Positions 1 through 64,000 of a stretch of 64,000 nt of DNA are shown one piece after another. This DNA is from an uncultured Verrucomicrobiota bacterium (lineage in GTDB: Bacteria > Verrucomicrobiota > Verrucomicrobiia > Limisphaerales > CAYMCQ01): positions 2,340-66,339 of the forward strand of contig CAYMCQ010000006.1 in assembly GCA_964389025.1 (NCBI GenBank). Reading direction: 5' to 3'. The position numbers and the translations under genes were made by a program. Under the pieces are notes generated by a model. The model made no database searches. It was not told where the DNA came from and saw only the letters and a list, made by a program, of their open reading frames with translations. Numbering within the stretch: the first letter of the stretch is position 1; the number at the start of each line of letters is the position of its first letter.

Positions 1-3
1 GCC

Positions 4-1119
4 ATGACCATCAGCCTCAAAGAGGCAAGCGAATGGACTGATGTCCTGGCTGAAGCCTGGGAAGGACTGGAACGTCCGCCGCATGGCCTATCTGAGCCAG
101 CGGCACGCCTGCTGGAGTGGGCGCGTCAGGAGAAGAACCAGAAGCAATGGACCGACAAGTCCGCGATCGGACGACAAGCCCGGCTGCGAGGCACGAGTTG
201 GACCGCAGATTTCCTGACCCATCATCTCAAAGAGATTCAACGCAAAGCGAACGCCAGAATTTGTTTCGAAGAAAAGGACGGCGATTTTCGGCTCTGGTTT
301 GAGCAGCCGAAGCCCACGCCGGGACTTCATCAGCACGGCCCACTCAATCCGGTGCTGACGATTGATTTCAAGGAGGTGGTTTACGCGAACCTCGATCAAT
401 TCCGCGAAATCCTTTACGACTGGATTCTGAGCGCCCAGCTTTCTGCCGACAGCGCGGACATGCTCATCTGGCGCATTCACGACCGCGCTACCCTGCACCG
501 ATGCTTTCCGGCGTGGCAAAGCCAGAACTGGGAGGCATCCACACTGTATGGATTCCTCGGCGAAGTCGGTTTGGATCACGGGCTGTTGTGGGGCTATTCC
601 TTCAAAGATCCAGACCCGTGGGAATATCTTTGCCGTCCGAAAGATGGGCTGACGTGGGAAAATGTGGCGTCTTCGATTCGTGCCGCCCGGAGTCTTCCTC
701 CAATGCATGAACGATACGGAATTTCGGTGGAGTCGGCAGCCCTGGTGAAATGGTTCACCACCTTGCGGCAAAAAGAGTGGCTTGGCGCTCTCACGCCACC
801 CGTGGAAGATCATCTGCAGAAGCGCATTGGCATCTCCGCCCAACATTGGGATCGCGACAACTTCGGCGTTTACCTCTCAATGCTTGCCGAGGAAATCACC
901 GAGAAGACCGAGTGGAAGGTCAGCGTTCATGCGTGGAAAGGTGGATGGGGCGGAGCTGCTCACCGCCTGCTGGTGAAACGCAAGTCGACGGATGTGGATG
1001 ACATCACGCGTCGCATTCAACTATTGGGAATCGAAAAGGGCAAACTGCTTCGACCCGAAGCAGTCAAGGAGATGCTCGATTCGTTGCTCGAAGAACATCC
1101 CAAGCCGAAAGCCGACTGA
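4..1119 (+). CDS. Hypothetical protein (371 aa), first visible gene of a co-directional cluster
   Basis: Long ORF followed after 65 nt by same-strand genes. No motif recognised. Upstream context is cut by the window edge. Confidence 0.45.
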   Translation: MTISLKEASEWTDVLAEAWEGLERPPHGLSEPAARLLEWARQEKNQKQWTDKSAIGRQARLRGTSWTADFLTHHLKEIQRKANARICFEEKDGDFRLWFEQPKPTPGLHQHGPLNPVLTIDFKEVVYANLDQFREILYDWILSAQLSADSADMLIWRIHDRATLHRCFPAWQSQNWEASTLYGFLGEVGLDHGLLWGYSFKDPDPWEYLCRPKDGLTWENVASSIRAARSLPPMHERYGISVESAALVKWFTTLRQKEWLGALTPPVEDHLQKRIGISAQHWDRDNFGVYLSMLAEEITEKTEWKVSVHAWKGGWGGAAHRLLVKRKSTDVDDITRRIQLLGIEKGKLLRPEAVKEMLDSLLEEHPKPKAD

Positions 1120-1184
1120 CCGCCGCCAACCAAATTCTCCCGGCTGGCTACGCGGCGCTCTCTTCGCCTATCCTGCAACGACAA

Positions 1185-2105
1185 ATGTCGCACCAGCCCG
1201 ACAACATTTTTTCAGGGACACAAGTCGTGTCCTTGGTCGAAGTGCGCGGGACGAATAATTCCCTCGTGCATCCGCGCGGCGCGGTCGGTGTCGTCACTCG
1301 CACGCCAACCGGCGATCAGAGTCAATTTCTCGTCCGTTTCCCCGACGGCTTCGAAGCGTCGCTCACCCGCGAGCAACTGGACGTCCTGAAACACTTCAAA
1401 GATCGGTTGCCAGGCGCGGAATCGGCCACGCCTGATTTTGATTTGGAGAAGTTGGTGATTTACCGCTGCGTCGTCGGCTCGCGCGCGTATGGGCTGGACA
1501 ACGACGACTCCGACACCGACCGCCGTGGCATTTACCTCGCGCCCGCCGAGCTGCAATGGTCGCTCTTCGGCGCGCCGGAACAATTCGAGGACAACGCCAC
1601 GCAAAGCTGCTACTGGGAATTGCAGAAATTCCTGGTCATGGCGCTCAAGGCGAACCCGAACATCCTGGAATGTCTTTACTCGCTGCTGGTCGAGAAGGTC
1701 ACGCCGCTCGGTGAAGAACTGGTGTCCATTCGTGGCGCGTTCCTCAGCCAGATGATCTTCCAGACCTTCAACGGCTACGCCATGTCGCAGTTCAAAAAGA
1801 TCGAGCAGGACATTCGCAATTCCGGGCAGATCAAGTGGAAACACGCCATGCATTTGCTGCGCTTGCTGCTCACCGGCGCGGCCACGTTGCGCGACGCCTG
1901 CGTGCCCGTGCGCGTCGAGGCGCACCGCGACCGCTTGCTCGCCGTCAAACGCGGCGAACTGCCGTGGGCCGAAGTGGACGCTTGGCGCAAGGAACTGCAC
2001 CGCGATTTCGAACACGCCCTGGCTGAAACGAAGCTGCCTGAACGCCCCGATTACGAGAAAGCCAACGAATTCCTGATCAAAGCCAGACGGCAAATGGTGA
2101 AATGA
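1185..2105 (+). CDS. Pol-beta superfamily nucleotidyltransferase (PF10127/RlaP-like) with an N-terminal extension of about 85 aa
   Basis: Motif GSRAYGL-x5-SDTDRRG (G[SG]...D.D) is followed by ELQKFLVMALKANPNILECLYS. Paralog of 6646..7419. Confidence 0.7.
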   Translation: MSHQPDNIFSGTQVVSLVEVRGTNNSLVHPRGAVGVVTRTPTGDQSQFLVRFPDGFEASLTREQLDVLKHFKDRLPGAESATPDFDLEKLVIYRCVVGSRAYGLDNDDSDTDRRGIYLAPAELQWSLFGAPEQFEDNATQSCYWELQKFLVMALKANPNILECLYSLLVEKVTPLGEELVSIRGAFLSQMIFQTFNGYAMSQFKKIEQDIRNSGQIKWKHAMHLLRLLLTGAATLRDACVPVRVEAHRDRLLAVKRGELPWAEVDAWRKELHRDFEHALAETKLPERPDYEKANEFLIKARRQMVK

Positions 2106-2231
2106 ACTCCTGCACTCGCCCCAACTACGACTTGCCGCACCGAAGCAAAGCGAAGGCGGGAGCGGCGAATCGCTTCCTCATCAAAGCACGCAGGGAACAG
2201 GTGGAACGCTAGAGGACACGTTTGAGAAGAG

Positions 2232-5200
2232 ATGAGCGAAGAAGAAAACTACAAAGCTTACGTTCAGCAAATGCTCCTTCCTGTAAAGAACGCTATCAGT
2301 GCGTTCGACCGTATGGAATTGCTCAAGAGCGCTGGCGGTCTTCAGTTGATACCGGAAAATGCAACTCACCAGATCAGGCTTGAAGCGCTCGCACATATCG
2401 CGGCTTCGCTGCCCAACTCAAAAACTGGTGTCGTACCAACAGTTCATCGCCTTCGTACCGTGCTGAATAGTGGGCCGCTTGAGGGCCAGCCAATTGGAAC
2501 ATCTGAAGATCCTTGTGATAATCCGTTCACCGAAGAAATAACCTTCTACGGAGGCTCTTTTCTGACAATCCCTGGCAGAGGAGAGGAGACCATTTTCATT
2601 GTCCGGCAACTCGCGTCGGCGCTTTTCTTGCATCCCAACCCGATCCAGCACAAGGAATTCATGGCGGCGTCAAGGGCAGTGTTGGGCGCTGCCCTTGTTC
2701 TAGCAGATGCGGTAACACGCAAAGCGGGACTCCATCGAGGAATGGCCCCGGTTTTCCATCGAGATGCCAAGGTTCCAGCTTCCCAAGAACTCGAACGTTT
2801 GAAAAACGCAGTGTATTTTTCTAATTCGGAACTGAATACGGTTTTCTCATCGAAAGGCTACAATCTTGCGGGCCTTGCGCCACTTGTCTGCCCAACGCAG
2901 ACCGATACTCTTGGCAGTTACAGAATTGACAATGGATCACTACTAATCCGGCCTGTGATCTCGAACGAACGCGGGGCGGTTGTAACCATTCCTGGCGGGC
3001 TAATGGCAGCGGCCATCAACGCAGTCATTTCGTTCGCGCAGCAATTCGGCGTTGCTTCTGAACTCGCAGAAAAGTTCGCTGACATGACTTGGCATTCGAT
3101 TCAAGAATCCCTTCGGCGATTGGACAGTCACCCGATCTCCGTTAGGCTGCCGCCAGCGCCAGAAGTTTTGTGCTTCCAGGACGCACTCTTTTCGTTAGAC
3201 ACGGATAAGGTGACCTATGTGCTTTCAATCTGTGATCCGTTGGAGGGTTATGATGCAGGGGTCTTCGTACAAGACTGGAAGATTCCCAGCCTAAATGCGC
3301 TTATCAAGCAGCGGACGTCTGAAATCGCGACCTTTGTTTCATCTTGGCCGAAACCTCCGAACGACATTCTTTGCCTGATCATTCCCCAAAGTCCGGGACG
3401 CTCCTTTCTGATGGGTTTCAATCGAGAAGAAATCCCCTCTTGCGGACCAATGCTGTCCCTGACCGCAGCCGATCTCGACACGCTGACGCAGCTGGACGAC
3501 AACGAGCCCTTAAAGCTCTGGAAATTTGCCGGCGCGCACCGGAAGGTCGCTGATCGCGTCGAAAGAATGATCTCCACTGGTGTGCTGAATGAATACGCGG
3601 TGTACAAGCAACGCGACCACAGTTTCTATTTCTCCGACGAGGCGCGGCCAACCCTTATGGTCTTTCCTCCTGGAAGCGCTGGAGACTTGCGACGAGAAGC
3701 TGCAAATAGCGTTGATTTGCATGGGGTGCTTTCATACGACACCCCGGGGGCCGTGGTGGACGTTGGGACTTTGTTTGGGGCGCGCGATATTCCTTTGTAT
3801 GTCGAACTTCGAAATGCTGGCCGAAGACCAGTTCTTCTGGTAGAGGCATATGACCTACCTGTGTGGGTTGTCGGCCCAGCTCCCAATGAAAAAGAAGAGT
3901 TTCCGATGTTCAGTGAACATGCCCGGTTCGTTGACGCGCTTGCATACTGGTTTTGGCAGATTGCCCCTTCTCTCTCGGAGATGATTTCTTCGGACTCCCT
4001 ATCGCTCGACCAACTTGTAGTCCACGTGAAGCTTATGCTGCACGAAAGTTGGGAGCATGTTGACGTGCAGTTCCCGAATCCCAATCTGCCGCCTGTGACT
4101 GTCACAAATGCCGATGATTCGCTCGATGTACTGATTCATCCCCATATCAGCACCCTCCTTCGTCGAGGTGACAATGCGGGTGAACGCGTGATCGTCGAAA
4201 GCACTCTTCGTGGACTCCGTGAGCTCCTCCCGGCTGGCTCTGCAAAGCTGTCCGACCCAGTCATTCAGGCAATCCTTGATAAGCACGCACCGCTTGGCCT
4301 AAAGAAGCGATTGTTCGCGCTGACTTCTGAAACTGCACCGATACAAAGGTCTGATGGCTTGCCGGATGTCCGTCCACTCCAAGAGGCAGATGAGCAGGAA
4401 GTATTGGACGATCTTGGCGATATGCTGATCGAAACCGATAGGTTAAGCACAGGAAACATTCCGCGTGAAAAACAGAATTCGGTAGCCAACCGTGCAGTTG
4501 CACTCTTGTATGGCGAATTTGAACGAATCATCGCAAACCTCAACGCCGACCACCTACTTGAGTGGCTAATTGCTCACCACGAGCGCTTGCTCGTCGCTCA
4601 AGATTACCACGAGATGAATCTCCCAACTCGACTTGCATGCTTCGGTCCAAAATCAAAGGCATTAGATGACTTCTTGGGCGGCGAACCGAGGCGGGCGGCA
4701 ACAGCAACGGCAGCCCGCTTCGTAATCGAGTATGTTGCCGTGCGCCCGCCATTTGGGGATCGCCCCATAAGCTTAGGCGTCTATGACCGTCTCCAAGCAC
4801 TCGCATCGCACATCATCAATTTGGGCTTCGTCAGTGATCTGATTCGATATGAGCTTTCAAGCGTGGAAGTCACAATTCTCCCGTCCCGACGCATTGCATT
4901 CACCAAGAAGGAATACGACAATGCCATCGGGTTCTTTCAGAGCGCCACCGCCCCGGACAAAATCTCGGCTGCGCATGAGTTGTTTTCCAAACGCTTTGAC
5001 ACGGCAACGTCTCAAACGCCGACTAAGCAAAACGAGTTGTTCGCTGAACTGAACGAAGCGCTAAAGGCGGAGTGCGGATTTAGCTTTGATGAAGTCATCG
5101 ATTTTTGCTCCTGTGCCTCAGCACTGGGATGGGAGCGAAGCACCTCGGGAGTCGTTGCAATTGAAACGGGTGACTTCACGCGTGTTATTTCGTCACGGCT

Positions 5201-5963
5201 CAACTGGCCTGTGAATCGGGTTCAGGACTGCGTCGATTTGCTTTCATTGAAACGGCGCGAACATTTTTTACAACCAGAACATCCCTTCACCAAAGAAGAT
5301 GTTTATCCCTGGCGCTACAATCGTCCATTGGCGTATTTGCGTCGGCCATTTTTGCGCCGGCAAATTGGCAATGGCGAACAACTCGTGTGGGGCTCGCGAC
5401 AAGTTTTGACCTCGATGGATTTCTTGGCACACCTATGTTCGTCCGGACGCTTCAGAGCCAAGACTCTTGCCATGAAGCAATTCCTATCGAAATTGAATAA
5501 CCAACGAGGAGGGCGTTTTAATAAAACGGTTGGAGCATACTTCAAACAATCCTCGCGCTTCAAGGTGAAGGAAAATGTGAAGAAGATTTCCGGCCTCGTT
5601 GGACTACGTGAGATTGGCGAGATCGACGTCTTATTTGCGGACACAAAGGAGTTTCACCTCTGCGTTTGCGAATGCAAGGATCTCGCCGCTGCGCGAACGC
5701 CACACGAACTCGCACTGGAATTGGATAGTCTGTTCGTTGGGGTCGGTGGTAAAGAGGCCATAATTGCGAAATTGGCGCGCAAAGAAAAATGGGTTTCTTC
5801 TCACTTGGAGCACGTTTTGAAATGGATGGGAGTCGAGAAATCCGAACAGAAGTGGAACTGCCAAGCGGTCGTGGTTGCTGATCGCGAGATGATCACGCCG
5901 CAGCTGCGTCGATCCGGCATCCGCATCCTTTCATTCAAGGAATTGAAGAAAATCTACGAGTAA
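2232..5963 (+). CDS. Large orphan protein (1243 aa) with C-terminal PD-(D/E)xK/NERD-like nuclease motif
   Basis: Uninterrupted 3.7-kb ORF, visibly AT-richer than the flanking NTase genes. No Walker or helicase motif found by eye. C-terminus reads GEIDVLFAD...HLCVCECKDL (D..E.K). Its stop is 1 nt from the ATG of the NTase fragment. Confidence 0.6.
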   Translation: MSEEENYKAYVQQMLLPVKNAISAFDRMELLKSAGGLQLIPENATHQIRLEALAHIAASLPNSKTGVVPTVHRLRTVLNSGPLEGQPIGTSEDPCDNPFTEEITFYGGSFLTIPGRGEETIFIVRQLASALFLHPNPIQHKEFMAASRAVLGAALVLADAVTRKAGLHRGMAPVFHRDAKVPASQELERLKNAVYFSNSELNTVFSSKGYNLAGLAPLVCPTQTDTLGSYRIDNGSLLIRPVISNERGAVVTIPGGLMAAAINAVISFAQQFGVASELAEKFADMTWHSIQESLRRLDSHPISVRLPPAPEVLCFQDALFSLDTDKVTYVLSICDPLEGYDAGVFVQDWKIPSLNALIKQRTSEIATFVSSWPKPPNDILCLIIPQSPGRSFLMGFNREEIPSCGPMLSLTAADLDTLTQLDDNEPLKLWKFAGAHRKVADRVERMISTGVLNEYAVYKQRDHSFYFSDEARPTLMVFPPGSAGDLRREAANSVDLHGVLSYDTPGAVVDVGTLFGARDIPLYVELRNAGRRPVLLVEAYDLPVWVVGPAPNEKEEFPMFSEHARFVDALAYWFWQIAPSLSEMISSDSLSLDQLVVHVKLMLHESWEHVDVQFPNPNLPPVTVTNADDSLDVLIHPHISTLLRRGDNAGERVIVESTLRGLRELLPAGSAKLSDPVIQAILDKHAPLGLKKRLFALTSETAPIQRSDGLPDVRPLQEADEQEVLDDLGDMLIETDRLSTGNIPREKQNSVANRAVALLYGEFERIIANLNADHLLEWLIAHHERLLVAQDYHEMNLPTRLACFGPKSKALDDFLGGEPRRAATATAARFVIEYVAVRPPFGDRPISLGVYDRLQALASHIINLGFVSDLIRYELSSVEVTILPSRRIAFTKKEYDNAIGFFQSATAPDKISAAHELFSKRFDTATSQTPTKQNELFAELNEALKAECGFSFDEVIDFCSCASALGWERSTSGVVAIETGDFTRVISSRLNWPVNRVQDCVDLLSLKRREHFLQPEHPFTKEDVYPWRYNRPLAYLRRPFLRRQIGNGEQLVWGSRQVLTSMDFLAHLCSSGRFRAKTLAMKQFLSKLNNQRGGRFNKTVGAYFKQSSRFKVKENVKKISGLVGLREIGEIDVLFADTKEFHLCVCECKDLAAARTPHELALELDSLFVGVGGKEAIIAKLARKEKWVSSHLEHVLKWMGVEKSEQKWNCQAVVVADREMITPQLRRSGIRILSFKELKKIYE

Positions 5964-5964
5964 T

Positions 5965-6069
5965 ATGACCATTCACCCACGCCTTCACCGTATCGTCGCG
6001 GCGCAGCCATATCCGTTGTTGTTCGCCACCATCAGCGGCGCGCCTGCAACGGCAGGGCAGATGCAATGA
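5965..6069 (+). pseudogene. 5' fragment (first ~26 codons) of the 6646..7419 nucleotidyltransferase gene
   Basis: MTIHPRLHRIVAAQPYPLLFATISGA matches MTIDPLLHRIVAAQPYPLLFATISGA. About 79 nt align with about 7 mismatches, then the sequences diverge and a stop follows at 6067. Confidence 0.75.
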
Positions 6070-6076
6070 TTTTCAA

Positions 6077-6613
6077 ATGAATACTCCTCCACTTCACAAG
6101 AAACTAACTATAGATGATGTCGTTGGGCTCGGTCATGCACTCATGGAGGTTGCCTATTGGTACCCGACAAGATTCCTCACAGAGCGAGACTTCTTTCCTC
6201 TAGTGATGGCGTATCTATCCGGTCGCATCCCATATCTGAATAGGGAGGTTGCCGCAACGGAGGGAGTCGTTGACTTTCGGATTGGTGGAAATAATCCGAC
6301 TTGGCTTGAGTTGGCAGTTCAACCGCGCCAACTCATCGATGTGAACAATAAAACACTTCGCTTTCCTGGGCACTCCGCAGTCAACTCCCTTTATGCGGGC
6401 CAGAACAAAACCGAACTTGGCAAGTTGATGAAACAACCGACTGGAACAACTCGATTCTTGCTGCTCTTGGATTTGACCGGCAGATACGATTTGAAGGCAT
6501 TGGTGGCCGGTTACAAACAATTGGGAAAGTCGATCGGCGGCAGGTTTCCGGTACGTGTGATTTACGTCACCATAGATCCTAAGCGCACCATTCATTTCCT
6601 GGTGGGGTGCTGA
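6077..6613 (+). CDS. Hypothetical 178-aa protein, cassette-like insertion; possible restriction-endonuclease-like fold
   Basis: AT-richer ORF bracketed by the duplicated NTase 5' end. VDFRIGG...WLELAVQ resembles a D...E.. nuclease core, but the match is weak. Confidence 0.5.
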   Translation: MNTPPLHKKLTIDDVVGLGHALMEVAYWYPTRFLTERDFFPLVMAYLSGRIPYLNREVAATEGVVDFRIGGNNPTWLELAVQPRQLIDVNNKTLRFPGHSAVNSLYAGQNKTELGKLMKQPTGTTRFLLLLDLTGRYDLKALVAGYKQLGKSIGGRFPVRVIYVTIDPKRTIHFLVGC

Positions 6614-6645
6614 GGGGCTTCCTTCAAACGCCACGAGCTCCAGTC

Positions 6646-7419
6646 ATGACTATTGACCCACTCCTTCACCGCATCGTCGCGGCGCAGCCGTATCCGCTTT
6701 TGTTCGCCACCATCAGCGGCGCGCACCTTTACGGGTTTCCGTCGCCGGACTCAGACTTCGACCTGCGCGGCGCGCATGTGTTGCCGTTCAAAAAGGTCGT
6801 CGGCTTGGAGGTCCGCGATGAAACGGTCCAGGACTCACGCGTCATCGAAGGGCTGGAGATGGACATCGTGAGCCATGACGTGCGGAAGTTCTTCAGCCTG
6901 CTGCTCAAAAAGAACGGTTACGTGCTGGAACAGCTTTTTTCGCCGCTCGTCGTCCACACGACGCCGGAGCATTCGGAATTGAAAACCATTGGGCGCAACT
7001 GCATCACGAAACATCACTCGCATCACTACTTTGGGTTCGCCGAGACGCAGTGGAAGCTGTTCGACAAGGAACGCCCGCGCCGGGTGAAGCCATTGCTCTA
7101 CGTCTATCGCGTTCTGCTCACCGGCATTCACCTGATGCGCACCGGCGAAGTGGAGGCACACCTCGTCACGTTGAACAAAGAACTCCGGCTGCCATACATC
7201 AGTGACCTTGTGGCGAGCAAGCAATCTGGCGAGAACACGACGCTCGCGGACGCTGACGTGGCGTTTCATCAGCGCGAATACGAACGGCTGCGCGCCGAGT
7301 TGCAGACCGCTTACGACGCAAGCCGTTTGCCCGAACTGCCGAGCGAGCAAACGCGCGATGCGCTGAACGATCTCCTGTTACGCGTCCGCCTGAATTCCAA
7401 AACAGATCGAAATCCATGA
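6646..7419 (+). CDS. Pol-beta superfamily nucleotidyltransferase (PF10127/RlaP-like)
   Basis: GAHLYGFPSPDSDFDLRG NTase motif. ATG at 6646 is preferred over the ORF-track start at 6607 because the duplicated fragment at 5965 keeps the same ATG. Confidence 0.75.
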   Translation: MTIDPLLHRIVAAQPYPLLFATISGAHLYGFPSPDSDFDLRGAHVLPFKKVVGLEVRDETVQDSRVIEGLEMDIVSHDVRKFFSLLLKKNGYVLEQLFSPLVVHTTPEHSELKTIGRNCITKHHSHHYFGFAETQWKLFDKERPRRVKPLLYVYRVLLTGIHLMRTGEVEAHLVTLNKELRLPYISDLVASKQSGENTTLADADVAFHQREYERLRAELQTAYDASRLPELPSEQTRDALNDLLLRVRLNSKTDRNP

Positions 7420-7931
7420 GTTTTGTAATCGTTGATGTCGAAGCTGACGGCCCAATTCCCGCGGAGTTTTCCATGGTGTGCTTCGGTGCGGTCCTCTTCG
7501 ACGACAAGCTGGACAAATCATTTTATGGCCGGACGCGCCCGATTTCAGATCGCTTCGTTCCTGAGGCCCTCGCGGTCAGCGGTTTCCCCCGCGAAGAGCA
7601 CCTGACATTTGATGACCCGAAAACTGTCATGGAAGCATTCGCCGCATGGCTGGACCAGCACTCCAAGGGTCGCGCGATTTTTGTCTCGGATAATCTGGCG
7701 TTCGACTGGCAGTTCATCAATTACTACTTTCATCGTTTTCTCGGCGGCAACCCGTTCGGATTTTCCGGTCGGCGCATCGGCGACCTTTACGCCGGCCTGA
7801 TGAAGGACACGCACAAGGCGACCGAGTGGAAAAAATATCGAGTGACATGCCACACCCATAATCCAGTGGACGACGCGCGCGGCAACGCCGAAGCGTTGAT
7901 GAAGCTCAAAGAGCTGGGGCTGAAAATATGA
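7416..7931 (+). CDS. DEDDh (DnaQ/RNase T-like) 3'-5' exonuclease
   Basis: Motifs VDVEADG, SDNLAFDWQF and HNPVDDA (H-x4-D). ATGA overlap with the upstream NTase gene. Confidence 0.75.
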   Translation: MSFVIVDVEADGPIPAEFSMVCFGAVLFDDKLDKSFYGRTRPISDRFVPEALAVSGFPREEHLTFDDPKTVMEAFAAWLDQHSKGRAIFVSDNLAFDWQFINYYFHRFLGGNPFGFSGRRIGDLYAGLMKDTHKATEWKKYRVTCHTHNPVDDARGNAEALMKLKELGLKI

Positions 7932-8015
7932 CGGCGAATCTGGCCCTGCGGTCTGCTTGCAAAGACCGGAGTGTCGAAACATCAATTGGTTGAGCGGCTG
8001 TTTTCATTCGTAGCT

Positions 8016-8043
8016 GTCACAAAAACTGCCTAGTTTTTGTGAC
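8016..8043. repeat. Perfect 12-bp-stem palindrome (gtcacaaaaact/gcct/agtttttgtgac)
   Basis: Read directly from the sequence. Not followed by a T-run on either strand. Confidence 0.8.
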
Positions 8044-8127
8044 AACAACAAGCCGCGACAGCCAATTCTGAACTTCGTGAAGAGAGGCTCGTTGCCGGTA
8101 AGCAGCAACGTTCCGACTCTGTCCTTG

Positions 8128-8367
8128 GTTTGTGGTCGGCAAACAGGAAAAGTGGAGCGGTGGCGGAGAGGAGCGTCTACTGGAATGAAGCCGGAGCGCA
8201 ACGCCCGCCGCCGAGCCGCAGACGGAAGCCCGCCGCACTTGAGGTACATCGCGGATGCGCGCTCGTGACGAGCGCGCGGTTTGAGAAGCGGAGCGGGCGT
8301 GGTCGAGAGGGATACAGGGCCGACCGGCACCCCGTGCAGCAGAGCAGAACCGCGCGTTGGTCACGGC
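8128..8367 (+). repeat. Junction repeat, copy 1 (full length, ~240 nt)
   Basis: Aligns along its length with 18278..18516. Shared blocks are gccgccgagccgcagacggaagc, gctcgtgacgagcgcgcggtttg, ggtcgagaggg and gcgttggtcacggc. A 9-bp GC hairpin sits at 8257..8277. Confidence 0.8.
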
Positions 8368-8473
8368 ATAATCGGCAACGTACGCGGCGTTCCGGCTCGC
8401 ACCGCGCGCAACGAAAATCCTCGTGTGTTCCCAAGTGGTTCAACCTGCACCTGGTTTCAAAGCCCGGATAACC

Positions 8474-8944
8474 CTACTTGTTGCGAAGATGGGATGGCGT
8501 GCGTTTCGGAAACGCGTGGATTAAGGTCGCGGGATCAACGCCCGTCCAACGGCAAAGTTCGGCGTGGGTTTGTGGACCAAAGTTGCTGGGGCGTCGGCCC
8601 GGCGAAAGCAGCCCAGTTCGGAGGGCTTGGCGGACCGACTTTTTGTTAGCGGGAACATCGGATCGGCGAAGACATCGCCAAGCTCGGTAAGAAATCCCGA
8701 TGTCAGGATAAGGGGACGTATCATGATCGGGCCAAATTTGGGGCAAAGTCCCGGGGTCAACACCAGCCCAGTGACAGACTTCCCAATGCGTTTTTTTGCC
8801 GTAGTTTGGCGGCCAACAGTAGGGGTAGAGTTTCGCGGTTTTGAGGGCACGGATGATAGCCTTTTTCTTGATGGGAATGCCGACGTTCAGCAGGCAGCGG
8901 TTCGTCCTCCCGGAAAGCCCGTTTGGAAGTAATTTGGATGTCAT
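8474..8944 (-). CDS. Hypothetical protein with two tandem ~45-aa repeats
   Basis: The units KKKAIIRALKTAKLYP..NYGKKTHWEVCHWAGVDPGTL and NKKSVRQALRTGLLSP..NFGPQTHAELCRWTGVDPATL are conserved at protein level. Confidence 0.45.
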   Translation of the reverse strand: MTSKLLPNGLSGRTNRCLLNVGIPIKKKAIIRALKTAKLYPYCWPPNYGKKTHWEVCHWAGVDPGTLPQIWPDHDTSPYPDIGISYRAWRCLRRSDVPANKKSVRQALRTGLLSPGRRPSNFGPQTHAELCRWTGVDPATLIHAFPKRTPSHLRNK

Positions 8945-8946
8945 GG

Positions 8947-9135
8947 CTATTTCGCCGCCACTTCCACCAACTCCCCGAAGAGCTCCAGAATTTCGGGGCG
9001 AACCTTGCGGTGGTCTTTGGGCAGCAGTCGCCCCTTGGCGGAATCGTAGAGATACGCGTGACGAAGCAGGACGCTGTCCTTCCGGGCTTCAGCCTCCTTG
9101 TCCGCGATGGACTTCGGTTTGGTGTTGGGGTTCAT
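8947..9135 (-). CDS. Small hypothetical protein (62 aa), directly upstream of 8474..8944
   Basis: Its stop is 2 nt from the next gene's start. No motif recognised. Confidence 0.35.
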   Translation of the reverse strand: MNPNTKPKSIADKEAEARKDSVLLRHAYLYDSAKGRLLPKDHRKVRPEILELFGELVEVAAK

Positions 9136-9188
9136 ATTCTTGTCAGGTTAACGGCAGAGAATCGGCAGGCTGCGCGCCAACTCATGCC

Positions 9189-10034
9189 TCAAGGTTTGCA
9201 TTCCGCCAGGAGCTGGCGCACGAAGCCGAGGGCGTCCGCCTGGGTGTCCACCTCCGCTCGACCGAACAGGAATTCGGCAACGCGCCTCGGCCCGATGCTC
9301 TCAGATTCCCGGAAATCCTCCCGCAAGTATGCCAACGCCTTCTTCGCGCTGGCGTCCGCAAGCAACGGACGGAGTTGCGCGGCCACGTCCGCGACGCCGC
9401 GCCCATAGTTCCGCAGCAGATAAAACAAATCGTAAGCGTCCTTGTTCTCACCCCGAATGTGGAAGGCCAGCGCCTTGAGCACCACGAACGCCCCCGCTCC
9501 ACAGACGCGGATGTCCCTCCGGGCGGTCTCTCCGGCGATGGTTCGTCCGTCCAGCGTCACGGTTTGATTGTTGGTGAACGCCAGATGCAAGCCGGGCGCG
9601 ATGATGGCCGCCCAATCTTTAGTGAGCGGGAACAAACGTCCCGCCTGTGCTTCAGCGCTTTTCTCCGGCTCGATCAAAAAATCCACCGTCACCGGCGGAT
9701 CGCTGATGCGCCAGCGTTGGCGTGTGGGCTGGCCCTCCTCGTTCTTGTCCATCTCGAATCCCGCCGCGCGCAAACGTTTCACCACGTCTTGGTAGCGCTG
9801 CTCTCCCACCAGCGCGAACGCCAGCCCCAGGTCAAGGTCGAGCGTGCCCACGTGGGCTGGCACGTTTGCCGGCAGATGCTCCTGATCAATCAGCAGTGAC
9901 GGCACGAGGCCGCCCACGACCACCAGTTCGTGCATCAAGTCGCCTAGCTTGGTGGCGAGATACAGGCATGTGGATTTCACCCGCGCGACCTGGTCGGGCG
10001 CGTAACCGGCGGCGGTCGTTGGTTTCTCAGGCAT
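9189..10034 (-). CDS. Nucleotidyltransferase, AbiEii-like toxin candidate
   Basis: Pol-beta motif VVVGGLVPSLL...HVGTLDLDLGL. 8-nt overlap with the upstream AbiEi-like gene. Confidence 0.55.
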   Translation of the reverse strand: MPEKPTTAAGYAPDQVARVKSTCLYLATKLGDLMHELVVVGGLVPSLLIDQEHLPANVPAHVGTLDLDLGLAFALVGEQRYQDVVKRLRAAGFEMDKNEEGQPTRQRWRISDPPVTVDFLIEPEKSAEAQAGRLFPLTKDWAAIIAPGLHLAFTNNQTVTLDGRTIAGETARRDIRVCGAGAFVVLKALAFHIRGENKDAYDLFYLLRNYGRGVADVAAQLRPLLADASAKKALAYLREDFRESESIGPRRVAEFLFGRAEVDTQADALGFVRQLLAECKP

Positions 10035-11124
10035 GGCTGCCCTTTCTCAGAATCTTCAGACGCAACTGCGCCGCCGCTTCCTCCGACCGTTCGGGATGGT
10101 TCTTCAAATCCAAATACACCTGCACGGGATGAACACAGCGGATTCCGTCGCGCTCCGCCGCGCCGTGAAACACGCCTTCGTCATTGGGCACGACCAGCCA
10201 GACGTTCTCGCCTTTTGGCTGCTCATGGAAACCCATCTCCTGCTGCGCTTCGGCGGACGGCATCTTCGCCACATAAAGAACGGCGAGCCGATAGCCGGCA
10301 AATGGGTTCAGCAACCACGCCCCCGCCAGCCCCGTGGCCGCGTGCTCGATCTTGTCGCGCTTCAATTGTCCGGCCAGTTGCCGCAGCACGTCCTCACTGG
10401 ACCGCGCCGCCACGTGACCCCGCACGACGTGATGTTTCGAGAAATCATAAGCCTCGCGCCATGCGTCCAGCAGCGCGTCATAGTAGGCGACCTTCACCGC
10501 GCCATCCGGCTCGCGTGCCACGAGGCGCTCTGCTTCCAGTTGCCGGACAATCCGGCTGGTGAAGCCTTCATCTAAACCGCTCGCCTTCGCCAGTTCCCGC
10601 TGGCTGAACGCACGCTCGGGCTCGATCAACAACCAACGCGCAATCCGCGCGCTTTTCGGCGCGAACACACTGCGCGGTCGGCCCGGGCGCTTGAACTGGT
10701 TCGGCTTCCCCTCGATGTTCACCCGCAGGCCCGCCCCAACCAGATGGGCATTGCCGGACAAGTCCATCCAGCACACGTCTGCTTCCTCGCACAGTTTCTG
10801 CCCGACCTCGCCGATGAAGGGCGCGGCCACGAGCGGGATGAGTTTCTTGCGGGATTTTTCGACAAACCGGCTGATGGACCGGACCGCCATGGCCACCGCC
10901 GACGCCTGGCCGGACGCCTTCCACTCCACGGCAAAGTGAAAATTCCCCGCCGACACCAGCAGATCCGCCCGGTTGTTCTCGTCGCCCGGAACAAACGGTT
11001 CGAGTTTCACCTTGACCCGGCTCATGGGCAGGGCCAGCAACTCCGCCAGCCGGCGCGGGATGTCCTCCACCATTCTCGAATTCAATTCTCGGCTCATGTT
11101 GTCCAAATACCAAAACTTGAGCAC
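10027..11124 (-). CDS. AbiEi-like antitoxin/transcriptional regulator with extra N-terminal nuclease-like module
   Basis: Central wHTH (SQRELAKASGLDEGFTSRIVRQLEAERLV). AbiEi-type C-terminal region (GIRCVHPVQVYLDLKNHPERSEEAA). N-terminus has DLLVS...FAVEWK (D..E.K). Confidence 0.55.
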   Translation of the reverse strand: MLKFWYLDNMSRELNSRMVEDIPRRLAELLALPMSRVKVKLEPFVPGDENNRADLLVSAGNFHFAVEWKASGQASAVAMAVRSISRFVEKSRKKLIPLVAAPFIGEVGQKLCEEADVCWMDLSGNAHLVGAGLRVNIEGKPNQFKRPGRPRSVFAPKSARIARWLLIEPERAFSQRELAKASGLDEGFTSRIVRQLEAERLVAREPDGAVKVAYYDALLDAWREAYDFSKHHVVRGHVAARSSEDVLRQLAGQLKRDKIEHAATGLAGAWLLNPFAGYRLAVLYVAKMPSAEAQQEMGFHEQPKGENVWLVVPNDEGVFHGAAERDGIRCVHPVQVYLDLKNHPERSEEAAAQLRLKILRKGSHA

Positions 11125-11224
11125 GCGGTCAAGGCAGCCTATTTAAGCAAGTTGTTGCTCTCTGCACCTCCGCTTTATCCCCCTGCCTCTGTTGGCAAAT
11201 CGGGCTGAGGCTTCTGTCTGCGTG

Positions 11225-11316
11225 GCGGGCGGGGAAGTTGAACGAGCGCGGTCGAGAGGGTGGCAGGGCCGACCGGCAGCCCGTGGAGCGCACCAAAACC
11301 GTGCGTTGGTTACGGT
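11225..11316 (+). repeat. Junction repeat, copy 2 (5'-truncated, ~92 nt)
   Basis: Shares gcggtcgagagggtggcagggccgaccggca.cccgtg...aaaaccgtgcgttggt.acgg with the 3' parts of copies 1 and 3. Confidence 0.75.
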
Positions 11317-11588
11317 GGACCAGCACGACAATTGTCTCCGCAGCGCAGAGACAATCAAATCCCGCTCCGCAAATTGTTCAGATAGTTGAACAACTTCATG
11401 TGCGCGAATGCTCTAAACAATTGCCGTTATCGTATGAATGCAAACGGAAATAATCAGTCATCGCCGACACCAGAGAAGGAGCGACTCGCCTAAGTCACCG
11501 ACCGTAGCCAATCTCTTGTCGCCATGCGCATAAACAACTGAACGGTTTCGACTTGCCAGACACACCCTGATCGCCAAGCTCTTTCGTC

Positions 11589-12728
11589 ATGGCGACACGC
11601 GCGATAAAGGTTGAGGTGAGCCCGATGCCTCCTTTTCTTTCCGTCAGTATGGATCTGGAGGTCGACCGGTTTTTCAAAGGGATTTTCGCGAAATCTGCCG
11701 CTTTGCAGATCGCTCCTCAACTCTTTGCCTCAACCTTGAAGGCAATCCTGGAAGACCAATTCACCGACGGCAATGCGGCAGGTGCTTGGTCTCGGCAATA
11801 TTCGGGTTACATTCGGTTTTTCTATGATGGATCACTTCCGATTGACGTGGCCGTCCGCGACACGATCAGTTACTCAGCGTGGATCGCTACATCGCTCTGC
11901 AATTGCAGAAGGCATTTTTCCGAAAGTGATCTGACCTCGGCTGTTGCTCCACGCCTGACTGCCTTTCGTGATTATCTTCATCGCCATTTTGACAAGGAAT
12001 CTGGTGGGTTTGGGCTCGTAGGCCCCGCCAGAACGCGGGGACCTGGTCATATACAAGCGGATTTGAGGCACACTGCTTGGGCTATGCTTGCATTGCGGAA
12101 CCTCGAAGCCAACGATCAACACTCCATGGAAATGTTGACCCGAGGTGCTGAGTACGTGAGGAGGGCACTTTCTGCCGGAAAGGCGACGAACGAGAGAGCC
12201 ATCACGGCTGCGGCTGTACATAAGCTGCTCTCAACTGAGGAACTCAAGAATCTGGTGTGCCCGTCAGAGCGAACGCGCCACGCAGACTTGAAGCGCATCG
12301 AGGCCAAGCTCGTCGAAGATTTCGACAAGGAATTCGTTACTTGGGATAGCCGATTTGACCGGCCAGATAGGGCATCAATTGACAACGCCCTGTATGTCTT
12401 GTACTGCATTCCAGCAAATGGTTGTGTGGATGCACAGTGTTCGAAGATCCTGCTCCAGACATTGCACCACCTAATAGAGAATGCACTTGTAGACACTGGC
12501 TCCGGTTCGGCGGGATTACCATTCGCCAGAGGTCGCGAACCCAATGTCGGCACAACAGCTTTTGTTTTATCGTTATTATTGCGTGACCGGGCGTCGATCA
12601 AACCTAGTCGCAAGCTCTTGGGCCGACTCACTAGGTTCCTGAACACCCCCGAGACGCAGACTCCCGCGGTAGAGGTCGGCTTTCCATGGCAGAGGGCAGC
12701 GATCCTGGACTTAGCGGCCGGAGGTTAG
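11589..12728 (+). CDS. Prenyltransferase/squalene-cyclase-repeat (alpha/alpha-toroid) protein
   Basis: KESGGFGLVG and RHTAWAMLALRNLE are typical toroid-repeat signatures. An alternative start at 11625 follows the SD-like GAGGTGAG. Confidence 0.5.
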   Translation: MATRAIKVEVSPMPPFLSVSMDLEVDRFFKGIFAKSAALQIAPQLFASTLKAILEDQFTDGNAAGAWSRQYSGYIRFFYDGSLPIDVAVRDTISYSAWIATSLCNCRRHFSESDLTSAVAPRLTAFRDYLHRHFDKESGGFGLVGPARTRGPGHIQADLRHTAWAMLALRNLEANDQHSMEMLTRGAEYVRRALSAGKATNERAITAAAVHKLLSTEELKNLVCPSERTRHADLKRIEAKLVEDFDKEFVTWDSRFDRPDRASIDNALYVLYCIPANGCVDAQCSKILLQTLHHLIENALVDTGSGSAGLPFARGREPNVGTTAFVLSLLLRDRASIKPSRKLLGRLTRFLNTPETQTPAVEVGFPWQRAAILDLAAGG

Positions 12729-12791
12729 CCAATTGTAAACAACGGATACCGAGTCGTGTGGCGAAGGTTGCGACAGGGCTTTGGCGACCTC

Positions 12792-13847
12792 TTACTTGGC
12801 CGCTTTTACTGCTTGCCAGGCTTTATCGTACAGGTCCAACGCGCTTCCCAAGTTTTGTATCTGCTCAAGTTTACTCGTGTCGTTAGCCGTCTGTAGTTGG
12901 TCCCAGAGCGCCTTGGTGTCGTCAGGCACGAGATCCTTGGCCCTGGTGTTGGGAAGGGCATACTTAATTGTTTCCGCAATGTCAGCGGCGACAGCGGGGT
13001 CTAGGACGTGATTGATAAACTGGTTTGCGAGGGCCGCGTTGGCCGCATTCGTCGGAATGCACATGTAGTCAACGTACATTAAAGTGCCCTCCTTCGGTAC
13101 CATGAAGCGGATGTTCTTATTGCGCTTGGCGGCCTGGAGTATGTCTCCCGACCACGCGTATGCGAGCTTCACTTCACCACTGCCCAGCAGTTGCGGAATG
13201 TTCGAACTTGTATAGACGTGAACCAGTTCCTTTTGTGCAAGCAATGTGTCTCTGGCCTCGGCAAGTTCGGCCGCGTTGGTGGAGTTTGCGGAGTATCCTT
13301 TTGCTTTGAGTGCCATTCCTAAGGAGGCACGCATGTCGTCGAGCATGAGGATTTTGCCCTTGAACCGAGGGTCAAAGAGTATTGCGAAGGATCGTACGTC
13401 GTCATCTGAGATTACGGTTGAGTCGTAGCCGATTCCCGTAGTTGACCACGTGTAGGGTACGCACAGATTTAACTCCTTATCGAAGCTCGGATGGGCAAAC
13501 TCAGCCATCAGATTGGTCAGGTTGGGGAGAGCTGCATGGTCAATTGGGCGTAGCAACCCCTTTGCGCGCAGTATCTCCACAGCGTACGACGACGGGAAAA
13601 CCAGGTCATACTGCGCTCCGCCACTTTCTAATTTTGCGATCAGGTCTTCGTTGGAGGAATAATTATCATAGATCACTTTTGCCGCATTGTTCGCCCGGAA
13701 GGATTCGATGGTTTTAGAACCGATGTAGTCGGTCCAGTTGAAGATGCGGAGCGTGTCTTGTTGGGGCGAGCGCCCGCAACCGGCGAGCAGCAGTGCAACG
13801 AGAAGGATAGGCTTAAGTATTTTCATGAACGATTCGCGGTTTTCCAA
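12792..13847 (-). CDS. potD: Spermidine/putrescine ABC transporter substrate-binding lipoprotein
   Basis: Lipobox LLLAGCG and PotD/PotF-like sequence throughout. Last gene of the pot operon. Confidence 0.8.
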   Translation of the reverse strand: MENRESFMKILKPILLVALLLAGCGRSPQQDTLRIFNWTDYIGSKTIESFRANNAAKVIYDNYSSNEDLIAKLESGGAQYDLVFPSSYAVEILRAKGLLRPIDHAALPNLTNLMAEFAHPSFDKELNLCVPYTWSTTGIGYDSTVISDDDVRSFAILFDPRFKGKILMLDDMRASLGMALKAKGYSANSTNAAELAEARDTLLAQKELVHVYTSSNIPQLLGSGEVKLAYAWSGDILQAAKRNKNIRFMVPKEGTLMYVDYMCIPTNAANAALANQFINHVLDPAVAADIAETIKYALPNTRAKDLVPDDTKALWDQLQTANDTSKLEQIQNLGSALDLYDKAWQAVKAAK

Positions 13848-14605
13848 AAGGTTTCCGAAGTCCAGAACAGCAGCAAGACAATTACGGCGAGTCCCACATA
13901 GATAACGTTAATGCTCGAATTGACGCCGAACTTTACCATCCCGTAAATCTTAACTGAGAGCGTGGTTGTTGACGCGCCGCCGCAGAAAAATGCATAAACA
14001 AAGTCTTGGGCGCTCATCGCAGCCACAATGCTTGTCCCGGCGAGCGCTGGTGCGACCGCCAAGGGCAAAAAGTGGTCGCGCACGGCGCGGAATGGAGAGG
14101 CGCCGAGACTTTCCGCAGCGGTCAAATACTGATCGAAGTCGATGGATTTCATCCTGATGGCAACAAACAGGGCAATGTATGCGATGCCAAAGGTGCTGTG
14201 AGAGATTGCGATTGTAAAGACGCCTTTCTGAATCCCAAAGGTCTTGTATGAGAGTGCCTGGGCGAGAGCCATTATCAGATCGGGCGCAAGAACAGGCAGG
14301 AACAAACAGCTAAGCAGCGCGGTGAAGAGTCGGTTCTTTGACAACGCGACGCAGTAGCCGGACAGCATCCCAATCGTAAGGGATATCAGAGAGGATAAGA
14401 CAACGACTCGAGACGTGTTCCACAGGGCCGTCAATATCCCTTCATCAGACCAAACCTCGTGGTACCATCGAAGTGAAAAGGACTCCCAGATCATGCCTCT
14501 GCTTGCGGAGTTAAAGGAAAAAACGATCACGAGCAATACGGGTAGGTAGAGAAGCGTGATTGCGACGCCACCAGTCAGAATTAGAATTAGACGGTTCCGT
14601 TGCAT
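13823..14605 (-). CDS. potC: Spermidine/putrescine ABC transporter permease
   Basis: Multi-TM BPD-type permease that overlaps potD. Confidence 0.8.
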   Translation of the reverse strand: MQRNRLILILTGGVAITLLYLPVLLVIVFSFNSASRGMIWESFSLRWYHEVWSDEGILTALWNTSRVVVLSSLISLTIGMLSGYCVALSKNRLFTALLSCLFLPVLAPDLIMALAQALSYKTFGIQKGVFTIAISHSTFGIAYIALFVAIRMKSIDFDQYLTAAESLGASPFRAVRDHFLPLAVAPALAGTSIVAAMSAQDFVYAFFCGGASTTTLSVKIYGMVKFGVNSSINVIYVGLAVIVLLLFWTSETFWKTANRS

Positions 14606-14609
14606 CGCG

Positions 14610-15488
14610 TCAACGTGCGAAGATTCCTTTAGCGAGTCTGCTAAGAGGCAAGAGTGCGAGGCTGCCGAGACATAGAATTGTGATCGCGAGAGCTGCCCCC
14701 ATTGGCCAATTTCGGCCTTCGTAAAAACTGAACTGGATCAGGGTACCAGCCAGCATGTGCTTACCGCCTCCTAGCAGATCGGGGATTACGAACTCGGAGA
14801 ATGATGGGATGAACACCATCAAAGCTCCTGTCATCCAGCCCGGGCGTGTCATAGGCAGGATGATCCGTCGAACCGTGTAAAGCTCTCCGGCGCCCAGTGC
14901 TGATGAAGCGATGAGAAAGCGGTCATCGAGCCGCTCGAGCGCTGTGAGAAACGCGAGCAGGAAGAATGGAAGGTAAGCCCCTACAAGTCCGATTATGACT
15001 GCACCTGGACTAAACAGGAGCGGGATGGGCTGCGAGATCATGCCTGCTTTCAAGAGAATGCCGTTGAGCACGCCGGCATTACCCAAAAGCACTTGCCAGT
15101 TGTAGGTTACCATTAAGGCGTTGAGCCCCAATGGAAACAACATTGCCACCATCGCCGCCCGCCGAAACGCAGGTGCGCACCTTCGGATCGAAACGGAAAG
15201 GGGAATGCCGATGGCCATGCATATGGCCGTTGTAATTGCGGCATAGCAAAGTGAGCGCACCACCACGACGGTTGTGGCTGCGGTAAGTAAATCCCTCCAT
15301 CCCTGTAAGCTCCACGTCGGAACTGTTCCCCCAAGAAAGTCACGTTGCCTGAACGATGTAAACAGCACTGTGAGGAGCGGAACGCAAAGCAGGCTGAAGA
15401 CATAGATGCCAAACCCAGCGATGGCGATGTTGAACAGCAGCCGTTCCTGCCAAGAAGTGAGGCGATGGCGTTGCTGCTGTGGGTTCAT
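14610..15488 (-). CDS. potB: Spermidine/putrescine ABC transporter permease
   Basis: Multi-TM permease. Start chosen at MNPQQ, which gives an ATGA overlap with the potA stop (the ORF track extends to 15539). Confidence 0.8.
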   Translation of the reverse strand: MNPQQQRHRLTSWQERLLFNIAIAGFGIYVFSLLCVPLLTVLFTSFRQRDFLGGTVPTWSLQGWRDLLTAATTVVVVRSLCYAAITTAICMAIGIPLSVSIRRCAPAFRRAAMVAMLFPLGLNALMVTYNWQVLLGNAGVLNGILLKAGMISQPIPLLFSPGAVIIGLVGAYLPFFLLAFLTALERLDDRFLIASSALGAGELYTVRRIILPMTRPGWMTGALMVFIPSFSEFVIPDLLGGGKHMLAGTLIQFSFYEGRNWPMGAALAITILCLGSLALLPLSRLAKGIFAR

Positions 15489-15490
15489 AG

Positions 15491-16585
15491 TCAGTTCTGC
15501 AAGACGCAGACATCGCTGGCGGAAACGTAAAGCGTACATGGATCGCCAACCCTGAGTGTTGTGTTATTGCGCGAATCTGTGGTGAGGAACACGTCATCGA
15601 GACACCGCACCGTAAGCTTTGTAAGCACTCCGGCGAATTCAACGGCTTCAACCTTGCCGTGGAGGGAGACGGAGGGAGAATCCTCCGGCTTATCAAATTT
15701 GAGGGATTCTGGACGTAAGGCGAGGTACTTAACATTTTGTGTTCTGTTTGAAGGCAACTGAAGCCAGTTGCCGCCTTCGGTCTTAGCTTTGTCACCATTG
15801 AGAGCGACGACCGGCAGCAGATTTGTATCTCCAACCAGGGTGGCAACAAACCGGGAAACCGGTTTCCGATAGATTTCGACCGGAGAGGCGACTTGGACGA
15901 TCTCGCCATCATTCATAACGGCAATGCGAGAATGGAAGCGTGCCGTCATTGAGAATGCTTCCTCGACGTCGTGGGTAACGTAAATTGTCGTGACGCCTGC
16001 TCTGTGGATCAAATTGCCCACAAGGTCGCAAATGGATGACCTTAGAGGACGGTCCAAGCCTGCGGTCATTTCATCCAAAAGCAGGACTGGTTGTGGATCA
16101 GCTAAAGCGCGAGCCACAGAAACGCGTTGGGTTTCGCCGCCCGAGAGTTCTAGCGGCTTGCGTTTGTCGAAACCAGCGAGGCCGACTTGGGAGAGAAGAG
16201 CGATTGCGTGGCTGAGGGCTTCCGAGCGGGCGACGCCCTTGACGTTGAGCGCGTATGCAACGTTTTCAGCCACTGTCAGGTGTGGAAAGAGGAAACCTCC
16301 TTTCTGAAAGCAGGTCCGTACCGGCCTGCGATAGGCGGGAAGGTTGGTCACGTCCTCTTCGCCAAACAGTACCCTCCCTGTGTCCTGGCGGACCCAACCA
16401 CCGGCAAGGCCGAGAAGTGTGGACTTGCCACAGCCCGAGGGACCCAACAAGCAAATGAATTCACATGGCTTGACGGAGAGGTTGATCGTCTGAATGCAAA
16501 AATGGGGATTAAGCACCTTGCTAACGTTTTCGAATGTGATGGAAAGACCGGACATTGTAGGAAGCCTCGACCTTGGGATGGTCAC
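15491..16585 (-). CDS. potA: Spermidine/putrescine ABC transporter ATPase
   Basis: Walker A GPSGCGKST, signature LSGGETQR, Walker B LLLDE and a C-terminal TOBE-like region. Confidence 0.9.
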   Translation of the reverse strand: MTIPRSRLPTMSGLSITFENVSKVLNPHFCIQTINLSVKPCEFICLLGPSGCGKSTLLGLAGGWVRQDTGRVLFGEEDVTNLPAYRRPVRTCFQKGGFLFPHLTVAENVAYALNVKGVARSEALSHAIALLSQVGLAGFDKRKPLELSGGETQRVSVARALADPQPVLLLDEMTAGLDRPLRSSICDLVGNLIHRAGVTTIYVTHDVEEAFSMTARFHSRIAVMNDGEIVQVASPVEIYRKPVSRFVATLVGDTNLLPVVALNGDKAKTEGGNWLQLPSNRTQNVKYLALRPESLKFDKPEDSPSVSLHGKVEAVEFAGVLTKLTVRCLDDVFLTTDSRNNTTLRVGDPCTLYVSASDVCVLQN

Positions 16586-17520
16586 CGTGGTGGGTATTTT
16601 TTGCCGAGTGCCTGGAGTTGGCTGTTTATTGCATCCACGATTTTCTTTCCGTCTTGCTTGCCGGCTGCGAGAATGTCCAAGTTCCAGCTACCGATCTCTC
16701 TTGGCCAATAGGCCAAGCAGCGCGTTCTGTTGGGGTCAGCGAAGCGATAAATTGCCAAGCCATATCCAACACTATGCGGGAACTCCCTGTCAGGGATGAA
16801 ATGGACCTTGAACTGCGACTGCACCCTCCCTTTGGGGTCGGAGCAGGATAGCTTGGAAAGCCCGAGCTCTAATCTGGCGCGTAGATTAGCAAGTGCTCCC
16901 TCGTTTGGGGATGTCTCCAAAACAAAGTAGTCGTAAACAGGACCGGTTGATTTAAAGAGATTTTGGATGATAACGGCTTCGTATTGAGGCTGCTGTTCAT
17001 AAAAGAAATCTGGCGCGAGCACACTGATGCCGGAATCAGTAGCTGCCTCAAGCTGCAGAATCTGCTCGTCGTTGTAGAGCCAGTCGTGTGTGTTCTTCAC
17101 GAGTACGTGGAACTGACGCTCCTGATCCGCCAAGCTTCCTCGGACTCGGTCGCGCTCGGCTTCAAAAGCGGAGCGCTCGGCCTGTAGCTTCCTGATTTCC
17201 AGGAGTGAAGTTTCGTGCGCCGTTTTGAGTTCAGCGAGTGCGTGACCCCACTTTTGCTTTTCGTGGAACTTGATGTACTCCTTGACCAGAAAGCCGGCAA
17301 TAGATGCCGCGATTGCTACTGCGAGGAGCCAACAGACGAGCGAACCAGCGAACTCCCCCCAGTGGCCCTCGATCGCGTGGGATATGAGCCAATGTTCCAC
17401 CGCAACGAAAGCGATAAATGCTAAGAGCACCAGGCATGAGCTAAAAAGTGCAAGTGGCTTCTTCCCAGAAAAGAATTGCAAAAACTGCTGGCCCGTTTCG
17501 TTACTATTGTCGTGGTTCAT
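16582..17520 (-). CDS. Membrane-anchored coiled-coil protein, unknown function
   Basis: Two N-terminal TM segments, a coiled coil (LLEIRKLQAERSAFEAERDRV) and a globular C-terminal domain. 4-nt overlap with potA. Confidence 0.55.
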   Translation of the reverse strand: MNHDNSNETGQQFLQFFSGKKPLALFSSCLVLLAFIAFVAVEHWLISHAIEGHWGEFAGSLVCWLLAVAIAASIAGFLVKEYIKFHEKQKWGHALAELKTAHETSLLEIRKLQAERSAFEAERDRVRGSLADQERQFHVLVKNTHDWLYNDEQILQLEAATDSGISVLAPDFFYEQQPQYEAVIIQNLFKSTGPVYDYFVLETSPNEGALANLRARLELGLSKLSCSDPKGRVQSQFKVHFIPDREFPHSVGYGLAIYRFADPNRTRCLAYWPREIGSWNLDILAAGKQDGKKIVDAINSQLQALGKKYPPR

Positions 17521-18100
17521 TTTTGTTATCTCCAGCTTTTGAGCCGTTCTGATACTGTTGAAGCGGCAATGTGTTGAAATCGCGGTAGACCAGCTTGACG
17601 AAGGTCTGACGAAGATCTGCCGGGATTTCGTTCAGGCTGTTCCGGGCAGCATCGCAGAATTTCTTTTCGAGGTGGGCGTTCTCCGCGGCTGGGCAGTCGG
17701 CGTCTACCAGATAGCCACCGAGAGGGTTGGCGGTTTTGTCCATGGTCAATGGCCAGGAGCGGCAATCCGTTGGGCGAATGTCGTAGATGCCGCAGAGTCG
17801 GTCTGGTGTGAGAAATGGACAAGGGCGTCCCTTTTCCTTCTTGACCGTGAAAAGACCGGCTTCCTCTTGTTGGAGTAAATCAGCCCTCCCTGTCCTGGCG
17901 ATGATCTTCTCGGCTTCTTGGGGAAGGACTACTATGGTCATCGCCCGAAAACAGCAGTGCTTGGTTGTCGGACAAATTTTGCAGAAGGAGTAAAGACTGT
18001 TCGGATCGTGTTTAGCGACCTCCTCTGGAGTTTCTGGTCTGGGCGCGGTCGGCGGGGCTACGGCAGTGTTGCTAAAGGATGAATGTTGATCTAGGGCCAT
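17504..18100 (-). CDS. YkgJ-family Cys-cluster (CxxCxxCC, PF03692-like) protein
   Basis: CKICPTTKHCC and CPFL...LCGIYDIRPTDCRSWP. Start set at MALDQ (18100); the ORF-track extension to 18394 runs into repeat copy 3. Confidence 0.6.
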   Translation of the reverse strand: MALDQHSSFSNTAVAPPTAPRPETPEEVAKHDPNSLYSFCKICPTTKHCCFRAMTIVVLPQEAEKIIARTGRADLLQQEEAGLFTVKKEKGRPCPFLTPDRLCGIYDIRPTDCRSWPLTMDKTANPLGGYLVDADCPAAENAHLEKKFCDAARNSLNEIPADLRQTFVKLVYRDFNTLPLQQYQNGSKAGDNKNEPRQ

Positions 18101-18277
18101 TTTTGGAATTGGATGATACCGATGTATGGGTGTTTCGTAAAGCGCCGTAAGCTTGCTTGTGATTGCTTGTGCGATCTGACATCGCGGTGCAACAATATTC
18201 AGTTTTCCAATTTGGACTTTGGTTGCACTGGCAACACTTTGCTTCGCACGATACGAAAGACAAGAATCGCTTCGGTC

Positions 18278-18516
18278 TGCGGTCGGCGAGCGCGGAGAAT
18301 GGAGCGGAAGGCGGAGAGAGCGCATAGCGGAACGCATCTGCAGCGCAACGTTCGCCGCCGAGCCGCAGACGGAAGCGTGCCGCGCTTGCGGCACAATGCG
18401 GATGCTCGCTCGTGACGAGCGCGCGGTTTGCGGAGTGGAACGAATGCGGTCGAGAGGGGGGACGGGGCCGAGCCAGCAATCCGTGAAACGCAGTCAAACC
18501 GTGCGTTGGTCACGGC
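18278..18516 (+). repeat. Junction repeat, copy 3 (full length, ~239 nt)
   Basis: Collinear with copy 1; see 8128..8367. Confidence 0.8.
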
Positions 18517-18681
18517 GGTGGAGCGATTCAAGCAGCCAAGCAGAATTGACAGCCCTCGTGGCTGGCGTAGCCTGACGACAAGTTCGGGTGGCGGTACGTT
18601 TTTTCAGCGGGGTTCCCCACCCCCACCTCCTTGGCGTCCGCCGCCCGGACTTTCAGTTTCCGATTCGTCCGGTTGACTGCC

Positions 18682-20001
18682 TCACGTGAATTGGCCGTTT
18701 GCGTTATCCAAGAATGCTCCCTTCACGCGCCAGATGACTTTGATTTCTAGCGAGTCGAGCCAGTCAATAATATCGGGAGGCGGTTTACTCGGGAGCAAGA
18801 TCGCTTTGTGCAGGTCGCCAAACTTGGTGCTGCCTTGAAAGGCGTAATCCAGAAGTTGGCCGACCGCCATCCTGATGTGTTCACGACTTGCTGAGCTTTT
18901 AGCTTCGATGAGGTTTCGGCGATCCATTTCAAATGCGTCGCACTGAAGGTTCTTGTACCTGATAGCCGAGAGAGCGCGATCCTGTCGCCTCAGCCATCGC
19001 TGATAATCCTCCAGCAACACCGCCTCAATTTTCCTCGCTCTGGCGACTTTCGCGCGGGTCTGAACTTTATAGTCAAGCTGATGGTTTTCGGGCGAAGAAA
19101 CAATTTGCGGGGTCGCGAGCGCTGATTTTCGCGATTTGTTACGACCGAGCGCGCTATCGCCCTGTCCGGGAGATGATCGTCTTTGCAGTTGTTGATCGAT
19201 CCAATCGCATACTTTTCTGTGCGCGACATTACTCTCGGGATGGAGTTGGACCAGCGCCTTCGTGTGCCGAACCACCTCGTTCAGCGGCACGTCGCTGGGA
19301 GGCGGTCCGCTCCGAGGGATAAATGGCCGGAGTCGTCTCAATGAACCGAAACTTTCGGGCGGCTTGAAGCCCTTGATGTGTTTTGCGAATTCACCGCGTA
19401 CCACTCCGAATCCGACAATTTCAGGTTTGAAACGGTGACGCCTCGCAAGCAACACGACATCTTCGGGCTTTATTCCCCGCTTCGTTTTACCAGCGAACTT
19501 GGGGCCGATTTGGCCGTGGCCCCAATCATCTGGATACCATCCCATGAAAGCCGCGCCCGCACTGACCGATGCTTGTCTCCACTCGGCGACGGTTGCTTCG
19601 TTGTTCCTCACGTTTGGCGAAACGACCCAATAGGACCTTTTGGAATTCCTGGCAATTGTTGCGCCGTAACCAAACTCGGTCAGTCTGTCGCGAGCTGTTG
19701 CAAGCTCATCTTCGGTGAAAAGGTTGTTCCAAGGTGATTGGAGCGCCACCGCTTCAACCGACAAATCGAGACGGCGATGAGTCAGTAAACGCTCGAAACC
19801 TGCGGTTACTTTGGAGGGGCGCAGCCAATGTTTCGCGGCTGTCAGACCGCCATCACGAATGATTTTTTGCCGAAATCGGTAAGCTGGATAGCCGATTTGC
19901 GTCTTGGCGTCCTCGTAAATCTTCAGCGCGCGTTCCGTAAACGCGTCGGCAAGGGAAAGCTTTCCATTCATCACTGCTGGTGAATCTGAATCCGTGAACA
20001 A
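18682..20001 (-). CDS. Putative modification-reader nuclease: PUA/EVE-like middle domain plus C-terminal PD-(D/E)xK
   Basis: YWVVSPNVRN...IKPEDVVLLARR..PEIVGFGVV is EVE/PUA-like. CDAFEMDRRNLIEAKSS...GQLLDY is a D..E.K core. The gene starts 30 nt after the res stop. Confidence 0.45.
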   Translation of the reverse strand: MFTDSDSPAVMNGKLSLADAFTERALKIYEDAKTQIGYPAYRFRQKIIRDGGLTAAKHWLRPSKVTAGFERLLTHRRLDLSVEAVALQSPWNNLFTEDELATARDRLTEFGYGATIARNSKRSYWVVSPNVRNNEATVAEWRQASVSAGAAFMGWYPDDWGHGQIGPKFAGKTKRGIKPEDVVLLARRHRFKPEIVGFGVVRGEFAKHIKGFKPPESFGSLRRLRPFIPRSGPPPSDVPLNEVVRHTKALVQLHPESNVAHRKVCDWIDQQLQRRSSPGQGDSALGRNKSRKSALATPQIVSSPENHQLDYKVQTRAKVARARKIEAVLLEDYQRWLRRQDRALSAIRYKNLQCDAFEMDRRNLIEAKSSASREHIRMAVGQLLDYAFQGSTKFGDLHKAILLPSKPPPDIIDWLDSLEIKVIWRVKGAFLDNANGQFT

Positions 20002-20031
20002 AAGTCCCCCCGGCTGACCACTCTGTCTCGG

Positions 20032-22722
20032 TCAACTGACGGCGTACTGTGCCGCCAGTCGTTCCAAAGTCATATTCTCAAGCACCACGTCGTGGGGAAT
20101 AAGCACGTACTTCCACGGCTTGCCCTCGTACGTTTTCGCATGAGTGCTCGCATGGTTGCACCACTTCGCGGCAGCGTCACGCTTTGCGACAACTTTGGCA
20201 TCGTCCATTTCGCTGTCCGCTTTTGACTCCAATAGATAAATGGCTCTCTCCGTTTCTGCCACGAAATCAGGTTGGTATTCAGGATGGTCAGCGCCGTGCT
20301 TGTAATAAATCTGGAACTGCCCTCTCGCCGGTTTGAACCACCGTTGCGAATCCCGCTCCAGAATCATGGCCAATCTACGTTCCGTGTCCGACTGGAACTT
20401 CTGAACCGTGTAAAGGCATCGCTGGAATCCGCCGAAAAGGTGCTTTGCGATCTTTCGTTTCTCCGGCGGCGCTTTGCGGAAATCGAGCGGCGGTTCTGTC
20501 GCGGATGCTGTGTAGGCGCTTGGTTTGAGTTCGGTGAATCCCTTGCTGATTTTCACTTCGTAACCGACTGCTTCCTCCCAGTAGTGATCCTGCATCTGCA
20601 CGTGGATGAACCGCGAGAGCTCCCGCTGGTGGAAGCGAAGCACTTTGCGCGTATCGTCTTCAGACAAGTAACCCCGGAGATGCTGGACGACTTGCGATGC
20701 CAGATCGTACAACAAGTCTGCGTGGTCGTCGTACGAAATGTCGTCGAAGTCCATCAGCCCGGCGACCACGTAGTCCTCCAGTCGCTCTTCTTCAATACCG
20801 CCCCGGCCGAGGCCCAAAACCTCCAATTGATGTGTCCGCAGATGTTTGATCCACAGCTCCTCTGACGGCGGTTGATAATTGATCGAACTCAGATCCAACT
20901 TGAAGGGCTTGAACCCACAGCGCACTTCTCCTTTCGGAACAACAAGAATTCTGGGAATGTTGATCGTCTGCTGCACGACGATCTCCGTTGTCTTTGCGAC
21001 GACAGCCGCGAGGTCGGGCGGTTTCGCCACGCCTTCAATCTCCAATTGAGCCGGACGGTATTGAGCAGCAACTTCTTTCAGAACTTCGGCCTGGACTTCC
21101 GGGTGTTGCAGATACGTGACGCTCGGTAGTTTCTGCGGCTGGTTCTCAAGCTTACGGATCACTTCGTAAGCAATTTGAGCAACGCGCTGTTCCTCCTTGT
21201 TGTCGAATGCAGGCGGACCGCTGGGTGCGATCACCTGGGTAACAGCCGTTGCCTGTTCCGGCTGGATGCCCAGCCTGCTGGCCAGTTGCGATTGTGAAAC
21301 CACGGTGACCGTTCTTTCTCCAAGCTGGTCAGGCTCAAGAATCACTTTCTGAAGGTGGATCAGCGAGCCGGGTTTGTTGGCCTCATCAATGATTTCCTGG
21401 AATTTGTCGTGCGCGACGATGTTCAAACGGTCAACCGCCGTGACACCGGTTCGCCGTCCGTAAGGCAGGCGCAAGCCACGGCCAATGGACTGTTCAATCA
21501 GAATGCGCGCATTGGCCGCCCGCAACGGGACAATTGTGTAGAGATTCGTCACGTCCCAGCCCTCCTTCAGCATGTTGACGTGAATCACGATCTCCGTCGG
21601 TTCGTCGCTGTGCTCGACCTTGAGCAGCCGCGCTACCATCTCATCTTCCTCAGTGCCGGTCTTGCTGGAATCCACTTGGATCACCTTGTCCTTGTAGCGC
21701 CCGCCAAAGAATTCTTCCGATTGGATCAGCTTGAGCAACGACCCGGCGTGCGTGATGTCCCGCGCGATGACGAGCAAGAACGGCTTCACAATCTGGTTTC
21801 CCGATTCGCGCGCGTAAGTTTCCAATTCCACCTTCACGCTTTCGTGGAGTCGCAAGCCGTCTTCCAGCTTCAACCGCTCGATTTCCTCGGCCGACATTCC
21901 AGCCGGTTTGAAATCCTTGCGCGTCACAACCGCGGGTTCTTTCACAAAACCGTCTTCCATCGCCCGGCCCAGCGGATAATCCAGAATAACGTTCTTGAAC
22001 TGCACCGCGCCCTTGTTCGTTTCGATGAATGGCGTTGCGGTCAACTCCAGCCCAAGCACCGGTTTCAATTCATTGATCGCGCGCACGCCAGCAGAAGCGC
22101 GATAGCGATGCGACTCGTCCATGATGAGCACGAGGTCCGGCAATCCGGCCAAGTACTCGAAATAACTCTCGCCGATGTATTCCGAGAGGCGTTTGATACG
22201 TGGCGACTTTCCGCCGCGCACTTCGGAATTGATCTTCGAGATGTTAAAGACGTTCACCTTGCAGCGCAGCACCTGGTCGAACAGCGTGCCGGCCTTTGCT
22301 TCGTAATTGTCGCCGGTGATAATCTCCGGCTTGTCCACCGCAAATTCGGCAATGCCTTTGAAAACGTACTTGGGATGATTCGGCTCGGAGAATTCCCTCT
22401 GGAGCTTGTCGTAAATGGTCAGGTTTGGTGCGAGCACGAAGAAATTGTTAATCCCGTGCGCCAGGTGCAGATAACTGATAAACGCCCCCATCAGCCGTGT
22501 CTTGCCAACGCCAGTGGCCAGGGCGAAACAGACCGAAGGAAATTCACGCTCGAAATCCGTGACCGTCGGGAATTCAGCCCGAATCGCATCCAGCGCCGCT
22601 TGAACATCCGCGCCCTTCTGCGGCGGAACGATCTCCGTCAGACGGTCGAGAATCTCCAGCGAGCGCCGTTGCGGCAGGCGCAAACTCAAGCGACCGGCGA
22701 TGGCATTGACGTGGCGATTCAT
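20032..22722 (-). CDS. res: Type III restriction enzyme Res subunit (SF2 helicase plus C-terminal endonuclease)
   Basis: Walker A ATGVGKTR, DEAH-like LIMDESHRY, helicase C motifs, and C-terminal PDFVAE...YLLESKAD. Confidence 0.85.
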   Translation of the reverse strand: MNRHVNAIAGRLSLRLPQRRSLEILDRLTEIVPPQKGADVQAALDAIRAEFPTVTDFEREFPSVCFALATGVGKTRLMGAFISYLHLAHGINNFFVLAPNLTIYDKLQREFSEPNHPKYVFKGIAEFAVDKPEIITGDNYEAKAGTLFDQVLRCKVNVFNISKINSEVRGGKSPRIKRLSEYIGESYFEYLAGLPDLVLIMDESHRYRASAGVRAINELKPVLGLELTATPFIETNKGAVQFKNVILDYPLGRAMEDGFVKEPAVVTRKDFKPAGMSAEEIERLKLEDGLRLHESVKVELETYARESGNQIVKPFLLVIARDITHAGSLLKLIQSEEFFGGRYKDKVIQVDSSKTGTEEDEMVARLLKVEHSDEPTEIVIHVNMLKEGWDVTNLYTIVPLRAANARILIEQSIGRGLRLPYGRRTGVTAVDRLNIVAHDKFQEIIDEANKPGSLIHLQKVILEPDQLGERTVTVVSQSQLASRLGIQPEQATAVTQVIAPSGPPAFDNKEEQRVAQIAYEVIRKLENQPQKLPSVTYLQHPEVQAEVLKEVAAQYRPAQLEIEGVAKPPDLAAVVAKTTEIVVQQTINIPRILVVPKGEVRCGFKPFKLDLSSINYQPPSEELWIKHLRTHQLEVLGLGRGGIEEERLEDYVVAGLMDFDDISYDDHADLLYDLASQVVQHLRGYLSEDDTRKVLRFHQRELSRFIHVQMQDHYWEEAVGYEVKISKGFTELKPSAYTASATEPPLDFRKAPPEKRKIAKHLFGGFQRCLYTVQKFQSDTERRLAMILERDSQRWFKPARGQFQIYYKHGADHPEYQPDFVAETERAIYLLESKADSEMDDAKVVAKRDAAAKWCNHASTHAKTYEGKPWKYVLIPHDVVLENMTLERLAAQYAVS

Positions 22723-22728
22723 TCTATT

Positions 22729-23622
22729 TCATTTCCAAATTGGCGACGTTTCCCAGTTTGCGGGAAAGCCCGCGAGATTGAGGGGAATGTCGGTGTAGCT
22801 TTTCAGCAATCCTCGCAGGCGGTCGGCCCATCGGCTCTGCGGCGCAACTTTTCGCAAGAGCCACATCAAGAGGGTGAGCACCGCAAAGACCCTGCGGTTA
22901 TCTGCGGTCACCGGCACATGCCACTCCGGCGCGTGCTTCCGGTCGGGAATCAGCGGGCGGATTCCCAATTCGCGATTCCACAAGCGCGAATGATGGGCGC
23001 ACAGATTGCGGATGTAGTTCAGGCAAAAGAGCCAGCTTTGCAGCACGCTTGCCGGCAAACCGAGACAATTCGAAAGTTGCTTCTGCTCGGCCAGGTGCAG
23101 GTAACGATAGAACGTAAACAATGCTCCGAAGCTCGCCACCTCCGCGGTCATCCAAAGGGGCAGACCCGGTTCGCTCGTGTATTTGGCGCGGTAGTGTGCG
23201 ACGAACAGTTCCCGACTCCGTTTCATTGCTTCGTCAATCTCGTCCACCATTCGGTGATGATCCGCGCCGGCAAATTCCGGGCGGAAGTTCCGGTCGTCGC
23301 GATAGCCAAACGGCCCGTACCGCCGCGCGTGTTGTTCCACCATCAACGTCCGCAGAACGGCGATTTCCACGCGCTCAATTGCGTCCATCACCAGCAACCG
23401 CAACTGCCGGTCGAACGTGTAACGCCGCCACACTTTGTCCAACGTGATGCCGGGAACGAATGTGTCATCCGCGCGCTTGAAGGGATGCCAGTAGGCGCTC
23501 AGCCGGTAATAACTGACCCGGCTCAACGTTTCAATCAACCGGGTGCGGTCGGCCTGGAAGCCGCGTTTCAGCAGCAGGTCTGCTTGTTGCTCGAAGGAAA
23601 GCGCGGGCTTGTTATACTTCAC
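22729..23622 (-). CDS. Abi_2 (AbiD/AbiF-like) abortive-infection protein
   Basis: YNKPALSFEQQADLLLKRGF...VSYYRLSAYWHPF. A GTG start at 23622 follows GAAGGAGG by 5 nt (the ORF track extends to 23778). Confidence 0.8.
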   Translation of the reverse strand: MKYNKPALSFEQQADLLLKRGFQADRTRLIETLSRVSYYRLSAYWHPFKRADDTFVPGITLDKVWRRYTFDRQLRLLVMDAIERVEIAVLRTLMVEQHARRYGPFGYRDDRNFRPEFAGADHHRMVDEIDEAMKRSRELFVAHYRAKYTSEPGLPLWMTAEVASFGALFTFYRYLHLAEQKQLSNCLGLPASVLQSWLFCLNYIRNLCAHHSRLWNRELGIRPLIPDRKHAPEWHVPVTADNRRVFAVLTLLMWLLRKVAPQSRWADRLRGLLKSYTDIPLNLAGFPANWETSPIWK

Positions 23623-23717
23623 GCGGGCCTCCTTCGCTGATTCGGGCAATAAAAAACCCGCCACATTTGAGCTTGGCTTTCGCCAGAGGCTTGGCAGGTA
23701 TGCTGCGAGGAAGATCA

Positions 23718-23753
23718 CATAAGCGCTTATGCGTGTCAATACCCAAGCGCTTG
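23718..23753. promoter_or_regulatory. Two AAGCGCTT-core palindromes (cataagcgcttatg, caagcgcttg) upstream of the abi gene
   Basis: Read directly from the sequence. Centres are about 24 bp apart, in the mod-abi intergenic region. Confidence 0.3.
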
Positions 23754-23829
23754 CGTATTGCGCCGCCGCTCTGGACAACGAGCCGACTCCTCAAGCTTCT
23801 GCGCGCCAAAGACCTTTTGTTCCCGGCGC

Positions 23830-25458
23830 TCATTTGCCCACCTCCGCTGGAAATAGAACTTGTTGCCCCTTCGGGGGCGGCGCTTTGGGCAGATTTTCGA
23901 CCTGCAACGAATAATCATCATGCCCCCACTCGCAACGGGACATGACGGTCTTCGGAATCTTCTTCACGGTCAGATTCGGATAACGATCCGCCTTTCCGCG
24001 GAACGCGGCGCAGAGCACCAGCAAGGTGCGCTCAGTGCCCACTTCATCGCTCAATTGTGCCAGTTGATCTCCGTTCAAGTTCTGCGTCGTCACGTAAATG
24101 AAATCGCGCTCCGTGGAATGGCCGTGCTGCCAATAAACCGTGTCGCTTGGCGCGAAGGTGAAACCCTCCAGCTTGCACACCGCCTCGGCCAGCATGGGCG
24201 CGTTGAATTCTTTGCTGATGACCCAATTGCCCCACTTATCCTGCGTCAGCAGCGACGGCGCGAGGCGGTAATAGCGGAATCCTCCACCGCCCTTCCAAGC
24301 CGCCGCTTCTGTGATGCCGCCAGGGTCTGCTCCATCAATTACCTTCCTGAGCCGGGGAATGATGTGCGTGTGGCAATGTTCGCCCAACTCCACCATGATC
24401 CAGCGCCGGCCCATCTTGTGCGCGACCGCACCCGTTGTTCCCGAGCCAGCGAACGAGTCGAGCACCCAGTCGCTGGGATTTGTCGCGATATTCACGATTC
24501 GCTCAATAAGACGTTCCGGCTTCGGAGTGTCGAACGCGTCAACTTTGCCGAACAATCCATGGATCTCCTTCTTTGCTTCATCGGTGTGGCCAACTTCCTC
24601 GCTCGGCCACCATGTCCACGGCACCATACCTTCCACTTCCGTAAGGTAGCGAATAACATTCGGCTGGGAATTTCCGTCCTTGCCAAACCAAATCCTCCCT
24701 TCGTTCTTCAATTTCAAGAACTCAGGCTCAATCATACTCCAACAACGACCCTCGGGAGGACGGTGAACAACGCCCGTGGGCGTGGTAATCGAGTACATTT
24801 GGTTTGTACGAAATCCCTGCGCCGTCATCGGAATCCCGCGCCATCGACCATGCGGATCATTGTTCGGATTCTTGTAAATCTTCGCTTGTTCTTCTGTGAT
24901 TGGAACCCGGTTCCGCGCCGCTTTGAAATGATCAGGGGACTTAGCGTACATCACGATGTATTCATGTACGTCTCCGATGGCTTCCCGATTCTCGCGTGAA
25001 TATCTTTTCTGCCAGACGTTGGTCGCAATGAAGTTCGCTCGCCCACAAATCTCGTCCATCAGGACTCGGAGATACGGCATCTCGTAATCGTCGATGGAAA
25101 CCCAAAGCGATCCGTCGATAGTCAGTAAGCGCCAGAGAACATCGAGGCGCTCCCGGATAAGCGAAAGCCAGATCGAGTGTTCGATGCCGTCGTCGTAGTG
25201 AGTAAATGCAGCGCCAGTGTTATAGGGCGGATCAATGTAGATGCACTTGATCTTGCCGGTGAACTCCTGTTCGAGCGCCTTGAGGGCAAGGAGATTGTCA
25301 CCAAAGATGAGCCGGTTGTCGAAAAGGTCCGTGTCTGTGACCCGTTGCGGCGCATGATACGACTTTTCCGGGTCTTCCAGCAAAATGCGCGGCTCAAGCC
25401 TGGGCCGGTTCTCCTTCCCAATCCACGTCAGTTCCAGTTTTTGTTTCTTTGAATTCAT
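23830..25458 (-). CDS. mod: Type III (beta-class) N6-adenine/N4-cytosine DNA methyltransferase Mod
   Basis: IYIDPPYNTG (motif IV) precedes DSFAGSGTTG (motif I). N-terminus LELTWIGKENRP is typical of Mod. Confidence 0.9.
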   Translation of the reverse strand: MNSKKQKLELTWIGKENRPRLEPRILLEDPEKSYHAPQRVTDTDLFDNRLIFGDNLLALKALEQEFTGKIKCIYIDPPYNTGAAFTHYDDGIEHSIWLSLIRERLDVLWRLLTIDGSLWVSIDDYEMPYLRVLMDEICGRANFIATNVWQKRYSRENREAIGDVHEYIVMYAKSPDHFKAARNRVPITEEQAKIYKNPNNDPHGRWRGIPMTAQGFRTNQMYSITTPTGVVHRPPEGRCWSMIEPEFLKLKNEGRIWFGKDGNSQPNVIRYLTEVEGMVPWTWWPSEEVGHTDEAKKEIHGLFGKVDAFDTPKPERLIERIVNIATNPSDWVLDSFAGSGTTGAVAHKMGRRWIMVELGEHCHTHIIPRLRKVIDGADPGGITEAAAWKGGGGFRYYRLAPSLLTQDKWGNWVISKEFNAPMLAEAVCKLEGFTFAPSDTVYWQHGHSTERDFIYVTTQNLNGDQLAQLSDEVGTERTLLVLCAAFRGKADRYPNLTVKKIPKTVMSRCEWGHDDYSLQVENLPKAPPPKGQQVLFPAEVGK

Positions 25459-27455
25459 TCAGGCGCGGTTGTGGGCAAATCCATCACTTGCTGGCTGAGC
25501 AATTGGTCCAGCACTTTTGAACGGCTACCCTGCGACACTGCCGCATAGCGATCTTCGAGGCGCTCTTTGAGTTTGAAGAGGCGTTTCGTTGCGGTTTGCG
25601 TCAACGTGGAATAGCAGATGCCCTTGACTGTGGCGTGGTCAACGTCGTTCGATCGAAGTGTTTTTTCGAGCGAGGCAGCCGAGTCCACACGACTGCCGAT
25701 CACAAAACTGTGCGTAAAGAAGTGGCCGGTGATGCAACCGCAGTTGCGAATGGCGTCAATGTATTCCTCCGCCTGGCCCAACTCCTTGCGACCAATTTGC
25801 GAGTCGCCTTTCTTCAATTCCAGCAATAAGACCTTTTTGATTTGCGCCAAGCCATCTCGAGAATCAATTTCCTCCAAGGCAACCGCACTGAAAGTCGAGT
25901 CGGCCAGAAGGAGCAAATCAGCCCGCTTGCGCCAATTGGGGTAGTCTTGCGGAGAACTCTGAACCTTGAATACGGCATTGACCGCATTCTTCAGGCTCAG
26001 GTTTGAGGCGTACTCGTTGGTCTCGAATTCCGCACCAAACAACCACCGCGCGTCCGTGACTAGGGGATGGAGTGTGTGCAACTCGTCGGTATCCTTCCTG
26101 CCGGCCAGAAGTTCAATCGCCCTGACGGTCGCGATGCGATGGTCGATTTCCTCCAATACCGTCAGGGCATCTTGCGCGGACCAGTCTGACAAAAGTTTGT
26201 CCAGTGCTTCCACATCATCACTCGGCAACGCCGAGAGTTTTTCCAGCAAGCGCTGGCCGCTTTTCGTTTGCTGCAAATTGATGACTGCCTGAACTGCCGT
26301 GGAAAGGGATTCTGGTTTGATGGTCGGCTCACGTTCGACTACCGCCTCGACGAACGAGGCGACCTCAATTCTCGCGGCCCCACTCAGCGGACGGATAGAC
26401 TGCAAATTGTCCTCAAACGCCCGGCGCTTGGTTTCGTCAACTTTCTCTCTGGAGAACTCCTGATATTTTGCCAACGCAAAATCATTGAGCACCTTGAACA
26501 AGGAATTCCTTCGCGCGCCTTTCTTGAACCCTGACCAATCGGGCTCAAGTTCCGGCTCCATGCAGTCGCACCGAACGAGAATGGTGAACCGGCGACCAAA
26601 AGTCGTGCGTGCGTCAATGGGGGCATAGCTGCCAATTGTCCAGCTTGGTTCGCCAACCAGACGGTTTTGAACCCAAAACGCGAACCCCTGCTTTTGTTTT
26701 GTCCGCGCGCTTTTCTGCGTATCAACCAACACGATTTCGATCTCGCCACACTCGGGCACGGGGAGCTTGACGGGTTCGTCAGCGCCTGGATGCGACGCGA
26801 GAGAAAGAGCAACACCGTTCACCGAGACTACAAAGCGGGGATCATGAATAAAACGACCGGAAATGGTTTCTCGGATTGAATCGGAATCCGGGAGATTGCG
26901 TTGTACCTCCGCTTCGATTGCAGTTCCAAAACCGTCGCCATTGCCGGTCTTCTCCGAGCGAATGATAAAGGGATGAGCCCCGCTGGATAGTTCAACGGCA
27001 AACTCTGACTGAGTCCCACCCTTCCTTGTCCCAACAGTGTAATTGTCGGCGAAGCAAAACATGCCATGCCGCCCGATTCCATTGCGCCCATAGGCTCGCC
27101 TTTTACCAACGTCCGCGCCCGCTGGAAACTCAACTTCGAGACCCTGGTGCTTTTGCCGATTGTATCCCAGCTTCATCCATCGCTGTTTGAACTCCTCGGG
27201 CGTCATGCCAACGCCGTTATCCGTGACTCGAATCGGTCCACCCGATTGAGTCGGTATATCAATGTTGACCTTCGTTGCACCCGCATCCCATGCGTTTGCC
27301 ACAAGCTCTGTGAGAGCGTATTCGGCATCACGGACGATGTTGCCGAGGCTCCTGATCAGGTAGTCATCCTCGAACAACGACCCTTGGATGAATTGTTGCG
27401 GCGAGATCATTCGTGAAAAGCCTCCGTTCTCCAGACACTTCTTGGCGCTCCGCAC
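25455..27455 (-). CDS. GHKL (MORC/paraMORC-like, HATPase_c_3) ATPase with C-terminal PD-(D/E)xK-like module
   Basis: Bergerat motifs ELVANAWDAGA and VTDNGVGM. C-terminal ADLLLLAD...VLLLELKKGD. ATGA overlap with the mod start. Confidence 0.7.
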   Translation of the reverse strand: MRSAKKCLENGGFSRMISPQQFIQGSLFEDDYLIRSLGNIVRDAEYALTELVANAWDAGATKVNIDIPTQSGGPIRVTDNGVGMTPEEFKQRWMKLGYNRQKHQGLEVEFPAGADVGKRRAYGRNGIGRHGMFCFADNYTVGTRKGGTQSEFAVELSSGAHPFIIRSEKTGNGDGFGTAIEAEVQRNLPDSDSIRETISGRFIHDPRFVVSVNGVALSLASHPGADEPVKLPVPECGEIEIVLVDTQKSARTKQKQGFAFWVQNRLVGEPSWTIGSYAPIDARTTFGRRFTILVRCDCMEPELEPDWSGFKKGARRNSLFKVLNDFALAKYQEFSREKVDETKRRAFEDNLQSIRPLSGAARIEVASFVEAVVEREPTIKPESLSTAVQAVINLQQTKSGQRLLEKLSALPSDDVEALDKLLSDWSAQDALTVLEEIDHRIATVRAIELLAGRKDTDELHTLHPLVTDARWLFGAEFETNEYASNLSLKNAVNAVFKVQSSPQDYPNWRKRADLLLLADSTFSAVALEEIDSRDGLAQIKKVLLLELKKGDSQIGRKELGQAEEYIDAIRNCGCITGHFFTHSFVIGSRVDSAASLEKTLRSNDVDHATVKGICYSTLTQTATKRLFKLKERLEDRYAAVSQGSRSKVLDQLLSQQVMDLPTTAPE

Positions 27456-27519
27456 GGCAATCCATCTCGGCTTTTCCGAGCCGTCATGGTTTTTAGGTTC
27501 CGGGTCTTCGTCACGCTCA

Positions 27520-29313
27520 TCAAGTTGTAGCCGGTGGCTGAGGGGTTTGCGAGTTCAGGTTCGCCGAAACCGCTCCCGGGCTTGGAGTTGAGGCGATAAG
27601 CGGTTGCGGAGCAGCCGGTATTTGCGCCTGCGCATCGCGTTGCGCCAGGCGCTGCATTACATCCTGAGCGAGCGGCACGGAGTCGGTGACATTACGGAAG
27701 ACAGCGAGGTAGCCCTTGTTCCGCTGAAATCTCGCCTCGGCGACCGTGTAAATGAGTTCGGCCAAGTCCGTAATGTGGCGGGACAGTTCTGCCTGGTGTT
27801 CTTGGGACACTTCAATCCCCGGCGTGGTGAGCAACGCCCGGTGACGGCGGGCGAAAATGTGGAGAATAAAGTAGCGGCCGTGCCGGTAGAACATTCGCCG
27901 AAAATAACGACTTTTCGGTTCAGCGCGCTCGGAGGCCGCCAGTATGCCATTGAGATAATCGAAAACCCTGACCGCCCGGCAGAGCGCAACGCCCGTAAGC
28001 CCCTCCCGAAAAAGCGTCGGATAAAACGCCCCGTTGCGGTCGTGAATCTGGCTGATTTCTTTCTTGGCGGCTACGATTGTCTTCGTGTCGCCGCTGAACG
28101 AGGCAAGAGCGATTGCGGCTTGCTCGAAAGTGATGACGTTCGGTCCACCTTGAGTTGCTTCCTCGGACGGTCGGTAGTGGTACTCGATTCCCGAAACGGC
28201 CAACTCGCAACGCAGGCGCTCCTGATTGTGGTCGAGAGCAGCGAAGTGAAGTCCGCGAACGGCGTTTTGTGTGTTTCGGGCACGAGTTATGTCCAGGCCA
28301 AGCGTGCCCGGCGCGGCACCGACTTGGATGAGAGTGATCAGTAGTTTGGCGTCGGGCGAAATGACGCCGGCAGCTTGCGCGGCGAAAATGGAACCGACCG
28401 TCTGAGCACCATTCACCACGGAGAAACCATTCAGCGTGAACACGCCTTCGTTGTATGTGTGGCCCGGCGCCGGGGTAATCTGTGAGCAGACGGCGGTCAG
28501 GCCGTTGTTGAGATAAAACAAATCGGCAGGACGCTCACGAACAGTGACGGCGATAGCTTCATTGACGGGCTGCGCGCCCAAGTAGTGGCGGATGTTCTTC
28601 TCAAACAACTTTTTGCCATGCTGTCCATAGAGCGCCGCGAGTTGTGTTGCGGTAACGAGCCCGTAGAAAGCTGGCCGTGGTTGATTTACCGCGTACCAGT
28701 TCTGAAGAGTCAGATTCACGGCAATCGGGCCGACGGCGTGCTCTGCGGTCAACCACCCGTGAACTTTGCCGGCATCGAGGTCTTGCCATTCGAACCGATG
28801 AACGAATTGGTTCAATTCGGCTGCGAGCTGGTTGAGATCATTCACTGCATGTTGGCCGAGCGCTTCGCCAAGATGCACGTGACAACCAATAATCACGAGG
28901 CCGGGAGTCTCCAGCGCATCTTCCACGTCAGCCTGCAAACGGGCGAAGGACGCGTTGAAATTAGCGAAATTCCCGGCGGCGATGTCTCGAACTCCGTCGC
29001 GAAACTTCTTGTTGTCGCCTGCGTCAGGAGCACCGCCAACTTTGGATTGAATTAGCCACAGCCGATTTTTTAGCCGGTCAAAGAACAACGCATCAACCCC
29101 GTTGTCATTCCCGCCATCCACAACTGCGTTGGCCGCCTGGGCGGTCGCCGTATCAGCCATCTTTTCGATTGCAAATGCCGCGAGCGACCGGCTCAACCGA
29201 TTTCTTTCGTGTTGTTGTGGCGTCCAGTTTGCCTGAAGTTGAGCGACCATGGGGAAGTAGCGCTGCTTGAGCGCCGCTTCGATCTGATCAATATGTCCTG
29301 GGTTAACCGGCAT
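27520..29313 (-). CDS. AIPR (abortive infection phage resistance, PF10592-like) protein
   Basis: N-terminal VVDGGNDNGVDALFFD...LWLIQSKVGG and overall AIPR-like length. Confidence 0.65.
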   Translation of the reverse strand: MPVNPGHIDQIEAALKQRYFPMVAQLQANWTPQQHERNRLSRSLAAFAIEKMADTATAQAANAVVDGGNDNGVDALFFDRLKNRLWLIQSKVGGAPDAGDNKKFRDGVRDIAAGNFANFNASFARLQADVEDALETPGLVIIGCHVHLGEALGQHAVNDLNQLAAELNQFVHRFEWQDLDAGKVHGWLTAEHAVGPIAVNLTLQNWYAVNQPRPAFYGLVTATQLAALYGQHGKKLFEKNIRHYLGAQPVNEAIAVTVRERPADLFYLNNGLTAVCSQITPAPGHTYNEGVFTLNGFSVVNGAQTVGSIFAAQAAGVISPDAKLLITLIQVGAAPGTLGLDITRARNTQNAVRGLHFAALDHNQERLRCELAVSGIEYHYRPSEEATQGGPNVITFEQAAIALASFSGDTKTIVAAKKEISQIHDRNGAFYPTLFREGLTGVALCRAVRVFDYLNGILAASERAEPKSRYFRRMFYRHGRYFILHIFARRHRALLTTPGIEVSQEHQAELSRHITDLAELIYTVAEARFQRNKGYLAVFRNVTDSVPLAQDVMQRLAQRDAQAQIPAAPQPLIASTPSPGAVSANLNSQTPQPPATT

Positions 29314-29321
29314 GTCGGCCT

Positions 29322-31634
29322 TCAGAATGGCTTTTTAAGTGGATGCAGCCGCCGTGTCTCGCCGGCGGTCGCCCAATAACTACCGGACTTGGCGCTGCGA
29401 GGCCATCCATTCGTGGGGTCGGTCAACGCGTCCATGAGCGCAAGCACTTGCTGGCCGAATCCAATTGCATCAGCATCGAGCAACTGAAACGACATAGCGT
29501 TGAAGTGGCAGCCGAATACGTTCCGCGCCTGAGCGATGCGGGTCAATTCATCCAGGATCGGTGCCAGCGCCACGGGTGAATACGTGGGCGTTCCGACAAG
29601 ATCCTGTTCCTTCAAAACTTCGACCTTGAGAGCTTGACGCAATTTCTTGTCAACTGACGGAAGCAGGTCGCCCAAAGTATAGACGGCATTGGGCCGCCTC
29701 GGCACCGCGCATTCGTAAAGCTGCGTGAGAAAGTCGAGCGCGGCTTCGAGAATTACCCCTGCCTTGGCACAAACGAGTTGCGGATCAGGCGGGGTCTCGG
29801 CCAGGAGTTGGCGAAGGCGCTCGGTGTCGGGAATGCTCTTGAGCAGCATGAGCCCGTTGGAAGCCGTCCACTTTGACAGTTCAACGAACTGGCACTGGCC
29901 GTTCTTAAGCCAACCCCAGCGGAGTTTTTCTTTCCACGGACGGTAGTGCGTCGTGATAACGCAATGTCGGAACTTCAAAACCTCGGTATAGAGCATCTCG
30001 ATCAAACGTTCAACGTGCGGTTCATCCACGCTGGCAAGCACGTCATCGAGAACGAGGATCGTATTGTCCGGCTGGTCGAGAGCAGCCAGCGCCAGGAAAG
30101 TGCAAAGCCCGAACGTATCAAGGTGCGAATCGCTGAAGTAAGCCTGCGGCGGAGTGCCGCTTTGGCCGCAGAAGCTGGCGCCAATTTCGAGCGACGCCCG
30201 CCGATTAGGATCAAGCTCCAAGCTGATCTTGTTTAATCCTTCGCCAGGGTGAATTGCTTCATACATCCGTCCGCCTTCTCCGGCAATTGCTGCAAGGATG
30301 CCATCGGTAAATCTCTTACGTTCCTCCTCGACGATTTCGAGCGCCTTCTTGAGCTTTGGCAGCAACTCGTCGAGGTCCTTTTGAGCCTTCGTATTCTCTC
30401 GGCACGTTTTGATTGCTTTCTTGAGCGTCTCGATAAAGCGGCTCTTGTCATTGCGGTTGGTTTCCGCTTTCCGCCATTGCGCTGGCAGGTGCGCGGTAGA
30501 AGACAGCCAATCGGCGAGCGCAGTGACATTTTCTGGCGCGGGTGTCTTAGGCAATTCGATGTCGTTAGGCCAATCGTGTTCGTTGCGGCACTGCTGGAAT
30601 TCGGCAGCATGAGTTTTCGCGCTCTGTTCTATCGATTCAAGCTGCTGCTCGGCTCTTTGGACTGCCTGTTGATCCGTCTTGTTCTGCCGCTGCGCGGCCT
30701 GAAGAGCCGAAAAGGTCGCCAACCGTTTGGTGACCCGATTCGCCAAATCCGCTGCTTTTTCTGAACTTTCGCAAAGGGGGCAGACCGCTGGTGCGGGGTG
30801 TTTGTGAAGATAGCCTTTTGCAGCTTCGAGCAGGTCAACAACCGCGCCAGAGTCGCCTGCGATGTTGCCCATGCACTGCTCCTCCTTCTGCTTGCTCGTC
30901 ACGGCCGTCTCCCGAGCCGCCTTCACGGCCTTCTCAGAATTCTTCAGTCGTTCAGGGTAATCGGTAAGTCTATTGTAAGCAGCTTGGAGCGCCGCAAGCG
31001 CTTGGATTTCGGCTTCAAACGTCTTCGGTTCACGCTTGCACTCTGCTTCGGCCCAAGTCAGGGAATCGTTACCGGGCTTCCCTGCGGCCTCCCAAAAGTT
31101 GTGGATAGCATCTTGGTTTTCCTGCACGCGTGCGACCGCCTCGCCACGGCTGGTCGTGAGGTCCCGAATCAGTTCGCGCAACGATGCTTCGGACGTCTCG
31201 ACACCCGCAACATCAATAAAACGACTAATCGCGGCATAGCGATCTCCCGGTTTCGCTTCGACCAGCGAAAGAATCTGATTCCTGCGCAGGACTTCTACCC
31301 TCGGTCGAACGCCGGGCGGAATGCAGACAACCTCGCCTTTTTGAATTCGGCCAGCGCACGTGGCGCTGGCAGTTTCGAGGGACACTGTTACGTCCGAGGC
31401 TGCCTTCCCCACCGAATACCAATAACGACCCGTTTTTCCGAGACCCCGGTTTTCCAGAGAACCGATTCTTCCTTTGCCTAAAAACTCGAAAGCATCGCAC
31501 AAGGTGGATTTGCCGGTGCCGTTTTCGCCGTACACTATCGTGAGCTTCTTCCCCTTCTCAAAAGAGAGCGAGAATGGAACCGTGGACCCACGAAGATGCT
31601 CGATGGTCAATTTTCTAACGTCGTTTTGGCTCAT
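29322..31634 (-). CDS. ABC/SMC-like ATPase with Rad50-type zinc hook; RloC/PrrC-like (AAA_13) candidate
   Basis: Walker A GENGTGKST, coiled coil interrupted by CPLC, Walker B ILVLDDVLASVD, and a ~200-aa C-terminal domain with ARNVFGCHFN. Confidence 0.55.
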   Translation of the reverse strand: MSQNDVRKLTIEHLRGSTVPFSLSFEKGKKLTIVYGENGTGKSTLCDAFEFLGKGRIGSLENRGLGKTGRYWYSVGKAASDVTVSLETASATCAGRIQKGEVVCIPPGVRPRVEVLRRNQILSLVEAKPGDRYAAISRFIDVAGVETSEASLRELIRDLTTSRGEAVARVQENQDAIHNFWEAAGKPGNDSLTWAEAECKREPKTFEAEIQALAALQAAYNRLTDYPERLKNSEKAVKAARETAVTSKQKEEQCMGNIAGDSGAVVDLLEAAKGYLHKHPAPAVCPLCESSEKAADLANRVTKRLATFSALQAAQRQNKTDQQAVQRAEQQLESIEQSAKTHAAEFQQCRNEHDWPNDIELPKTPAPENVTALADWLSSTAHLPAQWRKAETNRNDKSRFIETLKKAIKTCRENTKAQKDLDELLPKLKKALEIVEEERKRFTDGILAAIAGEGGRMYEAIHPGEGLNKISLELDPNRRASLEIGASFCGQSGTPPQAYFSDSHLDTFGLCTFLALAALDQPDNTILVLDDVLASVDEPHVERLIEMLYTEVLKFRHCVITTHYRPWKEKLRWGWLKNGQCQFVELSKWTASNGLMLLKSIPDTERLRQLLAETPPDPQLVCAKAGVILEAALDFLTQLYECAVPRRPNAVYTLGDLLPSVDKKLRQALKVEVLKEQDLVGTPTYSPVALAPILDELTRIAQARNVFGCHFNAMSFQLLDADAIGFGQQVLALMDALTDPTNGWPRSAKSGSYWATAGETRRLHPLKKPF

Positions 31635-31809
31635 GCCCGGCCTCCTTTTTTTCGGTGCTAAGTTCGACGGCTAACCGCCAGTCCTCCGTCTGTAGTTTCC
31701 CATCTGCGAGTTTTGGCAGGAGCTTTTTCCCTTCCGCCGATGTCAGAAGCTTCGCTGAAACCAAGCGGTCAATGATGCTGCCCGAGAGCGTTTGGGATGG
31801 CGATTTCAT
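31615..31809 (-). CDS. Small hypothetical protein (64 aa) wedged between the SNF2 and ATPase genes
   Basis: Starts 10 nt after the SNF2 stop and overlaps the next gene by 20 nt. No motif recognised. Confidence 0.4.
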   Translation of the reverse strand: MKSPSQTLSGSIIDRLVSAKLLTSAEGKKLLPKLADGKLQTEDWRLAVELSTEKKEAGHEPKRR

Positions 31810-31818
31810 GGTTCCTGG

Positions 31819-34677
31819 TCACTTGATGGTCCAACGAAGAGTGAACAACGAAGTGCTCGTTGTCTTTTGGATGAGTTTGTCCTGCATCGTACCGATAAGT
31901 TCCTCGCGCTTCTTGTCCACTTGGTCTTGCGCGTCAAACAGTGAGCGGCGCTTTTCGCTGCGTTGTGCTTCCAACGCTTTAATCCGTTTCTGACCGGCGA
32001 GCTTTTCTTCCAGTGTCAATGCGGTCGTTGCGGCGCGTCGCGCTTCCTTGATCTGCCGGTCAATGTCCTTGATTTCGCGCTCAAGGCCGAGCTTCAAGTC
32101 ATCGGCCCAGCCGTCGAGCTTCTCCGCTTCGGCCTCGAAGAACAGCGCATTGCGCTCGGATACTTCGCGCTGAATCACACTTTTGCGACCTTCGGCGATG
32201 GATCCCAACTGTGTGGGAGCGACATCGAGAACCGGTGAGCCGGCGTATCCGGGCAGGGTGAGCAAGCGTCGAGCACACTCCTCATCCAAAGCCGTGCCAT
32301 CGTCTGTGACCGCAGAAAAAAGAAAGTAGTCCTCAGTCTGATCCAGCGATTCGATGCTAAATCTGACAAGCGCCATCCATCCTGCGCGCCCGACGAACGG
32401 TTTGAGAATCGTGACCTTACCGTCATGCGCGCTGTAATCGAAACGAACCTCAGCCACATTCAATTCACGCGCCTTCGCTTGAGTGAGCACGGCCTCGGCT
32501 AAAGGGTGGCTCAGTCGGTAAAGGTGGGCCTCACCGGAGCGGCGTGGCAGTTCATAGAGACCGAGCGGAATCTCACTATTCGCAGTCGGAAAAGGGCATG
32601 ATTTGAGATGGAATGAAAAATCGGTCACAAACTCGGCGTGGCCATTGAGCTCGTGCCGGGTCAATTGCATCAGCAATTGCTCGTAACGATCGAGGAATGC
32701 CTTTGATTTCTCATCGCGGATCTTGAGCTTTTCTCGAACCTCGTCATCAAAGTTTTCCAGCAGCTTGCGCCGCGTCTGCGACATCGCCTCAGTGATTTCG
32801 AAACTCAACTCAAGCTGAAGTTGATCGAATGCAGTCTTGATCTCATCGTGCTTGCGGCAGCGCTGATAGATGTCGTTGATTCGCTTCTCGAAATCCACAC
32901 CGCTTTCAATTGCACCCAGCACTTCGTCACTTGCGCCAAATACGCCCTCGAACAATTGGAATTTCTCGGACAACAATTCGTAAACACGTTGATCGGCGGC
33001 ATTCTTGCGGTTGAGGAAATTCACCACGACCACGTCGTGCTTCTGGCCATAGCGATGACAACGTCCAATGCGCTGCTCGATGCGCTGTGGATTCCACGGC
33101 AGATCATAATTCACCACGAGCGAGCAGAACTGAAGATTGATGCCTTCCGCGCCCGCTTCTGTTGCGATCATAATGCGGCCCTCTTCGCGGAAATAATCCA
33201 CAAGCGCAGAGCGCATGTCCGCCGTCTTCGAACCAGAGACCCGGTCTGTGCCGGAGTGCTTGTCCTGCCACGCCGCAAAAATCGCTTTCGAGCGGTCATC
33301 CGTATTCGAGCCGTTGAAAAGGACGATGCCGTCTTTGAAAGGGCTGTCCGCGAGCACGCGGAGGAGATAATTTTGCGTTCGCCGCGATTCAGTGAAAATA
33401 ATGGCCTTTTCCGCTGCGCCGAGTTCGGTCGTCTTCTTGAAGGCGATTGCCAGCGCCTTGACCAATGCCTTGCCTTTGGCGTTTTGCTCAATGGACGTGG
33501 CCAACCTGGTGAATTCGTCAAGGTCAGCGATTTCGGCTTCGATGGCGGCGCGGTCGGCGTCGGAGATCGGTTCAGCCGGTTCGTCGTCGCTCCATTCCTC
33601 GGCGGTTTCGTCCAGCGCCTCGTAGTCTTTGTCCAGTTCCTCTTCGAGCGTTTCAGCGGGTTCTACCTTTTTGATCTTCGCCTTGAGCCGTTCCGAAATC
33701 GAAGTGAGAGCCCCGGCAATGGCGAATGTGGATGAGGCGAGCAGTTTTCGAAGCACGAGCGTCATCAGCGAGCGTTGCCCCGAAGGAAGTGCTTGAAGGT
33801 TTTCGCGTCGCAGGTATTCCGAGACGAGTTCATAGAGACGGTCTTCGCTTTCCTCCGGTGTGAACTCTTCCAGAATCGGATGTCGTTTCGTGAAGGGGAC
33901 GTAAGCCGTGACCTGTCTTCGGAGCGTGCGATGGCAGATGGGTTTGAGCCGGCCTTTCAAAGTTTTGAAAACCTGTTCCTGACTGAGATTGGCGAATTGC
34001 TCCCGGAAGCTCTTGAGGTCGCCAAAAGCGTGTTCGTCAATGAAACTGACCAAACCGAACAGTTCGAGCAGGGAGTTTTGCAGGGGCGTGGCCGTGAGCA
34101 GAAGCGTGGGAACATTTTTGAGCGCCAGTTTCAGCGTGTTGGCGATGATGTTTGTGGGCTTATAGACATTTCGCAGCCGGTGTGCCTCATCAATTACCAC
34201 CAAATCCCAAGCCGTGTTCGCAACATCGGCAGCCTGCTTGCGGGCAAATTGGTAGGAGCAGATCACGACTTTGTCCTTCGCCTCGAATGACCGAAAAATC
34301 CCCTGCCTGACGGCTGCGTTGTAAGACTTCGTTTCGAGAAGCTGGCAGGGCAGAAAGAATTTCTCCGTCAATTCCTGATACCACTGCTTGCGGAGGTTGG
34401 ACGGTACGATGACCAGAATACGCCGCTTCCTCTCAGCCCACTTCTGTGAAACCACGAGCCCGGCCTCAATGGTCTTGCCAAGGCCGACTTCGTCCGCGAT
34501 CAGCGCGCCTTTGGAGAGCGGGGAATTGAAGGCAAAAAGTGCCGCGTCCACCTGATGCGGATTCAAGTCCACCTGCGCGCCGGCGACAGCGCCCGCGAGC
34601 TTTTCAAGACTGTCCGAAGAGCAACGTTTCGTCAGCTCGTAGGCGAAGTATTTCGCGTGGTAGTCGGTCAGGTTCAC
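31819..34677 (-). CDS. SNF2-family helicase with ~390-aa C-terminal extension ending in a coiled coil
   Basis: ADEVGLGKTIEAG (motif I), VVIDEAHRLRN (motif II), TATPLQNS, and helicase C QRIGRCHRYGQ. Confidence 0.85.
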   Translation of the reverse strand: MNLTDYHAKYFAYELTKRCSSDSLEKLAGAVAGAQVDLNPHQVDAALFAFNSPLSKGALIADEVGLGKTIEAGLVVSQKWAERKRRILVIVPSNLRKQWYQELTEKFFLPCQLLETKSYNAAVRQGIFRSFEAKDKVVICSYQFARKQAADVANTAWDLVVIDEAHRLRNVYKPTNIIANTLKLALKNVPTLLLTATPLQNSLLELFGLVSFIDEHAFGDLKSFREQFANLSQEQVFKTLKGRLKPICHRTLRRQVTAYVPFTKRHPILEEFTPEESEDRLYELVSEYLRRENLQALPSGQRSLMTLVLRKLLASSTFAIAGALTSISERLKAKIKKVEPAETLEEELDKDYEALDETAEEWSDDEPAEPISDADRAAIEAEIADLDEFTRLATSIEQNAKGKALVKALAIAFKKTTELGAAEKAIIFTESRRTQNYLLRVLADSPFKDGIVLFNGSNTDDRSKAIFAAWQDKHSGTDRVSGSKTADMRSALVDYFREEGRIMIATEAGAEGINLQFCSLVVNYDLPWNPQRIEQRIGRCHRYGQKHDVVVVNFLNRKNAADQRVYELLSEKFQLFEGVFGASDEVLGAIESGVDFEKRINDIYQRCRKHDEIKTAFDQLQLELSFEITEAMSQTRRKLLENFDDEVREKLKIRDEKSKAFLDRYEQLLMQLTRHELNGHAEFVTDFSFHLKSCPFPTANSEIPLGLYELPRRSGEAHLYRLSHPLAEAVLTQAKARELNVAEVRFDYSAHDGKVTILKPFVGRAGWMALVRFSIESLDQTEDYFLFSAVTDDGTALDEECARRLLTLPGYAGSPVLDVAPTQLGSIAEGRKSVIQREVSERNALFFEAEAEKLDGWADDLKLGLEREIKDIDRQIKEARRAATTALTLEEKLAGQKRIKALEAQRSEKRRSLFDAQDQVDKKREELIGTMQDKLIQKTTSTSLFTLRWTIK

Positions 34678-34851
34678 GATATCGGCGCCAGTGGGAGTTC
34701 AAAGCCCTATTGCCGTTCTCTGGCGTCTTTGCGCGAGGCTATCAGGAGGGTGCCGTCGGGACAATCCTTGATGCGGGCGTCCAGATGCGGGCGTCGCGGA
34801 CGCGTCAAAAACCGTTGCACGCTGCGCCTGCTGGACGAACCAGAAAGCTCG

Positions 34852-36000
34852 TTATCGCAAACGCGACTGGAGCGTTTGGATCGCGTAGCTCAGTGTAATT
34901 CGCTCCTGTTCGAGCAAGAGGCCATCGCGGGCCAAGCGGTCAAACAAAACCTGTTCCGACGAGTTGAGCTTCAATTCAGCGCGGGAAATGTAGGCAGACG
35001 CTTTGACGGCAAATTGCCTGAAACGGGTAAATGTTTCGACATCCATCATCACACTTTCCGAATGTGGATACTGCGAGCGCAGCACGGACAGTGATGCAAA
35101 CCCGTGCGTATCCATGTCACCCCAATACAGCAACCGAACGTTTGACAGCCATGAAAGCCGACACAAAAGTGAAACCGCGTCGCCTGCGCCAAGCAGTGCA
35201 AGCGTATTCTGTAGCGGCGGCAATGTGAGAAATGTCATCTCGTTTTCCACGATGATGACATTCTTGGCGTTGACGCGAATTCTGTCAGCTTCCTCCAACG
35301 GAATGGCAAAGTCGGTGAAAGGCAATTGCGCGTTCGTCGCAATTTCCAGGTCGAGCAAGCGAAAACGGATAAGCGGCTGCTTCTGTCGGAAACCAAATCG
35401 AGTCTCGAATGTGGAGGCGTCGAGACCGACGCAGCCGGGAGCAACAATAGGCAGCAACTCGCCCAACACACCACGGTTGCGTTCTATAAACTTGGTATCT
35501 ACTTCGACCGGTAGTTCACGCAGGTAGCAGTTTGGTCGGCCGCACTCCCGAAGGTGACGACAGACCTTGAGCAGACCATCCCATTCTGTCGAATACTCGA
35601 CAACTTTGAGCGGCTTTTCCTGCGTCCATGCCGTCAGCTCTGGAAACGTTGCGTTAATGAGTTTGCAGTTCTTCTCGAATCGCTCGACTTCGGCGCACTT
35701 GCCTAGGAACCGAGTAAAATCTTCTCGTGTCAGAAAAGAAATCCCGGCTGGAATTCGCTGGTCGCCGAAGCGTCGGAAGCCCTGGAGTTTCCATTCGACT
35801 GAATAGCCAAAACCTCGCTTCTCCTTCGACTGCTCGCGCACCTTGGCGATGGCCTCTCTCGCCTTCTCATAATCAGTGACGCGTGACATCCCAGAACCGA
35901 ATACCGCCATCGGGAAGCCGTTTTCACCGTGAGCCAACGAACGCAGGAAATCCTCATAGCGGTTTAGCGCTCGTTTCCGAATTTGCTCAGGCGACAGCAT
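34852..36000 (-). CDS. jetD: Wadjet JetD (DUF3322/DUF2220, Toprim-like nuclease subunit)
   Basis: VIIVENEMTFLTL and LLYWGDMDTHGFASL. Overlaps jetC by 14 nt. Confidence 0.85.
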   Translation of the reverse strand: MLSPEQIRKRALNRYEDFLRSLAHGENGFPMAVFGSGMSRVTDYEKAREAIAKVREQSKEKRGFGYSVEWKLQGFRRFGDQRIPAGISFLTREDFTRFLGKCAEVERFEKNCKLINATFPELTAWTQEKPLKVVEYSTEWDGLLKVCRHLRECGRPNCYLRELPVEVDTKFIERNRGVLGELLPIVAPGCVGLDASTFETRFGFRQKQPLIRFRLLDLEIATNAQLPFTDFAIPLEEADRIRVNAKNVIIVENEMTFLTLPPLQNTLALLGAGDAVSLLCRLSWLSNVRLLYWGDMDTHGFASLSVLRSQYPHSESVMMDVETFTRFRQFAVKASAYISRAELKLNSSEQVLFDRLARDGLLLEQERITLSYAIQTLQSRLR

Positions 36001-39000
36001 GGACTTGAGGAACGGGCGGCAGTTTGGCGAGCCGTTCGTGGATTTCCTCCACTGTGATCGTGCGAACGGTTGACGCCTGTGTCGTCGAATTCAGCGACAA
36101 ATGGTAGCTGGACACGAACGGCTCAACTACGCGGGCGCGGGCGTCGAACGGGCATACGATGAGCAGTTGTAGATGAAATTCGGCGAAGAGGCGGAGGGCG
36201 TAGCGAGAATTCGCTTCGTCGCAACGGGCGAACATTTCGTCCACGACCACGAATCGGAACGATTTGGGATTCTCCGAGTCTTTGGAAATACCGTACTGAT
36301 AGGCGATGGCCGACGCCAGAATGGTGAACGCGAGTTTTGCCTTCTGGCCTCCAGATTTGCCGCCTGTGTCGCTGTAATAATTTTCCTGCCCGTTGTCCTC
36401 GCGACGGAGTTCTTCGACGGCGAACGTCAACCAGTTGCGCGTGTCGGTCACTTTTGCCGCCCAATCCGGTTTCTCCCGGATGCGATTGATGAGGTCGCTG
36501 ATGCGGCGGAATGCGCTCTCGCGGGCCGCCGCGTCTGCGTTTAGTCCGAATTCCAGGCAGTCTTTGAGCCGCTTACGAAATTCACGGATGTCAGGGTCGT
36601 TCGAGTGATTGGCCCGAATTGTGATGTATGTCCTCGACGAATAGGGGATGCCGCGCAACGCGTCGTTCAGATGGTCCACCTTGTTCTGGATTTCCTCGCA
36701 GTGGGTTTCCAATTTGTCCTGAAACGCCGCAACGTGGGCGAGCACATCACGGCTCATCAATTCACGGAAACGTTCTTCATGGCGCGGCAGATCGTCGGCT
36801 TTGATGTTCTCGCGGAGCTTGAGAAACTCCGGGAGAAATCTTTCATCCGCCGACATATCCGTTTTCATGTCGGCGAACTCGCTCAAAAAGCTCTGCATAA
36901 ACTTCGTGGCCACCTTCGCTGCTTCGTCGCGCTTTTCCTGGATTTGCAGCATTTCCTTGCCGAGATGGGTGGTCGCCTTTTGCTGGGTGACTCCCGCTTC
37001 GGCAATCGTCAATCGCTCGCACTGCAAAGTTCTCAACAAGGCACTAAAAGGCTCGGCGAAGAGTTGGAGGTCAGGCTCTTTGTTCGACTGGAGCGTATCG
37101 TCACATTGACCGAGGTGCGTTTGATAACCTTCGCGTCTGCTTTGAAGTCCACCTTTCCTCTCAACCGCCTTGGTCTTGTCCGAGTCAACGCCCGCTATTT
37201 TTTCGCGGAGAGCCTTCAATTGCTCCTGCAATTGGCGGATTTGGTTGGAGCTTTTCTCCAATTCATCCTTCCGCGTCTGAAGCTCTTCCTTCGTCTTCGC
37301 TGCGGAACGCCAGTCGATTTCTGTAAAGAGGCGGAAGCTGGCGAGCCTTCCCGCCTGCTCCGCACGTTTCTGCGCTCTTTGTTGGCGCGTTTGCGCCTGA
37401 GAAATCAACTGTGCCTGCGTCCGCGCCTGGGATTGAAGTTCGCTCAGCGTCTCCTCTAGGCGACGGATTTTATCCAAGTTTGACCAGCCCAAAATGTGAT
37501 AACGGGGATCACGAATATCAGTGCCGTCGTCTTTGACGTGCCGGGTACCGCCGCTACGGATCAGGCCCTGTTTTGTGATGGCAAAGCCAGTGACCCGCTC
37601 GAATTCGTCCAGCGTTTCACAACAACGGTGGTTGAATTGATTCCGCAGTTCGGATTCCACCCACAGAATGAGCGGGTGACCATCCTTGAGTTTCATCTTC
37701 TCAATGACTCGCCCCTGGTCGGAACCCCGAGACACAGCGGGAACTTGCGCAGGGACTCGGTGATAAACGACACGACGGCGAAGGTTGTTGTCGTTGATGA
37801 AACGATTAACGCGTGAGTAGATGCGATCCGGAACGAGGATGGACAGGCCAAATCCACGCAGCAGCCGCTCCAAAGCCCCCCGCCACTCAGCGTTGTACTC
37901 GTCTCGCACATCCATCAATTCACCGGTGAATGGGAGATCGCCCACGCTGACGCTCGCCCCGCGCGCGATGAATTCTCGCAACTGTCGTTCGCCTTCGGGA
38001 ATCAGATCGGGTCGGTTGCGCAAGGAATTAAGCTCGCGATCAACTTCGTCCACCTTCCCCTTCAACTGCTTGAGTTGCTCGCCTGCGGCTGCCATTTCTG
38101 CCGCCGCGCCCGTGATGACCCCGGTCTGCGCCTCGCGCTCTGTTTCAGCCCAAGCCTGTCGCTCAATGAAGCGCCGCTCCTCAAGCACTTCCTCGGTGAT
38201 TCCCAATTCTTTGAGCGAACTGTGATACTGCCTCGAAAGCGCCTTGCGGTTGTTTTCCTGGGAGTTTGCCGTTTCCAGTTCCTCCTGAACCTTGGCCAAC
38301 TGTTTGCCGACTTCGTCACTCTCGATTGCCTGCTGTATCGAGAATTTGTCCTTTTCCAACGTCTCCAACTGCTGCTTGAAATTTTCGATTTGTTGCTCAA
38401 GGGCAGCGATTTCGTCTGCCAAGCCGGTGATTTCCGTTTGCAGCAGCGCCTTCAGCCGCAATGCAAAACACGCTGGTAAAGCATCGTTGAATCTCGCCGC
38501 CTCGTTGAGCTTTGTCTGGTGGATTTCAATCTCGGCCGCCTTGTCTGCAACCGGCTGGAGAAAGTCCAGTTGCTTTCGAGCGCGTTGAATGGCGTCCCAG
38601 CATTTCGTCAGGTCCTCGTAGTGTTGCTCAAGGCGCTCCATCAATTCCTTTGTGTCGAGACGTTCAAGCATGTGGTCGCGGATGAACGTGCTGACGTGTG
38701 TGATTTCCTTGATGGCGACGGTCTGGCTGAACAAAGCGAGCGTGGTCGTTGATTCCATCCGCAGGTAACGGACGGCCTTTTCCGCGTAATCGTTGAAACT
38801 GTCTTCGACCTCAAAGCCGCGCTGCCGGAGAGCCTTTTTCCACGTCTTGGATTCCTGCAATCCGCCAAAGTCGCCTTGGATCGAGCGCTCGCTTCGGGCG
38901 ATGAGAAAGAGCTTCCGCACGTCATCATCCTGCACCCAGAGGATTTGACCAAGGCTCACGGCCTCGCCCGTGGTTTCATTCTGGAAACTGGCCAAGAGAA

Positions 39001-39355
39001 TTGTTGGAGGCGAACCCGGCTTGCGAAGGAACTTGATTTGCGCACGGCTTTCCTCCGTGCCGCTCTCGCTGCCGTAAGCGCCGAGGACGTATGTGCGTTC
39101 ATCTCGCTCACGCTTCTTCACTCCGCCGGCTGAAAGGTTGTAGTTCCGTTTGACGCGCGGCACGAGAAGCGTCAAGAGCGCGTCCACAAGGGTTGATTTT
39201 CCACTGCCATTTTCACCAATCAGCAAGGCGGTCGCCCCGAGAGGATCGAGAATGTGAATCTTCCCGTCGAACGTGCCCCAATTCCGCACCTCCAGGCGAT
39301 GCAGGCGAAATCCCGGCTGTATCGCCGTGCTATTGGTTATCGCGCGCGCTGACAT
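35987..39355 (-). CDS. jetC: Wadjet JetC (SMC-like ATPase)
   Basis: Walker A GENGSGKSTLVDALLTLL, a long coiled coil, and C-terminal GGQKAKLAF...FVVVDEMF. Confidence 0.85.
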   Translation of the reverse strand: MSARAITNSTAIQPGFRLHRLEVRNWGTFDGKIHILDPLGATALLIGENGSGKSTLVDALLTLLVPRVKRNYNLSAGGVKKRERDERTYVLGAYGSESGTEESRAQIKFLRKPGSPPTILLASFQNETTGEAVSLGQILWVQDDDVRKLFLIARSERSIQGDFGGLQESKTWKKALRQRGFEVEDSFNDYAEKAVRYLRMESTTTLALFSQTVAIKEITHVSTFIRDHMLERLDTKELMERLEQHYEDLTKCWDAIQRARKQLDFLQPVADKAAEIEIHQTKLNEAARFNDALPACFALRLKALLQTEITGLADEIAALEQQIENFKQQLETLEKDKFSIQQAIESDEVGKQLAKVQEELETANSQENNRKALSRQYHSSLKELGITEEVLEERRFIERQAWAETEREAQTGVITGAAAEMAAAGEQLKQLKGKVDEVDRELNSLRNRPDLIPEGERQLREFIARGASVSVGDLPFTGELMDVRDEYNAEWRGALERLLRGFGLSILVPDRIYSRVNRFINDNNLRRRVVYHRVPAQVPAVSRGSDQGRVIEKMKLKDGHPLILWVESELRNQFNHRCCETLDEFERVTGFAITKQGLIRSGGTRHVKDDGTDIRDPRYHILGWSNLDKIRRLEETLSELQSQARTQAQLISQAQTRQQRAQKRAEQAGRLASFRLFTEIDWRSAAKTKEELQTRKDELEKSSNQIRQLQEQLKALREKIAGVDSDKTKAVERKGGLQSRREGYQTHLGQCDDTLQSNKEPDLQLFAEPFSALLRTLQCERLTIAEAGVTQQKATTHLGKEMLQIQEKRDEAAKVATKFMQSFLSEFADMKTDMSADERFLPEFLKLRENIKADDLPRHEERFRELMSRDVLAHVAAFQDKLETHCEEIQNKVDHLNDALRGIPYSSRTYITIRANHSNDPDIREFRKRLKDCLEFGLNADAAARESAFRRISDLINRIREKPDWAAKVTDTRNWLTFAVEELRREDNGQENYYSDTGGKSGGQKAKLAFTILASAIAYQYGISKDSENPKSFRFVVVDEMFARCDEANSRYALRLFAEFHLQLLIVCPFDARARVVEPFVSSYHLSLNSTTQASTVRTITVEEIHERLAKLPPVPQVHAVA

Positions 39356-39920
39356 GGTTTTGAAGTTGGTCGCGAAGTTCCTTTAACACTTCGACGGGGA
39401 AACGGGCTTTGACTATGCGGCGGACTTCGTAACGCTCCTCGCCCTCCGTCGCCGGAAGTTTGCGGACCAGCCCCATTTCCTCAGCCTTGTTGAGCGCGGC
39501 TTCGAGGCGCTTGTCCGCTCGGATTTCATCCGTCGTTTCAGGGAAAAATGGAGCGGCAAGTTGCAGAATGTCGTCCTTCCGAATAACGAGCTTGGTTTCG
39601 TCGTGTATCTTTTCGTCAAACTGAAGCAATTGTTCCCGCAAGATAACGCCGACAATCGCCACGCCCTTCGTGAGTTTATCCCTGCGAAAGAGTCGTGGAA
39701 TTCCGCTACCGTCTTCGCTGTCGGCCTGTTTCAGATAACCAAAGCCATCCTGCTCGTGGACGACGAGTTCCAAGCCGATTTCCCGGAAGTAATTTTCGAT
39801 GTGCGACTGATACCGCAGCAATGTTGCCCAGAGGTCCGCATCTTCGGAATACACAGCGTCCTGAAGCAGGCGGACTTTCACGGCTGCCGAAGGAAATGAT
39901 TTGGCTGGAGCAGGCGTCAT
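39330..39920 (-). CDS. jetB: Wadjet JetB (DUF4194-like)
   Basis: 196 aa, overlapped by jetA and jetC in the canonical order. Confidence 0.75.
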   Translation of the reverse strand: MTPAPAKSFPSAAVKVRLLQDAVYSEDADLWATLLRYQSHIENYFREIGLELVVHEQDGFGYLKQADSEDGSGIPRLFRRDKLTKGVAIVGVILREQLLQFDEKIHDETKLVIRKDDILQLAAPFFPETTDEIRADKRLEAALNKAEEMGLVRKLPATEGEERYEVRRIVKARFPVEVLKELRDQLQNHVSARDNQ

Positions 39921-41353
39921 GTGTTGGAAAAGACCACTCGTGGCACTCGAAAACGGCGGTCAGGCGTATCAGCGAGTTCAATCAAGTCAAACTCGTCGAA
40001 AATGATGTGTGGCCCGTCTCCCTCGGCGATGACGAGGTAAGCGAGAACTTCAAGGATTCCGTTGCGGGGAGGATACGCCGACAACAGTTCAGGCAGCGAA
40101 ACCTGGACGCGCGTCTGCAAGAACTCCTGAATGTTGGCCCGCAGTTTGTCGAAATCCACTGGATGCAGCCGCAGGAACGCTTCAAGCGCCGCCTGATAAT
40201 CACCGCCCTCGTCAATCTGCAAGTCGCCGCCAAACTCAACGACAGTGGGTGGCGACCACAGAGCTTTCGACATCAACGAACCCAACGCCATTGCTCCGTC
40301 CATCGCCATCAACTCTTCATGGGCCGGTAAAGCGCGCGTTTGATGGGCAAGGCTCTTGATCTCCTGGAGCAACCTGCCGACCTCTTTGCGTTCCGCAGAC
40401 TCGCGGATGTCGAGGATTCGCCGGAGCTGCGCGACCAGTCGTTCGTTGGAAGCCAGCACCTTTGCGCCTTCGACCCGAAGATTCAGTTGCAGCCCGCGCA
40501 ACATAATGTCGGCACGCAGTTGTTCGGACAGTTCCTCAAGCTGGTAAACTCTCTCGACCAATTCGTTGAACTCCCGGCGGCGTTCCGACGCGAGCAGGAA
40601 GTCCCAAAAGGCGTAGAAGCTTTGCCCCTGACTCGACTCGCGCAGCCTATCCTGTGAATCAAGCGTCTGGCTGACGATGCCTCCGCGAGTGGCCGCAGCG
40701 TCGGTCTGCCGAACGATGATTTCCTCCGTGACTGTCCGAAAATGACGTTCGACCTCCCGGAAATCGCCGAGCAATTGCCGCGCGATTTCCAGCAGGTTTT
40801 GAAATCGCTCATTGATTTGGGTCGCACTGTAAACCGGCACAACTCCCGTGCGCTCGATCTCCTCAATTTGCTGTTGCAGGCGTGCTTGCTCCGCCCGCAG
40901 TCGTTGAATTCGAACATCCGGCTCTCTCGTCGCATTCTCCACAATCTCCGCCAGTGTGCTGGCAAGGCTCTTGAACTTGGACTCCGTACCGACGTGCGGG
41001 CGGGGTTTCATTGAATCCAGCCATTGGAATACGCGCTCGATCTCAGGCGTGAGTTCGTAAGCCGGCTCATCCGAATCGGCAGGCTGGAACCGATGAACGT
41101 ATGCATGGTTGGAATCAGCCCATTCGGTGAGGTAATCCTTCGCCGGCTTCTCGCTTACGAAATCACCGCTGTCGCGCAATTCCTCCACCTCGGCCTCAAG
41201 CAATGCGCGTAAGCGACTCTCAGGCACAATCGGGTGATGCTCGTGCTTGAACGCGGCGAACAGCACCGCCAACACAAGCGGCGCGTTCTCCGCGCGAAGC
41301 AGACGGAGCGTCGGCGATTGCTCGAACTGCAACTGCAAATCTGTGAGGTTCAC
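39917..41353 (-). CDS. jetA: Wadjet JetA (DUF3375-like kleisin-type subunit)
   Basis: 478 aa, first gene of the jetABCD order. 4-nt overlap with jetB. Confidence 0.75.
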   Translation of the reverse strand: MNLTDLQLQFEQSPTLRLLRAENAPLVLAVLFAAFKHEHHPIVPESRLRALLEAEVEELRDSGDFVSEKPAKDYLTEWADSNHAYVHRFQPADSDEPAYELTPEIERVFQWLDSMKPRPHVGTESKFKSLASTLAEIVENATREPDVRIQRLRAEQARLQQQIEEIERTGVVPVYSATQINERFQNLLEIARQLLGDFREVERHFRTVTEEIIVRQTDAAATRGGIVSQTLDSQDRLRESSQGQSFYAFWDFLLASERRREFNELVERVYQLEELSEQLRADIMLRGLQLNLRVEGAKVLASNERLVAQLRRILDIRESAERKEVGRLLQEIKSLAHQTRALPAHEELMAMDGAMALGSLMSKALWSPPTVVEFGGDLQIDEGGDYQAALEAFLRLHPVDFDKLRANIQEFLQTRVQVSLPELLSAYPPRNGILEVLAYLVIAEGDGPHIIFDEFDLIELADTPDRRFRVPRVVFSNT

Positions 41354-41484
41354 GATGTTTGTTGCCGCGGCCTGTTCCCCATTAAGGTTTTCAGACTACG
41401 CGAGAAGGAATACCAAAACCGGACGGACAAATACAGTCCAACCCTTTTAGTTTGATGGGACGAGCGGGGCGCAAGTCGGGGGGA

Positions 41485-41526
41485 TCTGACGATTCCCGAA
41501 AGCCGTCTGACGGTTATCTGACGATT
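41485..41526. promoter_or_regulatory. Three phased direct repeats tctgacg(a/g)tt upstream of jetA
   Basis: Copies at 41485, 41506 and 41517 (spacing 21 and 11 nt), 130-175 nt upstream of the jetA start. Confidence 0.3.
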
Positions 41527-41554
41527 ACCGGCGAGGAGGTAGCGGGTCTTCCGG

Positions 41555-42028
41555 TCAATCCGGCATTCCCGAACGAAGATAAAACAGCGATGCCCAAAGG
41601 CGACCGGTTTCGCCTTTGCTGATGATGTCAGCCGGGGTGCGTCCTTCAAATTCCTCCATCTCAGTAAGCAACCACGGGCCGATTTCTTCCGGCCTCATCA
41701 ACTGCTTGAGTTCGTTGAAGACGCTCTGAATTTCACGAAGCTTCGCGGCGTAAACGGGGCTGCTGGGGTCGCCAGCCTCCCAATTGACGATAGCGCGGTC
41801 CGAGGCGTTCATCACGTGGGCAAGTTGATTACGACTCCAGCCCAGAGCGGCTCGCAAGTTGGCAAGCGTCAGCTTCTCGGACTTCTTGCCGTCCGCAGCG
41901 GCTTCCTCGATGGCCGCGTTGATTTCTTGAAGCTTGGCAAAAAGCTTCTCGCGCTCCTTTACTAAACCCCGCTTGGCTTGGGACGCTCTGACCGGCCGCT
42001 CTTTGACTGCTGCGCTCATGGAATACAT
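41555..42028 (-). CDS. Xre/ParS/MbcA-type antitoxin (HTH plus DUF2384-like toxin-binding domain)
   Basis: LANLRAALGWSRNQLAHVMNASDRAIVNWE (HTH). C-terminus WLLTEMEEFEGRTPADIISKGETGRLWASL is typical of DUF2384. Confidence 0.65.
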   Translation of the reverse strand: MYSMSAAVKERPVRASQAKRGLVKEREKLFAKLQEINAAIEEAAADGKKSEKLTLANLRAALGWSRNQLAHVMNASDRAIVNWEAGDPSSPVYAAKLREIQSVFNELKQLMRPEEIGPWLLTEMEEFEGRTPADIISKGETGRLWASLFYLRSGMPD

Positions 42029-42351
42029 ATCGGCGGGATAATGAAGTATTTCAAGAAGTATTTCAATACTATCGGCTTCAACGCCGGAGCACCCAGCGAC
42101 TCAGGCGGTGTCAGCTTCTGCGGAAAAATGATGATGTTCCTTCCGCCCGGCAGTGCTTGCGAAGGGGCGATCAGGCCGGAAAAACATACCTCTTTGATTG
42201 CCCGGCCAATTGCCTGAGACACAGCTTCGCGCCGGTCCTGAATCGCCCGCCAATGAATTTTATCCGTCGCGAGCAGCGGGTTGACAACTGCCGCAATCTC
42301 GGCGTCCGTCGTGTCCAAGAGATTCGCGGCTTTGACTTTCACCCAAGCCAT
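42016..42351 (-). pseudogene. 5'-truncated RES-domain toxin remnant
   Basis: Only the C-terminal RES-like part is present (SGLIAPSQALPGGRNIIIFPQKL). The N-terminal Arg/Glu region is missing. Confidence 0.45.
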
Positions 42352-42397
42352 AACCTACTCATCAGACTGGCAGTCGCGTCCGGCAGTTGCTACCTAA

Positions 42398-42760
42398 GTG
42401 AACCAGATGAAGAGCACCAAACCTCGCGACAAACAACTGGGAAAACTCGAACTCAATGAGGCGTTGAGGCGGCGACGTCTCGACCAAGCCTTGAATATTA
42501 AACTGTTCGCTCTCGCCGCCGGCATCTCATACAGCTTGGCCCGCGACCTTTTCCGCCAGCCTGGTTTTCCTGCCGTCTGCGGCGTCGTTTTCTGGAGCGA
42601 TTTCGTCGAATGGCGACACGCTCGAACCGGCCTAACGGCCCTTAAGGAGAGCGCTTCTCGGACTGCACGCCCAGACGACCGGCCTCAGCCCCAGACCCAC
42701 TCGTCCCTGCTCAAAGATCTCCCGCCGAAGGCCGCTCGAATCTTGGCCGAGTGCGGCTAA
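42398..42760 (+). CDS. Hypothetical protein of the integration module (possible HTH)
   Basis: 120-aa ORF with an alternative ATG at 42407. No firm motif. Confidence 0.35.
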   Translation: MNQMKSTKPRDKQLGKLELNEALRRRRLDQALNIKLFALAAGISYSLARDLFRQPGFPAVCGVVFWSDFVEWRHARTGLTALKESASRTARPDDRPQPQTHSSLLKDLPPKAARILAECG

Positions 42761-42922
42761 ACTCCCGGGCCACGGGTGGATTATCCGCGAAATGTTTCCG
42801 CAGAGATAGTATCACAAATCACGCTTCTTGGGGGGAGATACCTGGCACGACACGCTCCGGCCAATTTCCGTCAACGTGTGTTGTTCCGGCGGCTGCCTCT
42901 TGCGAAATGACCCCGAGACGAT

Positions 42923-43132
42923 TCAAGCAGTAACAAGCAACGCATCGAGATCTGGGGCGTAATAGCGGCGTTCCATTCTGGTGTTATCACCGAGCTTCAA
43001 ATATTTCCAACGCACCTTGCCAATGACAGGCTCATTCTGCCATTCGGTCGCTCGCCGGCCCAGGGTGTCATTGGATACGTCGAGGTATTCTGCTGCGCCT
43101 GAAAGTGAGAGCCACATTCCATTCGAGTTCAT
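42923..43132 (-). CDS. AlpA/excisionase-like HTH DNA-binding protein
   Basis: WLSLSGAAEYLDVSNDTLGRRA...WKYLKLG is MerR/HTH_17-like. Start set at MNSNG (43132). Confidence 0.5.
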   Translation of the reverse strand: MNSNGMWLSLSGAAEYLDVSNDTLGRRATEWQNEPVIGKVRWKYLKLGDNTRMERRYYAPDLDALLVTA

Positions 43133-43287
43133 TCGTTTCCTCAGTATAAAACACAAAGGGTCACTTTTCTCCTCGTCGTGAATTTCCCATGGTCTGCATT
43201 TGGAGTGTTAAGTTTGCGTCGGATTGCGCGCGGTCGATCACTTCGAGCCTCCACGGCACGCCTCCATATAATGGATTGTGAGAACAG

Positions 43288-43824
43288 GTGGTTTCCCGGC
43301 TGCTCGGCCGAAATCAACCCACTCAATCGGAATTACACGGCATGCAAAAGTCGCAGAGAGAAAAAGCCGCGCTTCGGCAACTGAAGACGGAGGAAACTGA
43401 ACTACAGCTTCGGCTGACCCAGATCAGGAAAGCCCTTGCAGTCTTGGAAGGCACTCGGTCCGAGCCAACGCCGACGCGACCAGAGTGTCGTGCGGACCTC
43501 CTGCGAAAGTACTTGGTCGAACACCCGGAGGGTGTCCGCCTCAAGGACGTTCCAGCCGTGCTCCATGCAATAGGACATGTGAGCTTTGCGGGCCATCCGA
43601 CGACGAATTGGCTGTATCAGCTCAAACCGGAAAAGGCTTACTTTGTAATCAAGGACGGAGTTGTGACTTTGCGCGTGGGATGCAGCAACGGCGCACAAGT
43701 CGGTTCTATGGACCTTTTCCAAGTTGCTTTTGATAATAACCCGAAGCCCACCGAACAACCACCAGCCAAAGCCCCTATCACTTGTGCTGGCCATGAAGAT
43801 AACAATCTCACCGATGCAGCGTGA
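43288..43824 (+). CDS. Hypothetical protein
   Basis: 178-aa ORF with an alternative start at 43342 (MQKSQ). No motif recognised. Confidence 0.4.
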   Translation: MVSRLLGRNQPTQSELHGMQKSQREKAALRQLKTEETELQLRLTQIRKALAVLEGTRSEPTPTRPECRADLLRKYLVEHPEGVRLKDVPAVLHAIGHVSFAGHPTTNWLYQLKPEKAYFVIKDGVVTLRVGCSNGAQVGSMDLFQVAFDNNPKPTEQPPAKAPITCAGHEDNNLTDAA

Positions 43825-44058
43825 CCAAAACAGATGGAGCGGCGGCAACAGCAGGCGGCAAGCACCGCTTCAACAGACTGTGCAACAGGGATTTAGCAGG
43901 CTCGTGAATACCGACAATTTGGATACTCACGATTGACATAGGTATGCGATCAAACACGAATAGTTTGCCGGAATCGGCATTTTCCGAAGCAAAACCGAGA
44001 ATTCTGTTACGGCGAATACGTATTTGCATACCAAACAAATTGTTGAGTTCAAGGCGGC

Positions 44059-47000
44059 ATGGGCCGTCCGCGCCGTATCGCGGCGGCAATAACGGCGGCA
44101 ATACGCTTTGAATCCCCGGATATGAAACGCAGCGGTCCAGCAAAAGTCCTGTCGCCTGAGGAACTCACGGACTTGGCTTCCCTCGTCGGCAAGCTCCAGA
44201 AATCGGAAGACGCAGTTTCCCGCTATCTGATGAGCCGCCTGACGGATCATACTCGCGAGCTGCTGGTCGCGAACACGGCCAATGGGTCGGACCAGATATT
44301 GCGCCGGGCGCTGGCGAAGGAGTTGTGTGCGATCATCGAGGGTGAATCAATTTTCGAGTCGGAGCGATTCGCTGCCGTTACCTTGTCGCCAAAAACCCTC
44401 AACTGCGTCGGCAGGTCCTTGAATGGGCAGCCGCTGATGCGTTTTAATCGGCTGCTTTTGGAAGACGCTTACCCGCGCGAAATAGCGCAGCGACTCAACG
44501 AAGGGAAAAAGCAGAAGCGGATTTATGTCGGGCGCAACCTGTTTCGCATCGAGGGGGTAAAGGGCATCTACGCCAAAGTCAAAATCAAAGGCACGACGTA
44601 TAACCCCCCTCTTGGAACCGAGAACCCGGAGGAAGCGCGGGAAAGGTTCGAACAATGGGTTGTCAATAAACGGAAATCGCTGAAACAGGTGTGCGCCGGC
44701 GAAGGGACGCCCGCCAGTTATGTAGAGGCGTACCTGGCGTCCCGAAACGACGAAGTAGCACTTGGCAAGCTGAAGCCACTGACGATTACAAATCTGCGGA
44801 AGACTTACCATCGCCTTGGCCTCCACTGGGGAGATTTCACATCAATTTCTTTGGAGAAATTCTTCCAGCCGAAAACCATCGAAGGAGTTGGGAAATTTCT
44901 GCTAACCGAGGCAAGGAACACGTTCCGTCCTACGAAGTCCTTATCACCCGGATCGTACAACTCCTTCATGAGTGCCATTTCGTTGCTGCTTGGGTATTTC
45001 AAAGACCAAGGCAAGCTCGCAGAGGAGTTGTACCTGCAGCTCAGGAACAAAATCGAATATGCGAAAGTCCCTCCTCGCCAAATCCAAATGCCGACGGTTG
45101 AACAATTGAAACAGATGCGAGCCTATTTATACCAAGTTCGGCAAGGCAAGAGCTACGGCGAGACCGGAGTGAAGTTCGACGTTTACATGCTCTCAAGCCA
45201 GAGGAAGGCGACGGTCAATGCGATGAAGGTGGAACACTTCGATTTTGTCAGAAGTGAGGTTCTCCTAACCAAGCTTAAGGGCAGGGCGGGACAGCCAACA
45301 GAAGAGGTCAGGCCGATGCCGCCGGAGCTTGCCGAGATTGTGCAGCGGTACATCACAGCCCGCGGTCTTAAACAAGGCGACCCGCTCTGGAAGACACGGA
45401 ACAACAACAACGCCTTTCAAACCGCAGCAAGGGCTGTTGGACTGGACCGATGGTTCGCTCATGCGTGTCGGAAATGGTTTGGCACAACCGCACTCAAGAG
45501 GATTAGAGATCCGCTCGCCGTCTCAGACATGATGTGCCATCGAGATGGCGGGAAGACTTTGTTGAGCGCGTACCGCCAACTTTGCTCCGAGCACCTCCAA
45601 GGCGCTGCCAACACGCTCAAATTGTATCCGGGAGCCATCCCCGGCAAAAGTTTGGAGGCCGCCGCTGCGCAGGCAAAAGCGATGATTGCAAAAATTCTGA
45701 CTTCGGACGCAGAGCCGGCGGCCAGGGCGCTGGACGCAATTCTTTGGATCGAATCGAAGTTGGACAGTCGGGACTATGAGGCGTTAACACAATTGCCACG
45801 TTTGGGGCAGGAGCATCCAGCGATATACACACAGGCTCCATCGCAGGTAGTCGAAAAACCGACCCCGATGATGTTGAAGGAAAACCTGAAGTGCTTGATA
45901 GCGCTGAACGGCGTTTATCACAGCGATATTGCTGTCGCAACTGGCATTCCTCGATCCACTGTCGCGCGGGCCTGCAAGTTCGGCGACTTACAAGCGTGCT
46001 TTGTGCCGGCTGTCTGTGGATATTTTGGAGTAAGCCCGCAGCAGTTATTGACAACCGACCTGACCCGCCCAGCGGATACTTCCGAGGAGTGTCCGCGCAA
46101 GTCTGAATCGGCTCAGTTGGTGACCAATAACCAGCCGCCTCCAGCGAAGCACGAAAAAACATTTGACGACTTAGTGGTGCAGCACGACCCGGCCGCGATC
46201 GCAGAAACAATCGCCCAGAATTTGGCGGGCATGATGTTCGAACGCAATCTGACGGCCAACGGGCTTGCGATCAAAGCGGGTTTTACCTCGGCACAATGTT
46301 ACAGAATCCTCAAGAAGCAATCAGTGCCCACGCAGGACACCCTTTCAAAGCTCGCCAAGGCATTGGGTGCGACCGAGGTCGAAATACTGGATCCGGAACG
46401 AGAGAATACTGCTCCGAATCCATCTCATGTTAAGGCTAATCTGAATGCCATCATCGCGCACCACGGACTCGCGAGCAGCACGTACTTTGTGCGGTCTTGC
46501 CGCATGGATAGCAAGGCCATGCACGAGGTGCTCGCAACGGGCGACATTTCAGCCTTGCAGGCGCATCGTATCGTCCAGGCTGAGGGCGAAAACTTTTCAG
46601 TACGCCAGTTGGTAATGGAGGATATCACAGCGATGTACCCGCCGGTTCCAGTGATTGATCCTGTCGTCATCAGCAGGAATCTCAGGAGCATCTGCTGGGA
46701 ACAGGGCCTGTACCCAGCGGAGATCGCGCGACAGGCCGGCATCTCGCCAATGTCCGCAGTCGCTTACGCTGAAGGCAGGTCGCGTCGCATTGATCGCAAA
46801 TTGCTGACGGAGGTCGCGCGAGCACTTGGTATCGGTCTCGCGGAATTGGCAGATCCGGTGCGACCAGAAGTAACGGTGACGCCATTCTTCAAGACGAATC
46901 TCGAACACCTCATCAACTCATCCGGCATGGCACCGACTCCTCTGGGTGAAGCTTGCGGGATAGAATTAAGAGTTCAACGCACGCTATTAGGCGGCACAGA

Positions 47001-47271
47001 CCCTAACCCTCACCAAGTGGCGAAGCTGGCCCGATTTTTTCACGTGTCGCCGCGAGATCTGCTTATGACGGATCTGCGTGGGTTCCATTCCGCGCCTGAC
47101 CAGAAGCAAGCACAAAACCGTGATCAGCAAACGGCGCAAGGGTCCGAGAATAACGCCGACGCGGACGGGCCCGAGTGCCAACACGCGAATCTGCGGAACC
47201 AATTTGCTGTTCAGTTGAACGGTGCAGCGGCGCATGACGGACTTGATCTCTCGACCGAGGTACCGAGATAA
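44059..47271 (+). CDS. Tyrosine recombinase/integrase fused to five tandem XRE-type HTH domains (1070 aa)
   Basis: Catalytic set: SSQRKATV (R), LTKLKGRAG (K), AHACRKWFGT (HxxR), MCHRDGGKTLLSAY (H..Y). Residues 605-1005 hold five ~65-aa HTH_3-like repeats. Confidence 0.8.
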   Translation: MGRPRRIAAAITAAIRFESPDMKRSGPAKVLSPEELTDLASLVGKLQKSEDAVSRYLMSRLTDHTRELLVANTANGSDQILRRALAKELCAIIEGESIFESERFAAVTLSPKTLNCVGRSLNGQPLMRFNRLLLEDAYPREIAQRLNEGKKQKRIYVGRNLFRIEGVKGIYAKVKIKGTTYNPPLGTENPEEARERFEQWVVNKRKSLKQVCAGEGTPASYVEAYLASRNDEVALGKLKPLTITNLRKTYHRLGLHWGDFTSISLEKFFQPKTIEGVGKFLLTEARNTFRPTKSLSPGSYNSFMSAISLLLGYFKDQGKLAEELYLQLRNKIEYAKVPPRQIQMPTVEQLKQMRAYLYQVRQGKSYGETGVKFDVYMLSSQRKATVNAMKVEHFDFVRSEVLLTKLKGRAGQPTEEVRPMPPELAEIVQRYITARGLKQGDPLWKTRNNNNAFQTAARAVGLDRWFAHACRKWFGTTALKRIRDPLAVSDMMCHRDGGKTLLSAYRQLCSEHLQGAANTLKLYPGAIPGKSLEAAAAQAKAMIAKILTSDAEPAARALDAILWIESKLDSRDYEALTQLPRLGQEHPAIYTQAPSQVVEKPTPMMLKENLKCLIALNGVYHSDIAVATGIPRSTVARACKFGDLQACFVPAVCGYFGVSPQQLLTTDLTRPADTSEECPRKSESAQLVTNNQPPPAKHEKTFDDLVVQHDPAAIAETIAQNLAGMMFERNLTANGLAIKAGFTSAQCYRILKKQSVPTQDTLSKLAKALGATEVEILDPERENTAPNPSHVKANLNAIIAHHGLASSTYFVRSCRMDSKAMHEVLATGDISALQAHRIVQAEGENFSVRQLVMEDITAMYPPVPVIDPVVISRNLRSICWEQGLYPAEIARQAGISPMSAVAYAEGRSRRIDRKLLTEVARALGIGLAELADPVRPEVTVTPFFKTNLEHLINSSGMAPTPLGEACGIELRVQRTLLGGTDPNPHQVAKLARFFHVSPRDLLMTDLRGFHSAPDQKQAQNRDQQTAQGSENNADADGPECQHANLRNQFAVQLNGAAAHDGLDLSTEVPR

Positions 47272-47512
47272 ACAATTGAGAAAACCATGATGCAGAGTGA
47301 AGAAGCGGGTGCCGTGCGAGTGCCATCAAATGGAAAAACGCCCCATTATTATTCCATTGCGAGACGTCGCTGCTCGCGAGTGCGATCAGGTGAGAAGTGT
47401 AGTCCAAAAGTAGTCCAACGCTTCGCCTCCGCACGAGCCCTGCACTGCAACGCACCCGTTGACTTTCTTAGAAAAACCGCGTAAAACCTAATAAAAATAG
47501 CGCTTTGGGATA

Positions 47513-47558
47513 CCTTCTAAGCAGAGGGTCGCGTGTTCGACTCACGCCGGGCGCGCCA
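47513..47558 (+). other. attR-like 3' 46 nt of tRNA-Arg(UCU): anticodon loop to CCA, with no 5' half
   Basis: Reads cttctaa (loop, anticodon TCT), gcaga, gggtc, gcgtg-ttcgact-cacgc (T arm), cgggcgc-g-cca. Upstream sequence cannot pair with the acceptor or anticodon stems. Confidence 0.7.
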
Positions 47559-47564
47559 CTTTCC

Positions 47565-47594
47565 ATTTACGATTTGCGATTTACGATTTACGAT
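47565..47594. repeat. Tandem heptamer repeat (atttacg/atttgcg, about 4 units)
   Basis: Read directly from the sequence, immediately downstream of the tRNA fragment. Confidence 0.8.
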
Positions 47595-47603
47595 GCCTTC
47601 CAC

Positions 47604-48491
47604 GTGCTGAAACTGGAACACCTTGCCGAACTGCTGGAGAAAAACCGCGACGCCGCGAAAGCGCGCGTGAAAGAATTTTCCATCGGCGGAAAAAAATTTG
47701 CGCTCAACTCGCAGCCCGCGATCATGGGCGTGGTCAACCTCTCGCCGGATTCGTGGTATCGCGAAAGCGTCTGCCTGAGCGCGGAAACTGCGGTTCAGCG
47801 CGCGGAAGTTTTGCGGGCGCAGGGCGCGGACATCGTGGACATCGGCGCGGAATCCACGCTGGCTCACGCGGCACGCGCGGGACAATCAGCGCAGCAAAGC
47901 AAACTGCTGCCGGTCATCAAAGCCTTGCGGGCGCGGAAAATTTTGGTGTCTGCCGAAACCTACCAACCGTCCGTTGCCCGCGCCTGCCTGAAAGCTGGCG
48001 CGAACATTTTGAATCTCACAGGCACGAAGCTGAGTTCGGAAATGCTCCGCATGATTGCAGGCCATGATGCCGCTGTGATTCTTTGCTACGTGCAGGGAAA
48101 GAACGTCCGCGATGTCGGCGACTTCGATTTGTGCGGCGACCCGATCGAGGCAATGCGCGAATTTTTTGCCCAGCAGATCGAAATCGCCACCCGCAACGGC
48201 GTGGAGAAAATTTTCATAGACCCCGGCCTCGGATTTTACTACCGCAACTTGCAGGACAGCGCGGTGCGCGTGCGGCATCAGATGAATGTTTTCCTGAACA
48301 CGTTCCGATTGCGCGAGCTTGGTTTTCCCGTTTGCAACGCTTTGCCGCACGCGTTCGAATATTTCGGCGAGGAAGTCCGTTGCGCCGAGCCGTTCTTCGC
48401 GGTGCTTGCTGCGCTGGGCAAAACAGATATGTTCCGCACACACGAAGTCCCGCGCATCAAGGCCGTGCTGGAGACACTGAAGGTGTTTTGA
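47604..48491 (+). CDS. folP: Dihydropteroate synthase-like pterin-binding protein
   Basis: IMGVVNLSPDSWY and GADIVDIGAEST. GTG start at 47604 chosen because the ORF-track start reads through the tRNA fragment and heptamers. Confidence 0.65.
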   Translation: MLKLEHLAELLEKNRDAAKARVKEFSIGGKKFALNSQPAIMGVVNLSPDSWYRESVCLSAETAVQRAEVLRAQGADIVDIGAESTLAHAARAGQSAQQSKLLPVIKALRARKILVSAETYQPSVARACLKAGANILNLTGTKLSSEMLRMIAGHDAAVILCYVQGKNVRDVGDFDLCGDPIEAMREFFAQQIEIATRNGVEKIFIDPGLGFYYRNLQDSAVRVRHQMNVFLNTFRLRELGFPVCNALPHAFEYFGEEVRCAEPFFAVLAALGKTDMFRTHEVPRIKAVLETLKVF

Positions 48492-48541
48492 GCGTGAGCT
48501 TCGGAGGGACGAGTTACACGAGTCCCAAATCAAAGATCAAG

Positions 48542-49603
48542 TCAGGGCGTCGTGGAACTCAGCCCTCCGGATTTGCGGCAAAGAAACACGCCCTCTTCTT
48601 CCGACTTCGTGATCCATTGGTTGAGAACTTCGATGCCGTGCACCGCCAGAATACTTTTCGCGCGCTCTGGCGCGTAGCGATACGAAAAGAAAAGCCGGAT
48701 CGCTTCGCCAGCTCGAAATCGGAACCGCTCCGAGCCCACCCTGATTTCGCGTGCTCTGGTGAAATGAAAATTGGCGACGATGCGTTTCAAATTTCGATGA
48801 GGATCAATCGTGAAGCGCAATTCGCCGTCGCCGTGCTCGACGCCCAAATCCAGCAGAAACGTCATCAGCCAGTCACGGGTCAGCGCGTTGTCGTATTGCG
48901 GCAGGATTTTTTTCAGGCCGGCATCGTAGTCTCTGCCGGGCGCGAGGTTGGCGCTGAACAGCAATAAATCTTTCGGTCGCAGCAGCGACGCGAGTTTCGG
49001 CAAAATGATTTGCGGCTCGAAGTTCGGAATCATGCCGAAGAAGGTGATGAGGCGATTGGCTATCGGCGATTGGCTATCGGCAAAAGCGCCTGAAAGGTCG
49101 CGCGCCGTCGCCAGATCGCACGCGCACGGGAAACAATTTTTCTCCGGCACAAATTTCAGCGCAGCCCGTCTTGCGACCAAAACCATCGGCACGCTCACGT
49201 CGCATGGCGTGTAGGAGATTTTCTTTCCGGCGTCGCGTAGCAACTTCAACAGCCGCGCGTCCTTTTGCCCGCCGCCGCAGCCGAGGCCGATGACGTGGAC
49301 GGTCGCGGATTGTATATTTTTGGCGGCGGCCTTGAAACTTTGTCTGTAAATCTTCGTGCAATCCGGGTCAAGCCGTGCGGGCGAATGCGCTTCATGCAGC
49401 GCGAGCCATTTCTGGGTCTGCTTGTGGCTGTCGTAATGGAACTTGTGGTTGATTCGGCGCAAACGCAGCGATTGGAGCAGGTCGCGCCGGACACTTTCCG
49501 GGAACTGGCTTTCGTGAATGATGACGTTGGCCACGGCTGGCATGAGTGATTGTTTCGGCGAAATCCAGCTAGTGTGCAAGCTTTGTTGGACAAAGCCGAA
49601 CAT
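48542..49603 (-). CDS. SAM-dependent methyltransferase, EgtD-like (Methyltransf_33) fold
   Basis: VIGLGCGGGQKDARLL, FFGMIPNFEP, LLLFSANL, and a C-terminal segment collinear with EgtD as I recall it. Confidence 0.55.
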   Translation of the reverse strand: MFGFVQQSLHTSWISPKQSLMPAVANVIIHESQFPESVRRDLLQSLRLRRINHKFHYDSHKQTQKWLALHEAHSPARLDPDCTKIYRQSFKAAAKNIQSATVHVIGLGCGGGQKDARLLKLLRDAGKKISYTPCDVSVPMVLVARRAALKFVPEKNCFPCACDLATARDLSGAFADSQSPIANRLITFFGMIPNFEPQIILPKLASLLRPKDLLLFSANLAPGRDYDAGLKKILPQYDNALTRDWLMTFLLDLGVEHGDGELRFTIDPHRNLKRIVANFHFTRAREIRVGSERFRFRAGEAIRLFFSYRYAPERAKSILAVHGIEVLNQWITKSEEEGVFLCRKSGGLSSTTP

Positions 49604-49609
49604 CTTTCT

Positions 49610-49744
49610 TTAACACCGGGCTTCAGCCCGGTGGAAGAAGCAGCGAAAAGTCCAACCGCTTCAGCGGTTTTTAGCCGGAGGCAAGCTGCTAAAGCGGCTG
49701 GGCATCATGCATTGATCCATCACCGGGCTGAAGCCCGGTGTTAA
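49610..49744. repeat. MITE-like element with perfect 24-bp terminal inverted repeats (ttaacaccgggcttcagcccggtg)
   Basis: 49610..49633 is the exact reverse complement of 49721..49744, and each TIR is itself a hairpin. An internal hairpin aaccgc-ttca-gcggtt sits at 49654. Confidence 0.8.
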
Positions 49745-49824
49745 TGAGAGGTCAATAGCTCAGAAATTTTTCTACGAATTTTTTCCTCGCGTTGACTTTT
49801 CAGAACCGCAATTGATATTCGCAT

Positions 49825-50580
49825 ATGGATTTCGACATCTCGCACATCCTCGATCAATGGGATTATTCGCCGGGACAGGTCGTCGTCAGAAAATTCAAGG
49901 CCAAGGACGGCACGGAAAAAATTCAACTGCGCGTGGATCTCGGCATTTTGCAGATGAATCTGGAAGGCCGGCCAGATGGCAAACGACCGCTCGGCCATCC
50001 ATCGCTTTTCGAGTTCTTCAAACAGAAACTCTACAAGCACATCGCCGCGCACAACGGCGACGATGACGGCTTCGAACTCACGCTCGAAGATTGCGCGAAG
50101 CTTCAGCTCGAAGCGCTGCAATATCATCACCGCTACATCTGCCTGCTGCAACTGGACGACTACGACCGCGTCATCCGCGACACGCAGCGCAATCTCGAGG
50201 TCTTCGAGTTCGCCGAGCAATACGCCGAGGCCGAGGAACTCGCGTGGACGCTCCAGCAATTTCAGCCGCAGCTTCTGATGATCCGCACCCGCGCGCTCGC
50301 GGCGCAGGAATTGAAGGCCGACGATTTCGAGAGGGGCATCGAGCAGGTGGACAAGGGGCTTGAGGCCATCCGCGAATTTTTCCGCAAGACCATGCGCGTG
50401 GAATTGATGGAGCACAGCGGCGAGCTGCAATCGCTCGAACGCTGGCGTGAAGACCTTTTGCTCAAGCGCCCGCTCTCCGAACGCGAGAGGCTGGAGAACG
50501 CGCTGCAGGACGCGATCCGCAGCGAGGATTACCAGAAAGCCGCCGAGTGCCGCGACGCGTTGAAAAATCTCAAAGAATAG
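49825..50580 (+). CDS. UVR (UvrB/UvrC motif) domain-containing protein
   Basis: The C-terminus DAIRSEDYQKAAECRDALKNL is a UVR motif. Confidence 0.6.
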   Translation: MDFDISHILDQWDYSPGQVVVRKFKAKDGTEKIQLRVDLGILQMNLEGRPDGKRPLGHPSLFEFFKQKLYKHIAAHNGDDDGFELTLEDCAKLQLEALQYHHRYICLLQLDDYDRVIRDTQRNLEVFEFAEQYAEAEELAWTLQQFQPQLLMIRTRALAAQELKADDFERGIEQVDKGLEAIREFFRKTMRVELMEHSGELQSLERWREDLLLKRPLSERERLENALQDAIRSEDYQKAAECRDALKNLKE

Positions 50581-50581
50581 A

Positions 50582-51028
50582 ATGGCTCTTCAGGACAAAC
50601 TCGCCGAGGAGATCAAATCCGCGATGCTCGCCCGGGACGCCGACCGTCTTTCCGCGCTGCGGATGTTGAAGTCTGCCGCCGGTTACCTGCAAATCGAGCG
50701 CAAGACCGACAAACTTTCCGACGCGGATTTCGTCTCGCTTGTGCAAAAAGAAGTGAAGAAGCGCCGCGATTCCGCCGAGCAATTTGAAAAGGGTGGACGG
50801 CTTGAACTCGCCGAGAAGGAGAAAAAAGAAATCACCGTGCTGGAAAGTTTCCTGCCGAAACCGCTCTCGCCGGAGGAACTGGAACAGTTGGTCAAAGCGG
50901 TAATTCAAGAAGTCGGCGCGACGAGCAAGAAGGACATGGGCGCGGTGATGAAAGCAGCACAGGCAAAAGCTGCGGGGCGCGCGGATGGGAAAACTTTGAG
51001 TGCGCTTGTTGGAAAGCTCCTGGCGTAA
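50582..51028 (+). CDS. GatB/YqeY domain protein
   Basis: LQDKLAEEIKSAMLARDADRLSALRMLKSA is typical of YqeY. Confidence 0.85.
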   Translation: MALQDKLAEEIKSAMLARDADRLSALRMLKSAAGYLQIERKTDKLSDADFVSLVQKEVKKRRDSAEQFEKGGRLELAEKEKKEITVLESFLPKPLSPEELEQLVKAVIQEVGATSKKDMGAVMKAAQAKAAGRADGKTLSALVGKLLA

Positions 51029-51034
51029 CTCCGT

Positions 51035-51466
51035 TCAGCGCGCCTGCGGAAACTTCACGTAGAGCAGCCAGTAAATCAGCACGCCGGTCACGGAGACATA
51101 CATCCAGATGGGCCACGTCCAGCGGGCGATTTTTTTGTGGAGGTCGAACCGGCCTTTGAGCGCGCGGGTGAGCGTCACGATGACCATTGGCAGAATGATT
51201 GTTGCGAGCAGTGTGTGGGTGAACAGAAGTGTCAGATAAATCGGACGAAACCACGCCGGCTCTTTGAATTTCGTGATGGTGTGGACGGCGAAGTGATACG
51301 TAAGATACGACGCGAGAAAAAACGTGGAGGTGATGACGGCGGCGATCATGCAGCGGCGGTGCGCGACGATGTTTTTCCGCAGGATGAAATAGAGGGCAAA
51401 GCTCAACAGGATCGCGCAGAGCCCGTTGAGGGACGCGTTGAGGGTGGGAAGGTCTTGCAGAGTCAT
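51035..51466 (-). CDS. DUF420 membrane protein (cox-cluster associated)
   Basis: Four TM segments. Start set at MTLQDLPTLNASLN (51466). Confidence 0.65.
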   Translation of the reverse strand: MTLQDLPTLNASLNGLCAILLSFALYFILRKNIVAHRRCMIAAVITSTFFLASYLTYHFAVHTITKFKEPAWFRPIYLTLLFTHTLLATIILPMVIVTLTRALKGRFDLHKKIARWTWPIWMYVSVTGVLIYWLLYVKFPQAR

Positions 51467-51653
51467 AGCCAGTTGTTGCCGTTGGCGCGCGAGCGTCTTG
51501 GGGTGCGGCAGTCCTCTGCCGCTTTGGGAACGCAGCGGGAGAAAACAAAAGCGCCAGAGGACTGGCGCAGTCCAAAACCTGGCGAAATATCGCTCCGCCA
51601 TGCGAAAGACAGAAACTTGGGCGTTAGTGTATGCATAAAAGCTTCCATCAAAT

Positions 51654-52298
51654 TTATCTTTCCCGCACGAGGTTTTTCACGGCGGAAATAATCTGCGCCT
51701 TGGTCTTGTTCCAGTCCACGTCTTCGCCAACGGTTTCAAACGCAGCGCGCGCGCGGCCTTGCCTGTCAACAATCACGAAGTAAGTCGCGTGGATGAAGAG
51801 GTCGTCAATGGCTTTGCGGTCTTTGGGATCAATCGGGACGGATGAAAGTTTTAAGCCTTCCACACCGAGCTTGTAGATTTCCTGTTTGTCACCGGTCAAA
51901 AAAGTCCACCGGTTGAAATCCGCACCGAACTTCCCGCCGTATTCTTTCAGGACGACCGGCGAGTCGAATTCAGGGTCGGTCGTGAGCGTCACGAATTTGT
52001 TTTGCAGTTTTGGAGGCAACGCTGCTTGAAGTTCGGCCATCTTGCGGGTCATTGCCGGGCACGGCCCGCCGCAGCGCGTGAAGATGATGTCGCCGATCCA
52101 GACTTCGCCGCGCAAATCGGCCAGCGTGACGGCGCGATTGTCCTGATTGGTCAAAACGAAATCAGGAATCTGGCTGATGATGGGCAGCGGTGGCGCGGCG
52201 TTGAATTTCGAAATCACAAACACGCCGACGATGGCGGCGATGACAAGCGCGAGCGTTCCCCAGACGAGAAATTGGAGGGTTTGCGGAGGTTTGCTCAA
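51654..52298 (-). CDS. SCO1/SenC copper chaperone
   Basis: Thioredoxin-fold CxxxC (FTRCGGPCP) and an N-terminal TM anchor. Confidence 0.85.
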   Translation of the reverse strand: MSKPPQTLQFLVWGTLALVIAAIVGVFVISKFNAAPPLPIISQIPDFVLTNQDNRAVTLADLRGEVWIGDIIFTRCGGPCPAMTRKMAELQAALPPKLQNKFVTLTTDPEFDSPVVLKEYGGKFGADFNRWTFLTGDKQEIYKLGVEGLKLSSVPIDPKDRKAIDDLFIHATYFVIVDRQGRARAAFETVGEDVDWNKTKAQIISAVKNLVRER

Positions 52299-52313
52299 AT
52301 CGGTCCGGCAACG

Positions 52314-53111
52314 TTATTCCGCAGACGAAGCGCCGCCGCCTGCGCCGACCGGTTTCTGCGTCGCGAGCCACTTCTGGTAATCCTCCGGCGTGTCCACGAC
52401 GAGGAATCCCGCCGCCATGTTCGCGTGGCCTATACCGCAGAGTTGCGCGCAGTTGATCTGGTAACGGCCAACGTGCGTCGGCGTGAAATGAAGCGGAATC
52501 CTCATGCCCGGAATCGCGTCCTGCGTCACGCGCATGGCGATGATTTTGAAGGAATGGATCACGTCCTTCGAGGAAAGTTGGACAATGACGGGTTTGTTGA
52601 CGGGGACATGGATTTGATTCGGTGATTCGATGTCGTCCTTCGCTGCGGGGTCGGAGAAATCGATGCCGAACTTGTTCGTCGAATTGACCAGATGCATGTC
52701 CTGCTTGCCAAATTTTCCGTCTGCGCCGGGGTAACGGACGTTCCATGCAAACTGCTCCGCAACGACTTGAACGACCGTTGATTCAGACTCTTTGGGAAAT
52801 TCTCCGACTGCTTTTGCCCAAAGGGGAATTGCGAATCCGAGCAACAGGACCCCTTCGGCAATCACGACGATGATTTCGAGGTAGCTCGAATAATGTCCGC
52901 GGACGCCGAGGTAATCGGCCTTCGGGTTTCGGGAACGGCGAAACCGGACTAGCGCGTAGGCAAAGTAGGCCAGCCAGCCGATGAACAGCGCGATCATCAG
53001 CCAATGGACGTAGATGATGAGGCTGTCAACGTCGAGGCCCTGTTCCGAAGCCAGCGGCGGCAGGCCGAGTATTTTGTGAAAGAGATCGTGGAGAAAGTTT
53101 CCCATGGTCAA
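52314..53111 (-). CDS. ctaC: Cytochrome c oxidase subunit II
   Basis: CuA site HSF...CAQLCGIGHANM and two N-terminal TM helices. Confidence 0.9.
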   Translation of the reverse strand: MTMGNFLHDLFHKILGLPPLASEQGLDVDSLIIYVHWLMIALFIGWLAYFAYALVRFRRSRNPKADYLGVRGHYSSYLEIIVVIAEGVLLLGFAIPLWAKAVGEFPKESESTVVQVVAEQFAWNVRYPGADGKFGKQDMHLVNSTNKFGIDFSDPAAKDDIESPNQIHVPVNKPVIVQLSSKDVIHSFKIIAMRVTQDAIPGMRIPLHFTPTHVGRYQINCAQLCGIGHANMAAGFLVVDTPEDYQKWLATQKPVGAGGGASSAE

Positions 53112-53443
53112 TGTTGGTTTGAATTGTTCATGCCGTTGTCAGAAATTTTTGCGGCGCGTCTGGCGATATAGACAAAAAATCCACTGATGCCCGCCAGCAC
53201 TCCAGTGATGACAACGAGCAGCGTGAAAATTCCGGCGTTCATTCCCCAGGCCATCGGCGAGTCGGATTTTCCGTAGCACGCGGCGCACGCGAGCGCCGAA
53301 GGCGAAACACCAAACACCAAACACCAAATCCCAAAAAAACACCAAGCTCCAAACTTCAAACCGGCGCCGGGCCAAGGCCTTTGAAGCTTGAAGTTTGGAG
53401 CTTCTTTGGTGTTTGGTGTCTGGTGTTTGGTGTTTTGCATCAC
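53108..53443 (-). CDS. Small membrane protein (CAACYG motif plus one TM); true start uncertain
   Basis: The 5' half of the ORF is a translated palindromic repeat (53305..53436). The real start is probably inside or after it. Confidence 0.3.
   Translation of the reverse strand: MMQNTKHQTPNTKEAPNFKLQRPWPGAGLKFGAWCFFGIWCLVFGVSPSALACAACYGKSDSPMAWGMNAGIFTLLVVITGVLAGISGFFVYIARRAAKISDNGMNNSNQH
53305..53436. repeat. Imperfect palindromic element with ~50-nt arms (aaacaccaaacacc.. / ..ggtgtttggtgttt)
   Basis: The arms are reverse-complementary with a few mismatches. The centre holds ccggcgccgg and aaggcctt. Confidence 0.8.
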
Positions 53444-53649
53444 AGATAGCTGACTTTCTTGAGCTTCTTCAGGAAATATTTACCGTAAACGACCAGCGCC
53501 ACGCCGACGACGAGCGAACCTATGCCCATCACAAGGTCAAGCGCGCCGCGCTCGCCGCCGAAATAATTTTTCAGCGACCAGCCGCCGAATCCGAACGCCA
53601 GCGCGCTGGAAATCGTCACGAAAAAAATATGGAACGCTTTAAGGGACAT
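53440..53649 (-). CDS. Small two-TM membrane protein
   Basis: 69-aa hydrophobic ORF that overlaps neighbouring genes within the cox operon. Confidence 0.5.
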   Translation of the reverse strand: MSLKAFHIFFVTISSALAFGFGGWSLKNYFGGERGALDLVMGIGSLVVGVALVVYGKYFLKKLKKVSYL

Positions 53650-53965
53650 AGGGAAGGTGAACGCCGTTTTCGTGCGCCATTGACCAGAGGGTCAGATACA
53701 TCAGCCCGGCAAAGAAAAACGCCGTGAACGCCAGGACCCAGTAGATCATTTTGCGCTCGGAGATCAGGTGCATGAAAAATCCCGCCACAAGAAACGCCTT
53801 CACGCACGCGATGATGAGCGCAACGGCGACGTTGATTGTTGCGCTGCCGAAATGAATGTAGGACGCCCAGACCGTGAACGCCGTCCCGATGATCAGCGCG
53901 AAAAATACCAGCAGGTATCGGCGGACGTGATGGCTGAAATGTTCTGCTTGTGCGTGGTCGCTCAT
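53639..53965 (-). CDS. Cytochrome c oxidase subunit IV family protein
   Basis: HHVRRYLLVFFALIIGTAFTV...ACVKAFLVAGFFMHL is typical of PF03626. Confidence 0.75.
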   Translation of the reverse strand: MSDHAQAEHFSHHVRRYLLVFFALIIGTAFTVWASYIHFGSATINVAVALIIACVKAFLVAGFFMHLISERKMIYWVLAFTAFFFAGLMYLTLWSMAHENGVHLPYVP

Positions 53966-53972
53966 AGATGTG

Positions 53973-54049
53973 GATTAAGATTATGATTAAGAGCAAGATT
54001 AAGAAGCAGCGGGGAAATGTTCTGCCTGTTCTTAATCATAATCTTAATC
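53973..54049. repeat. Palindromic intergenic element (gattaagattatgattaag ... cttaatcataatcttaatc)
   Basis: Perfect 19-nt inverted arms between the subunit IV start and the subunit III stop. Confidence 0.8.
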
Positions 54050-54075
54050 GTAATCTGCGTGTGGTTCATTTCGGG

Positions 54076-54885
54076 TTACAACAGATACAAAACCGGGAAC
54101 AGGAATATCCAGACCAGATCAACGAAGTGCCAGAATAAACCGGAAACTTCGATCCGGTTCGTGAAACGCTCCGGGTCGGTCTTCCAAAGTTTGGCTCCGA
54201 AACTCCACAAAAATCCGATGACAATCGCGCCTCCGACGACGTGGAGCGCGTGCAAGCCGGTCAGCGTGAAATAAATCGCCGTGTAGGTGTTGTGCTTCGG
54301 GCCATAGTTTCCCATCGTCTTGATCTGCGCGGCCTCGATTTTGTGCTCGGCATGTTCGTGTTTGCCTTTATGCGAACGAAGGTCGGCAAAGTCCTTCACG
54401 CTCGCTCCAATACCGCCGTGAATCGTCACTTCACCCGTTCCTTTTTCCAGGTCGAAGTCCTTTGATTTGCCGACGAGATGGCCGTCGGCGACTTTGCCGT
54501 CCTTCAACTGGATCGAGTAGTGCGTGAACTTGTCATTATATTCGTAGGATTTGATCCCAAGGAAGATGAGCGCGCAAATCAGCGTGCAGGCGTGCCACAT
54601 CTTGAACGCGCTGAAGCGGTTCATCTTGAGCGACGCCCACGCGAGCACCGTGGTGATGCTGGAGCAGATGAGGACGAGCGTGTTGGCCGTGCCGAGCGGG
54701 ATGTTGAGCCATCCGTGCGGCCACGAGCCTTCGTCCGCGCCGACGCGCAGCAAGATGTAGGCGGAGAACAGCGCGCCGAAGAGCATGACTTCCGATGCGA
54801 GGAAAAGCCAGATGCCGAGTTTGGCGTTGTAAAGGCCGGTGTCCTTGCGCGGCTCGACGATGTAGGGGAGGATTTCCTGTTGCAT
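54076..54885 (-). CDS. ctaE: Cytochrome c oxidase subunit III
   Basis: [21 protein letters not shown]. Start at MQQE (54885), 5 nt after the subunit I stop. Confidence 0.9.
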
Positions 54886-54889
54886 GAAA

Positions 54890-56716
54890 TTAAGCTTCGT
54901 TCTGTGGTGTGAAATCTTTGGCTTTGCCCGGCACGCTATATTCGTAAGGACCACGATGGACGGTCGGCACGACGGCAAAATTTCCGTGCGGCGGCGGCGT
55001 GGGCGTCTGCCATTCAAGCGTCGTGGCTTCCCACGGATTATCTGAGGTCACCTTCTTGCCGTTCTTGATGCTCCAGAAAAAGTTGATGATGAAGGGAATT
55101 TGCGACAGGGCGAGCAGCACAACCGCCCACAAAATGACCCTGTGCAGCGAAATGTTGAAATCGCTCAAGCCGCCGATGACTTCGCCCGAAGCTTTGTTGT
55201 GTTCAGCCGAATAATTGATGCCGCCGTCCGACATGCGGCGCAACATGCCCGCCATGCCCTGCTGAAACATCGGCTGGAAAATCACGTTCATGAAGATCAA
55301 CGAGAGCCAGAAATGAATCTTGCCCCAGAATTGGTTCATCATCCGCCCGGTGACTTTTGGAAACCAGTAATAAATCCCCGCAAACAGCGCGAAGATCGTC
55401 CCCGGCGCGACGATGTAATGGAAATGAGCGATGACATAATACGTGTCGTGCAAATGAATGTCACTGACGTTGAATCCGAGTGGCAGTCCGGTCAAGCCGC
55501 CAATTCCGAACATCGGCAAGAATGCGAGGCAGAAAAGCATCGGCACGGTGAAACGAATCGAAGCGCCCCAAAGCGAAATGAAGAAGCACGTCAGAATAAT
55601 CACCGACGGAATCGAGATGATCATCGTCGTCGTCTGGAAGAACGTGGCGATTTTCGTTCCCATGCCCGTCAGATACATGTGGTGCGCCCAAACGATGAAA
55701 GAGAGAAATCCAATGACAAGCACGGAATAAACCAGCGACTTGTAGCCCCAGATCGGCTTGCGTGTGTTGTTCGCGATGACTTCGGCGACGATTCCCATAG
55801 CGGGAAGAATCAGAACATAAACTTCAGGATGGCCGAGAAACCAAAACAGATGCTGCCACAACAACGGACTGCCGCCGCCGCTCACGTTCGCATACGCGCC
55901 GCTGATCGCCAGTCCCGTCGGGAGAAAAAAACTGGTGTGCGCGACTTTGTCCATCAACTGCATCACCGCCGCCGCTTCGAGCGGAGGGAACGCGAGCAGG
56001 AGCAGGAACGCCGTCACGAATTGCGCCCAGACGAAAAATGGCAGCCGCATCCATGTCATGCCCGGCGCGCGCAACTGGATGATTGTGGCGATGAAATTCA
56101 CCGCGCCCAGCAGCGAGGACGTTATCAAAAACACCATGCCGATGAGCCAGAACGTTTGGCCGTGGCCCGGAATGATAGACGCCAGCGGCGAATATGACGT
56201 CCAGCCTGCCTGCGCTGCGCCACCGGGAATGAAAAAACTGACGACCATGATGATTCCGCCGATCACGTAAGCCTGGTAGCTCGCCATGTTCACGCGCGGA
56301 AACGCCATGTCCGGCGCGCCGATTTGCAGCGGCACCACGAGGTTTCCGAACGCCGCGAACGCCAGTGGCACGATGGCCGTGAAGACCATCAGCGTCCCGT
56401 GCATCGCGCCGAAGGAATTGTAGAGGTCGGGCGACATGACGCCGCCGGCAGCGGGGCTGTTACCCTGCGCATCGCGCAACATCCAATCGAGCAAATGTCC
56501 GACGAGCGGAATCGGCTGGCCGGGATTTGCGATTTGCCATCGCATCAGCATCATCAGCAGAAAACCGAACAGCAAAAAGAAAAGTCCCGTGACGCCGTAT
56601 TGGATGCCGATTATTTTGTGGTCGGTGGAGAAAACATATTTCCGCCAGAAGCCAATGTCTTCGTGGTGCGCCGCGTGCGCACCGGGATGAGGAATTGCGT
56701 GTGATGATGCCTGCAT
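54890..56716 (-). CDS. ctaD: Cytochrome c oxidase subunit I
   Basis: Canonical heme-copper oxidase motifs (WFFGHPEVY-like [16 protein letters not shown], and HHMY). Confidence 0.95.
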
Positions 56717-56807
56717 TTTTTAATCAACTTGTTTCAATAATCGCCGCCGCCGCCGAATTTTCGGCGCGACAGTAAACTTGTCTCCGCTTTTCGTGTCAAC
56801 TGCGGAT

Positions 56808-57710
56808 TCATTTCAATTTGTCCCATGCCATCAAGCCCAACAGCAGCGGCAAATACAGAATCGAGGCGAAAAACAACCGCCGCGCCCGCGCGATCGTCAA
56901 CTCGCGCGAAAATTGGATAGCGCACCAGAGAAAAATGATTCCGAGAATCAGCGCGCCAAAAAGATAAACCGGCCCGGCCAGTTTCAAAGCAAACGGCATC
57001 AGGCTGATTGGCAAAAGACCGAGCGTGTGACCTACGGCTTGATGGCCGGTGCGGGTTCCATCCGGGTCAACCGCAGGCAGCATCACGAACCCGGCCTTCG
57101 CGTATTCCTCGCGATACATCCACGCGATGGCGAGGAAATGGGAAATTTGCCAGAAGCAAAGAATCCCGAACAGCGCCCAGCCGCCCTGCGAAATTTCGCC
57201 GCGCGCCGCCGTCCAGCCCATCAACGGCGGCAACCCGCCGGGAATCGCGCCGATGGCCGTGTTCAGCCAGGTCACGCGCTTGAGCGGCGTGTAAATGAAC
57301 AGATAACTCACCAGTGAAACCGCGCCGAGCACGCTCGTCACCGGATTCACCGCAAGCGCCAGATAAATCAAACCCGCCGTCGAACAAATTCCGCCGAAGA
57401 TCAAAACCGTCGTTGGCTGTAATCGTCCCGATGGCAGCGGGCGATTCGCTGTGCGCCGCATCTTCGCGTCGAATTCCTTTTCCAAAAGCTGGTTCAACGC
57501 CGCCGCGCCTCCGGCCACCAGCGCCGTGCCGAGCATCGTATGAAGCATCAGCAAATAATCCATCGGCCCGCGAAACCCGAGGTAAAAACCAACCAGCGTC
57601 GTGAGTAAAACCAAAAGCGTCAGGCGCGCCTTGACGAGATCGGCGTAAACCGCGACCCAGCTTTTGTCGGCTGTTGCAATTTCGTTGAATGTTTGTGCCG
57701 TGGCTTTCAT
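56808..57710 (-). CDS. ctaB: Protoheme IX farnesyltransferase (heme O synthase)
   Basis: UbiA-family motifs NQLLEKEFDAKMRRTANRPL. Confidence 0.9.
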   Translation of the reverse strand: MKATAQTFNEIATADKSWVAVYADLVKARLTLLVLLTTLVGFYLGFRGPMDYLLMLHTMLGTALVAGGAAALNQLLEKEFDAKMRRTANRPLPSGRLQPTTVLIFGGICSTAGLIYLALAVNPVTSVLGAVSLVSYLFIYTPLKRVTWLNTAIGAIPGGLPPLMGWTAARGEISQGGWALFGILCFWQISHFLAIAWMYREEYAKAGFVMLPAVDPDGTRTGHQAVGHTLGLLPISLMPFALKLAGPVYLFGALILGIIFLWCAIQFSRELTIARARRLFFASILYLPLLLGLMAWDKLK

Positions 57711-58946
57711 TTATCGGACATTGGGCGCGGGAGTGTGCCTTGCCTCGGAGGGAAATGGCGAGACAGAATTTTTAATTTTTGTGTTTTCCTCGCCTGCCGC
57801 CAGAATTCGCGATGAAATCAACACCAGCATCGCACCCGTCACCAATGTCATCGCGCCCGCAAGGACGTGCAACGTGGCGATGTCCGCCGGTTTGTTCCTC
57901 AAGACCGTGAGCGCGCCCAAAGTGGCTTGAAGCAAAAGCAAACCGAGCCAGCATGTTGCGAGTTTCGTGATTCGATTTCCCCAGCCAAGTTTTCGCTTCG
58001 ACGCGATCGCGCACACCGCAACCGCCACCAGAATCAAAACCGCCACGATGCGATGCGCCATCTGCAAACCGATTTGCCCGGCGGTGATGGGATGAGTCTC
58101 GGTGACTTCCTGCCGCTGCTGGTTGTAGCGCGCGACGGACAGCGCGTCCATCGCCGGCCAGACTTTTCCGTAAGCCAGAGGAAAATCCGGGATTGCCAAA
58201 CCTGCGTGCTGATGTCGCATAGCCGCGCCGAGGATGAGCTGCACGAAAATGACCAGACTGGTCAGCAAAAATAGACCCCGTAAATTTTTAATGGCTGATG
58301 GCTGATAGCCAATCGCCGATTGGAAATTGAATTTCCACCATTTGCTCGTGAACAGCGCAATCGAGCTAACGAGGACAAAAAACAATTGCGCCAGCGTCGC
58401 GTGGAAAATTCCCAGCTCATCCTTGAGCAGCGTCACCCGCAACCCCCCCAAAACTCCCTGCAAAACAACTGCCGACAGCGCGACGATTCCAAGCCACCGC
58501 AAGCCGTCTGTTCGTTTGAGTTGAAAAACCCCGAAAACAATTCCGCAAACTCCAGCCAGCGCAATTGAAACGAAAACCGTCGTGGTGCGGACGCCCATCA
58601 TCCCGCCAACGACGAGTAACACGCCGACAATGGCGAGGACCCCATTGCGCCTCGCCTTTCCGTTTGTCTCCCACATCCAAAGCCATAGCGCCAGAATCGC
58701 CGTTAGCAAACCGACCGTTGAAGCGACAAGCCTATGCGAGTGCTCGTAGAAAACATTTCCGCCATGCCACCATTTTGACACGGGAAACAGGAACATGTTA
58801 TAGCCGTAGCTCGTCGGCCAGTCGGGCACGGACATTCCGGCTTCGTGGCTCGTCACCAGCCCGCCGATGCCGATGAGCGCGAGCGTCGCCAGCGCCGTCA
58901 GCACGGCGAAACGATGCAGCCATATGTTTTTTTCGGTTGGAATCAT
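57711..58946 (-). CDS. ctaA: Heme A synthase (COX15/CtaA)
   Basis: Multi-TM protein with EHSHRL and MAHRIVA histidine motifs. Abuts ctaB. Confidence 0.8.
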   Translation of the reverse strand: MIPTEKNIWLHRFAVLTALATLALIGIGGLVTSHEAGMSVPDWPTSYGYNMFLFPVSKWWHGGNVFYEHSHRLVASTVGLLTAILALWLWMWETNGKARRNGVLAIVGVLLVVGGMMGVRTTTVFVSIALAGVCGIVFGVFQLKRTDGLRWLGIVALSAVVLQGVLGGLRVTLLKDELGIFHATLAQLFFVLVSSIALFTSKWWKFNFQSAIGYQPSAIKNLRGLFLLTSLVIFVQLILGAAMRHQHAGLAIPDFPLAYGKVWPAMDALSVARYNQQRQEVTETHPITAGQIGLQMAHRIVAVLILVAVAVCAIASKRKLGWGNRITKLATCWLGLLLLQATLGALTVLRNKPADIATLHVLAGAMTLVTGAMLVLISSRILAAGEENTKIKNSVSPFPSEARHTPAPNVR

Positions 58947-59012
58947 CTGCCTTGGAAATCAAAAACCGCCGCGACACGAATTGCCGCAGCGGCTTGAAAA
59001 ATCAAAACCGCG

Positions 59013-59738
59013 CTATTTTACTTCCAACACGAAGTCCGCAGTCGCTCCAGAATCTTTCACTTCGACTTCTTTCGTGACGCCATCAGCCGCAGCCTTGCGG
59101 TGGCGCGCTTCAATCGTGTATTTGCCCGGTGGCACGTCTTTGATGGTGAACTTGCCGTCCTTGTCCGTCACCGCGAAATACGGATGATCAAACACACTGA
59201 CCCACGCGAACATCCACGGATGAATATCGCACTTGAACTTCAAAAAGTTTTCCGCCTTCGGAAAAGTGAAAACCAAATCAGGCGCTTTCGCAGGCTGGCT
59301 CAGATTTTTTTCCACATTGCCCGCAACTGCCGGAAGCGTATGGACATTATGAGCCACGGGGTCGGAAGTTTTCACCAGTAATTTTTGGTTGGTCTGAATG
59401 GCCTGAATTTGCGGAACGTAAATGCAGCCTTTTTGATCCAGAACGACGGGCACTGCAGATTCGCCGCCCGGTTTCGCGGGAACACCTTTGAGCGCGACGA
59501 CGACGTTTGCGAGTTCGCCGTTCGCCCCGACGATGAAATGCTGCGTCATGACCGGCGCGGTGTGGAATTTTGAGCAATCGGCATTGTTCTTCACGTCGGT
59601 GAGTTCAATGGCTGGCGGCGGCGTTCCTTTCAAGGTGATTTTGCCCGTGATGTCGGCTGCATTCGCCACGCTCAAAGTCGCGGCGCACAGTGTTGTGATC
59701 AGAATTCGAGAAGTCATTTTCATAAAGTTCAATTTCAA
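59013..59738 (-). CDS. Secreted cupredoxin-like protein with C-terminal beta-sandwich (CarboxypepD_reg-like)
   Basis: Signal peptide. Type-1 copper-like ligands AHNVH ... CDIHPWM. C-terminus TDKDGKFTIKDVPPGKYTIEA. Confidence 0.5.
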   Translation of the reverse strand: MKLNFMKMTSRILITTLCAATLSVANAADITGKITLKGTPPPAIELTDVKNNADCSKFHTAPVMTQHFIVGANGELANVVVALKGVPAKPGGESAVPVVLDQKGCIYVPQIQAIQTNQKLLVKTSDPVAHNVHTLPAVAGNVEKNLSQPAKAPDLVFTFPKAENFLKFKCDIHPWMFAWVSVFDHPYFAVTDKDGKFTIKDVPPGKYTIEARHRKAAADGVTKEVEVKDSGATADFVLEVK

Positions 59739-59841
59739 TTTTGACGGAAACTATCAGGCGAAAATTTAATGGGCAAGTGAAAGATTTCACAAACTTTCTC
59801 AATGACGAGAAATTGAGGGATTCTTTCGTAAAAATGCGGTT

Positions 59842-60312
59842 TCAAGCTAATCCTTTCATCACACGCGCCATTGCCAGCGCGGTTTGCGCCGCCTCAGTTC
59901 CGCGATTGTGTTTCCTGCCGAGACACCGGACCCGCGCCTGCGCCTCATTTTCCAAAAGCAAGACTTCGTGGATCACAGGAATCTCGTGCTCGATCTGAAT
60001 CTGCATCAGCGCGCGCGTGACGGCGTCGCCGATGTGCGCGGCGTGAACCGTCTCACCGCGAAGAATCACACCGAGGCAAATGATGGCGGACAAACGCGGA
60101 TGCGACGTCCGCGCAAGCCAGCCCGCGACGACGGGAATCTCAAACGCGCCCGGCACGCGGACGATTTGAACCTTGGAAACTCCGGCTCGTTTCAACTCCG
60201 CCTGCGCAGCATGCGCCATCGCGTCCACATACTCCGCGTTGTAGCGCGACGCGATGATGGCGAATGAACTGCCGCCTGCGCGAACTTTTTGCTTCTGAAC
60301 CTTTTTAAGCAT
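59842..60312 (-). CDS. ribH: 6,7-dimethyl-8-ribityllumazine synthase
   Basis: FAIIASRYNAEYVDAM...VRVPGAFEIPV. Confidence 0.9.
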   Translation of the reverse strand: MLKKVQKQKVRAGGSSFAIIASRYNAEYVDAMAHAAQAELKRAGVSKVQIVRVPGAFEIPVVAGWLARTSHPRLSAIICLGVILRGETVHAAHIGDAVTRALMQIQIEHEIPVIHEVLLLENEAQARVRCLGRKHNRGTEAAQTALAMARVMKGLA

Positions 60313-60506
60313 CGCGCGGATTTAACCACGAAAGGACACAAATGGACACGAATATTTCCCCAGCGAAGATTGCACGGGGGAAACGAGAACGTGGGCAGGC
60401 AACAAAACGGGCGAGCGCCCAGACGCGTTCGAACGATTTCTCGTTTGCCTCTTTTTGCGAATAATCACAAAAATGCCGTGCTCTTCGGGCGATTGGCAAG
60501 GGTGGT

Positions 60507-62114
60507 TCAGCGGAGTTCGATAATCAGGCGTTTTTCCTGGCCAGCCGCAAGCGATAGCGGCAGACCGTCGCGCAACTCTTTGCCGGAACGCTTCACTGAT
60601 TTCACGTCGCCGTCCGTTTTCACTCTGCACTTCCCGTTGGCCCGGACGACAAACCATTCCGGGAACTGGTTGATGCGCGGGTAATCCAACGGCAGACGCA
60701 TTACTTCTTGGTGGCGCGGGCGGTCGAAAATCGCGCGGCCCTGCCACGGAGCGTCGGCGGTGAGGCTGATGAGGAGTCGCTGGCCATCTCGCACCGCTCC
60801 GAATCGCACGTCAGCGCGCCATGGTTCGATGGTCATGCCTTGCGTCTTCCAGAGCGCATACATGAGCGATGTGCGGGCAAAATTACCGTCGCCATGCCAG
60901 CCTTCAATGATTCCATCGGGTTGCTGCTTGTCCCACATCAGACGCGTCTGACTGTCAATCCAGTCGGCGGTGGACGGAATCGGTTCGCGGTTGAACAGAT
61001 TAAGCGCTCCTTCGATTGAATCTGCGAACCCGTCCGCGCTCTTGTCGCGCCAGCAGGCGCCAACGTATTTGCCCTTGAGATTGCCCAACGCTTTGCGAAC
61101 GGCGTCGCGGTAAGCCTGGGTCTTGTCCATCAGCCACATCGTGTAGAAGCCGTCATAGTCGTAGCCCCATGTGTCACAAAGATCCTCGCTGTGTTCGCCC
61201 GTCTGCGGATCAAATGAAACGTAAAGCAGGCCATCTGCATTGCGGGCTTTCTGGAGGATGCAGTCGAACATCTCGTGCATCGGCTTTTTGTAATGGTCTC
61301 TTTTTTCCGGCAGCGCGTGGGCGACCGCGACATAGAGTTCGGTAAGACCGTTGATCACCTCGCAACCATGGTCACCGAGGCGTAGCTGCTTGAGGTCGCG
61401 CGTCGGATGATTCGTGCCCAGCAGGTAGTAATCGCCGAGGCGGATGGCCCAATCGAGATACTTGCGGTCGCCGGTTAACCAGTAGATTCGGGAGGATGCT
61501 TGGAGCAAATCGCCGTTGACCTCGATGTTCAACGTCGGAATTTTTCCGAACGGTGTCTCGATGGGCGCGTTGATCCAAATGTCGTCCACGATGCCGAGCA
61601 TCCGTTCCGACCACGGGCTGGGGCCAAGCCATTCGGTCACGGGGAGCAGGCCGTCCTTCACGTATTCCGCGCCGTCGAAAATGGTCGAGTCGAGGTCGAA
61701 CTTCTCGCGTCGCCAGCCCTTCTTCGAAAAAGAGTAATCGTCCGGAAGACGTCCGACGCGGCTGGTGAGTCGTTGCTCGGTGCGGAGCATGTCGAGCAGC
61801 CGGCCGTTTAGCAGCGCGCGGTCGGTCATAGCGGCGGTGAGCACCATGAACGGGTAATTGTCTGCGGCGGAATCGCGGCCGTTCCAGTAATCGCGGCTCT
61901 CGCGAAGATTCCGCGGGATAAGCCCGGTGGCCGGGTCGGCATGTGCGAGCCAGCCGTCCACGTAGCGGTGACAGCGGGAAAACGCTTCGTTCGCCGCGCG
62001 CGCGTTCTGGCGGGCTTCGGCGAACAGGGTTTCCTCACCCGTTGCTTGCGCTGCCCGAGCCGTTGTGACGTTGGCTGGAACAAGGAGGGTCAGGAGCAAG
62101 AGCGTTGATTTCAT
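60507..62114 (-). CDS. Secreted protein, possible (alpha/alpha)-barrel glycoside hydrolase/lyase-like
   Basis: Start at MKSTLLLLTLLVPANVTTARA (signal peptide, SD-like GAGG upstream). The ORF-track N-terminal extension is a ribH fragment. Confidence 0.5.
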   Translation of the reverse strand: MKSTLLLLTLLVPANVTTARAAQATGEETLFAEARQNARAANEAFSRCHRYVDGWLAHADPATGLIPRNLRESRDYWNGRDSAADNYPFMVLTAAMTDRALLNGRLLDMLRTEQRLTSRVGRLPDDYSFSKKGWRREKFDLDSTIFDGAEYVKDGLLPVTEWLGPSPWSERMLGIVDDIWINAPIETPFGKIPTLNIEVNGDLLQASSRIYWLTGDRKYLDWAIRLGDYYLLGTNHPTRDLKQLRLGDHGCEVINGLTELYVAVAHALPEKRDHYKKPMHEMFDCILQKARNADGLLYVSFDPQTGEHSEDLCDTWGYDYDGFYTMWLMDKTQAYRDAVRKALGNLKGKYVGACWRDKSADGFADSIEGALNLFNREPIPSTADWIDSQTRLMWDKQQPDGIIEGWHGDGNFARTSLMYALWKTQGMTIEPWRADVRFGAVRDGQRLLISLTADAPWQGRAIFDRPRHQEVMRLPLDYPRINQFPEWFVVRANGKCRVKTDGDVKSVKRSGKELRDGLPLSLAAGQEKRLIIELR

Positions 62115-62167
62115 ACCTCGGACGATGACGATTTTGTTGCCGGGGATGTCCCTGCGATTGTTAAGAA

Positions 62168-62295
62168 CCCGCGATGACGGGAATCTCAAACGCGCGGGCA
62201 CGCGGACAATGCGCACGTGCGCCTCGGCGCGCAGCAATTCCTCACGCACCGCGTGCAACATCGCGTCCACATACTCCGCGTTGTAGCGCGACGCA
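62168..62295 (-). pseudogene. ribH-like fragment (about residues 21-66) with frameshift
   Basis: ASRYNAEYVDAMLHAVREELLRA..VRIVRVP is followed by a 1-nt deletion relative to ribH at 60312. Its two ends are near-identical to ribH and its middle is diverged. Confidence 0.7.
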
Positions 62296-62420
62296 ACTTC
62301 TGGTCAGTCTTCCGATCCGAGGAATTCTGATTGCGAATTGTTTTTTCACTGCGCTAAATCGGGAGTTTTCCCGTCAACTGGATTAATTGCACGAATGCTA
62401 GGCTTCTGGATTTCTCAGTT

Positions 62421-63893
62421 TCACGCAAGCTGTTTCTTCCACTTCTTCAACTGCCCCTTCACTTCCTTCGTTCCCGGCGCGCCGGTGATGTTTCTTTTCG
62501 CCATCGCTTTTTCCAGATTGAAAACAGCCATCGCGTCGTTGCCAAAAGTTTTGTCCACCGACTTCAACTCCGCAAGCGTCAGTTCGTTCAGCTTTTTCTT
62601 TTTCCGCTCCGCCAGCGCTACGACTGCGCCGACGACGTGATGCGCCTGCCGGAACGACATTTTTTTCCGCACGAGATGATCCGCGAGGTCGGTCGCGAGC
62701 AGCGCGGGGTCGCTCGCGGCGGCGAGGCACGCGGGGCGATTGACCGAGACGTTCCGCAACATCGCGGCCATGAGCCGGACGCTCGCGCGCACCGTGTCCG
62801 CCGTGTCAAACAACGGCTCCTTGTCCTCCTGCAAATCGCGATTGTAAGTCATCGGCAGGCCCTTGAGCAGCGTCAGCACCGAGACGAGGTTGCCGATGCA
62901 CCGCGCCGATTTCCCGCGAATGAGTTCCGCCACGTCGGGATTTTTTTTCTGCGGCATCAACGACGAGCCGGTCGTGTAAGCGTCGGCGATTTTGATGAAA
63001 TTAAATTCTGAAGTCGCCCAGAGAATCAAATCCTCCGCCAGCCGCGACAGATGAACCGCCAGCAACGCAGCGGCGCTGCAAAATTCCACGACGAAATCGC
63101 GGTCGCTCACGGCGTCAATGGAATTTTGTCAAAGTAGGACAGGCATCTTGCCTGTCCGCGTCGGCGAAGCCGACGCACTGCTCGCGCTGAAGCGCTCGCT
63201 GGACAGGCTGGAAGCCTGCCCTACTTTGAAGAACCCGAGCAACTCCGCCGGAATTTCCCGTTTCAACGGTAGCGTCGAGCCGGCGATCGCGCCGCTGCCA
63301 AGCGGACAGACATTCGCCCGAGAAAAACAATCCAGCAGCCGCGCCGCATCGCGTTCGAGCATCTCGACATACGCAAGAAAATGGTGCGCAAGAAAAACGG
63401 GTTGCGCCCGTTGCAAATGCGTGTAGCCGGGAATCAGCACGCCGGAATTTTTTTCGCCGAGCGTGATGAGACTTTTTTGCAGCACCCGAATTTCTCCGAT
63501 GAGTTGCCGGATTTCAGTTCGCGTCCAGAGCCGCATGTCCAGCGCGACCTGGTCGTTGCGCGAGCGGCCGGTGTGAAGTTTCGCGCCCGCCGGAACGCGC
63601 CGCGTCAGTTCGGCCTCGATGTTCATGTGGACATCTTCGAGTTCCGGCTTCCACCGAAATTTTCCCGATTCAATCTCTTTGCCGATTTGATCCAGCCCCT
63701 TGACGATGACCTTCAACTCCGCTTTGGAAAGCACGCCGATCTTGGCGAGCATCTCCGCGTGTGCCATCGAGCCGAGAATGTCCGCGCGCCACAGCCGCCA
63801 ATCAAACGAAATGGATTCGGTGAAGTCCGCCACGTCAGCCGCCGGGCCGGTTGCGAACCGTCCGCTTCTGGAAACTGGAGAGGTTTTTTTCAT
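62421..63893 (-). pseudogene. argH: Argininosuccinate lyase interrupted by a ~100-nt palindromic element carrying an in-frame TGA
   Basis: The N part (63893..63129) and C part (63110..62421) are in the same frame. Signature GSSLMPQKKNP is present. 35 codons including TGA (63129..63131) lie between LLGF and NSIDAVSDRDF. Confidence 0.75.
63129..63229. repeat. MITE-like palindromic insertion inside argH (TIR tcaaagtagg[a/g]caggc)
   Basis: TIRs at 63129..63144 and 63214..63229. Internal hairpins are ggacaggca-tct-tgcctgtcc and gcgtcggc-gaa-gccgacgc. Confidence 0.8.
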
Positions 63894-64000
63894 GCGTTTC
63901 AACGCGCTGAATCTGCGACGAATCCGGCTGAAAGTCACTGTCAAACATTCGGTCGTAGCGCAGGTTTCCAGCCCGCGAGCCGCACGGCAATTCACACCCT

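Follow-up and report, generated by a model that had tools for sequence, protein, structure and literature searches.

An undescribed and uncatalogued element of about 245 nt, here called E, is a structured module-junction repeat for accessory, mostly defence, modules, and its family is carried by conjugative elements of soil Verrucomicrobiota and Acidobacteriota. The + strand of E folds into two long irregular hairpins linked by one small hairpin, and the copies of E are the points where modules differ between related elements.

Three copies, termed A, B and C, were located in the window (the whole stretch of 64,000 nt that was analysed), all of them intergenic and on the + strand, and their limits were refined from the E family profile (Table 1). 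Copies A and C were 77% identical across 244 nt (blastn E 5e-47) and copy B matched copy A with a blastn E of 1e-16, which confirmed, far beyond chance, the three same-orientation repeats that a sequence-only reading had placed at essentially these positions. That reading had also put the repeats at module boundaries, as was found here: the RlaP NTase/Upx-like operon, the AbiE block, the 379-aa/potABCD/CxxCxxCC block and the type III R-M plus Abi_2 block followed each other in this order and were divided by the copies. Over the remaining 45 kb of the island in the window, blastn and nhmmer detected no further E. The window copies were GC-rich throughout, and no sigma-70-type -35/-10 hexamer pair was present inside the three intervals on either strand. 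The MFE was -119.3 kcal/mol for copy A and -125.1 kcal/mol for copy C, with a z of -3.0 for both. The 5' arm of copy A carried 5 differences from the consensus, 3 of them C-to-T, and these C-to-T changes may be read as preserving G-U pairs on the + strand only.

Table 1. Positions of E and of the adjoining gene remnant in the window.
Feature	Position	Strand	Description
Copy A	8122-8368	+	Full-length E, main type T7; nhmmer profile positions 2-244, 216 bits
Copy A domains	domain 1 hairpin 8122-8229; small hairpin 8232-8245; domain 3 hairpin 8260-8368	+	Mapped from the family alignment
yhcG-type 3' tail remnant	11190-11209	+	TGTTGGCAAATCGGGCTGAG, including the TGA stop; directly abuts copy B; local alignment to L007
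Copy B	11210-11318	+	Internally deleted E; nhmmer profile positions 161-244, 62.8 bits
Copy C	18269-18517	+	Full-length E, type T7; nhmmer profile positions 1-245, 201.8 bits
Copy C domains	domain 1 18269-18376; small hairpin 18379-18392; domain 3 18407-18517 (inner hairpin 18440-18484)	+	Domain mapping

By pattern scans and nhmmer, 210 copies of E (174 full length) were collected from about 147-148 loci/sources, and the mean column identity was 65% over 146 copies. The GTDB matches were mostly MAGs of Verrucomicrobiota, and three belonged to Acidobacteria/Terriglobales. This comparison across relatives, which had been proposed as a copy-number check, placed the repeat on conjugative elements with accessory modules. 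Truncated and decayed copies were common, rearrangements within E occurred, and indels of 1-2 nt were frequent between copies. A protein-coding nature of E was rejected, with no conserved frame and with open reading frames on both strands as a by-product of the repeat; they were artefacts, as had been supposed, because they recurred only with the element and because of the short indels and the selection on base pairing. As in the earlier reading, no RNA family could be matched to the repeat. The whole window gave 0 matches to the Rfam 15 covariance models at gathering thresholds, copies A and C gave only chance-level Rfam matches (E >= 0.4), E of L021 searched together with the leader U described below gave 0 matches at E <= 1, and none was found for five U-E loci. 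No sequence match to E was obtained in the plasmid and phage collections.

Covariation, another check proposed earlier, was evaluated in 146 copies below 95% identity. The fold comprised 78 pairs with 91.9% of cells paired, compensatory change was found in 52 of the 78 pairs, and 405 double-change cells were counted against 81.7 +/- 8 after shuffling (0/500) and 75-133 for slid controls. With compensatory changes above both kinds of control, E counts as a structured functional nucleic acid. The fold of the + strand was stabler than that of its complement in 146/146 copies, and pairs held 649 G-U/G-T cells versus 241 A-C cells. The 9-bp hairpin gcgcgctcg-tga-cgagcgcgc, which had been regarded as shared by the copies, existed in copy A only; a 6-bp form was possible in 90% of cells (146 copies), but it had no covariation support, with 1 double-change cell and no better than shuffles. 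The 3' arm of this hairpin paired long-range with the invariant TTGGTCAC end, and the inner part of that helix covaried strongly. Beside the 3' boundary, GTGACGA...TTGGTCAC was invariant, domain 1 had a conserved TAGCG in its apical portion, and high conservation extended to unpaired stretches, among them GGUCGAGAGGG and GUGGAGCGG.

E belongs to the backbone of a type-IV-secretion conjugative element family, with the order VirB4-like, ClpB-like, structured leader U, yhcG-type gene, E, coupling-protein and TrwC relaxase genes, and the genes adjoining the E array were VirB4-like, ClpB-like, MORN-like and YhcG. The yhcG product was a PD-(D/E)XK nuclease that matched PDC-S02 (PADLOC) at E 5e-135. 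In 17 loci the founding E began 2-7 nt past the yhcG stop codon; the minimal arrangement was YhcG> E> 106aa< T4CP< (L077), and the E-T4CP junction was identical in L022, L101 and L128. A -10-like TAGAAT lay upstream of U, U itself covaried (13/54 pairs; 26 double-change cells vs 7.8 +/- 2.4), and both U and yhcG were co-oriented with E. Arrays of up to four E copies came after yhcG or U, paralogue arrays kept their order and spacers across genomes, and the spacers of operon-like units U-yhcG-E-E-E-DUF72 were conserved. At least 33 loci with U and E had lost yhcG by one same deletion. A group II intron sat in E of L004 in the sense orientation. TrwC shared the strand of E in all 7 loci having TrwC, and in the usual MOBF geometry this arrangement would imply transfer of the opposite strand; oriT/nic was sought and not located. 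Among the classified copies of E, 137 belonged to the cargo-flanking type, and most of these had no yhcG nearby.

The trace of this backbone was found at copy B, whose 5' neighbour was the yhcG-type tail TGGCAAATCGGGCTGA, matching intact yhcG-E junctions elsewhere; the same tail adjoined the 5' side of E in L007, L011, L012 and L019. Copy B consisted of E positions 1-33 fused to the last ~90 nt, with ~130 internal nt gone, a loss that took in the greater part of domain 1 as well as the small hairpin and domain 3's 5' arm. It had been correctly recognised as partial, but not as the 3' ~40% only, since positions 1-33 were kept too. The tail together with the internally deleted E shows copy B to be a decayed remnant, in line with the earlier idea of decay.

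Accessory modules came after the founding E, each divided from the next by another same-orientation E, and the orientation of E was uniform in 46 of 47 multi-copy loci. The cargo was diverse and rich in defence genes; the Wadjet operon of L076, for instance, was bounded exactly by two E copies. Of the genes downstream of the first E, 62% were antisense to it, and in the cargo 305 genes lay on the strand templated by the E strand versus 183 on the other. Where copies were flanked by genes, the 5' neighbour shared the strand of E in 54 cases but not in 51 others, where it lay on the opposite strand, so many copies are not simply 3' trailers of the upstream gene; 51 copies lay ~146 nt upstream of a start codon on the opposite strand. 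On the 3' side, neighbours were convergent in 89/138 cases at a median distance of 61 nt. Upstream of E no -10 element stood at a constant distance, and E was not followed by a canonical U-tract terminator (T was only mildly enriched at +10 to +12). There was no conserved flank motif beyond a G at -1 (5') and a G at +1 (3'), and no target-site duplication, the longest shared flank words being equal to the shuffled expectation.

In 63 locus pairs, one flank of E was at least 85% identical and the other was unrelated; the upstream flank and E were shared by 45 of them, and E and the downstream flank by 18. In example locus pairs the homology began or stopped at E, and apparent breakpoints at the ends of E are in part unavoidable, as E can be aligned in all copies. 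From the 5' to the 3' quarter, E identity was 0.87, 0.89, 0.82 and 0.77 in pairs with a common upstream flank, 0.86, 0.91, 0.90 and 0.92 in pairs with a common downstream flank, and 0.79, 0.82, 0.74 and 0.81 in random pairs. Linkage to the shared flank thus falls off across the 245 nt, a gradient that is an average and not a mapped crossover. One-sided homology together with this decay indicated crossovers inside E. The comparison of island variants, which had also been proposed, thereby supported the notion of modules swapped at the repeats, as did the Wadjet operon between two copies. The suggested role as substrate of the integrase at 44059 was not upheld: this protein had no homologue among 817 ORFs of the 147 related loci, the Phage_integrase domain occurred in only 2 of 147 non-redundant cargo proteins, and E travelled with either flank.

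Four other explanations were weighed. It is unlikely, though credible, that E serves the conjugative element as single-stranded DNA, either as a single-strand origin/priming site (sso/ssi) or as an Frpo-like ssDNA promoter. In the recipient, E would then fold on the transferred strand to start complementary-strand synthesis or early transcription, spaced copies along the cargo would resemble Okazaki start sites, and conserved copies would double as recombination hotspots, like RSB in staphylococcal sso. Sso elements are ~160-200 nt long and orientation-specific, are flexible in their position between gene cassettes, and include a recombination site (PMC5703833); three stem-loops and redundant partners are described for sso1 of ICEBs1 (PMC4595007), and leading regions carry Frpo/ssi elements in several copies (PMC11541004). 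Like E, these elements (ssoA/U/T and ICEBs1 sso1 among them, 150-330 nt) are non-coding, orientation-specific and built of several stem-loops, and they lie on transferable elements, possibly in many copies, between cassettes and as recombination hotspots (PMC5703833, PMC4595007, PMC11541004). The conjugative context of E, its three stem-loops in 245 nt without own promoter or terminator, its strict strand specificity with uniform orientation whatever the local gene direction, the strand bias of the cargo and the 51 copies ahead of opposite-strand start codons agree with such a role. It is opposed by the lack of sequence similarity, also in the plasmid and phage collections, by the 45 kb of island without E and, if the usual MOBF geometry applies, by the location of E on the relaxase-sense strand (7/7 loci). 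The -35, -10 and UP elements of Frpo/ssi promoters lie in an ssDNA hairpin stem, whereas the window copies contain no hexamer pair; and tandem triple diverged paralogues with conserved spacers in the operon-like yhcG...DUF72 unit are unexpected for priming sites. SsoA-type origins carry conserved RSB and CS-6 motifs and direct orientation-specific conversion of ssDNA to dsDNA; TAGCG of domain 1 presumably resembles CS-6 (TAGCGT), which we take as a lead. Very unlikely is an attC-like site recognised by structure in an integron-like platform with a dedicated recombinase for the insertion and excision of cassettes, which could be the 44059 protein or YhcG in the role of initiator. Same-orientation, strand-specific folds at swappable cassette boundaries behind a conserved head (U-yhcG), the greatest conservation beside the 3' end (GTGACGA...TTGGTCAC), tight tandem copies that look like empty cassettes, and rearrangements and truncations within E are all shared with or expected of attC arrays. 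GTTGGTC in E may be likened to the integron core GTTRRRY, from which it differs at one position; it deviates from the R''/L''-L'/R' cores (RYYYAAC...GTTRRRY) and pairs with GACGAG, not RYYYAAC. AttC sites are short, single imperfect hairpins of 57-141 nt with low sequence conservation, whereas E has three helical domains, conserved loops and high conservation over 245 nt. Neither IntI nor attI was found, the backbone near the array is without a recombinase, the 44059 protein and integrase domains are as rare as stated above, and deletion of yhcG with retention of U and E is frequent. The modules, unlike attC cassettes, are multi-gene and in both orientations, and E is not linked to the upstream ORF only (18 pairs show the reverse of the other 45), with linkage fading gradually, not at one point, and crossovers apparently distributed.

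It is quite unlikely that E and U are processed from the yhcG transcript and act on the YhcG/PDC-S02 nuclease as its RNA partner, in trans or in cis; the role of E would be that of an antitoxin-like RNA, a decoy, an activator or a guide scaffold, and copies by other modules would be secondary. The close spacing to the yhcG stop codon in 17 loci, the bracketing of yhcG by the independently covarying U and E, the arrays of up to four copies and the conserved unpaired GGUCGAGAGGG and GUGGAGCGG speak for it, but U and E remain in at least 33 loci after the same yhcG deletion, the 137 cargo-flanking copies are mostly remote from yhcG, and no variable guide-like segment is definable, the flanks being just neighbouring genes. 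HEARO/IscB omega RNA, TnpB omega RNA, ROOL and GOLLD are likewise structured, covarying, multi-copy RNAs near a nuclease gene on mobile DNA; E differs from them in having no Rfam match even at E <= 1-10, a PD-(D/E)XK instead of a RuvC/HNH nuclease beside it, no evident guide segment, and most copies away from the nuclease gene. It is highly improbable that E spreads by transposition into intergenic DNA as a selfish, non-autonomous repeat of the MITE, REP or BOX kind, with a fold serving only the transposase. Multiple strictly intergenic, sharp-edged copies, often between convergent genes, and frequent truncation and decay recall such repeats, but neither terminal inverted repeats, target-site duplication, a conserved target motif nor an associated transposase was found, paralogue arrays keep fixed order and spacers across genomes, and the location of E in the conserved backbone is fixed. 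REP/BIME, ERIC and pneumococcal BOX are similarly multi-copy and intergenic between convergent genes, and pdif sites of Acinetobacter plasmids flank mobile modules; E is much longer, occurs in two phyla, is confined to one element family, and has direct, not inverted, copies and no evident Xer-type core.

The preferred explanation, held tentatively as a whole and at a little under an even chance, is that E is a swap junction acting by homologous crossover, with the fold acting in the + strand transcript. Structured ncRNA had been suggested from the start; the conserved, covarying and strand-specific fold stands, and it would most likely act as RNA, which is favoured over single-stranded DNA. 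U/yhcG co-orientation, the -10-like TAGAAT upstream of U, the conserved-spacer operon-like units, the sense intron in L004 and the TrwC strand were counted for an RNA role; the lack of a fixed -10 and of a U-tract terminator, the 51 opposite-strand 5' neighbours and the 62% antisense downstream genes were counted against it. The putative RNA would be a trailer or intercistronic part of + strand transcripts begun at U/yhcG or upstream genes, possibly a stable 3'-end or insulating structure before mostly opposite-strand cargo. An insulator would not need so elaborate a structure as this fold of 245 nt, whose loops are highly conserved, and uniform orientation amid mixed gene orientation would also fit a strand-specific DNA-level role. 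Garriss, Waldor and Burrus reportedly described in 2009 variable-region hotspots of SXT/R391-type ICEs and hybrid ICEs formed by recombination. Those elements also have a conserved conjugative backbone, cargo at fixed intergenic positions and mosaics from co-resident recombination, but their hotspots are not known to be marked by a repeated structured element, whereas a 245-nt folded repeat lies at every junction here. Under the crossover explanation, copy B is probably the decayed original yhcG-E backbone junction, and copies A and C would be two diverged junction copies of one defence island. E copies would serve as portable homology, crossovers would connect the left portion of an array with the right portion of a different one, and modules may thus be gained, lost and swapped at E without a dedicated integrase.

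The three same-orientation repeats that the sequence-only reading had described were all present in the window, and no copy of this repeat (E) besides A, B and C was found within its 64 kb by blastn or nhmmer. Copies A and C were 77% identical (244 nt aligned, E-value 5e-47, blastn), and copy B matched the 3' part of the repeat (E-value 1e-16, blastn). The proposed position of the repeats at module boundaries was borne out, as the three copies parted four blocks: an RlaP-NTase/Upx-like/RNase T operon, AbiEi/AbiEii, a 379-aa/potABCD/CxxCxxCC block, and type III R-M with Abi_2. The left 47 kb formed a single large defence island, in which the Upx-like gene, two RlaP NTases, AbiEi/Eii, type III R-M with Abi_2, a MORC-like ATPase with AIPR, SNF2 and Wadjet jetABCD were identified. 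The island edge was marked by a 1070-aa protein that has an HTH domain and matched tyrosine recombinases weakly; core genes came next, and the window's right third, starting at ~47.5 kb, was core genome, with a pterin-binding enzyme and with genes for cytochrome oxidase. The MORC-like gene was 7 kb from the nearest E in the window, and its protein shared 86% identity with the first cargo gene directly behind E in two other loci (L131, L067), which indicated that this module adjoins E elsewhere.

Positions of E, U and other features (positions without a prefix are those of the window; L-numbers denote other loci with E)
Feature	Position	Strand	Remark
Copy A of E	8122-8368	+	profile-based limits; intergenic
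Copy B of E	11210-11318	+	profile-based limits; intergenic
Copy C of E	18269-18517	+	profile-based limits; intergenic
Defence island	1-47300
Upx-like gene	2232-5963		1243-aa product
MORC-like (HATPase_c_3) protein	25455-27455
jetABCD (Wadjet)	34852-41353
1070-aa protein	44059-47271		island edge
Perfect 13-bp inverted repeat	8015-8044		TGTCACAAAAACT-GCCT-AGTTTTTGTGACA
79-nt direct repeat, first copy	5965-6043
79-nt direct repeat, second copy	6646-6724
Unannotated ORF	6077-6613
RlaP NTase ORF	6607-7419
Two direct repeats	60122-60252 and 62168-62294		spacing ~2044 nt
TAGCG(A/G), example	18322-18327		A4 columns ~78-83
U	L021:2908-3184	-	one of 48 loci
U	L001:710-966, L020:565-838, L003:22-280		among 48 loci
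CCAATCAnTGATTGG palindromes, two or three	L007:3751-3860		also in U-E spacer of L001, L017, L020, L021, L003
Tandem array of E, example	L116:448-1432
Group II intron in E	L004:1262-3230		E-sense; between profile positions 72/73
RF00029 match (domains V/VI)	L004:1334-1261	-	

Some further repeats were observed in the window. The inverted repeat between the RNase T-like gene (stop 7931) and copy A looks like the true terminator of the NTase operon. Both copies of a 79-nt direct repeat (91% identity) open with ATG; the first lies just past the stop of the Upx-like gene, ahead of an unannotated ORF, and the second within the 5' part of an RlaP NTase ORF. In the core-genome part, two direct repeats of 81-96% identity are probably paralogous gene segments.

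E belongs to a large family. In a degenerate pattern scan of GTDB species representatives, 27 loci with E were found, most of them in Verrucomicrobiota (Limisphaerales/Pedosphaerales) MAGs and three in Acidobacteria/Terriglobales MAGs, and a second pattern detected E in at least 120 metagenome contigs. An nhmmer profile recovered at least 210 copies or fragments, 174 of which were full length, from at least 148 sources, and the ends were sharp (start GCTTCGGTCTG, finish GCGTTGGTCACGGCG). No match was obtained in PLSDB plasmids and INPHARED phages by BLAST, no copy in IMG/VR viral contigs by pattern scan, and nothing relevant in Rfam 15 at gathering thresholds or permissive E-values. A prior description was not found in the literature on DUF1016/YhcG or Verrucomicrobia RNA motifs.

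The fold of E is conserved and strand-specific. The alignment A4, with 146 copies of mutual identity below 95%, was folded by RNAalifold into a long irregular hairpin of ~108 nt (domain 1), a 5-bp hairpin, and a second long hairpin of ~110 nt (domain 3), which holds the inner hairpin ACGGGCGUGGUCG/CGACCGGCAGCCCGU with a G-rich loop of 15 nt. A standard pair was formed in 91.9% of cells over 78 pairs and 146 copies, a percentage favoured by deriving the structure from A4 itself, which affects compensatory counts much less. Compensatory change was detected in 52 of the 78 pairs, with 405 double-change cells compared to 81.7 +/- 8 in shuffles (0/500 reached 405) and 75-133 when the partners were slid. 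The + strand was more stable than its complement in 146/146 copies with RNA and DNA parameters alike, and G-U/G-T cells (649) outnumbered A-C cells (241). Two G-U pairs were the dominant state at their positions (109/146 and 125/146 copies), and of five differences that copy A had in the 5' arm, three were C-to-U changes that kept wobble pairs. The local hairpin pointed out by the sequence-only reading can form, but no covariation support was found for it. At the apex of domain 1, TAGCG(A/G) was kept in most copies of the main type, T7; it resembles TAGCGT, the CS-6 motif of ssoA-type single-strand origins, a lead only that may be due to chance. One E copy (L004) was interrupted by a group II intron, recognized by Rfam RF00029.

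The ORFs across the repeats had been regarded as translation artefacts, and this held: ORFs on both strands merely track the repeat, and common frame-breaking indels ruled out E as coding sequence. No -10 box of a sigma-70 promoter was found at a fixed distance from E, no sigma-70 hexamers inside it, and only a mild T enrichment 10-12 nt downstream. The sequence TGGCAAATCGGCTTGAA, found ahead of some copies, was rejected as a sigma-54-like element, since it codes for the C-terminal end of the yhcG product.

Upstream of E, a second structured leader, U, was recognized on the same strand in 48 loci, as conserved non-coding sequence that always preceded E. U is a stem-closed fold of ~150-170 nt with the motif order GACAG..CGCGAUGAAAACCUAGAGGCAAAAC..GGCGGCGGCGGGCGGGUCAAGG...CCUUGACGCG..GCCGCC..UUUCAUCGCGCUGUC; 90% of cells were paired over 54 pairs, and 13 compensatory pairs versus 6.0 +/- 1.7 in shuffles gave it moderate support. 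No match to U was found in Rfam. Between U and E, about ten loci had a gene, either intact or partial, for the PD-(D/E)XK nuclease yhcG/DUF1016 (PADLOC candidate PDC-S02, E-value 5e-135), and E started 2-7 nt past its stop codon. Most of the remaining U-E loci shared one yhcG deletion derivative, in which two CCAATCAnTGATTGG palindromes survived. These were discarded as operators of a "master" RNA gene, as they coincide with the yhcG repeat-peptide insertion IQSVIGE/RQSLIDE/GQSAIDE; being the part kept in the widespread derivative, they may have a role of their own as a protein-binding site or hairpin.

The order of the backbone was also conserved. Upstream were found a VirB4/TraC-like ATPase, small ORFs, a ClpB-like AAA protein and a MORN-like or 422-aa protein, while the content downstream of E was hypervariable and closed with an E that abuts a TrwB-type coupling-protein gene at the gene's 3' end; the TrwC relaxase gene came next. 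With this order of VirB4-like, coupling-protein and relaxase genes, the E family is part of a conjugative element, whose cargo region is marked by E. The order YhcG> E> 106aa< T4CP< in L077 is apparently the empty state. No oriT was located in an alignment of the sequence upstream of TrwC. U, yhcG and T4SS genes were not found within the window, and may lie to its left or have been lost. Copy B consists of a yhcG tail and an internally deleted E; it is the relic of the backbone yhcG-E junction, and A and C are both junction copies of type T7 that have diverged to 76% identity.

The cargo was diverse and rich in defence genes, including BrxC, pAgo, Dnd, Wadjet, type III R-M, AbiE, NERD and HipA, together with efflux and sugar-metabolism genes; in L076 a jetABCD operon lay exactly between two E copies. 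The orientation of E was uniform in 46 of 47 loci with at least two copies, and of the genes downstream of the first E, 183 shared its strand and 305 ran opposite to it. On the 5' side of the 174 full-length copies, the neighbour was a same-strand gene in 54 cases (median gap 34 nt), an opposite-strand gene in 51 (median 146 nt), U in 33, another E in 24 and the locus end in 12. The corresponding 3' counts were 49, 89 (convergent, median 61 nt), 0, 23 and 13. By clustering, T7 comprised 137 copies beside several minor types; all cargo-flanking copies were T7, and neighbouring copies were 73-94% identical. The minor types occurred in tandem arrays, T7-T6-T1 or T7-T5-T1, with conserved spacers of ~150 and ~130 nt in at least seven loci (L116, L003, L099, L091, L139, L023, L120), often with a same-strand DUF72 (YecE-like) gene within ~50 nt downstream. 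Array and U jointly account for over 1.2 kb of non-coding sequence that is conserved. The array copies are old, ordered paralogues, not recent insertions.

E lies at module junctions that carry recombination signatures. In 63 locus pairs, the 200 nt on one side of E were at least 85% identical and the other side was unrelated, and in the alignments homology began or stopped at E; this alone is not decisive, since every E copy can be aligned. From the 5' to the 3' quarter, E identity was 0.87, 0.89, 0.82 and 0.77 when the upstream flank was shared, 0.86, 0.91, 0.90 and 0.92 when the downstream flank was shared, and 0.79, 0.82, 0.74 and 0.81 in random T7 pairs. The linkage to the flank thus decays across E, as expected for crossovers inside E. 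Modules would probably be exchanged as E copies recombine with one another, in the simplest case by homologous recombination, for which no dedicated enzyme would be needed.

E behaves like a cassette-boundary repeat, and among known systems integron attC arrays, sso/RSB elements between plasmid cassettes and ICE hotspots come nearest to it. It failed the defining tests of every family open to testing. An attC-like site for a dedicated recombinase is a weaker explanation, as E goes along with its upstream or its downstream flank, unlike a one-sided site of the attC type, and no recombinase was consistently near E. The suggestion that the repeats are substrates of the integrase-like protein at the island edge did not hold, since no homologue of it was found in the 147 related loci; an integrase domain was found in 2 of 147 cargo representatives. 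Island integration at an RNA gene's 3' end, a tRNA-like att model, was rejected because most extra E copies are full length and the modules lack an accompanying integrase. A selfish MITE is also a weaker reading, and neither target-site duplications nor terminal inverted repeats or a target motif were found at E.

For the fold itself, a role as RNA is favoured. E would form the trailer of + strand transcripts or a structure between their cistrons, and would stabilise or end these transcripts ahead of opposite-strand cargo. This is supported by the founding E, which is co-oriented with U and yhcG directly after both, a -10-like TAGAAT upstream of U, the ordered paralogue arrays within operon-like units, the conservation of particular G-U pairs, the sense orientation of the L004 intron within E, and the relaxase gene on the same strand as E. 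The chief alternative is a role as single-stranded DNA, with E as a priming site of the sso/ssi type, which would naturally explain the uniform orientation of E irrespective of local genes and has precedents that double as recombination hotspots (PMC5703833, PMC4595007, PMC11541004); but promoter boxes are absent from E, and this explanation hinges on which strand is transferred. A role as cofactor RNA of YhcG is a further, weaker rival. It is rather improbable that U-yhcG-E is a new nuclease-based cassette platform or nuclease-RNA defence system. In the former, E in its folded state, whether DNA or RNA, would be recognised by the PDC-S02 nuclease, which would initiate the recombination by which defence modules are captured and reshuffled on conjugative elements independently of integrases; immune genes would then have an "integron" of a second kind, with a different mechanism; in the latter, E would be the RNA cofactor.

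If the reading of E as a folded module junction holds, E and U would be two new structured motifs, strongly supported and not in Rfam, from soil phyla that have been little studied, and the widespread, uncharacterised YhcG/DUF1016 (PDC-S02) nuclease would gain a conserved non-coding context. Mosaic defence islands would be built at a repeated folded junction, not via integrases or transposases, and E would provide a handle for island module boundaries in Verrucomicrobiota and Acidobacteriota.

What the first reader, a model, noticed from the sequence alone, without database searches (positions are those of the whole stretch)
25455..29313. GHKL(MORC-like)-nuclease plus AIPR pair translationally coupled to the methyltransferase: an Mza-like module lacking the Z1 component
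The GHKL ATPase (Bergerat motifs, C-terminal D..E.K) ends in an ATGA overlap with mod. AIPR lies 64 nt upstream. MutL-like GHKL ATPase plus AIPR are two of the components of the mza system reported by Gao et al. 2020, and prokaryotic MORC-like ATPases were predicted by Iyer et al. 2008 to work with R-M enzymes. I see no Z1-domain gene here. Instead the pair is welded to a type III R-M. This may be a reduced or alternative architecture whose function depends on Mod/Res.
Basis: partly seen in the sequence, partly recalled or inferred. Interest (0 to 1): 0.55.

Follow-up and report, generated by a model that had tools for sequence, protein, structure and literature searches.

The report
Stacked defence genes inside restriction operon
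The GHKL-nuclease and AIPR genes are real, but they are two separate, interchangeable anti-phage cassettes that have piled up in an insertion hotspot of a helicase-associated type III restriction-modification operon, not a paired Mza-like module.

Summary
The genes are there. AIPR lies at 27520-29313 (Pfam 5e-31). The GHKL ATPase with a conserved C-terminal D..ExK..QxxxY motif lies at 25455-27410, and an ATGA overlap joins it to a type III mod.

The pair does not recur. None of 88 GHKL-bearing loci and none of 17 AIPR-bearing loci fetched here carries both genes.

The conserved unit is SNF2 helicase – [slot] – Mod – [slot] – Res. The slot before mod is empty in some relatives. In others it holds AIPR alone, the GHKL-nuclease alone, or a 770-aa SMC-like ATPase alone. 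It can also hold Gabija, SIR2-HerA, OLD, HEC-01A-like ATPases, RhuM or Abi_C.

The window stacks SMC-ATPase, AIPR and GHKL in the first slot and AbiD in the second.

GHKL homologues 60-88% identical also sit in Hma-like, BREX-adjacent and Eco57I-type loci. More distant ones (42-48%) sit in type I R-M loci or with no conserved neighbour.

One relative (L167) carries leftover mod 5' fragments between its cassettes, which points to stacking by recombination.

Mza membership fails on every feature I tested.

Most likely these are autonomous embedded defence genes. This AIPR clade, however, is always found directly before mod, so a guard-like link to Mod/Res is not excluded.

The parts
31819..34677 (-). 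SNF2-family helicase (952 aa), the upstream core gene of the operon family
   Evidence: Pfam SNF2-rel_dom 1.8e-36 and Helicase_C. NCBIfam DISARM_DrmD_b scores 697.7 bits, below its 950 cut-off. A homologue lies upstream of mod in 13 of 17 related loci that have at least 8 kb of upstream sequence.
29322..31634 (-). SMC/ABC-type ATPase (770 aa), cassette 1 in the SNF2-mod slot
   Evidence: N-terminal P-loop hits (SMC_N, AAA_21), and PADLOC LmuB at 6.6e-23 over part of the protein. It ends 8 nt before the AIPR start. Homologues of 43-70% identity occupy the same slot directly before mod in L088, L089, L106, L110, L118, L119, L127, L152 and L156, and none of the 10 SMC-bearing loci has an AIPR. 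In L167 it is followed by the GHKL gene.
27520..29313 (-). AIPR / AbiU-like protein (597 aa), cassette 2
   Evidence: Pfam AIPR 5.3e-31. PADLOC AbiU 8.7e-26. Invariant N-terminal D70-G72-D74...Q89-x-K91 and the AIPR core motifs. Homologues lie directly upstream of mod in 16 of 17 loci.
25455..27410 (-). GHKL ATPase with middle domain and C-terminal PD-(D/E)xK-type nuclease motif (651 aa; the ORF extends to a GTG at 27455), cassette 3
   Evidence: HATPase_c_3 3e-19. The model's GHKL and middle domains match Hsp90/TRAP1 and MORC2/3/4. Invariant D498, E531xK533, Q546, Y550. ATGA overlap with mod. An identical 651-aa protein is in the database.
23830..25458 (-). Type III Mod methyltransferase (542 aa), core gene
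   Evidence: N6_N4_Mtase 3.3e-45. PADLOC MTase_III 1.6e-208. Relatives of 60-78% identity in 80 metagenome loci.
22729..23778 (-). AbiD / Abi_2 (HEPN-type) gene embedded between mod and res (second slot)
   Evidence: Abi_2 1.6e-52. PADLOC AbiD 4.7e-70. In relatives the same slot is empty in 34 of 65 loci, or holds RhuM, YhcG/DUF1016 or AbiD.
20032..22722 (-). Type III Res helicase-nuclease (896 aa), core gene
   Evidence: ResIII 1.3e-21. PADLOC REase_III 7.8e-213. P818-D819...E832-x-K834 is invariant in 13 homologues. Present downstream of mod in 37 of 38 loci with enough sequence.

Best explanation
The locus is a complete type III restriction-modification system (Mod plus Res) with an associated SNF2 helicase. 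This operon family has two insertion hotspots, one between SNF2 and mod and one between mod and res. In different genomes the hotspots carry different anti-phage genes. In this window three such cassettes sit one after another in the first hotspot: an SMC/ABC-type ATPase, an AbiU-like AIPR protein, and a GHKL-ATPase/nuclease of the paraMORC3 type. An AbiD gene occupies the second hotspot.

Inferred (not shown):
- The cassettes are co-transcribed with the operon but act on their own.
- The GHKL protein works as an ATP-driven dimeric clamp that controls its own C-terminal PD-(D/E)xK nuclease, as was shown for the similarly built VcSduA.
- AIPR works as a single-protein AbiU-like effector with an N-terminal D...QxK nuclease-like domain.
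- The stack arose by unequal recombination between sister operons that carried different cassettes.
For: Conserved core.
- SNF2, Mod and Res recur at 43-84%, 60-78% and 44-90% identity respectively.
- SNF2 is present in 13 of 17 loci and Res in 37 of 38 loci with enough flanking sequence.
- Res keeps an invariant PD...ExK motif, so the core needs no extra nuclease.

Variable first slot (43 slots with both ends present; L082-L084 are three copies of one element, so 41 distinct).
- 5 are empty, with gaps of 3-31 nt.
- 10 distinct slots contain an AIPR.
- 6 hold the 770-aa ATPase alone.
- 6-7 hold HEC-01A-like AAA_21 ATPases.
- Others hold full-length Gabija (GajA 887 bits, GajB 931 bits), SIR2 plus HerA, DUF2130 with large SMC-like ATPases, a Schlafen-type protein, Abi_C, or extra methyltransferases.

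Variable second slot. It holds RhuM (PDC-S05), YhcG (PDC-S02) or AbiD, or is empty.

No pairing. GHKL alone fills the first slot in L001, L004 and L005. Across 88 GHKL loci and 17 AIPR loci the two never co-occur.

Mobility of the GHKL gene. Homologues of 60-88% identity lie in several unrelated settings:
- an Hma-like DUF1156/DUF499 locus (86%);
- a PLD-SNF2 plus Eco57I-type methyltransferase locus (70%);
- just upstream of BREX genes (60%).
More distant homologues (42-48%) lie inside type I R-M loci, for example hsdM-hsdS-GHKL-...-hsdR in L011. Most others have no conserved neighbour, and one sits alone on a Ti plasmid.

Stacking mechanism. L167 reads SNF2-SMC-[mod 5' remnant]-GHKL-[mod residues 5-50 remnant]-OLD cassette-Mod-Res. 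The first remnant scores 40 against a null of 8.7±1.7 (0 of 1000 shuffles reach it). The second gives tblastn 1e-17.

Precedents.
- Defence genes embedded in multi-gene defence systems: Payne et al. 2024, bioRxiv 10.1101/2024.01.29.577857.
- A single-gene GHKL-nuclease that defends against phage: VcSduA, PMC12137116.
- AbiUi is sufficient on its own: PMC13064643.
Against: - The AIPR clade closest to the window (56-73% identity) was found only next to this Mod/Res family, in 5 of 5 look-ups. AIPR is the gene immediately before mod in 16 of 17 loci. That is tighter than a free-floating cassette would suggest.
- About a quarter of the 80 genome-scan GHKL loci (roughly 19) lie next to a methyltransferase-based system, and 4 of the 5 further contexts I looked up do too. 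This could reflect cooperation rather than only shared hotspots.
- The nuclease fold of the GHKL C-terminus rests on motifs and topology. Foldseek gave no hit below E = 0.01.
- No expression or phenotype data exist.
- No mod-5' scars are detectable between the cassettes in the window itself.
Confidence: 0.68

Rival explanations
1. Guard or back-up effectors. AIPR, and perhaps the GHKL-nuclease and the SMC-ATPase, are alternative accessory subunits held inactive by Mod/Res (or SNF2). They fire when a phage inhibits or overwhelms restriction. This is how the anticodon nuclease PrrC, embedded in the type Ic EcoprrI operon, is kept latent and is released by the T4 Stp peptide (from my own knowledge of that system).
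For: - AIPR lies directly upstream of mod in 16 of 17 loci, often with overlapping or nearly abutting stop and start codons.
- All five close AIPR homologues I looked up are AIPR-Mod-Res, including one without SNF2 (L171).
- GHKL homologues recur beside methylation-based systems of several types.
Against: - The same slot carries systems known to work alone, such as Gabija and SIR2-HerA.
- The slot can be empty.
- Near-identical GHKL genes sit in unrelated host systems or alone.
- AIPR identity to the window ranges from 31 to 73% while Mod stays at 60-68%. That fits swapping better than co-inheritance.
- AbiUi works alone in Lactococcus.
Confidence: 0.2
2. The GHKL-nuclease is a second restriction subunit that reads the methylation laid down by Mod. 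This would be a GHKL-containing restriction enzyme like the BbrUII/HgiDII family, or Iyer's paraMORC-in-R-M model in which the ATPase loops DNA between recognition and cleavage sites.
For: - NCBIfam BbrUII/HgiDII restriction enzyme at 5.4e-28, and PADLOC REase_II at 2.3e-15. Both match the N-terminal GHKL part only.
- ATGA overlap with mod, conserved in L001.
- Iyer 2008's proposal.
Against: - The matches cover only the ATPase domain (residues 47-218 of the 666-aa ORF).
- Close homologues (60-86%) sit beside unrelated methyltransferases: DUF1156, Eco57I-type and PglX. More distant ones (42-48%) sit beside HsdM or have no methyltransferase within 10 kb. No fixed cognate methylation pattern can therefore be assumed.
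- Res already carries the nuclease of the system.
Confidence: 0.08
3. [not shown]
For: - Both domain types occur in Mza. Related Dcm-linked systems also combine MORC-type ATPases with AIPR (PMC9523054).
- Partial MzaE hits: NCBIfam 3.8e-13, PADLOC 2.2e-10.
Against: - The MzaE hit covers about 135 residues and scores 48.8 bits against a 1050 cut-off.
- The GHKL protein hits no Mza model.
- The two genes never co-occur in 105 related loci.
- Each replaces the other in the same slot.
Confidence: 0.03

Closest known systems
paraMORC3 family (Iyer, Abhiman & Aravind 2008) and the validated GHKL-nuclease VcSduA (Shedu type I-D; PMC12137116)
   Same: N-terminal GHKL ATPase with intact Bergerat motifs, an Hsp90/MORC-like middle domain, a C-terminal E-D-ExK / QxxxY RecB-like nuclease motif, about 650 aa, widely scattered, and often standalone.
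   Different: - None of 18 family members hits the DUF4263 (Shedu) Pfam model at E<=1.
- There is no PADLOC SduA hit and no sequence match to any PDB chain.
- Foldseek with the C-terminal domain returns no Shedu structure.
The nuclease domain is therefore either very divergent or a different PD-(D/E)xK branch. I could not obtain the VcSduA sequence for a direct comparison.
AbiU (AbiUi) / AIPR family PF10592, including MzaE
   Same: The AIPR domain scores above the Pfam cut-off, and the PADLOC AbiU model matches residues 82-464. A nuclease-like N-terminal part is predicted, as was reported for AbiUi. AIPR in R-M operons was noted in 2008.
   Different: Here and in 16 of 17 relatives the gene sits immediately upstream of a type III mod, not on a lactococcal plasmid or in an Mza operon. 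It fails the MzaE equivalog by a wide margin.
Embedded defence genes in multi-gene systems (Payne et al. 2024: Hma, BREX, DISARM, type I R-M; classic case PrrC in EcoprrI)
   Same: Variable defence cassettes are nested between the core genes. The same cassette families appear here: HEC-01A, PDC-S05/RhuM, PDC-S02/YhcG, Gabija and OLD-type ATPases.
   Different: - The host is an SNF2-associated type III R-M operon, which that study does not list among its surveyed hosts.
- There are two hotspots.
- Leftover mod 5' fragments in L167 document stacking.
Mza system (mzaABCDE, Gao et al. 2020)
   Same: It contains a MutL-like GHKL ATPase and an AIPR protein.
Type III R-M (EcoP15I-like) and DISARM DrmD / Hma helicases
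   Same: Mod has N6_N4_Mtase. Res has an SF2 helicase plus a C-terminal PD..ExK. The upstream SNF2 helicase is most similar to DrmD models.
   Different: - Classical type III systems have no SNF2 partner.
- DrmD_b is below its cut-off, and none of the 19 window ORFs scanned with Pfam, nor the 9 scanned with PADLOC, showed DISARM partner proteins.
- Hma uses an m5C methyltransferase and a DUF499 ATPase.

Membership tests
Mza (mzaABCDE) | MzaE-type AIPR protein | tested here: not met
   NCBIfam MzaE equivalog scores 48.8 bits against a 1050 cut-off, matching residues 223-357 only. PADLOC MzaE 2.2e-10, partial.
Mza (mzaABCDE) | MzaB-type MutL-like GHKL ATPase | tested here: not met
   The GHKL protein hits no Mza model at E<=0.01 in PADLOC or NCBIfam. 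It hits only REase_II, BbrUII/HgiDII and MutL models, in the N-terminal part.
[not shown]
   [not shown]
Mza (mzaABCDE) | GHKL and AIPR genes conserved together | tested here: not met
   No co-occurrence in 88 GHKL loci and 17 AIPR loci. An AIPR HMM gave 0 hits in 80 GHKL loci.
paraMORC3 (GHKL + S5/middle + RecB-like nuclease) | GHKL ATP-binding motifs I-IV | tested here: met
   HATPase_c_3 3e-19. E35/N39/D42, D64xGxG68, G108-G113 and G162-T163 are invariant in 18 sequences.
paraMORC3 (GHKL + S5/middle + RecB-like nuclease) | Middle (S5/transducer-like) domain after the GHKL fold | tested here: met
   The full-length model (pLDDT 77) aligns over about 380-470 columns to the Hsp90/TRAP1 N+M domains and to the MORC2/3/4 ATPase modules, E 1e-11 to 2e-13.
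paraMORC3 (GHKL + S5/middle + RecB-like nuclease) | C-terminal E-D-ExK restriction-endonuclease-fold domain | tested here: inconclusive
   The motifs E443, D498, E531xK533 and Q546xxxY550 are invariant and lie on an alpha-beta-beta-beta-alpha-beta unit. Foldseek gives only weak hits (E 0.1-0.3) to NucS/EndoMS, Cap4 and DdmD. There is no Pfam nuclease hit.
Shedu (DUF4263 nuclease; type I-D with GHKL N-terminus, e.g. VcSduA) | DUF4263 (PF14082) nuclease domain | tested here: not met
   No DUF4263 hit at E<=1 in any of 18 family members. No PADLOC Shedu hit. No PDB sequence hit. No Shedu structure among the Foldseek hits.
AIPR (PF10592) / AbiU | AIPR domain above the Pfam gathering score | tested here: met
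   108.9 bits against a cut-off of 25. PADLOC AbiU 8.7e-26 over residues 82-464.
Type III restriction-modification | Mod (N6_N4 methyltransferase), plus Res with an SF2 helicase and a PD-(D/E)xK nuclease, adjacent and on the same strand | tested here: met
   PADLOC MTase_III 692 bits and REase_III 707 bits. Res P818-D819...E832xK834 is invariant. Res lies downstream of mod in 37 of 38 relatives.
Embedded defence cassette (sense of Payne et al. 2024) | Gene lies between the core genes of a multi-gene defence system, and the core also exists without it | tested here: met
   The slot is empty in 5 of 43 loci and holds other contents in most. L001 lacks SMC, AIPR and AbiD. L082 lacks SMC, GHKL and AbiD.
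Embedded defence cassette (sense of Payne et al. 2024) | Homologues are also found outside the host system | tested here: inconclusive
   Met for GHKL. Not seen for the close AIPR clade, where 5 of 5 look-ups lie beside Mod/Res. The wider AIPR family does occur elsewhere, as AbiU and MzaE.
DISARM | DrmD equivalog together with DrmA/DrmB/DrmC | tested here: not met
   DrmD_b scores 697.7 bits, below the 950 cut-off. None of the nine genes from 18682 to 36000 gave a DrmA, DrmB or DrmC hit in PADLOC (apart from a secondary DrmA-model hit by the SNF2 helicase itself) or NCBIfam, and Pfam scans of the rest of the island showed only Wadjet and unrelated families.
Hma / DUF499-centred BREX-related systems | m5C methyltransferase plus DUF499 ATPase (HmaC) | tested here: not met
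   The window has neither.

The most novel reading that the evidence does not exclude
The slot genes in front of mod (AIPR above all, possibly also the GHKL-nuclease and the SMC-type ATPase) are interchangeable 'second-line' effectors. They dock onto the Mod/Res/SNF2 machine and are unleashed when restriction is blocked or saturated. On this reading, the SNF2-type III operon family is a modular platform that couples restriction to a choice of suicide or back-up nucleases, a generalised PrrC-EcoprrI principle.
Probability: 0.15. Interest if true: 0.65.

Novelty: new member of a known kind. Interest (0 to 1): 0.32.

Why it matters
It corrects a tempting misreading. Two defence-type genes next to each other, with one overlapping a methyltransferase gene, do not make a system.

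It also shows that a widespread family of SNF2-associated type III R-M operons has two insertion hotspots. These collect known defence genes and several uncharacterised ones, such as the 368- and 348-aa genes in L081 and the 206- and 318-aa genes in L093. That gives a further place to look for new anti-phage genes by guilt-by-embedding.

The leftover mod 5' fragments in L167 suggest a concrete route by which such stacks form.

The near-obligate position of one AIPR clade directly before mod is the one observation that could lead to new mechanism.

Tried and rejected
- E. coli genomes: megablast of the 7.8-kb region gave no match.
- Source contig: the exact-sequence look-up failed, and cluster look-ups gave no names, so the organism stays unknown. 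The closest GHKL relative is in a Verrucomicrobiae MAG.
- Hma: considered because PADLOC HmaA hits the SNF2 helicase at 2e-52. Rejected, because Hma uses an m5C methyltransferase and a DUF499 ATPase.
- MADS: only weak mad3/mad8 P-loop hits to the 770-aa ATPase, so dropped.
- Shedu: DUF4263 membership was tested by Pfam on 18 members, by a PDB profile search and by a fold search of a separate C-terminal model. All were negative or inconclusive.
- mod-5' scars in the window: not significant. The AIPR-GHKL spacer was matched by 476 of 1000 shuffles and the SNF2-SMC spacer by 99 of 1000. An apparent 11-nt 'ATGAGCGTGAC' match to the L081 mod start is within chance.
- Junction motif: no conserved DNA motif was found at the slot/mod junctions.
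- Promoter and terminator scans: at chance level, so they say nothing about separate transcription.
- RNA genes: Rfam and tRNA scans of the window found nothing.

Full report
**1. What is in the window.**

Genes 18682-41353 form one minus-strand string. In order along that strand:

| Gene | Coordinates | Size | Evidence |
|---|---|---|---|
| Wadjet JetA-D | 34852-41353 | – | DUF3375, DUF4194, SMC-type JetC, JetD |
| SNF2 helicase | 31819-34677 | 952 aa | SNF2-rel_dom, Helicase_C |
| SMC/ABC-type ATPase | 29322-31634 | 770 aa | P-loop hits, partial LmuB |
| AIPR | 27520-29313 | 597 aa | PF10592 5.3e-31; PADLOC AbiU 8.7e-26 |
| GHKL protein | 25455-27455 | 666 aa | HATPase_c_3 3e-19 |
| Type III Mod | 23830-25458 | 542 aa | PADLOC MTase_III 692 bits |
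| AbiD / Abi_2 | 22729-23778 | 349 aa | Abi_2 1.6e-52 |
| Type III Res | 20032-22722 | 896 aa | PADLOC REase_III 707 bits |
| Unassigned ORF | 18682-20001 | 439 aa | no family hit |

- The GHKL stop and the mod start overlap as ATGA.
- The SMC-type ATPase stops 8 nt before the AIPR start.
- The GHKL ORF's GTG at 27455 is probably not the start. An ATG at 27410 follows a GGAGG, and an identical 651-aa protein is in the protein collection. The AIPR-GHKL spacer is then 109 nt.

**2. The GHKL protein.**

- It belongs to a large family of full-length proteins of about 650 aa. 3002 proteins scored E<=1e-5 among the candidates examined.
- In an 18-member alignment (44-81% identity) the four Bergerat motifs are invariant. 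So are E443, D498, E531-x-K533, Q546 and Y550 in the C-terminal third.
- The AlphaFold model (pLDDT 77) matches the Hsp90/TRAP1 N+M domains and the MORC2/3/4 ATPase modules.
- A separate model of residues 425-651 (pLDDT 79) puts D498 at the start of one strand, ExK at the end of the next, and QxxxY in the following helix. This is the usual PD-(D/E)xK layout.
- Foldseek gave only weak hits for that domain: NucS/EndoMS, Cap4 and DdmD at E 0.1-0.3.
- Neither Pfam (18 members, E<=1) nor a PDB profile search recognised the domain.
- The architecture matches Iyer et al.'s paraMORC3. It also matches VcSduA, a GHKL-plus-DUF4263 single-gene defence whose E27A and K557A mutants lose activity.
- Membership of the DUF4263/Shedu family could not be shown.
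- NCBIfam's best named hit is the BbrUII/HgiDII restriction-enzyme family, over the ATPase part only.

**3. The AIPR protein.**

Beyond the Pfam domain, a 13-member alignment (28-71% identity) shows an invariant N-terminal D70-G72-D74...Q89-x-K91. That is a D...QxK nuclease-like signature. It also shows the AIPR core motifs NIR, NNGxT, SxxNGAQT, RxNxQN and FxxLD. This agrees with the nuclease-like prediction for lactococcal AbiUi, which protects on its own. The MzaE equivalog scores 48.8 bits against a cut-off of 1050.

**4. Do the two genes belong together?**

- A genome-collection scan with the GHKL alignment returned 80 loci with up to 10 kb on each side.
- None of the 80 contains an AIPR, by tblastn or by an HMM built from 120 AIPR homologues.
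- The closest relatives (L001 85%, L004 81%, L005 70%) read SNF2 - GHKL - Mod - Res, with no SMC, AIPR or AbiD.
- AIPR homologues (56-73% identity) read [SNF2] - AIPR - Mod - Res with no GHKL, in all five look-ups.
- Over all 174 loci fetched, 88 carry the GHKL gene, 17 carry AIPR and none carries both. Ten carry the 770-aa ATPase. None of those ten has AIPR and one has GHKL.

**5. What the conserved unit is.**

A metagenome scan with a Mod alignment gave 80 more loci with Mod at 60-78% identity.

- Res follows mod in 37 of 38 loci with enough sequence. An SNF2 helicase precedes mod in 13 of 17.
- Res keeps an invariant P818-D819...E832-x-K834, so the type III core has its own nuclease.

The first slot lies between SNF2 and mod. 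43 loci have both ends; L082-L084 are three copies of one element, so 41 are distinct.

| Content | Distinct loci |
|---|---|
| Empty (3-31 nt) | 5 |
| Contains an AIPR | 10 |
| 770-aa ATPase alone | 6 |
| HEC-01A-like AAA_21 ATPase, usually with a partner of about 220 aa | 6-7 |
| Full-length Gabija (GajA 887 bits, GajB 931 bits) | 1 (L139) |
| DUF6119, DUF2130, SIR2, HerA and a 225-aa ORF | 1 (L102) |
| DUF2130 plus a large SMC-like ATPase | 2 (L113; L159, also with RhuM) |
| Schlafen/HATPase_c_4 | 1 (L153) |
| Abi_C | 1 (L148) |
| RhuM alone | 1 (L104) |
| AAA_15 ATPase plus a D12 methyltransferase | 1 (L157) |
| Mixed or unknown ORFs | the rest |

The second slot lies between mod and res and was seen in 65 loci. 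It is empty in 34. Otherwise it holds RhuM (PDC-S05), YhcG/DUF1016 (PDC-S02), AbiD or small unknown ORFs.

These are the cassette families that Payne et al. found embedded in Hma, BREX, DISARM and type I R-M systems.

The junction to mod is tight whatever the upstream gene is, and shows no common DNA motif. The ATGA overlap therefore carries little functional information.

**6. Mobility of the GHKL cassette.**

Homologues of 60-88% identity occur in several unrelated settings:

- after DUF1156-DUF499 genes, which is an Hma/BREX-related setting (86%);
- after a PLD-SNF2 helicase, an Eco57I-type methyltransferase, Fic and DUF6119 (70%);
- immediately upstream of BrxB-BrxC-PglX-PglZ (60%).

More distant homologues (42-48%) are embedded in type I R-M in about 6-11 of 80 loci (for example hsdM-hsdS-GHKL-...-hsdR in L011) and have no conserved neighbour in most others. 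One 33%-identical copy stands alone on a Ti plasmid.

**7. How stacks arise.**

L167 has the closest GHKL (88%) and SNF2 (84%). It reads SNF2 - SMC (frameshifted) - GHKL - DUF2130 fragment - OLD nuclease - DUF2924 - Mod - Res.

- The SMC-GHKL spacer contains about 60 nt of the mod 5' end. The local score is 40 against a null of 8.7±1.7, and 0 of 1000 shuffles reach it.
- A second mod remnant (residues 5-50, 78% identity, E 1e-17) follows GHKL.

This is what unequal recombination between sister operons with different cassettes would leave behind. The window's own spacers show no significant scar.

**8. Mechanism proposed.**

- Shown: the anatomy, conservation, slot variability, lack of pairing, and mobility.
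- Inferred: the cassettes act autonomously.
  - The GHKL protein would be an ATP-gated dimeric clamp that licenses its own nuclease, by analogy with VcSduA and GHKL enzymes in general.
  - AIPR would be an AbiU-like single-protein effector.
  - AbiD would be a HEPN RNase.
  - All would be expressed from the R-M operon.
- Main rival (about 0.2): guard-type coupling to Mod/Res. The only real support is AIPR's near-constant position directly before mod (16 of 17 loci).
- The Mza-like reading is rejected.

**9. Novelty and score.**

All the elements are known kinds:

- the paraMORC3-type GHKL nuclease;
- AIPR in R-M operons, noted in 2008;
- embedding of defence genes in multi-gene systems.

What I did not find described in the papers I read is this SNF2-associated type III operon family as an embedding scaffold with two hotspots and mod-5' scars. 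I rate it a new member of a known kind, interest about 0.3.

Noticed in passing
window 34852-41353 (minus strand): A complete Wadjet system lies immediately upstream of the SNF2 helicase: JetA DUF3375, JetB DUF4194/MksE, JetC SMC-type and JetD. The region from about 18.7 to 41.4 kb is therefore a defence island.
   Followed up: partly
window 18682-20001 (minus strand): A 439-aa ORF starts 31 nt after res and has no Pfam, NCBIfam or PADLOC hit. A 43%-identical fragment (residues 355-424) lies at the start of L159, about 1.8 kb upstream of its SNF2 gene. It may be another island gene of unknown function.
   Followed up: partly
window 44059-47271 (plus strand): A 1070-aa protein with Cro/C1-type HTH domains and a weak phage-integrase match. 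It may mark the edge of a mobile element that carries the island. There is no tRNA gene in the window.
   Followed up: partly
L167 8923-9000 and 10962-11099: Two leftover fragments of the mod 5' end lie between stacked cassettes (SMC | GHKL | OLD cassette). This indicates serial insertion or unequal crossing-over at the start of mod.
   Followed up: yes
L171 8001-14049 (Microcoleus sp., GCA_036705185.1): AIPR-Mod-Res occurs without any SNF2 helicase upstream. The AIPR-Mod-Res triad therefore exists independently of SNF2.
   Followed up: no
L081 5265-7982; L093 1655-3206; L144 1898-5058: Several genes in the SNF2-mod slot are uncharacterised. The 368-aa gene in L081 has no Pfam hit, and the others were not scanned. 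They are candidates for new defence genes by guilt-by-embedding.
   Followed up: no
window 31819-32650 (C-terminal ~280 residues of the SNF2 helicase): The DrmD models cover only residues ~30-670. The C-terminal quarter of the helicase is conserved in relatives, but I did not assign it to any domain.
   Followed up: no
window 2232-5963 (plus strand): A 1243-aa ORF with no Pfam hit at E<=0.001.
   Followed up: no
window 23779-23829: Only 51 nt separate mod from AbiD. AbiD/F-type proteins are reported to need an upstream antitoxin RNA (PMC13064643). Rfam found nothing here, and I did not look for a repeat or structure inside the mod 3' end.
   Followed up: partly

Follow-up and report, generated by a model that had tools for sequence, protein, structure and literature searches.

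A GTAG-tagged REP dimer carrying an in-frame stop codon in the argininosuccinate lyase gene of an uncultured Verrucomicrobiota bacterium

The argininosuccinate lyase gene (argH) of an uncultured Verrucomicrobiota bacterium, found in a 64-kb stretch of one contig (the window), contains a 101-nt palindromic element (63129-63229) that is an inverted dimer of GTAG-tagged REPs around a structured spacer, of the REPIN/BIME type. We think it probable that this heterodimer is a passenger in a loop of ArgH and that its in-frame TGA, which lies in an outward extension of the palindrome, amounts to a very recent interruption of argH. The most likely consequence is that full-length enzyme would be made solely by low-level readthrough of the UGA, the lineage most likely either depending on this trickle or heading for arginine auxotrophy.

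Encoded on the minus strand (63893..62421, with an ATG start at 63893 and a stop at 62421-62423), argH is read as 254 sense codons, the TGA (codon 255, 63129-63131, 'tca' on the plus strand) and a further 235 sense codons with the frame unchanged. Translation thereby bears out an earlier note on this DNA, which had described two intact halves in the same frame, a single TGA at 63129..63131 and 35 codons separating ...AELLGF from NSIDAV; the GTG at 63110 that it pointed out does open a 229-aa ORF. No second argH or argH paralog was found within the 64-kb window. Values of dN/dS were 0.08-0.22 across both halves, and such purifying selection implies that any inactivation is recent. The features discussed below are as follows, in window coordinates.

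63231..63893, minus strand: native 5' part of argH, codons 1-221 (M...AELLGF), from translation; about 90% nucleotide identity to the intact genes of loci L167 and L003, with Lyase_1/ASL_C2 homologs
63231..63293, minus strand: divergent stretch (~60 nt) immediately 5' of the element in gene sense, KREIPAELLGF vs NRELVAKLLGF in close relatives
63129..63229, no strand assigned: whole palindromic element of 101 nt, GTAG-REP heterodimer plus spacer; together with base 63230 it takes the place of the native 30-nt loop
63201..63229, minus strand: REP arm at the gene-sense 5' end, TCAAA-GTAG-GGCAGGC-TTCCA-GCCTGTCC, encoding (F)KVGQASSLS; arm, loop and frame are identical in ortholog L001
63158..63200, no strand assigned: GC-rich spacer between the REP arms, with its own 8-bp hairpin GCGTCGGC-GAA-GCCGACGC (63158-63176)
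63129..63157, plus strand: REP arm at the gene-sense 3' end, plus strand reading TCAAA-GTAG-GACAGGC-ATCTT-GCCTGTCC, encoding TGKMPVLL*
63129..63131, minus strand: in-frame TGA, codon 255, context CUU UGA C, formed by the outermost bases of the extended inverted repeat; TCG/TCT/ACT (Ser/Thr) in relatives
62421..63128, minus strand: 3' part of argH, from QNSIDAVSDRDF... to the stop, in the same frame as the 5' part, dN/dS 0.14-0.22
63079..63128, minus strand: 10-bp perfect stem (CAAAAUUCCA ... UGGAAUUUUG) beginning 1 base past the TGA, built of the conserved QNS and EFC codons
62421..63110, minus strand: 229-aa ORF from the GTG at 63110 (MSDRDF...), a possible re-initiation product and a separate annotated NCBI protein (P0121)
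Native loop sequence: GTGGACGCC...

The 16-nt terminal inverted repeats reported in the earlier note (TCAAAGTAGG[A/G]CAGGC) occur exactly twice in the window, vs 0.07 expected by chance, and the full inverted repeat reaches 29 nt at 86% complementarity with arms 43 nt apart. Local hairpins are present at 63137-63157, 63158-63176 and 63201-63221; folding the element region as RNA gives -74.8 kcal/mol (z = -7.2), a stability that 0 of 200 shuffles reached. Both arms have the form GTAG-G[A/G]CAGGC-5 nt-GCCTG[T/C]CC, a short imperfect palindrome with an unpaired terminal GTAG. They are inverted, with tags facing outward and able to fold as one larger hairpin, and they differ in loop class (TTCCA vs ATCTT), which makes the element a heterodimer. 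The consensus of the REP family is GTAGGRCAGGC-N5-GCCTGYC, in which the GTAG tag precedes a GC-rich hairpin of 8-9 bp. This is the only REP dimer in the 64-kb window, where no other copies or half-copies of the element were found; a near-match at 52961 proved not to be an element. The spacer hairpin is repeated neither elsewhere in the window nor in 169 fetched loci, and no database protein shares the spacer peptide, an 80-residue query spanning the element having matched only a native fragment.

A scan of genome contigs for the REP family returned more than 119 loci, with in-frame copies in several Pfam-confirmed genes (purM, an ABC ATPase, HypF, an N6-methylase, an M56/secretin protein and a PMT_2 protein); in hypF, a dimer lies at one site in three separate contigs. 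Among the matches listed, 112 of 166 REP units belong to six loop classes (GTCTC, ATCTT, GTCGC, GTCCC, TTCCA and ATCCT), some 26 units are arranged as inverted dimers whose spacers vary, and the family is present in many phyla, including in intergenic DNA. A chance origin of the cross-phylum matches to the 23-nt pattern (~70 estimated) was considered and dropped, as the loops fall into six classes. Other genomes carry several copies, one Caldilinea MAG having units on at least five contigs.

In Cylindrospermum sp. NIES-4074 (L011), two REPs of this family flank a 176-aa ORF that matches the Pfam family Y1_Tnp (PF01797; E = 2.8e-7, 31 bits vs a cutoff of 23). A Verrucomicrobia MAG (L069) likewise has a tblastn match to the L011 transposase (37% identity, E = 8e-19) between two REPs; a RAYT gene was not found in the 64-kb window by tblastn with the L011 protein. 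The element is thus best pictured as small selfish DNA that would be linked to a RAYT, a Y1 HUH transposase of the IS200 type. With its ~100 nt, its 16-29-nt terminal inverted repeats and no coding capacity, it also looks like a classical MITE, that is, a deletion derivative of a DDE-transposase IS marked by terminal inverted repeats. We regard this as very unlikely: target-site duplication is absent (flanks GGGTTCT and CAAAATT, with native sequence replaced, not duplicated), each arm is itself a GTAG-tagged hairpin, the associated gene encodes a Y1 transposase, and the spacers are unrelated between dimer copies, that of the window being unique, whereas in MITEs the interior is conserved.

GTAG-tagged REPs and their dimers (REPINs, BIMEs), with their RAYT/TnpA-REP proteins, were reportedly described by Nunvar (2010), Bertels & Rainey (2011) and Ton-Hoang (2012). 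Like them, the present family has an unpaired GTAG tag ahead of a GC-rich stem of 6-9 bp; forms inverted dimers foldable to one long hairpin, including heterodimers whose loops differ and whose spacers vary or are structured; flanks a Y1 transposase gene; and is found in PVC bacteria, Cyanobacteria and Chloroflexi. REPs are defined in part by an extragenic location and this copy lies inside argH, which is no bar to membership since intragenic in-frame members are already in the literature (PMC3733652). Such dimers encode 20-30 residues and are commonest in the verrucomicrobium Opitutus terrae (Di Nocera et al. 2013, BMC Genomics 14:522, PMC3733652), whose intragenic, in-frame copies ours resembles; the argH case leaves knowledge of the class unchanged. 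It differs from the described dimers in carrying an in-frame stop and in taking the place of native codons instead of simply adding to them. The same study, which recognized 24 GTAG families, argued that inactivating GTAG REP insertions are mostly purged. In the accessible part of its supplement, neither 'GQAS' nor 'CAGGC' appears, and argH was not found among the genes in the supplementary text. A full-text literature search with the REP core sequence returned eukaryotic primers only. A further parallel is offered by the Rickettsia palindromic elements (RPE), which Ogata et al. (2000) reportedly described as palindromic repeats of ~100 nt lying in frame in conserved protein-coding genes. The likeness is one of behaviour only, a palindrome in frame in a conserved gene, with RPE supplying a surface peptide that does not destroy the protein. 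The superfamily of RPE-4 and RPE-6 is CGTC-tagged, not GTAG-tagged (PMC3733652), whereas our element carries the GTAG tag and its host clade is different.

For the stretch between ...AELLGF and NSIDAV, the earlier note had used E. coli ArgH (~5 codons) as its yardstick; the proper comparators are verrucomicrobial ArgH proteins, with 11 codons here (for example, VDAKGSPRVS-Q). Their native loop is 10 residues long and what has been added is repeat DNA, so that the refuting condition set in the earlier note, a 35-codon native loop lacking repeat character, fails. The nearest genes, L167 and L003 (90% nucleotide identity), retain the native 10-residue loop without the element, so the element was acquired secondarily. 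Overall, 102 nt stand in for 30 native nt, which adds 24 codons net. The insertion into argH proposed in the earlier note therefore holds in that the extra codons are repeat DNA, but it was not a pure insertion, as the native 30 nt were replaced and not merely added to. Replacement of this kind is also not what simple cut-and-paste insertion predicts.

The occupied loop, between ...LLGF and QNSxDAVSDRDF, is variable and disordered, and the insert falls in coil with pLDDT <50 between two helices in a single AlphaFold model of moderate quality (mean pLDDT 68.9) that was used solely for this placement. Inserts occupy the same loop in 22 of 88 related ArgH proteins, every frame being open, and most are recognisably REP-derived or a nested AT-rich palindrome. 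L001, L124, L143 and L151 carry REP dimers there in the same orientation and with an open frame, which indicates that the element itself is compatible with a working enzyme; in some argH lineages, the REP arms have decayed (for example, VEVVARASRPS...). The sole feature peculiar to our copy is the TGA, all other insert-bearing ArgH found having a sense codon (Ser/Thr). In our preferred reading, the element would be a passenger, one that put 102 nt where 30 native nt had been without disturbing the frame. In one orientation, two of the three frames of the REP core lack a stop, and in the other all three do; being mostly without stops, in-frame copies in permissive loops would probably survive selection and simply be translated as ~20-35 extra residues, as in many orthologs.

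We also weighed a non-mobile origin, in which the element would belong to argH itself as a structured RNA or peptide module specific to the lineage, such as a regulatory hairpin or a programmed recoding signal (selenocysteine, frameshift or bypass). Recurrence at the same loop in many argH lineages, conserved stems with varying loops and spacers, and the great stability of the hairpin would suit such a module, as would the heptamer CUU UGA C, identical to the shift site of prfB. This reading seems to us extremely improbable and is already largely refuted by the REP census, as these arms are also found within genes that have nothing to do with argH, in intergenic DNA of different phyla and flanking a transposase gene. 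The decay of arms in some argH lineages also speaks against it, as does the lack of an Rfam family match: a scan of 62000-64000 with E up to 10 gave sub-threshold miRNA/CRISPR noise alone. The large hairpin lies upstream of the UGA, not downstream, and neither tRNA-Sec nor any other tRNA gene was found in the 64-kb window. A check for selenocysteine did find a stem 3' of the UGA, but this consists of QNS/EFC codons, and relatives have Ser/Thr in a disordered loop. An alternative genetic code was rejected, because TGA is the usual terminator, ending 22 of 31 long ORFs in the window; as a normal stop codon it is not recoded. Translational bypass was set aside on inspection, since no take-off codon with a matching landing codon was seen around the element.

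The stop lies in CUU UGA C, the heptanucleotide of the programmed +1 frameshift site of prfB (RF2). Unlike in prfB, the shifted frame here reads DKIPLTP and then stops (7 codons), the downstream half of argH is in frame 0, and no Shine-Dalgarno-like stimulator was seen upstream of the TGA. A prfB-type +1 frameshift was accordingly rejected, and with the +1 frame dead and no stimulator we consider the likeness a coincidence of sequence, not a shared mechanism.

In this copy, the inverted repeat runs 5-6 bp past the GTAG tags (TCAAAG...CTTTGA), and in the argH frame the extension reads TGA. At the place where the window has TTTGA, relatives have TTTCG, TTTCT or CTGACT; both altered bases are complementary to the TC in the flank on the other side. 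The stop may have come with this particular copy. Alternatively, two neighbouring bases of a Ser codon (TCG/TCT in relatives) may have been altered to give a perfect complement of the flank on the other side, a change that hairpin-templated correction (quasi-palindrome template-switch) could make. As the TCAAA extension is not family-wide, we only infer an origin of the TGA.

The TGA could instead be an error of sequencing, consensus or assembly, or a minority variant, the real argH being intact with an in-frame REP dimer as in relatives. The TGA variant is unique among the searched collections, every other insert-bearing ArgH found has a Ser/Thr sense codon at that position, both halves are under purifying selection, and strong hairpins are difficult sequencing templates. 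We nevertheless think this unlikely. Two adjacent bases differ (CG/CT to GA), both adding complementarity to the other arm, which is unexpected of random base-call errors; the perfect inverted-repeat runs are short (10 nt plus 5 nt), so that a de Bruijn collapse of the arms would be improbable; and a crude screen, whose matches were unchecked individually, brought no similar split ORF to notice elsewhere in the window.

If the TGA is real, argH might still function, either by near-cognate tRNA readthrough of a weak UGA-C or by two polypeptides assembling non-covalently, namely residues 1-254 and a C-terminal piece re-initiated at GTG 63110, whose ORF opens 19 nt 3' of the stop. Intragenic complementation is well known in the ASL/delta-crystallin family, which would suit a two-piece enzyme. 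The break falls in a disordered loop where relatives tolerate 10-28 extra residues, and CUU UGA C is the poorly terminating context of the prfB frameshift site, as would suit readthrough. Low dN/dS on both halves agrees with a working gene, but a pseudogene of very recent origin would show it equally well. Just one base separates the stop from a 10-bp stem (the 72-nt fold has -28.2 kcal/mol, z = -2.8), but this stem is made of the conserved QNS/EFC codons and is, by eye, nearly as good in stop-free L003, so it is probably incidental. TGA-C terminates 9 of 31 long ORFs in the window, which makes it an ordinary terminator here. A start at the GTG would drop the conserved QNSIDA residues, and no Shine-Dalgarno-like purine run was seen upstream of it. 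No entry of the protein collection corresponds to the N-terminal ArgH fragment, whichever of five start codons is assumed. Belinky et al. (2021, PMC7918605) report that bacterial genes commonly hold in-frame stops while under purifying selection, and argH resembles those genes in being otherwise conserved, with one internal stop and a dN/dS far below 1; unlike theirs, its stop lies inside repeat DNA and was seen in one contig only. On balance, an argH that still works by either route strikes us as unlikely.

Our preferred reading, a passenger REP dimer whose outward extension holds a stop that would interrupt argH, has several implications. If it is true, argH gives a clean example of a REP dimer that interrupts a core gene and does not merely decorate one. 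Whether this genome is called prototrophic for arginine hinges on a single codon within the repeat. Annotation pipelines will divide or omit argH at this place, and public data already list the C-terminal half as a protein of its own.

Across the tree, argH genes with an insert have a scattered distribution, and their inserts show at least three different 5' junctions and one constant 3' junction. Copies at the same argH site have different REP loop classes around similar spacers, and the dimer takes the place of ~25-30 nt of target DNA without target-site duplication. The ArgH loop, like the one HypF site, might thus be a true recurrent target for RAYT-mobilised REP dimers and not merely a permissive place, although we hold this to be rather improbable. 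Were it so, these genes would form a natural before-and-after series for reading the mechanism of REP dissemination, and in the present genome a palindrome growing outward would besides have divided an essential biosynthetic gene, one that perhaps still works in two pieces or through readthrough. In any event, alleles of argH, hypF and purM with and without dimers in Verrucomicrobiota are material for studying REP spread, the mechanisms of which were still called poorly understood in the abstract of a 2021 paper (PMC8266576).

Finally, the argH sequence adjoining the element is itself unusual. Sliding identity to L167/L003 drops to 0.52-0.78 at 63231..63293, vs 0.82-1.00 over most of the remaining gene. 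A donor like the element-bearing L001/L151 is not supported, the window being no closer to those alleles near the element by sliding identity. Judging from this local divergence, the ~60 nt could instead be a recombined allele patch from an unsampled donor, which speaks against our preferred reading.

Translation of the minus strand resolved argH in the window into 254 sense codons, a TGA and 235 sense codons in one frame, with 35 codons between the conserved motifs ...AELLGF and NSIDAVSDRDF. These results agree with the earlier note, which had described two halves sharing a frame, a single TGA between them, a stretch of this length and a possible start at a GTG; the latter opens an ORF that NCBI lists as a protein in its own right, on an 85,379-nt contig. 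No second argH was found within the 64-kb window. The features of the gene are:

62421-63893, minus strand: argH, ATG at 63893, stop at 62421-62423 (translation)
63129-63131 in plus-strand coordinates, read on minus: in-frame TGA (translation)
GTG at 63110, minus strand: start of a 229-aa ORF within the 3' part of argH (ORF search)
63129-63157 and 63201-63229: arms of the element, 29 nt each, 86% complementary
63137-63157, 63158-63176 and 63201-63221: local hairpins (inverted-repeat search)

The interposed sequence is palindromic with 16-nt inverted ends and several hairpins, as had been described. The window holds exactly two copies of the end TCAAAGTAGG[A/G]CAGGC, in inverted orientation, where 0.07 were expected, and RNA folding of the region gave -74.8 kcal/mol (z = -7.2). 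In each arm a GTAG tetranucleotide precedes a GC-rich hairpin, the whole reading GTAGG[A/G]CAGGC, a 5-nt loop and GCCTG[T/C]C; this is the architecture of GTAG-tagged repetitive extragenic palindromes (REPs). We interpret the element, with good confidence, as an intragenic GTAG-REP heterodimer.

The best homologs of the window argH are argininosuccinate lyases of Verrucomicrobiota/Limisphaerales, and 64 of the 88 ArgH homologs with a delimitable loop carry 10 residues (typically VDAKGKPQLT) between LLGF and QNS. In the closest genes, at loci L167 (GCA_964826175.1) and L003, both 90% identical to the window argH in DNA, the loop spans 30 nt, GTTGATGCAAAAGGCAGTCCGCGAGTTTCT (or ...GGT...TCG), whereas the window has 102 nt, TTCAAAGTAGG...CCTACTTTGA, making this part of the gene 72 nt (24 codons) longer. 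The element therefore replaces the native loop, which is the ancestral state for this argH clade; the earlier picture of a gene interrupted by an extra element holds for the in-frame palindrome but not for a pure addition. Directly 5' of the element, about 60 nt (63231-63293) share 52-78% identity with L167 and L003, compared with 82-100% for most other argH sequence, and are no more similar to the element-bearing alleles L001 or L151. This divergent stretch may have been recombined in from an unsampled donor or have arisen by local mutagenesis beside the hairpin.

Inserts occupy the same loop in 22 of the 88 homologs, with the frame open in every one. They include REP dimers (for example, VGQASSLSQFKNKKLETGKMPVLLT or VGQASRLSPFKSKKLETGATPVLLS), REP copies with a decayed 5' arm (VEVVARASRPS...TGKMPVPLLS) and an AT-rich palindrome (TEQTFSTEANK...SSVKKFKVLLS). 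The dimer in L001, GTAGGACAGGC-TTCCA-GCCTGTC, an AT-rich spacer and GACAGGC-AAGAT-GCCTGTCCTAC, matches that of the window in orientation, loops and reading frame, while those in the argH genes of L124, L143 and L151 have GTCGC/GCGAC loops and a similar spacer. The 5' junction takes several forms (F-VGQ..., F-VN-VGQ... and, in the window, F-FK-VGQ...) and the 3' junction is constant (...PVLL-S/T-QNS). The AT-rich palindrome, CAAATTTTTTTAACAGAAG...CTTCTGTGAAAAAATTTG at L002:5971-6100 (peptide TEQIFLTEANK...SSVKKFEVLLS), belongs to other Limisphaerales lineages and was seen in proteins P0007, P0009, P0012, P0016, P0021, P0024, P0025, P0037, P0050 and P0070, the last with the palindrome nested in a REP dimer remnant (IEPASRLP...).

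In a neighbour-joining argH tree from which the loop was left out, genes with inserts fell at no fewer than five places among native ones, which points to repeated acquisition, REP-to-REP conversion or transfer of allele patches; the window argH grouped firmly with native P0001 and P0122. The AlphaFold model of the homolog P0003 (mean pLDDT 68.9) renders the insert as coil with pLDDT <50 between helices 212-219 and 252-283, a predicted placement that fits a permissive surface loop. The REP dimer is probably a passenger in argH, surviving because the frame is kept in a tolerant loop.

Scanning a 23-nt REP pattern over one genome per species yielded at least 119 loci. Among the matches listed, records were labelled Verrucomicrobia, Planctomycetota, Acidobacteriota, Chloroflexota (Caldilinea), Nitrospirae and others, with Cylindrospermum, Nostoc and Oscillatoria representing cyanobacteria, and six loops (GTCTC, ATCTT, GTCGC, GTCCC, TTCCA and ATCCT) accounted for 112 of 166 units. 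Most units are therefore true family members, and we dropped a chance origin for many of the single matches. The core, with identical stems and six main loop classes, recurs in at least six phyla by label, including a finished cyanobacterial genome (L004-L122), a range unusually wide for one family of REP sequences; some labels belong to MAG bins (for example, Bifidobacterium) and could be binning errors. Among the matches listed are about 26 inverted dimers whose GTAG tags face outward; their spacers measure 5-110 nt and show no relation from one copy to the next.

Several of the fetched dimers fall within long open reading frames that Pfam confirmed to be real genes. They lie in the AIRS_C domain of purM, in the ABC_tran domain of an ABC-transporter ATPase, in HypF between its zinc fingers and its YrdC-like domain, and in an N6-methylase, a PMT_2 glycosyltransferase and an M56 peptidase/secretin protein. 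Three metagenome contigs (L129, L139 and L159) carry the hypF dimer in frame at one identical site, after the second zinc finger and before the YrdC-like domain, with differing loop classes (GTCGC/GCGAC, ATCTT/TGGAA and mixed). According to Di Nocera et al. 2013 (PMC3733652), GTAG REPs occur in the PVC superphylum as well as in Proteobacteria, Cyanobacteria and Chloroflexi, and form homo- and heterodimers whose spacers are variable or structured. The paper also describes REPs wholly inside ORFs (more than half as dimers or groups, encoding 20-30 residues) and notes that two Xanthomonas species have different REPs at nearly one position in recB; in its accessible supplementary text, neither argH nor the peptide 'GQAS' was found. 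In-frame copies are thus a published property of the family, and the element belongs to an already known kind.

In Cylindrospermum sp. NIES-4074, a 176-aa ORF between two REP units matched Pfam Y1_Tnp (IS200-like; E = 2.8e-7, 31 bits, cutoff 23), and in its sequence we read a histidine motif, PDHVHLL, and a tyrosine motif, KSYTAKQ. A Verrucomicrobia MAG likewise has, between two REP units, a tblastn match to this protein (37% identity, E = 8e-19). Such flanking is the REP-RAYT arrangement. The 64-kb window contained neither a RAYT gene (tblastn) nor any REP unit besides the element's two. The RAYT-like Cylindrospermum gene itself (L011:3590-4240, AP018269.1) bears an in-frame REP-like unit, GAACAGGCGAGACGCCTGTTCTAC, encoding ...NRRDACSTE....

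The stop site reads CTA CTT TGA CAA AAT in the window, CTA CTT TCG CAA AAT in L124, L143 and L151, CTA CTG ACT CAA AAT in L001 and GTT TCT/TCG CAA AAT in native genes. Among the sequences compared, the TGA is unique to this contig; the metagenome scan returned no TGA version, though its pattern would match one, and when proteins were searched with the element region, no other sequence had the window's spacer. A sequencing or consensus error is our second-ranked explanation, level with a gene that still works. The two bases differing from TCG/TCT are exactly those pairing with TC of the opposite flank, lengthening the inverted repeat from AAAG/CTTT to TCAAAG/CTTTGA. Hairpin-templated (quasi-palindrome) correction would yield just such a two-base change; alternatively, the TGA may have arrived with a subfamily copy whose ends were already extended. 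The TCAAA extension is no general feature of the family among the matches listed.

A working gene would require readthrough or function as two pieces. Since TGA terminates 22 of 31 long window ORFs (nine as TGA-C), the genetic code is standard and TGA as a sense codon is ruled out. The stop lies in CUU UGA C, the prfB shift heptamer, but a +1 shift runs into a stop after seven codons. The matching codons that translational bypass would need were not visible, and no tRNA genes were found in the window. A perfect 10-bp stem, CAAAAUUCCA/UGGAAUUUUG (63079-63128), starts one base past the UGA; conserved QNS and EFC codons make up this stem, which is perfect through synonymous differences from L167 and, by eye, is nearly as good in L003, a gene without the stop. 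For the 5' half, dN/dS was 0.10 against L167 and 0.08 against L003, and for the 3' half 0.22 and 0.14; between the intact L167 and L003 it was 0.06 and 0.14, so nearly all divergence arose under purifying selection. We rank first a nonsense interruption that is real and very recent, with readthrough supplying a trickle of product at most.

Downstream of argH, synteny in the window differs from that in its closest relatives: a 587-aa ORF occupies 60507-62270, where L167 and L003 have genes for a thioesterase and a squalene/phytoene synthase together with a small ORF. Elsewhere, two long plus-strand ORFs in different frames (47505-48491 and 48083-48967) overlap by about 400 nt and may reflect a frameshift within one gene or a spurious ORF of high GC content.
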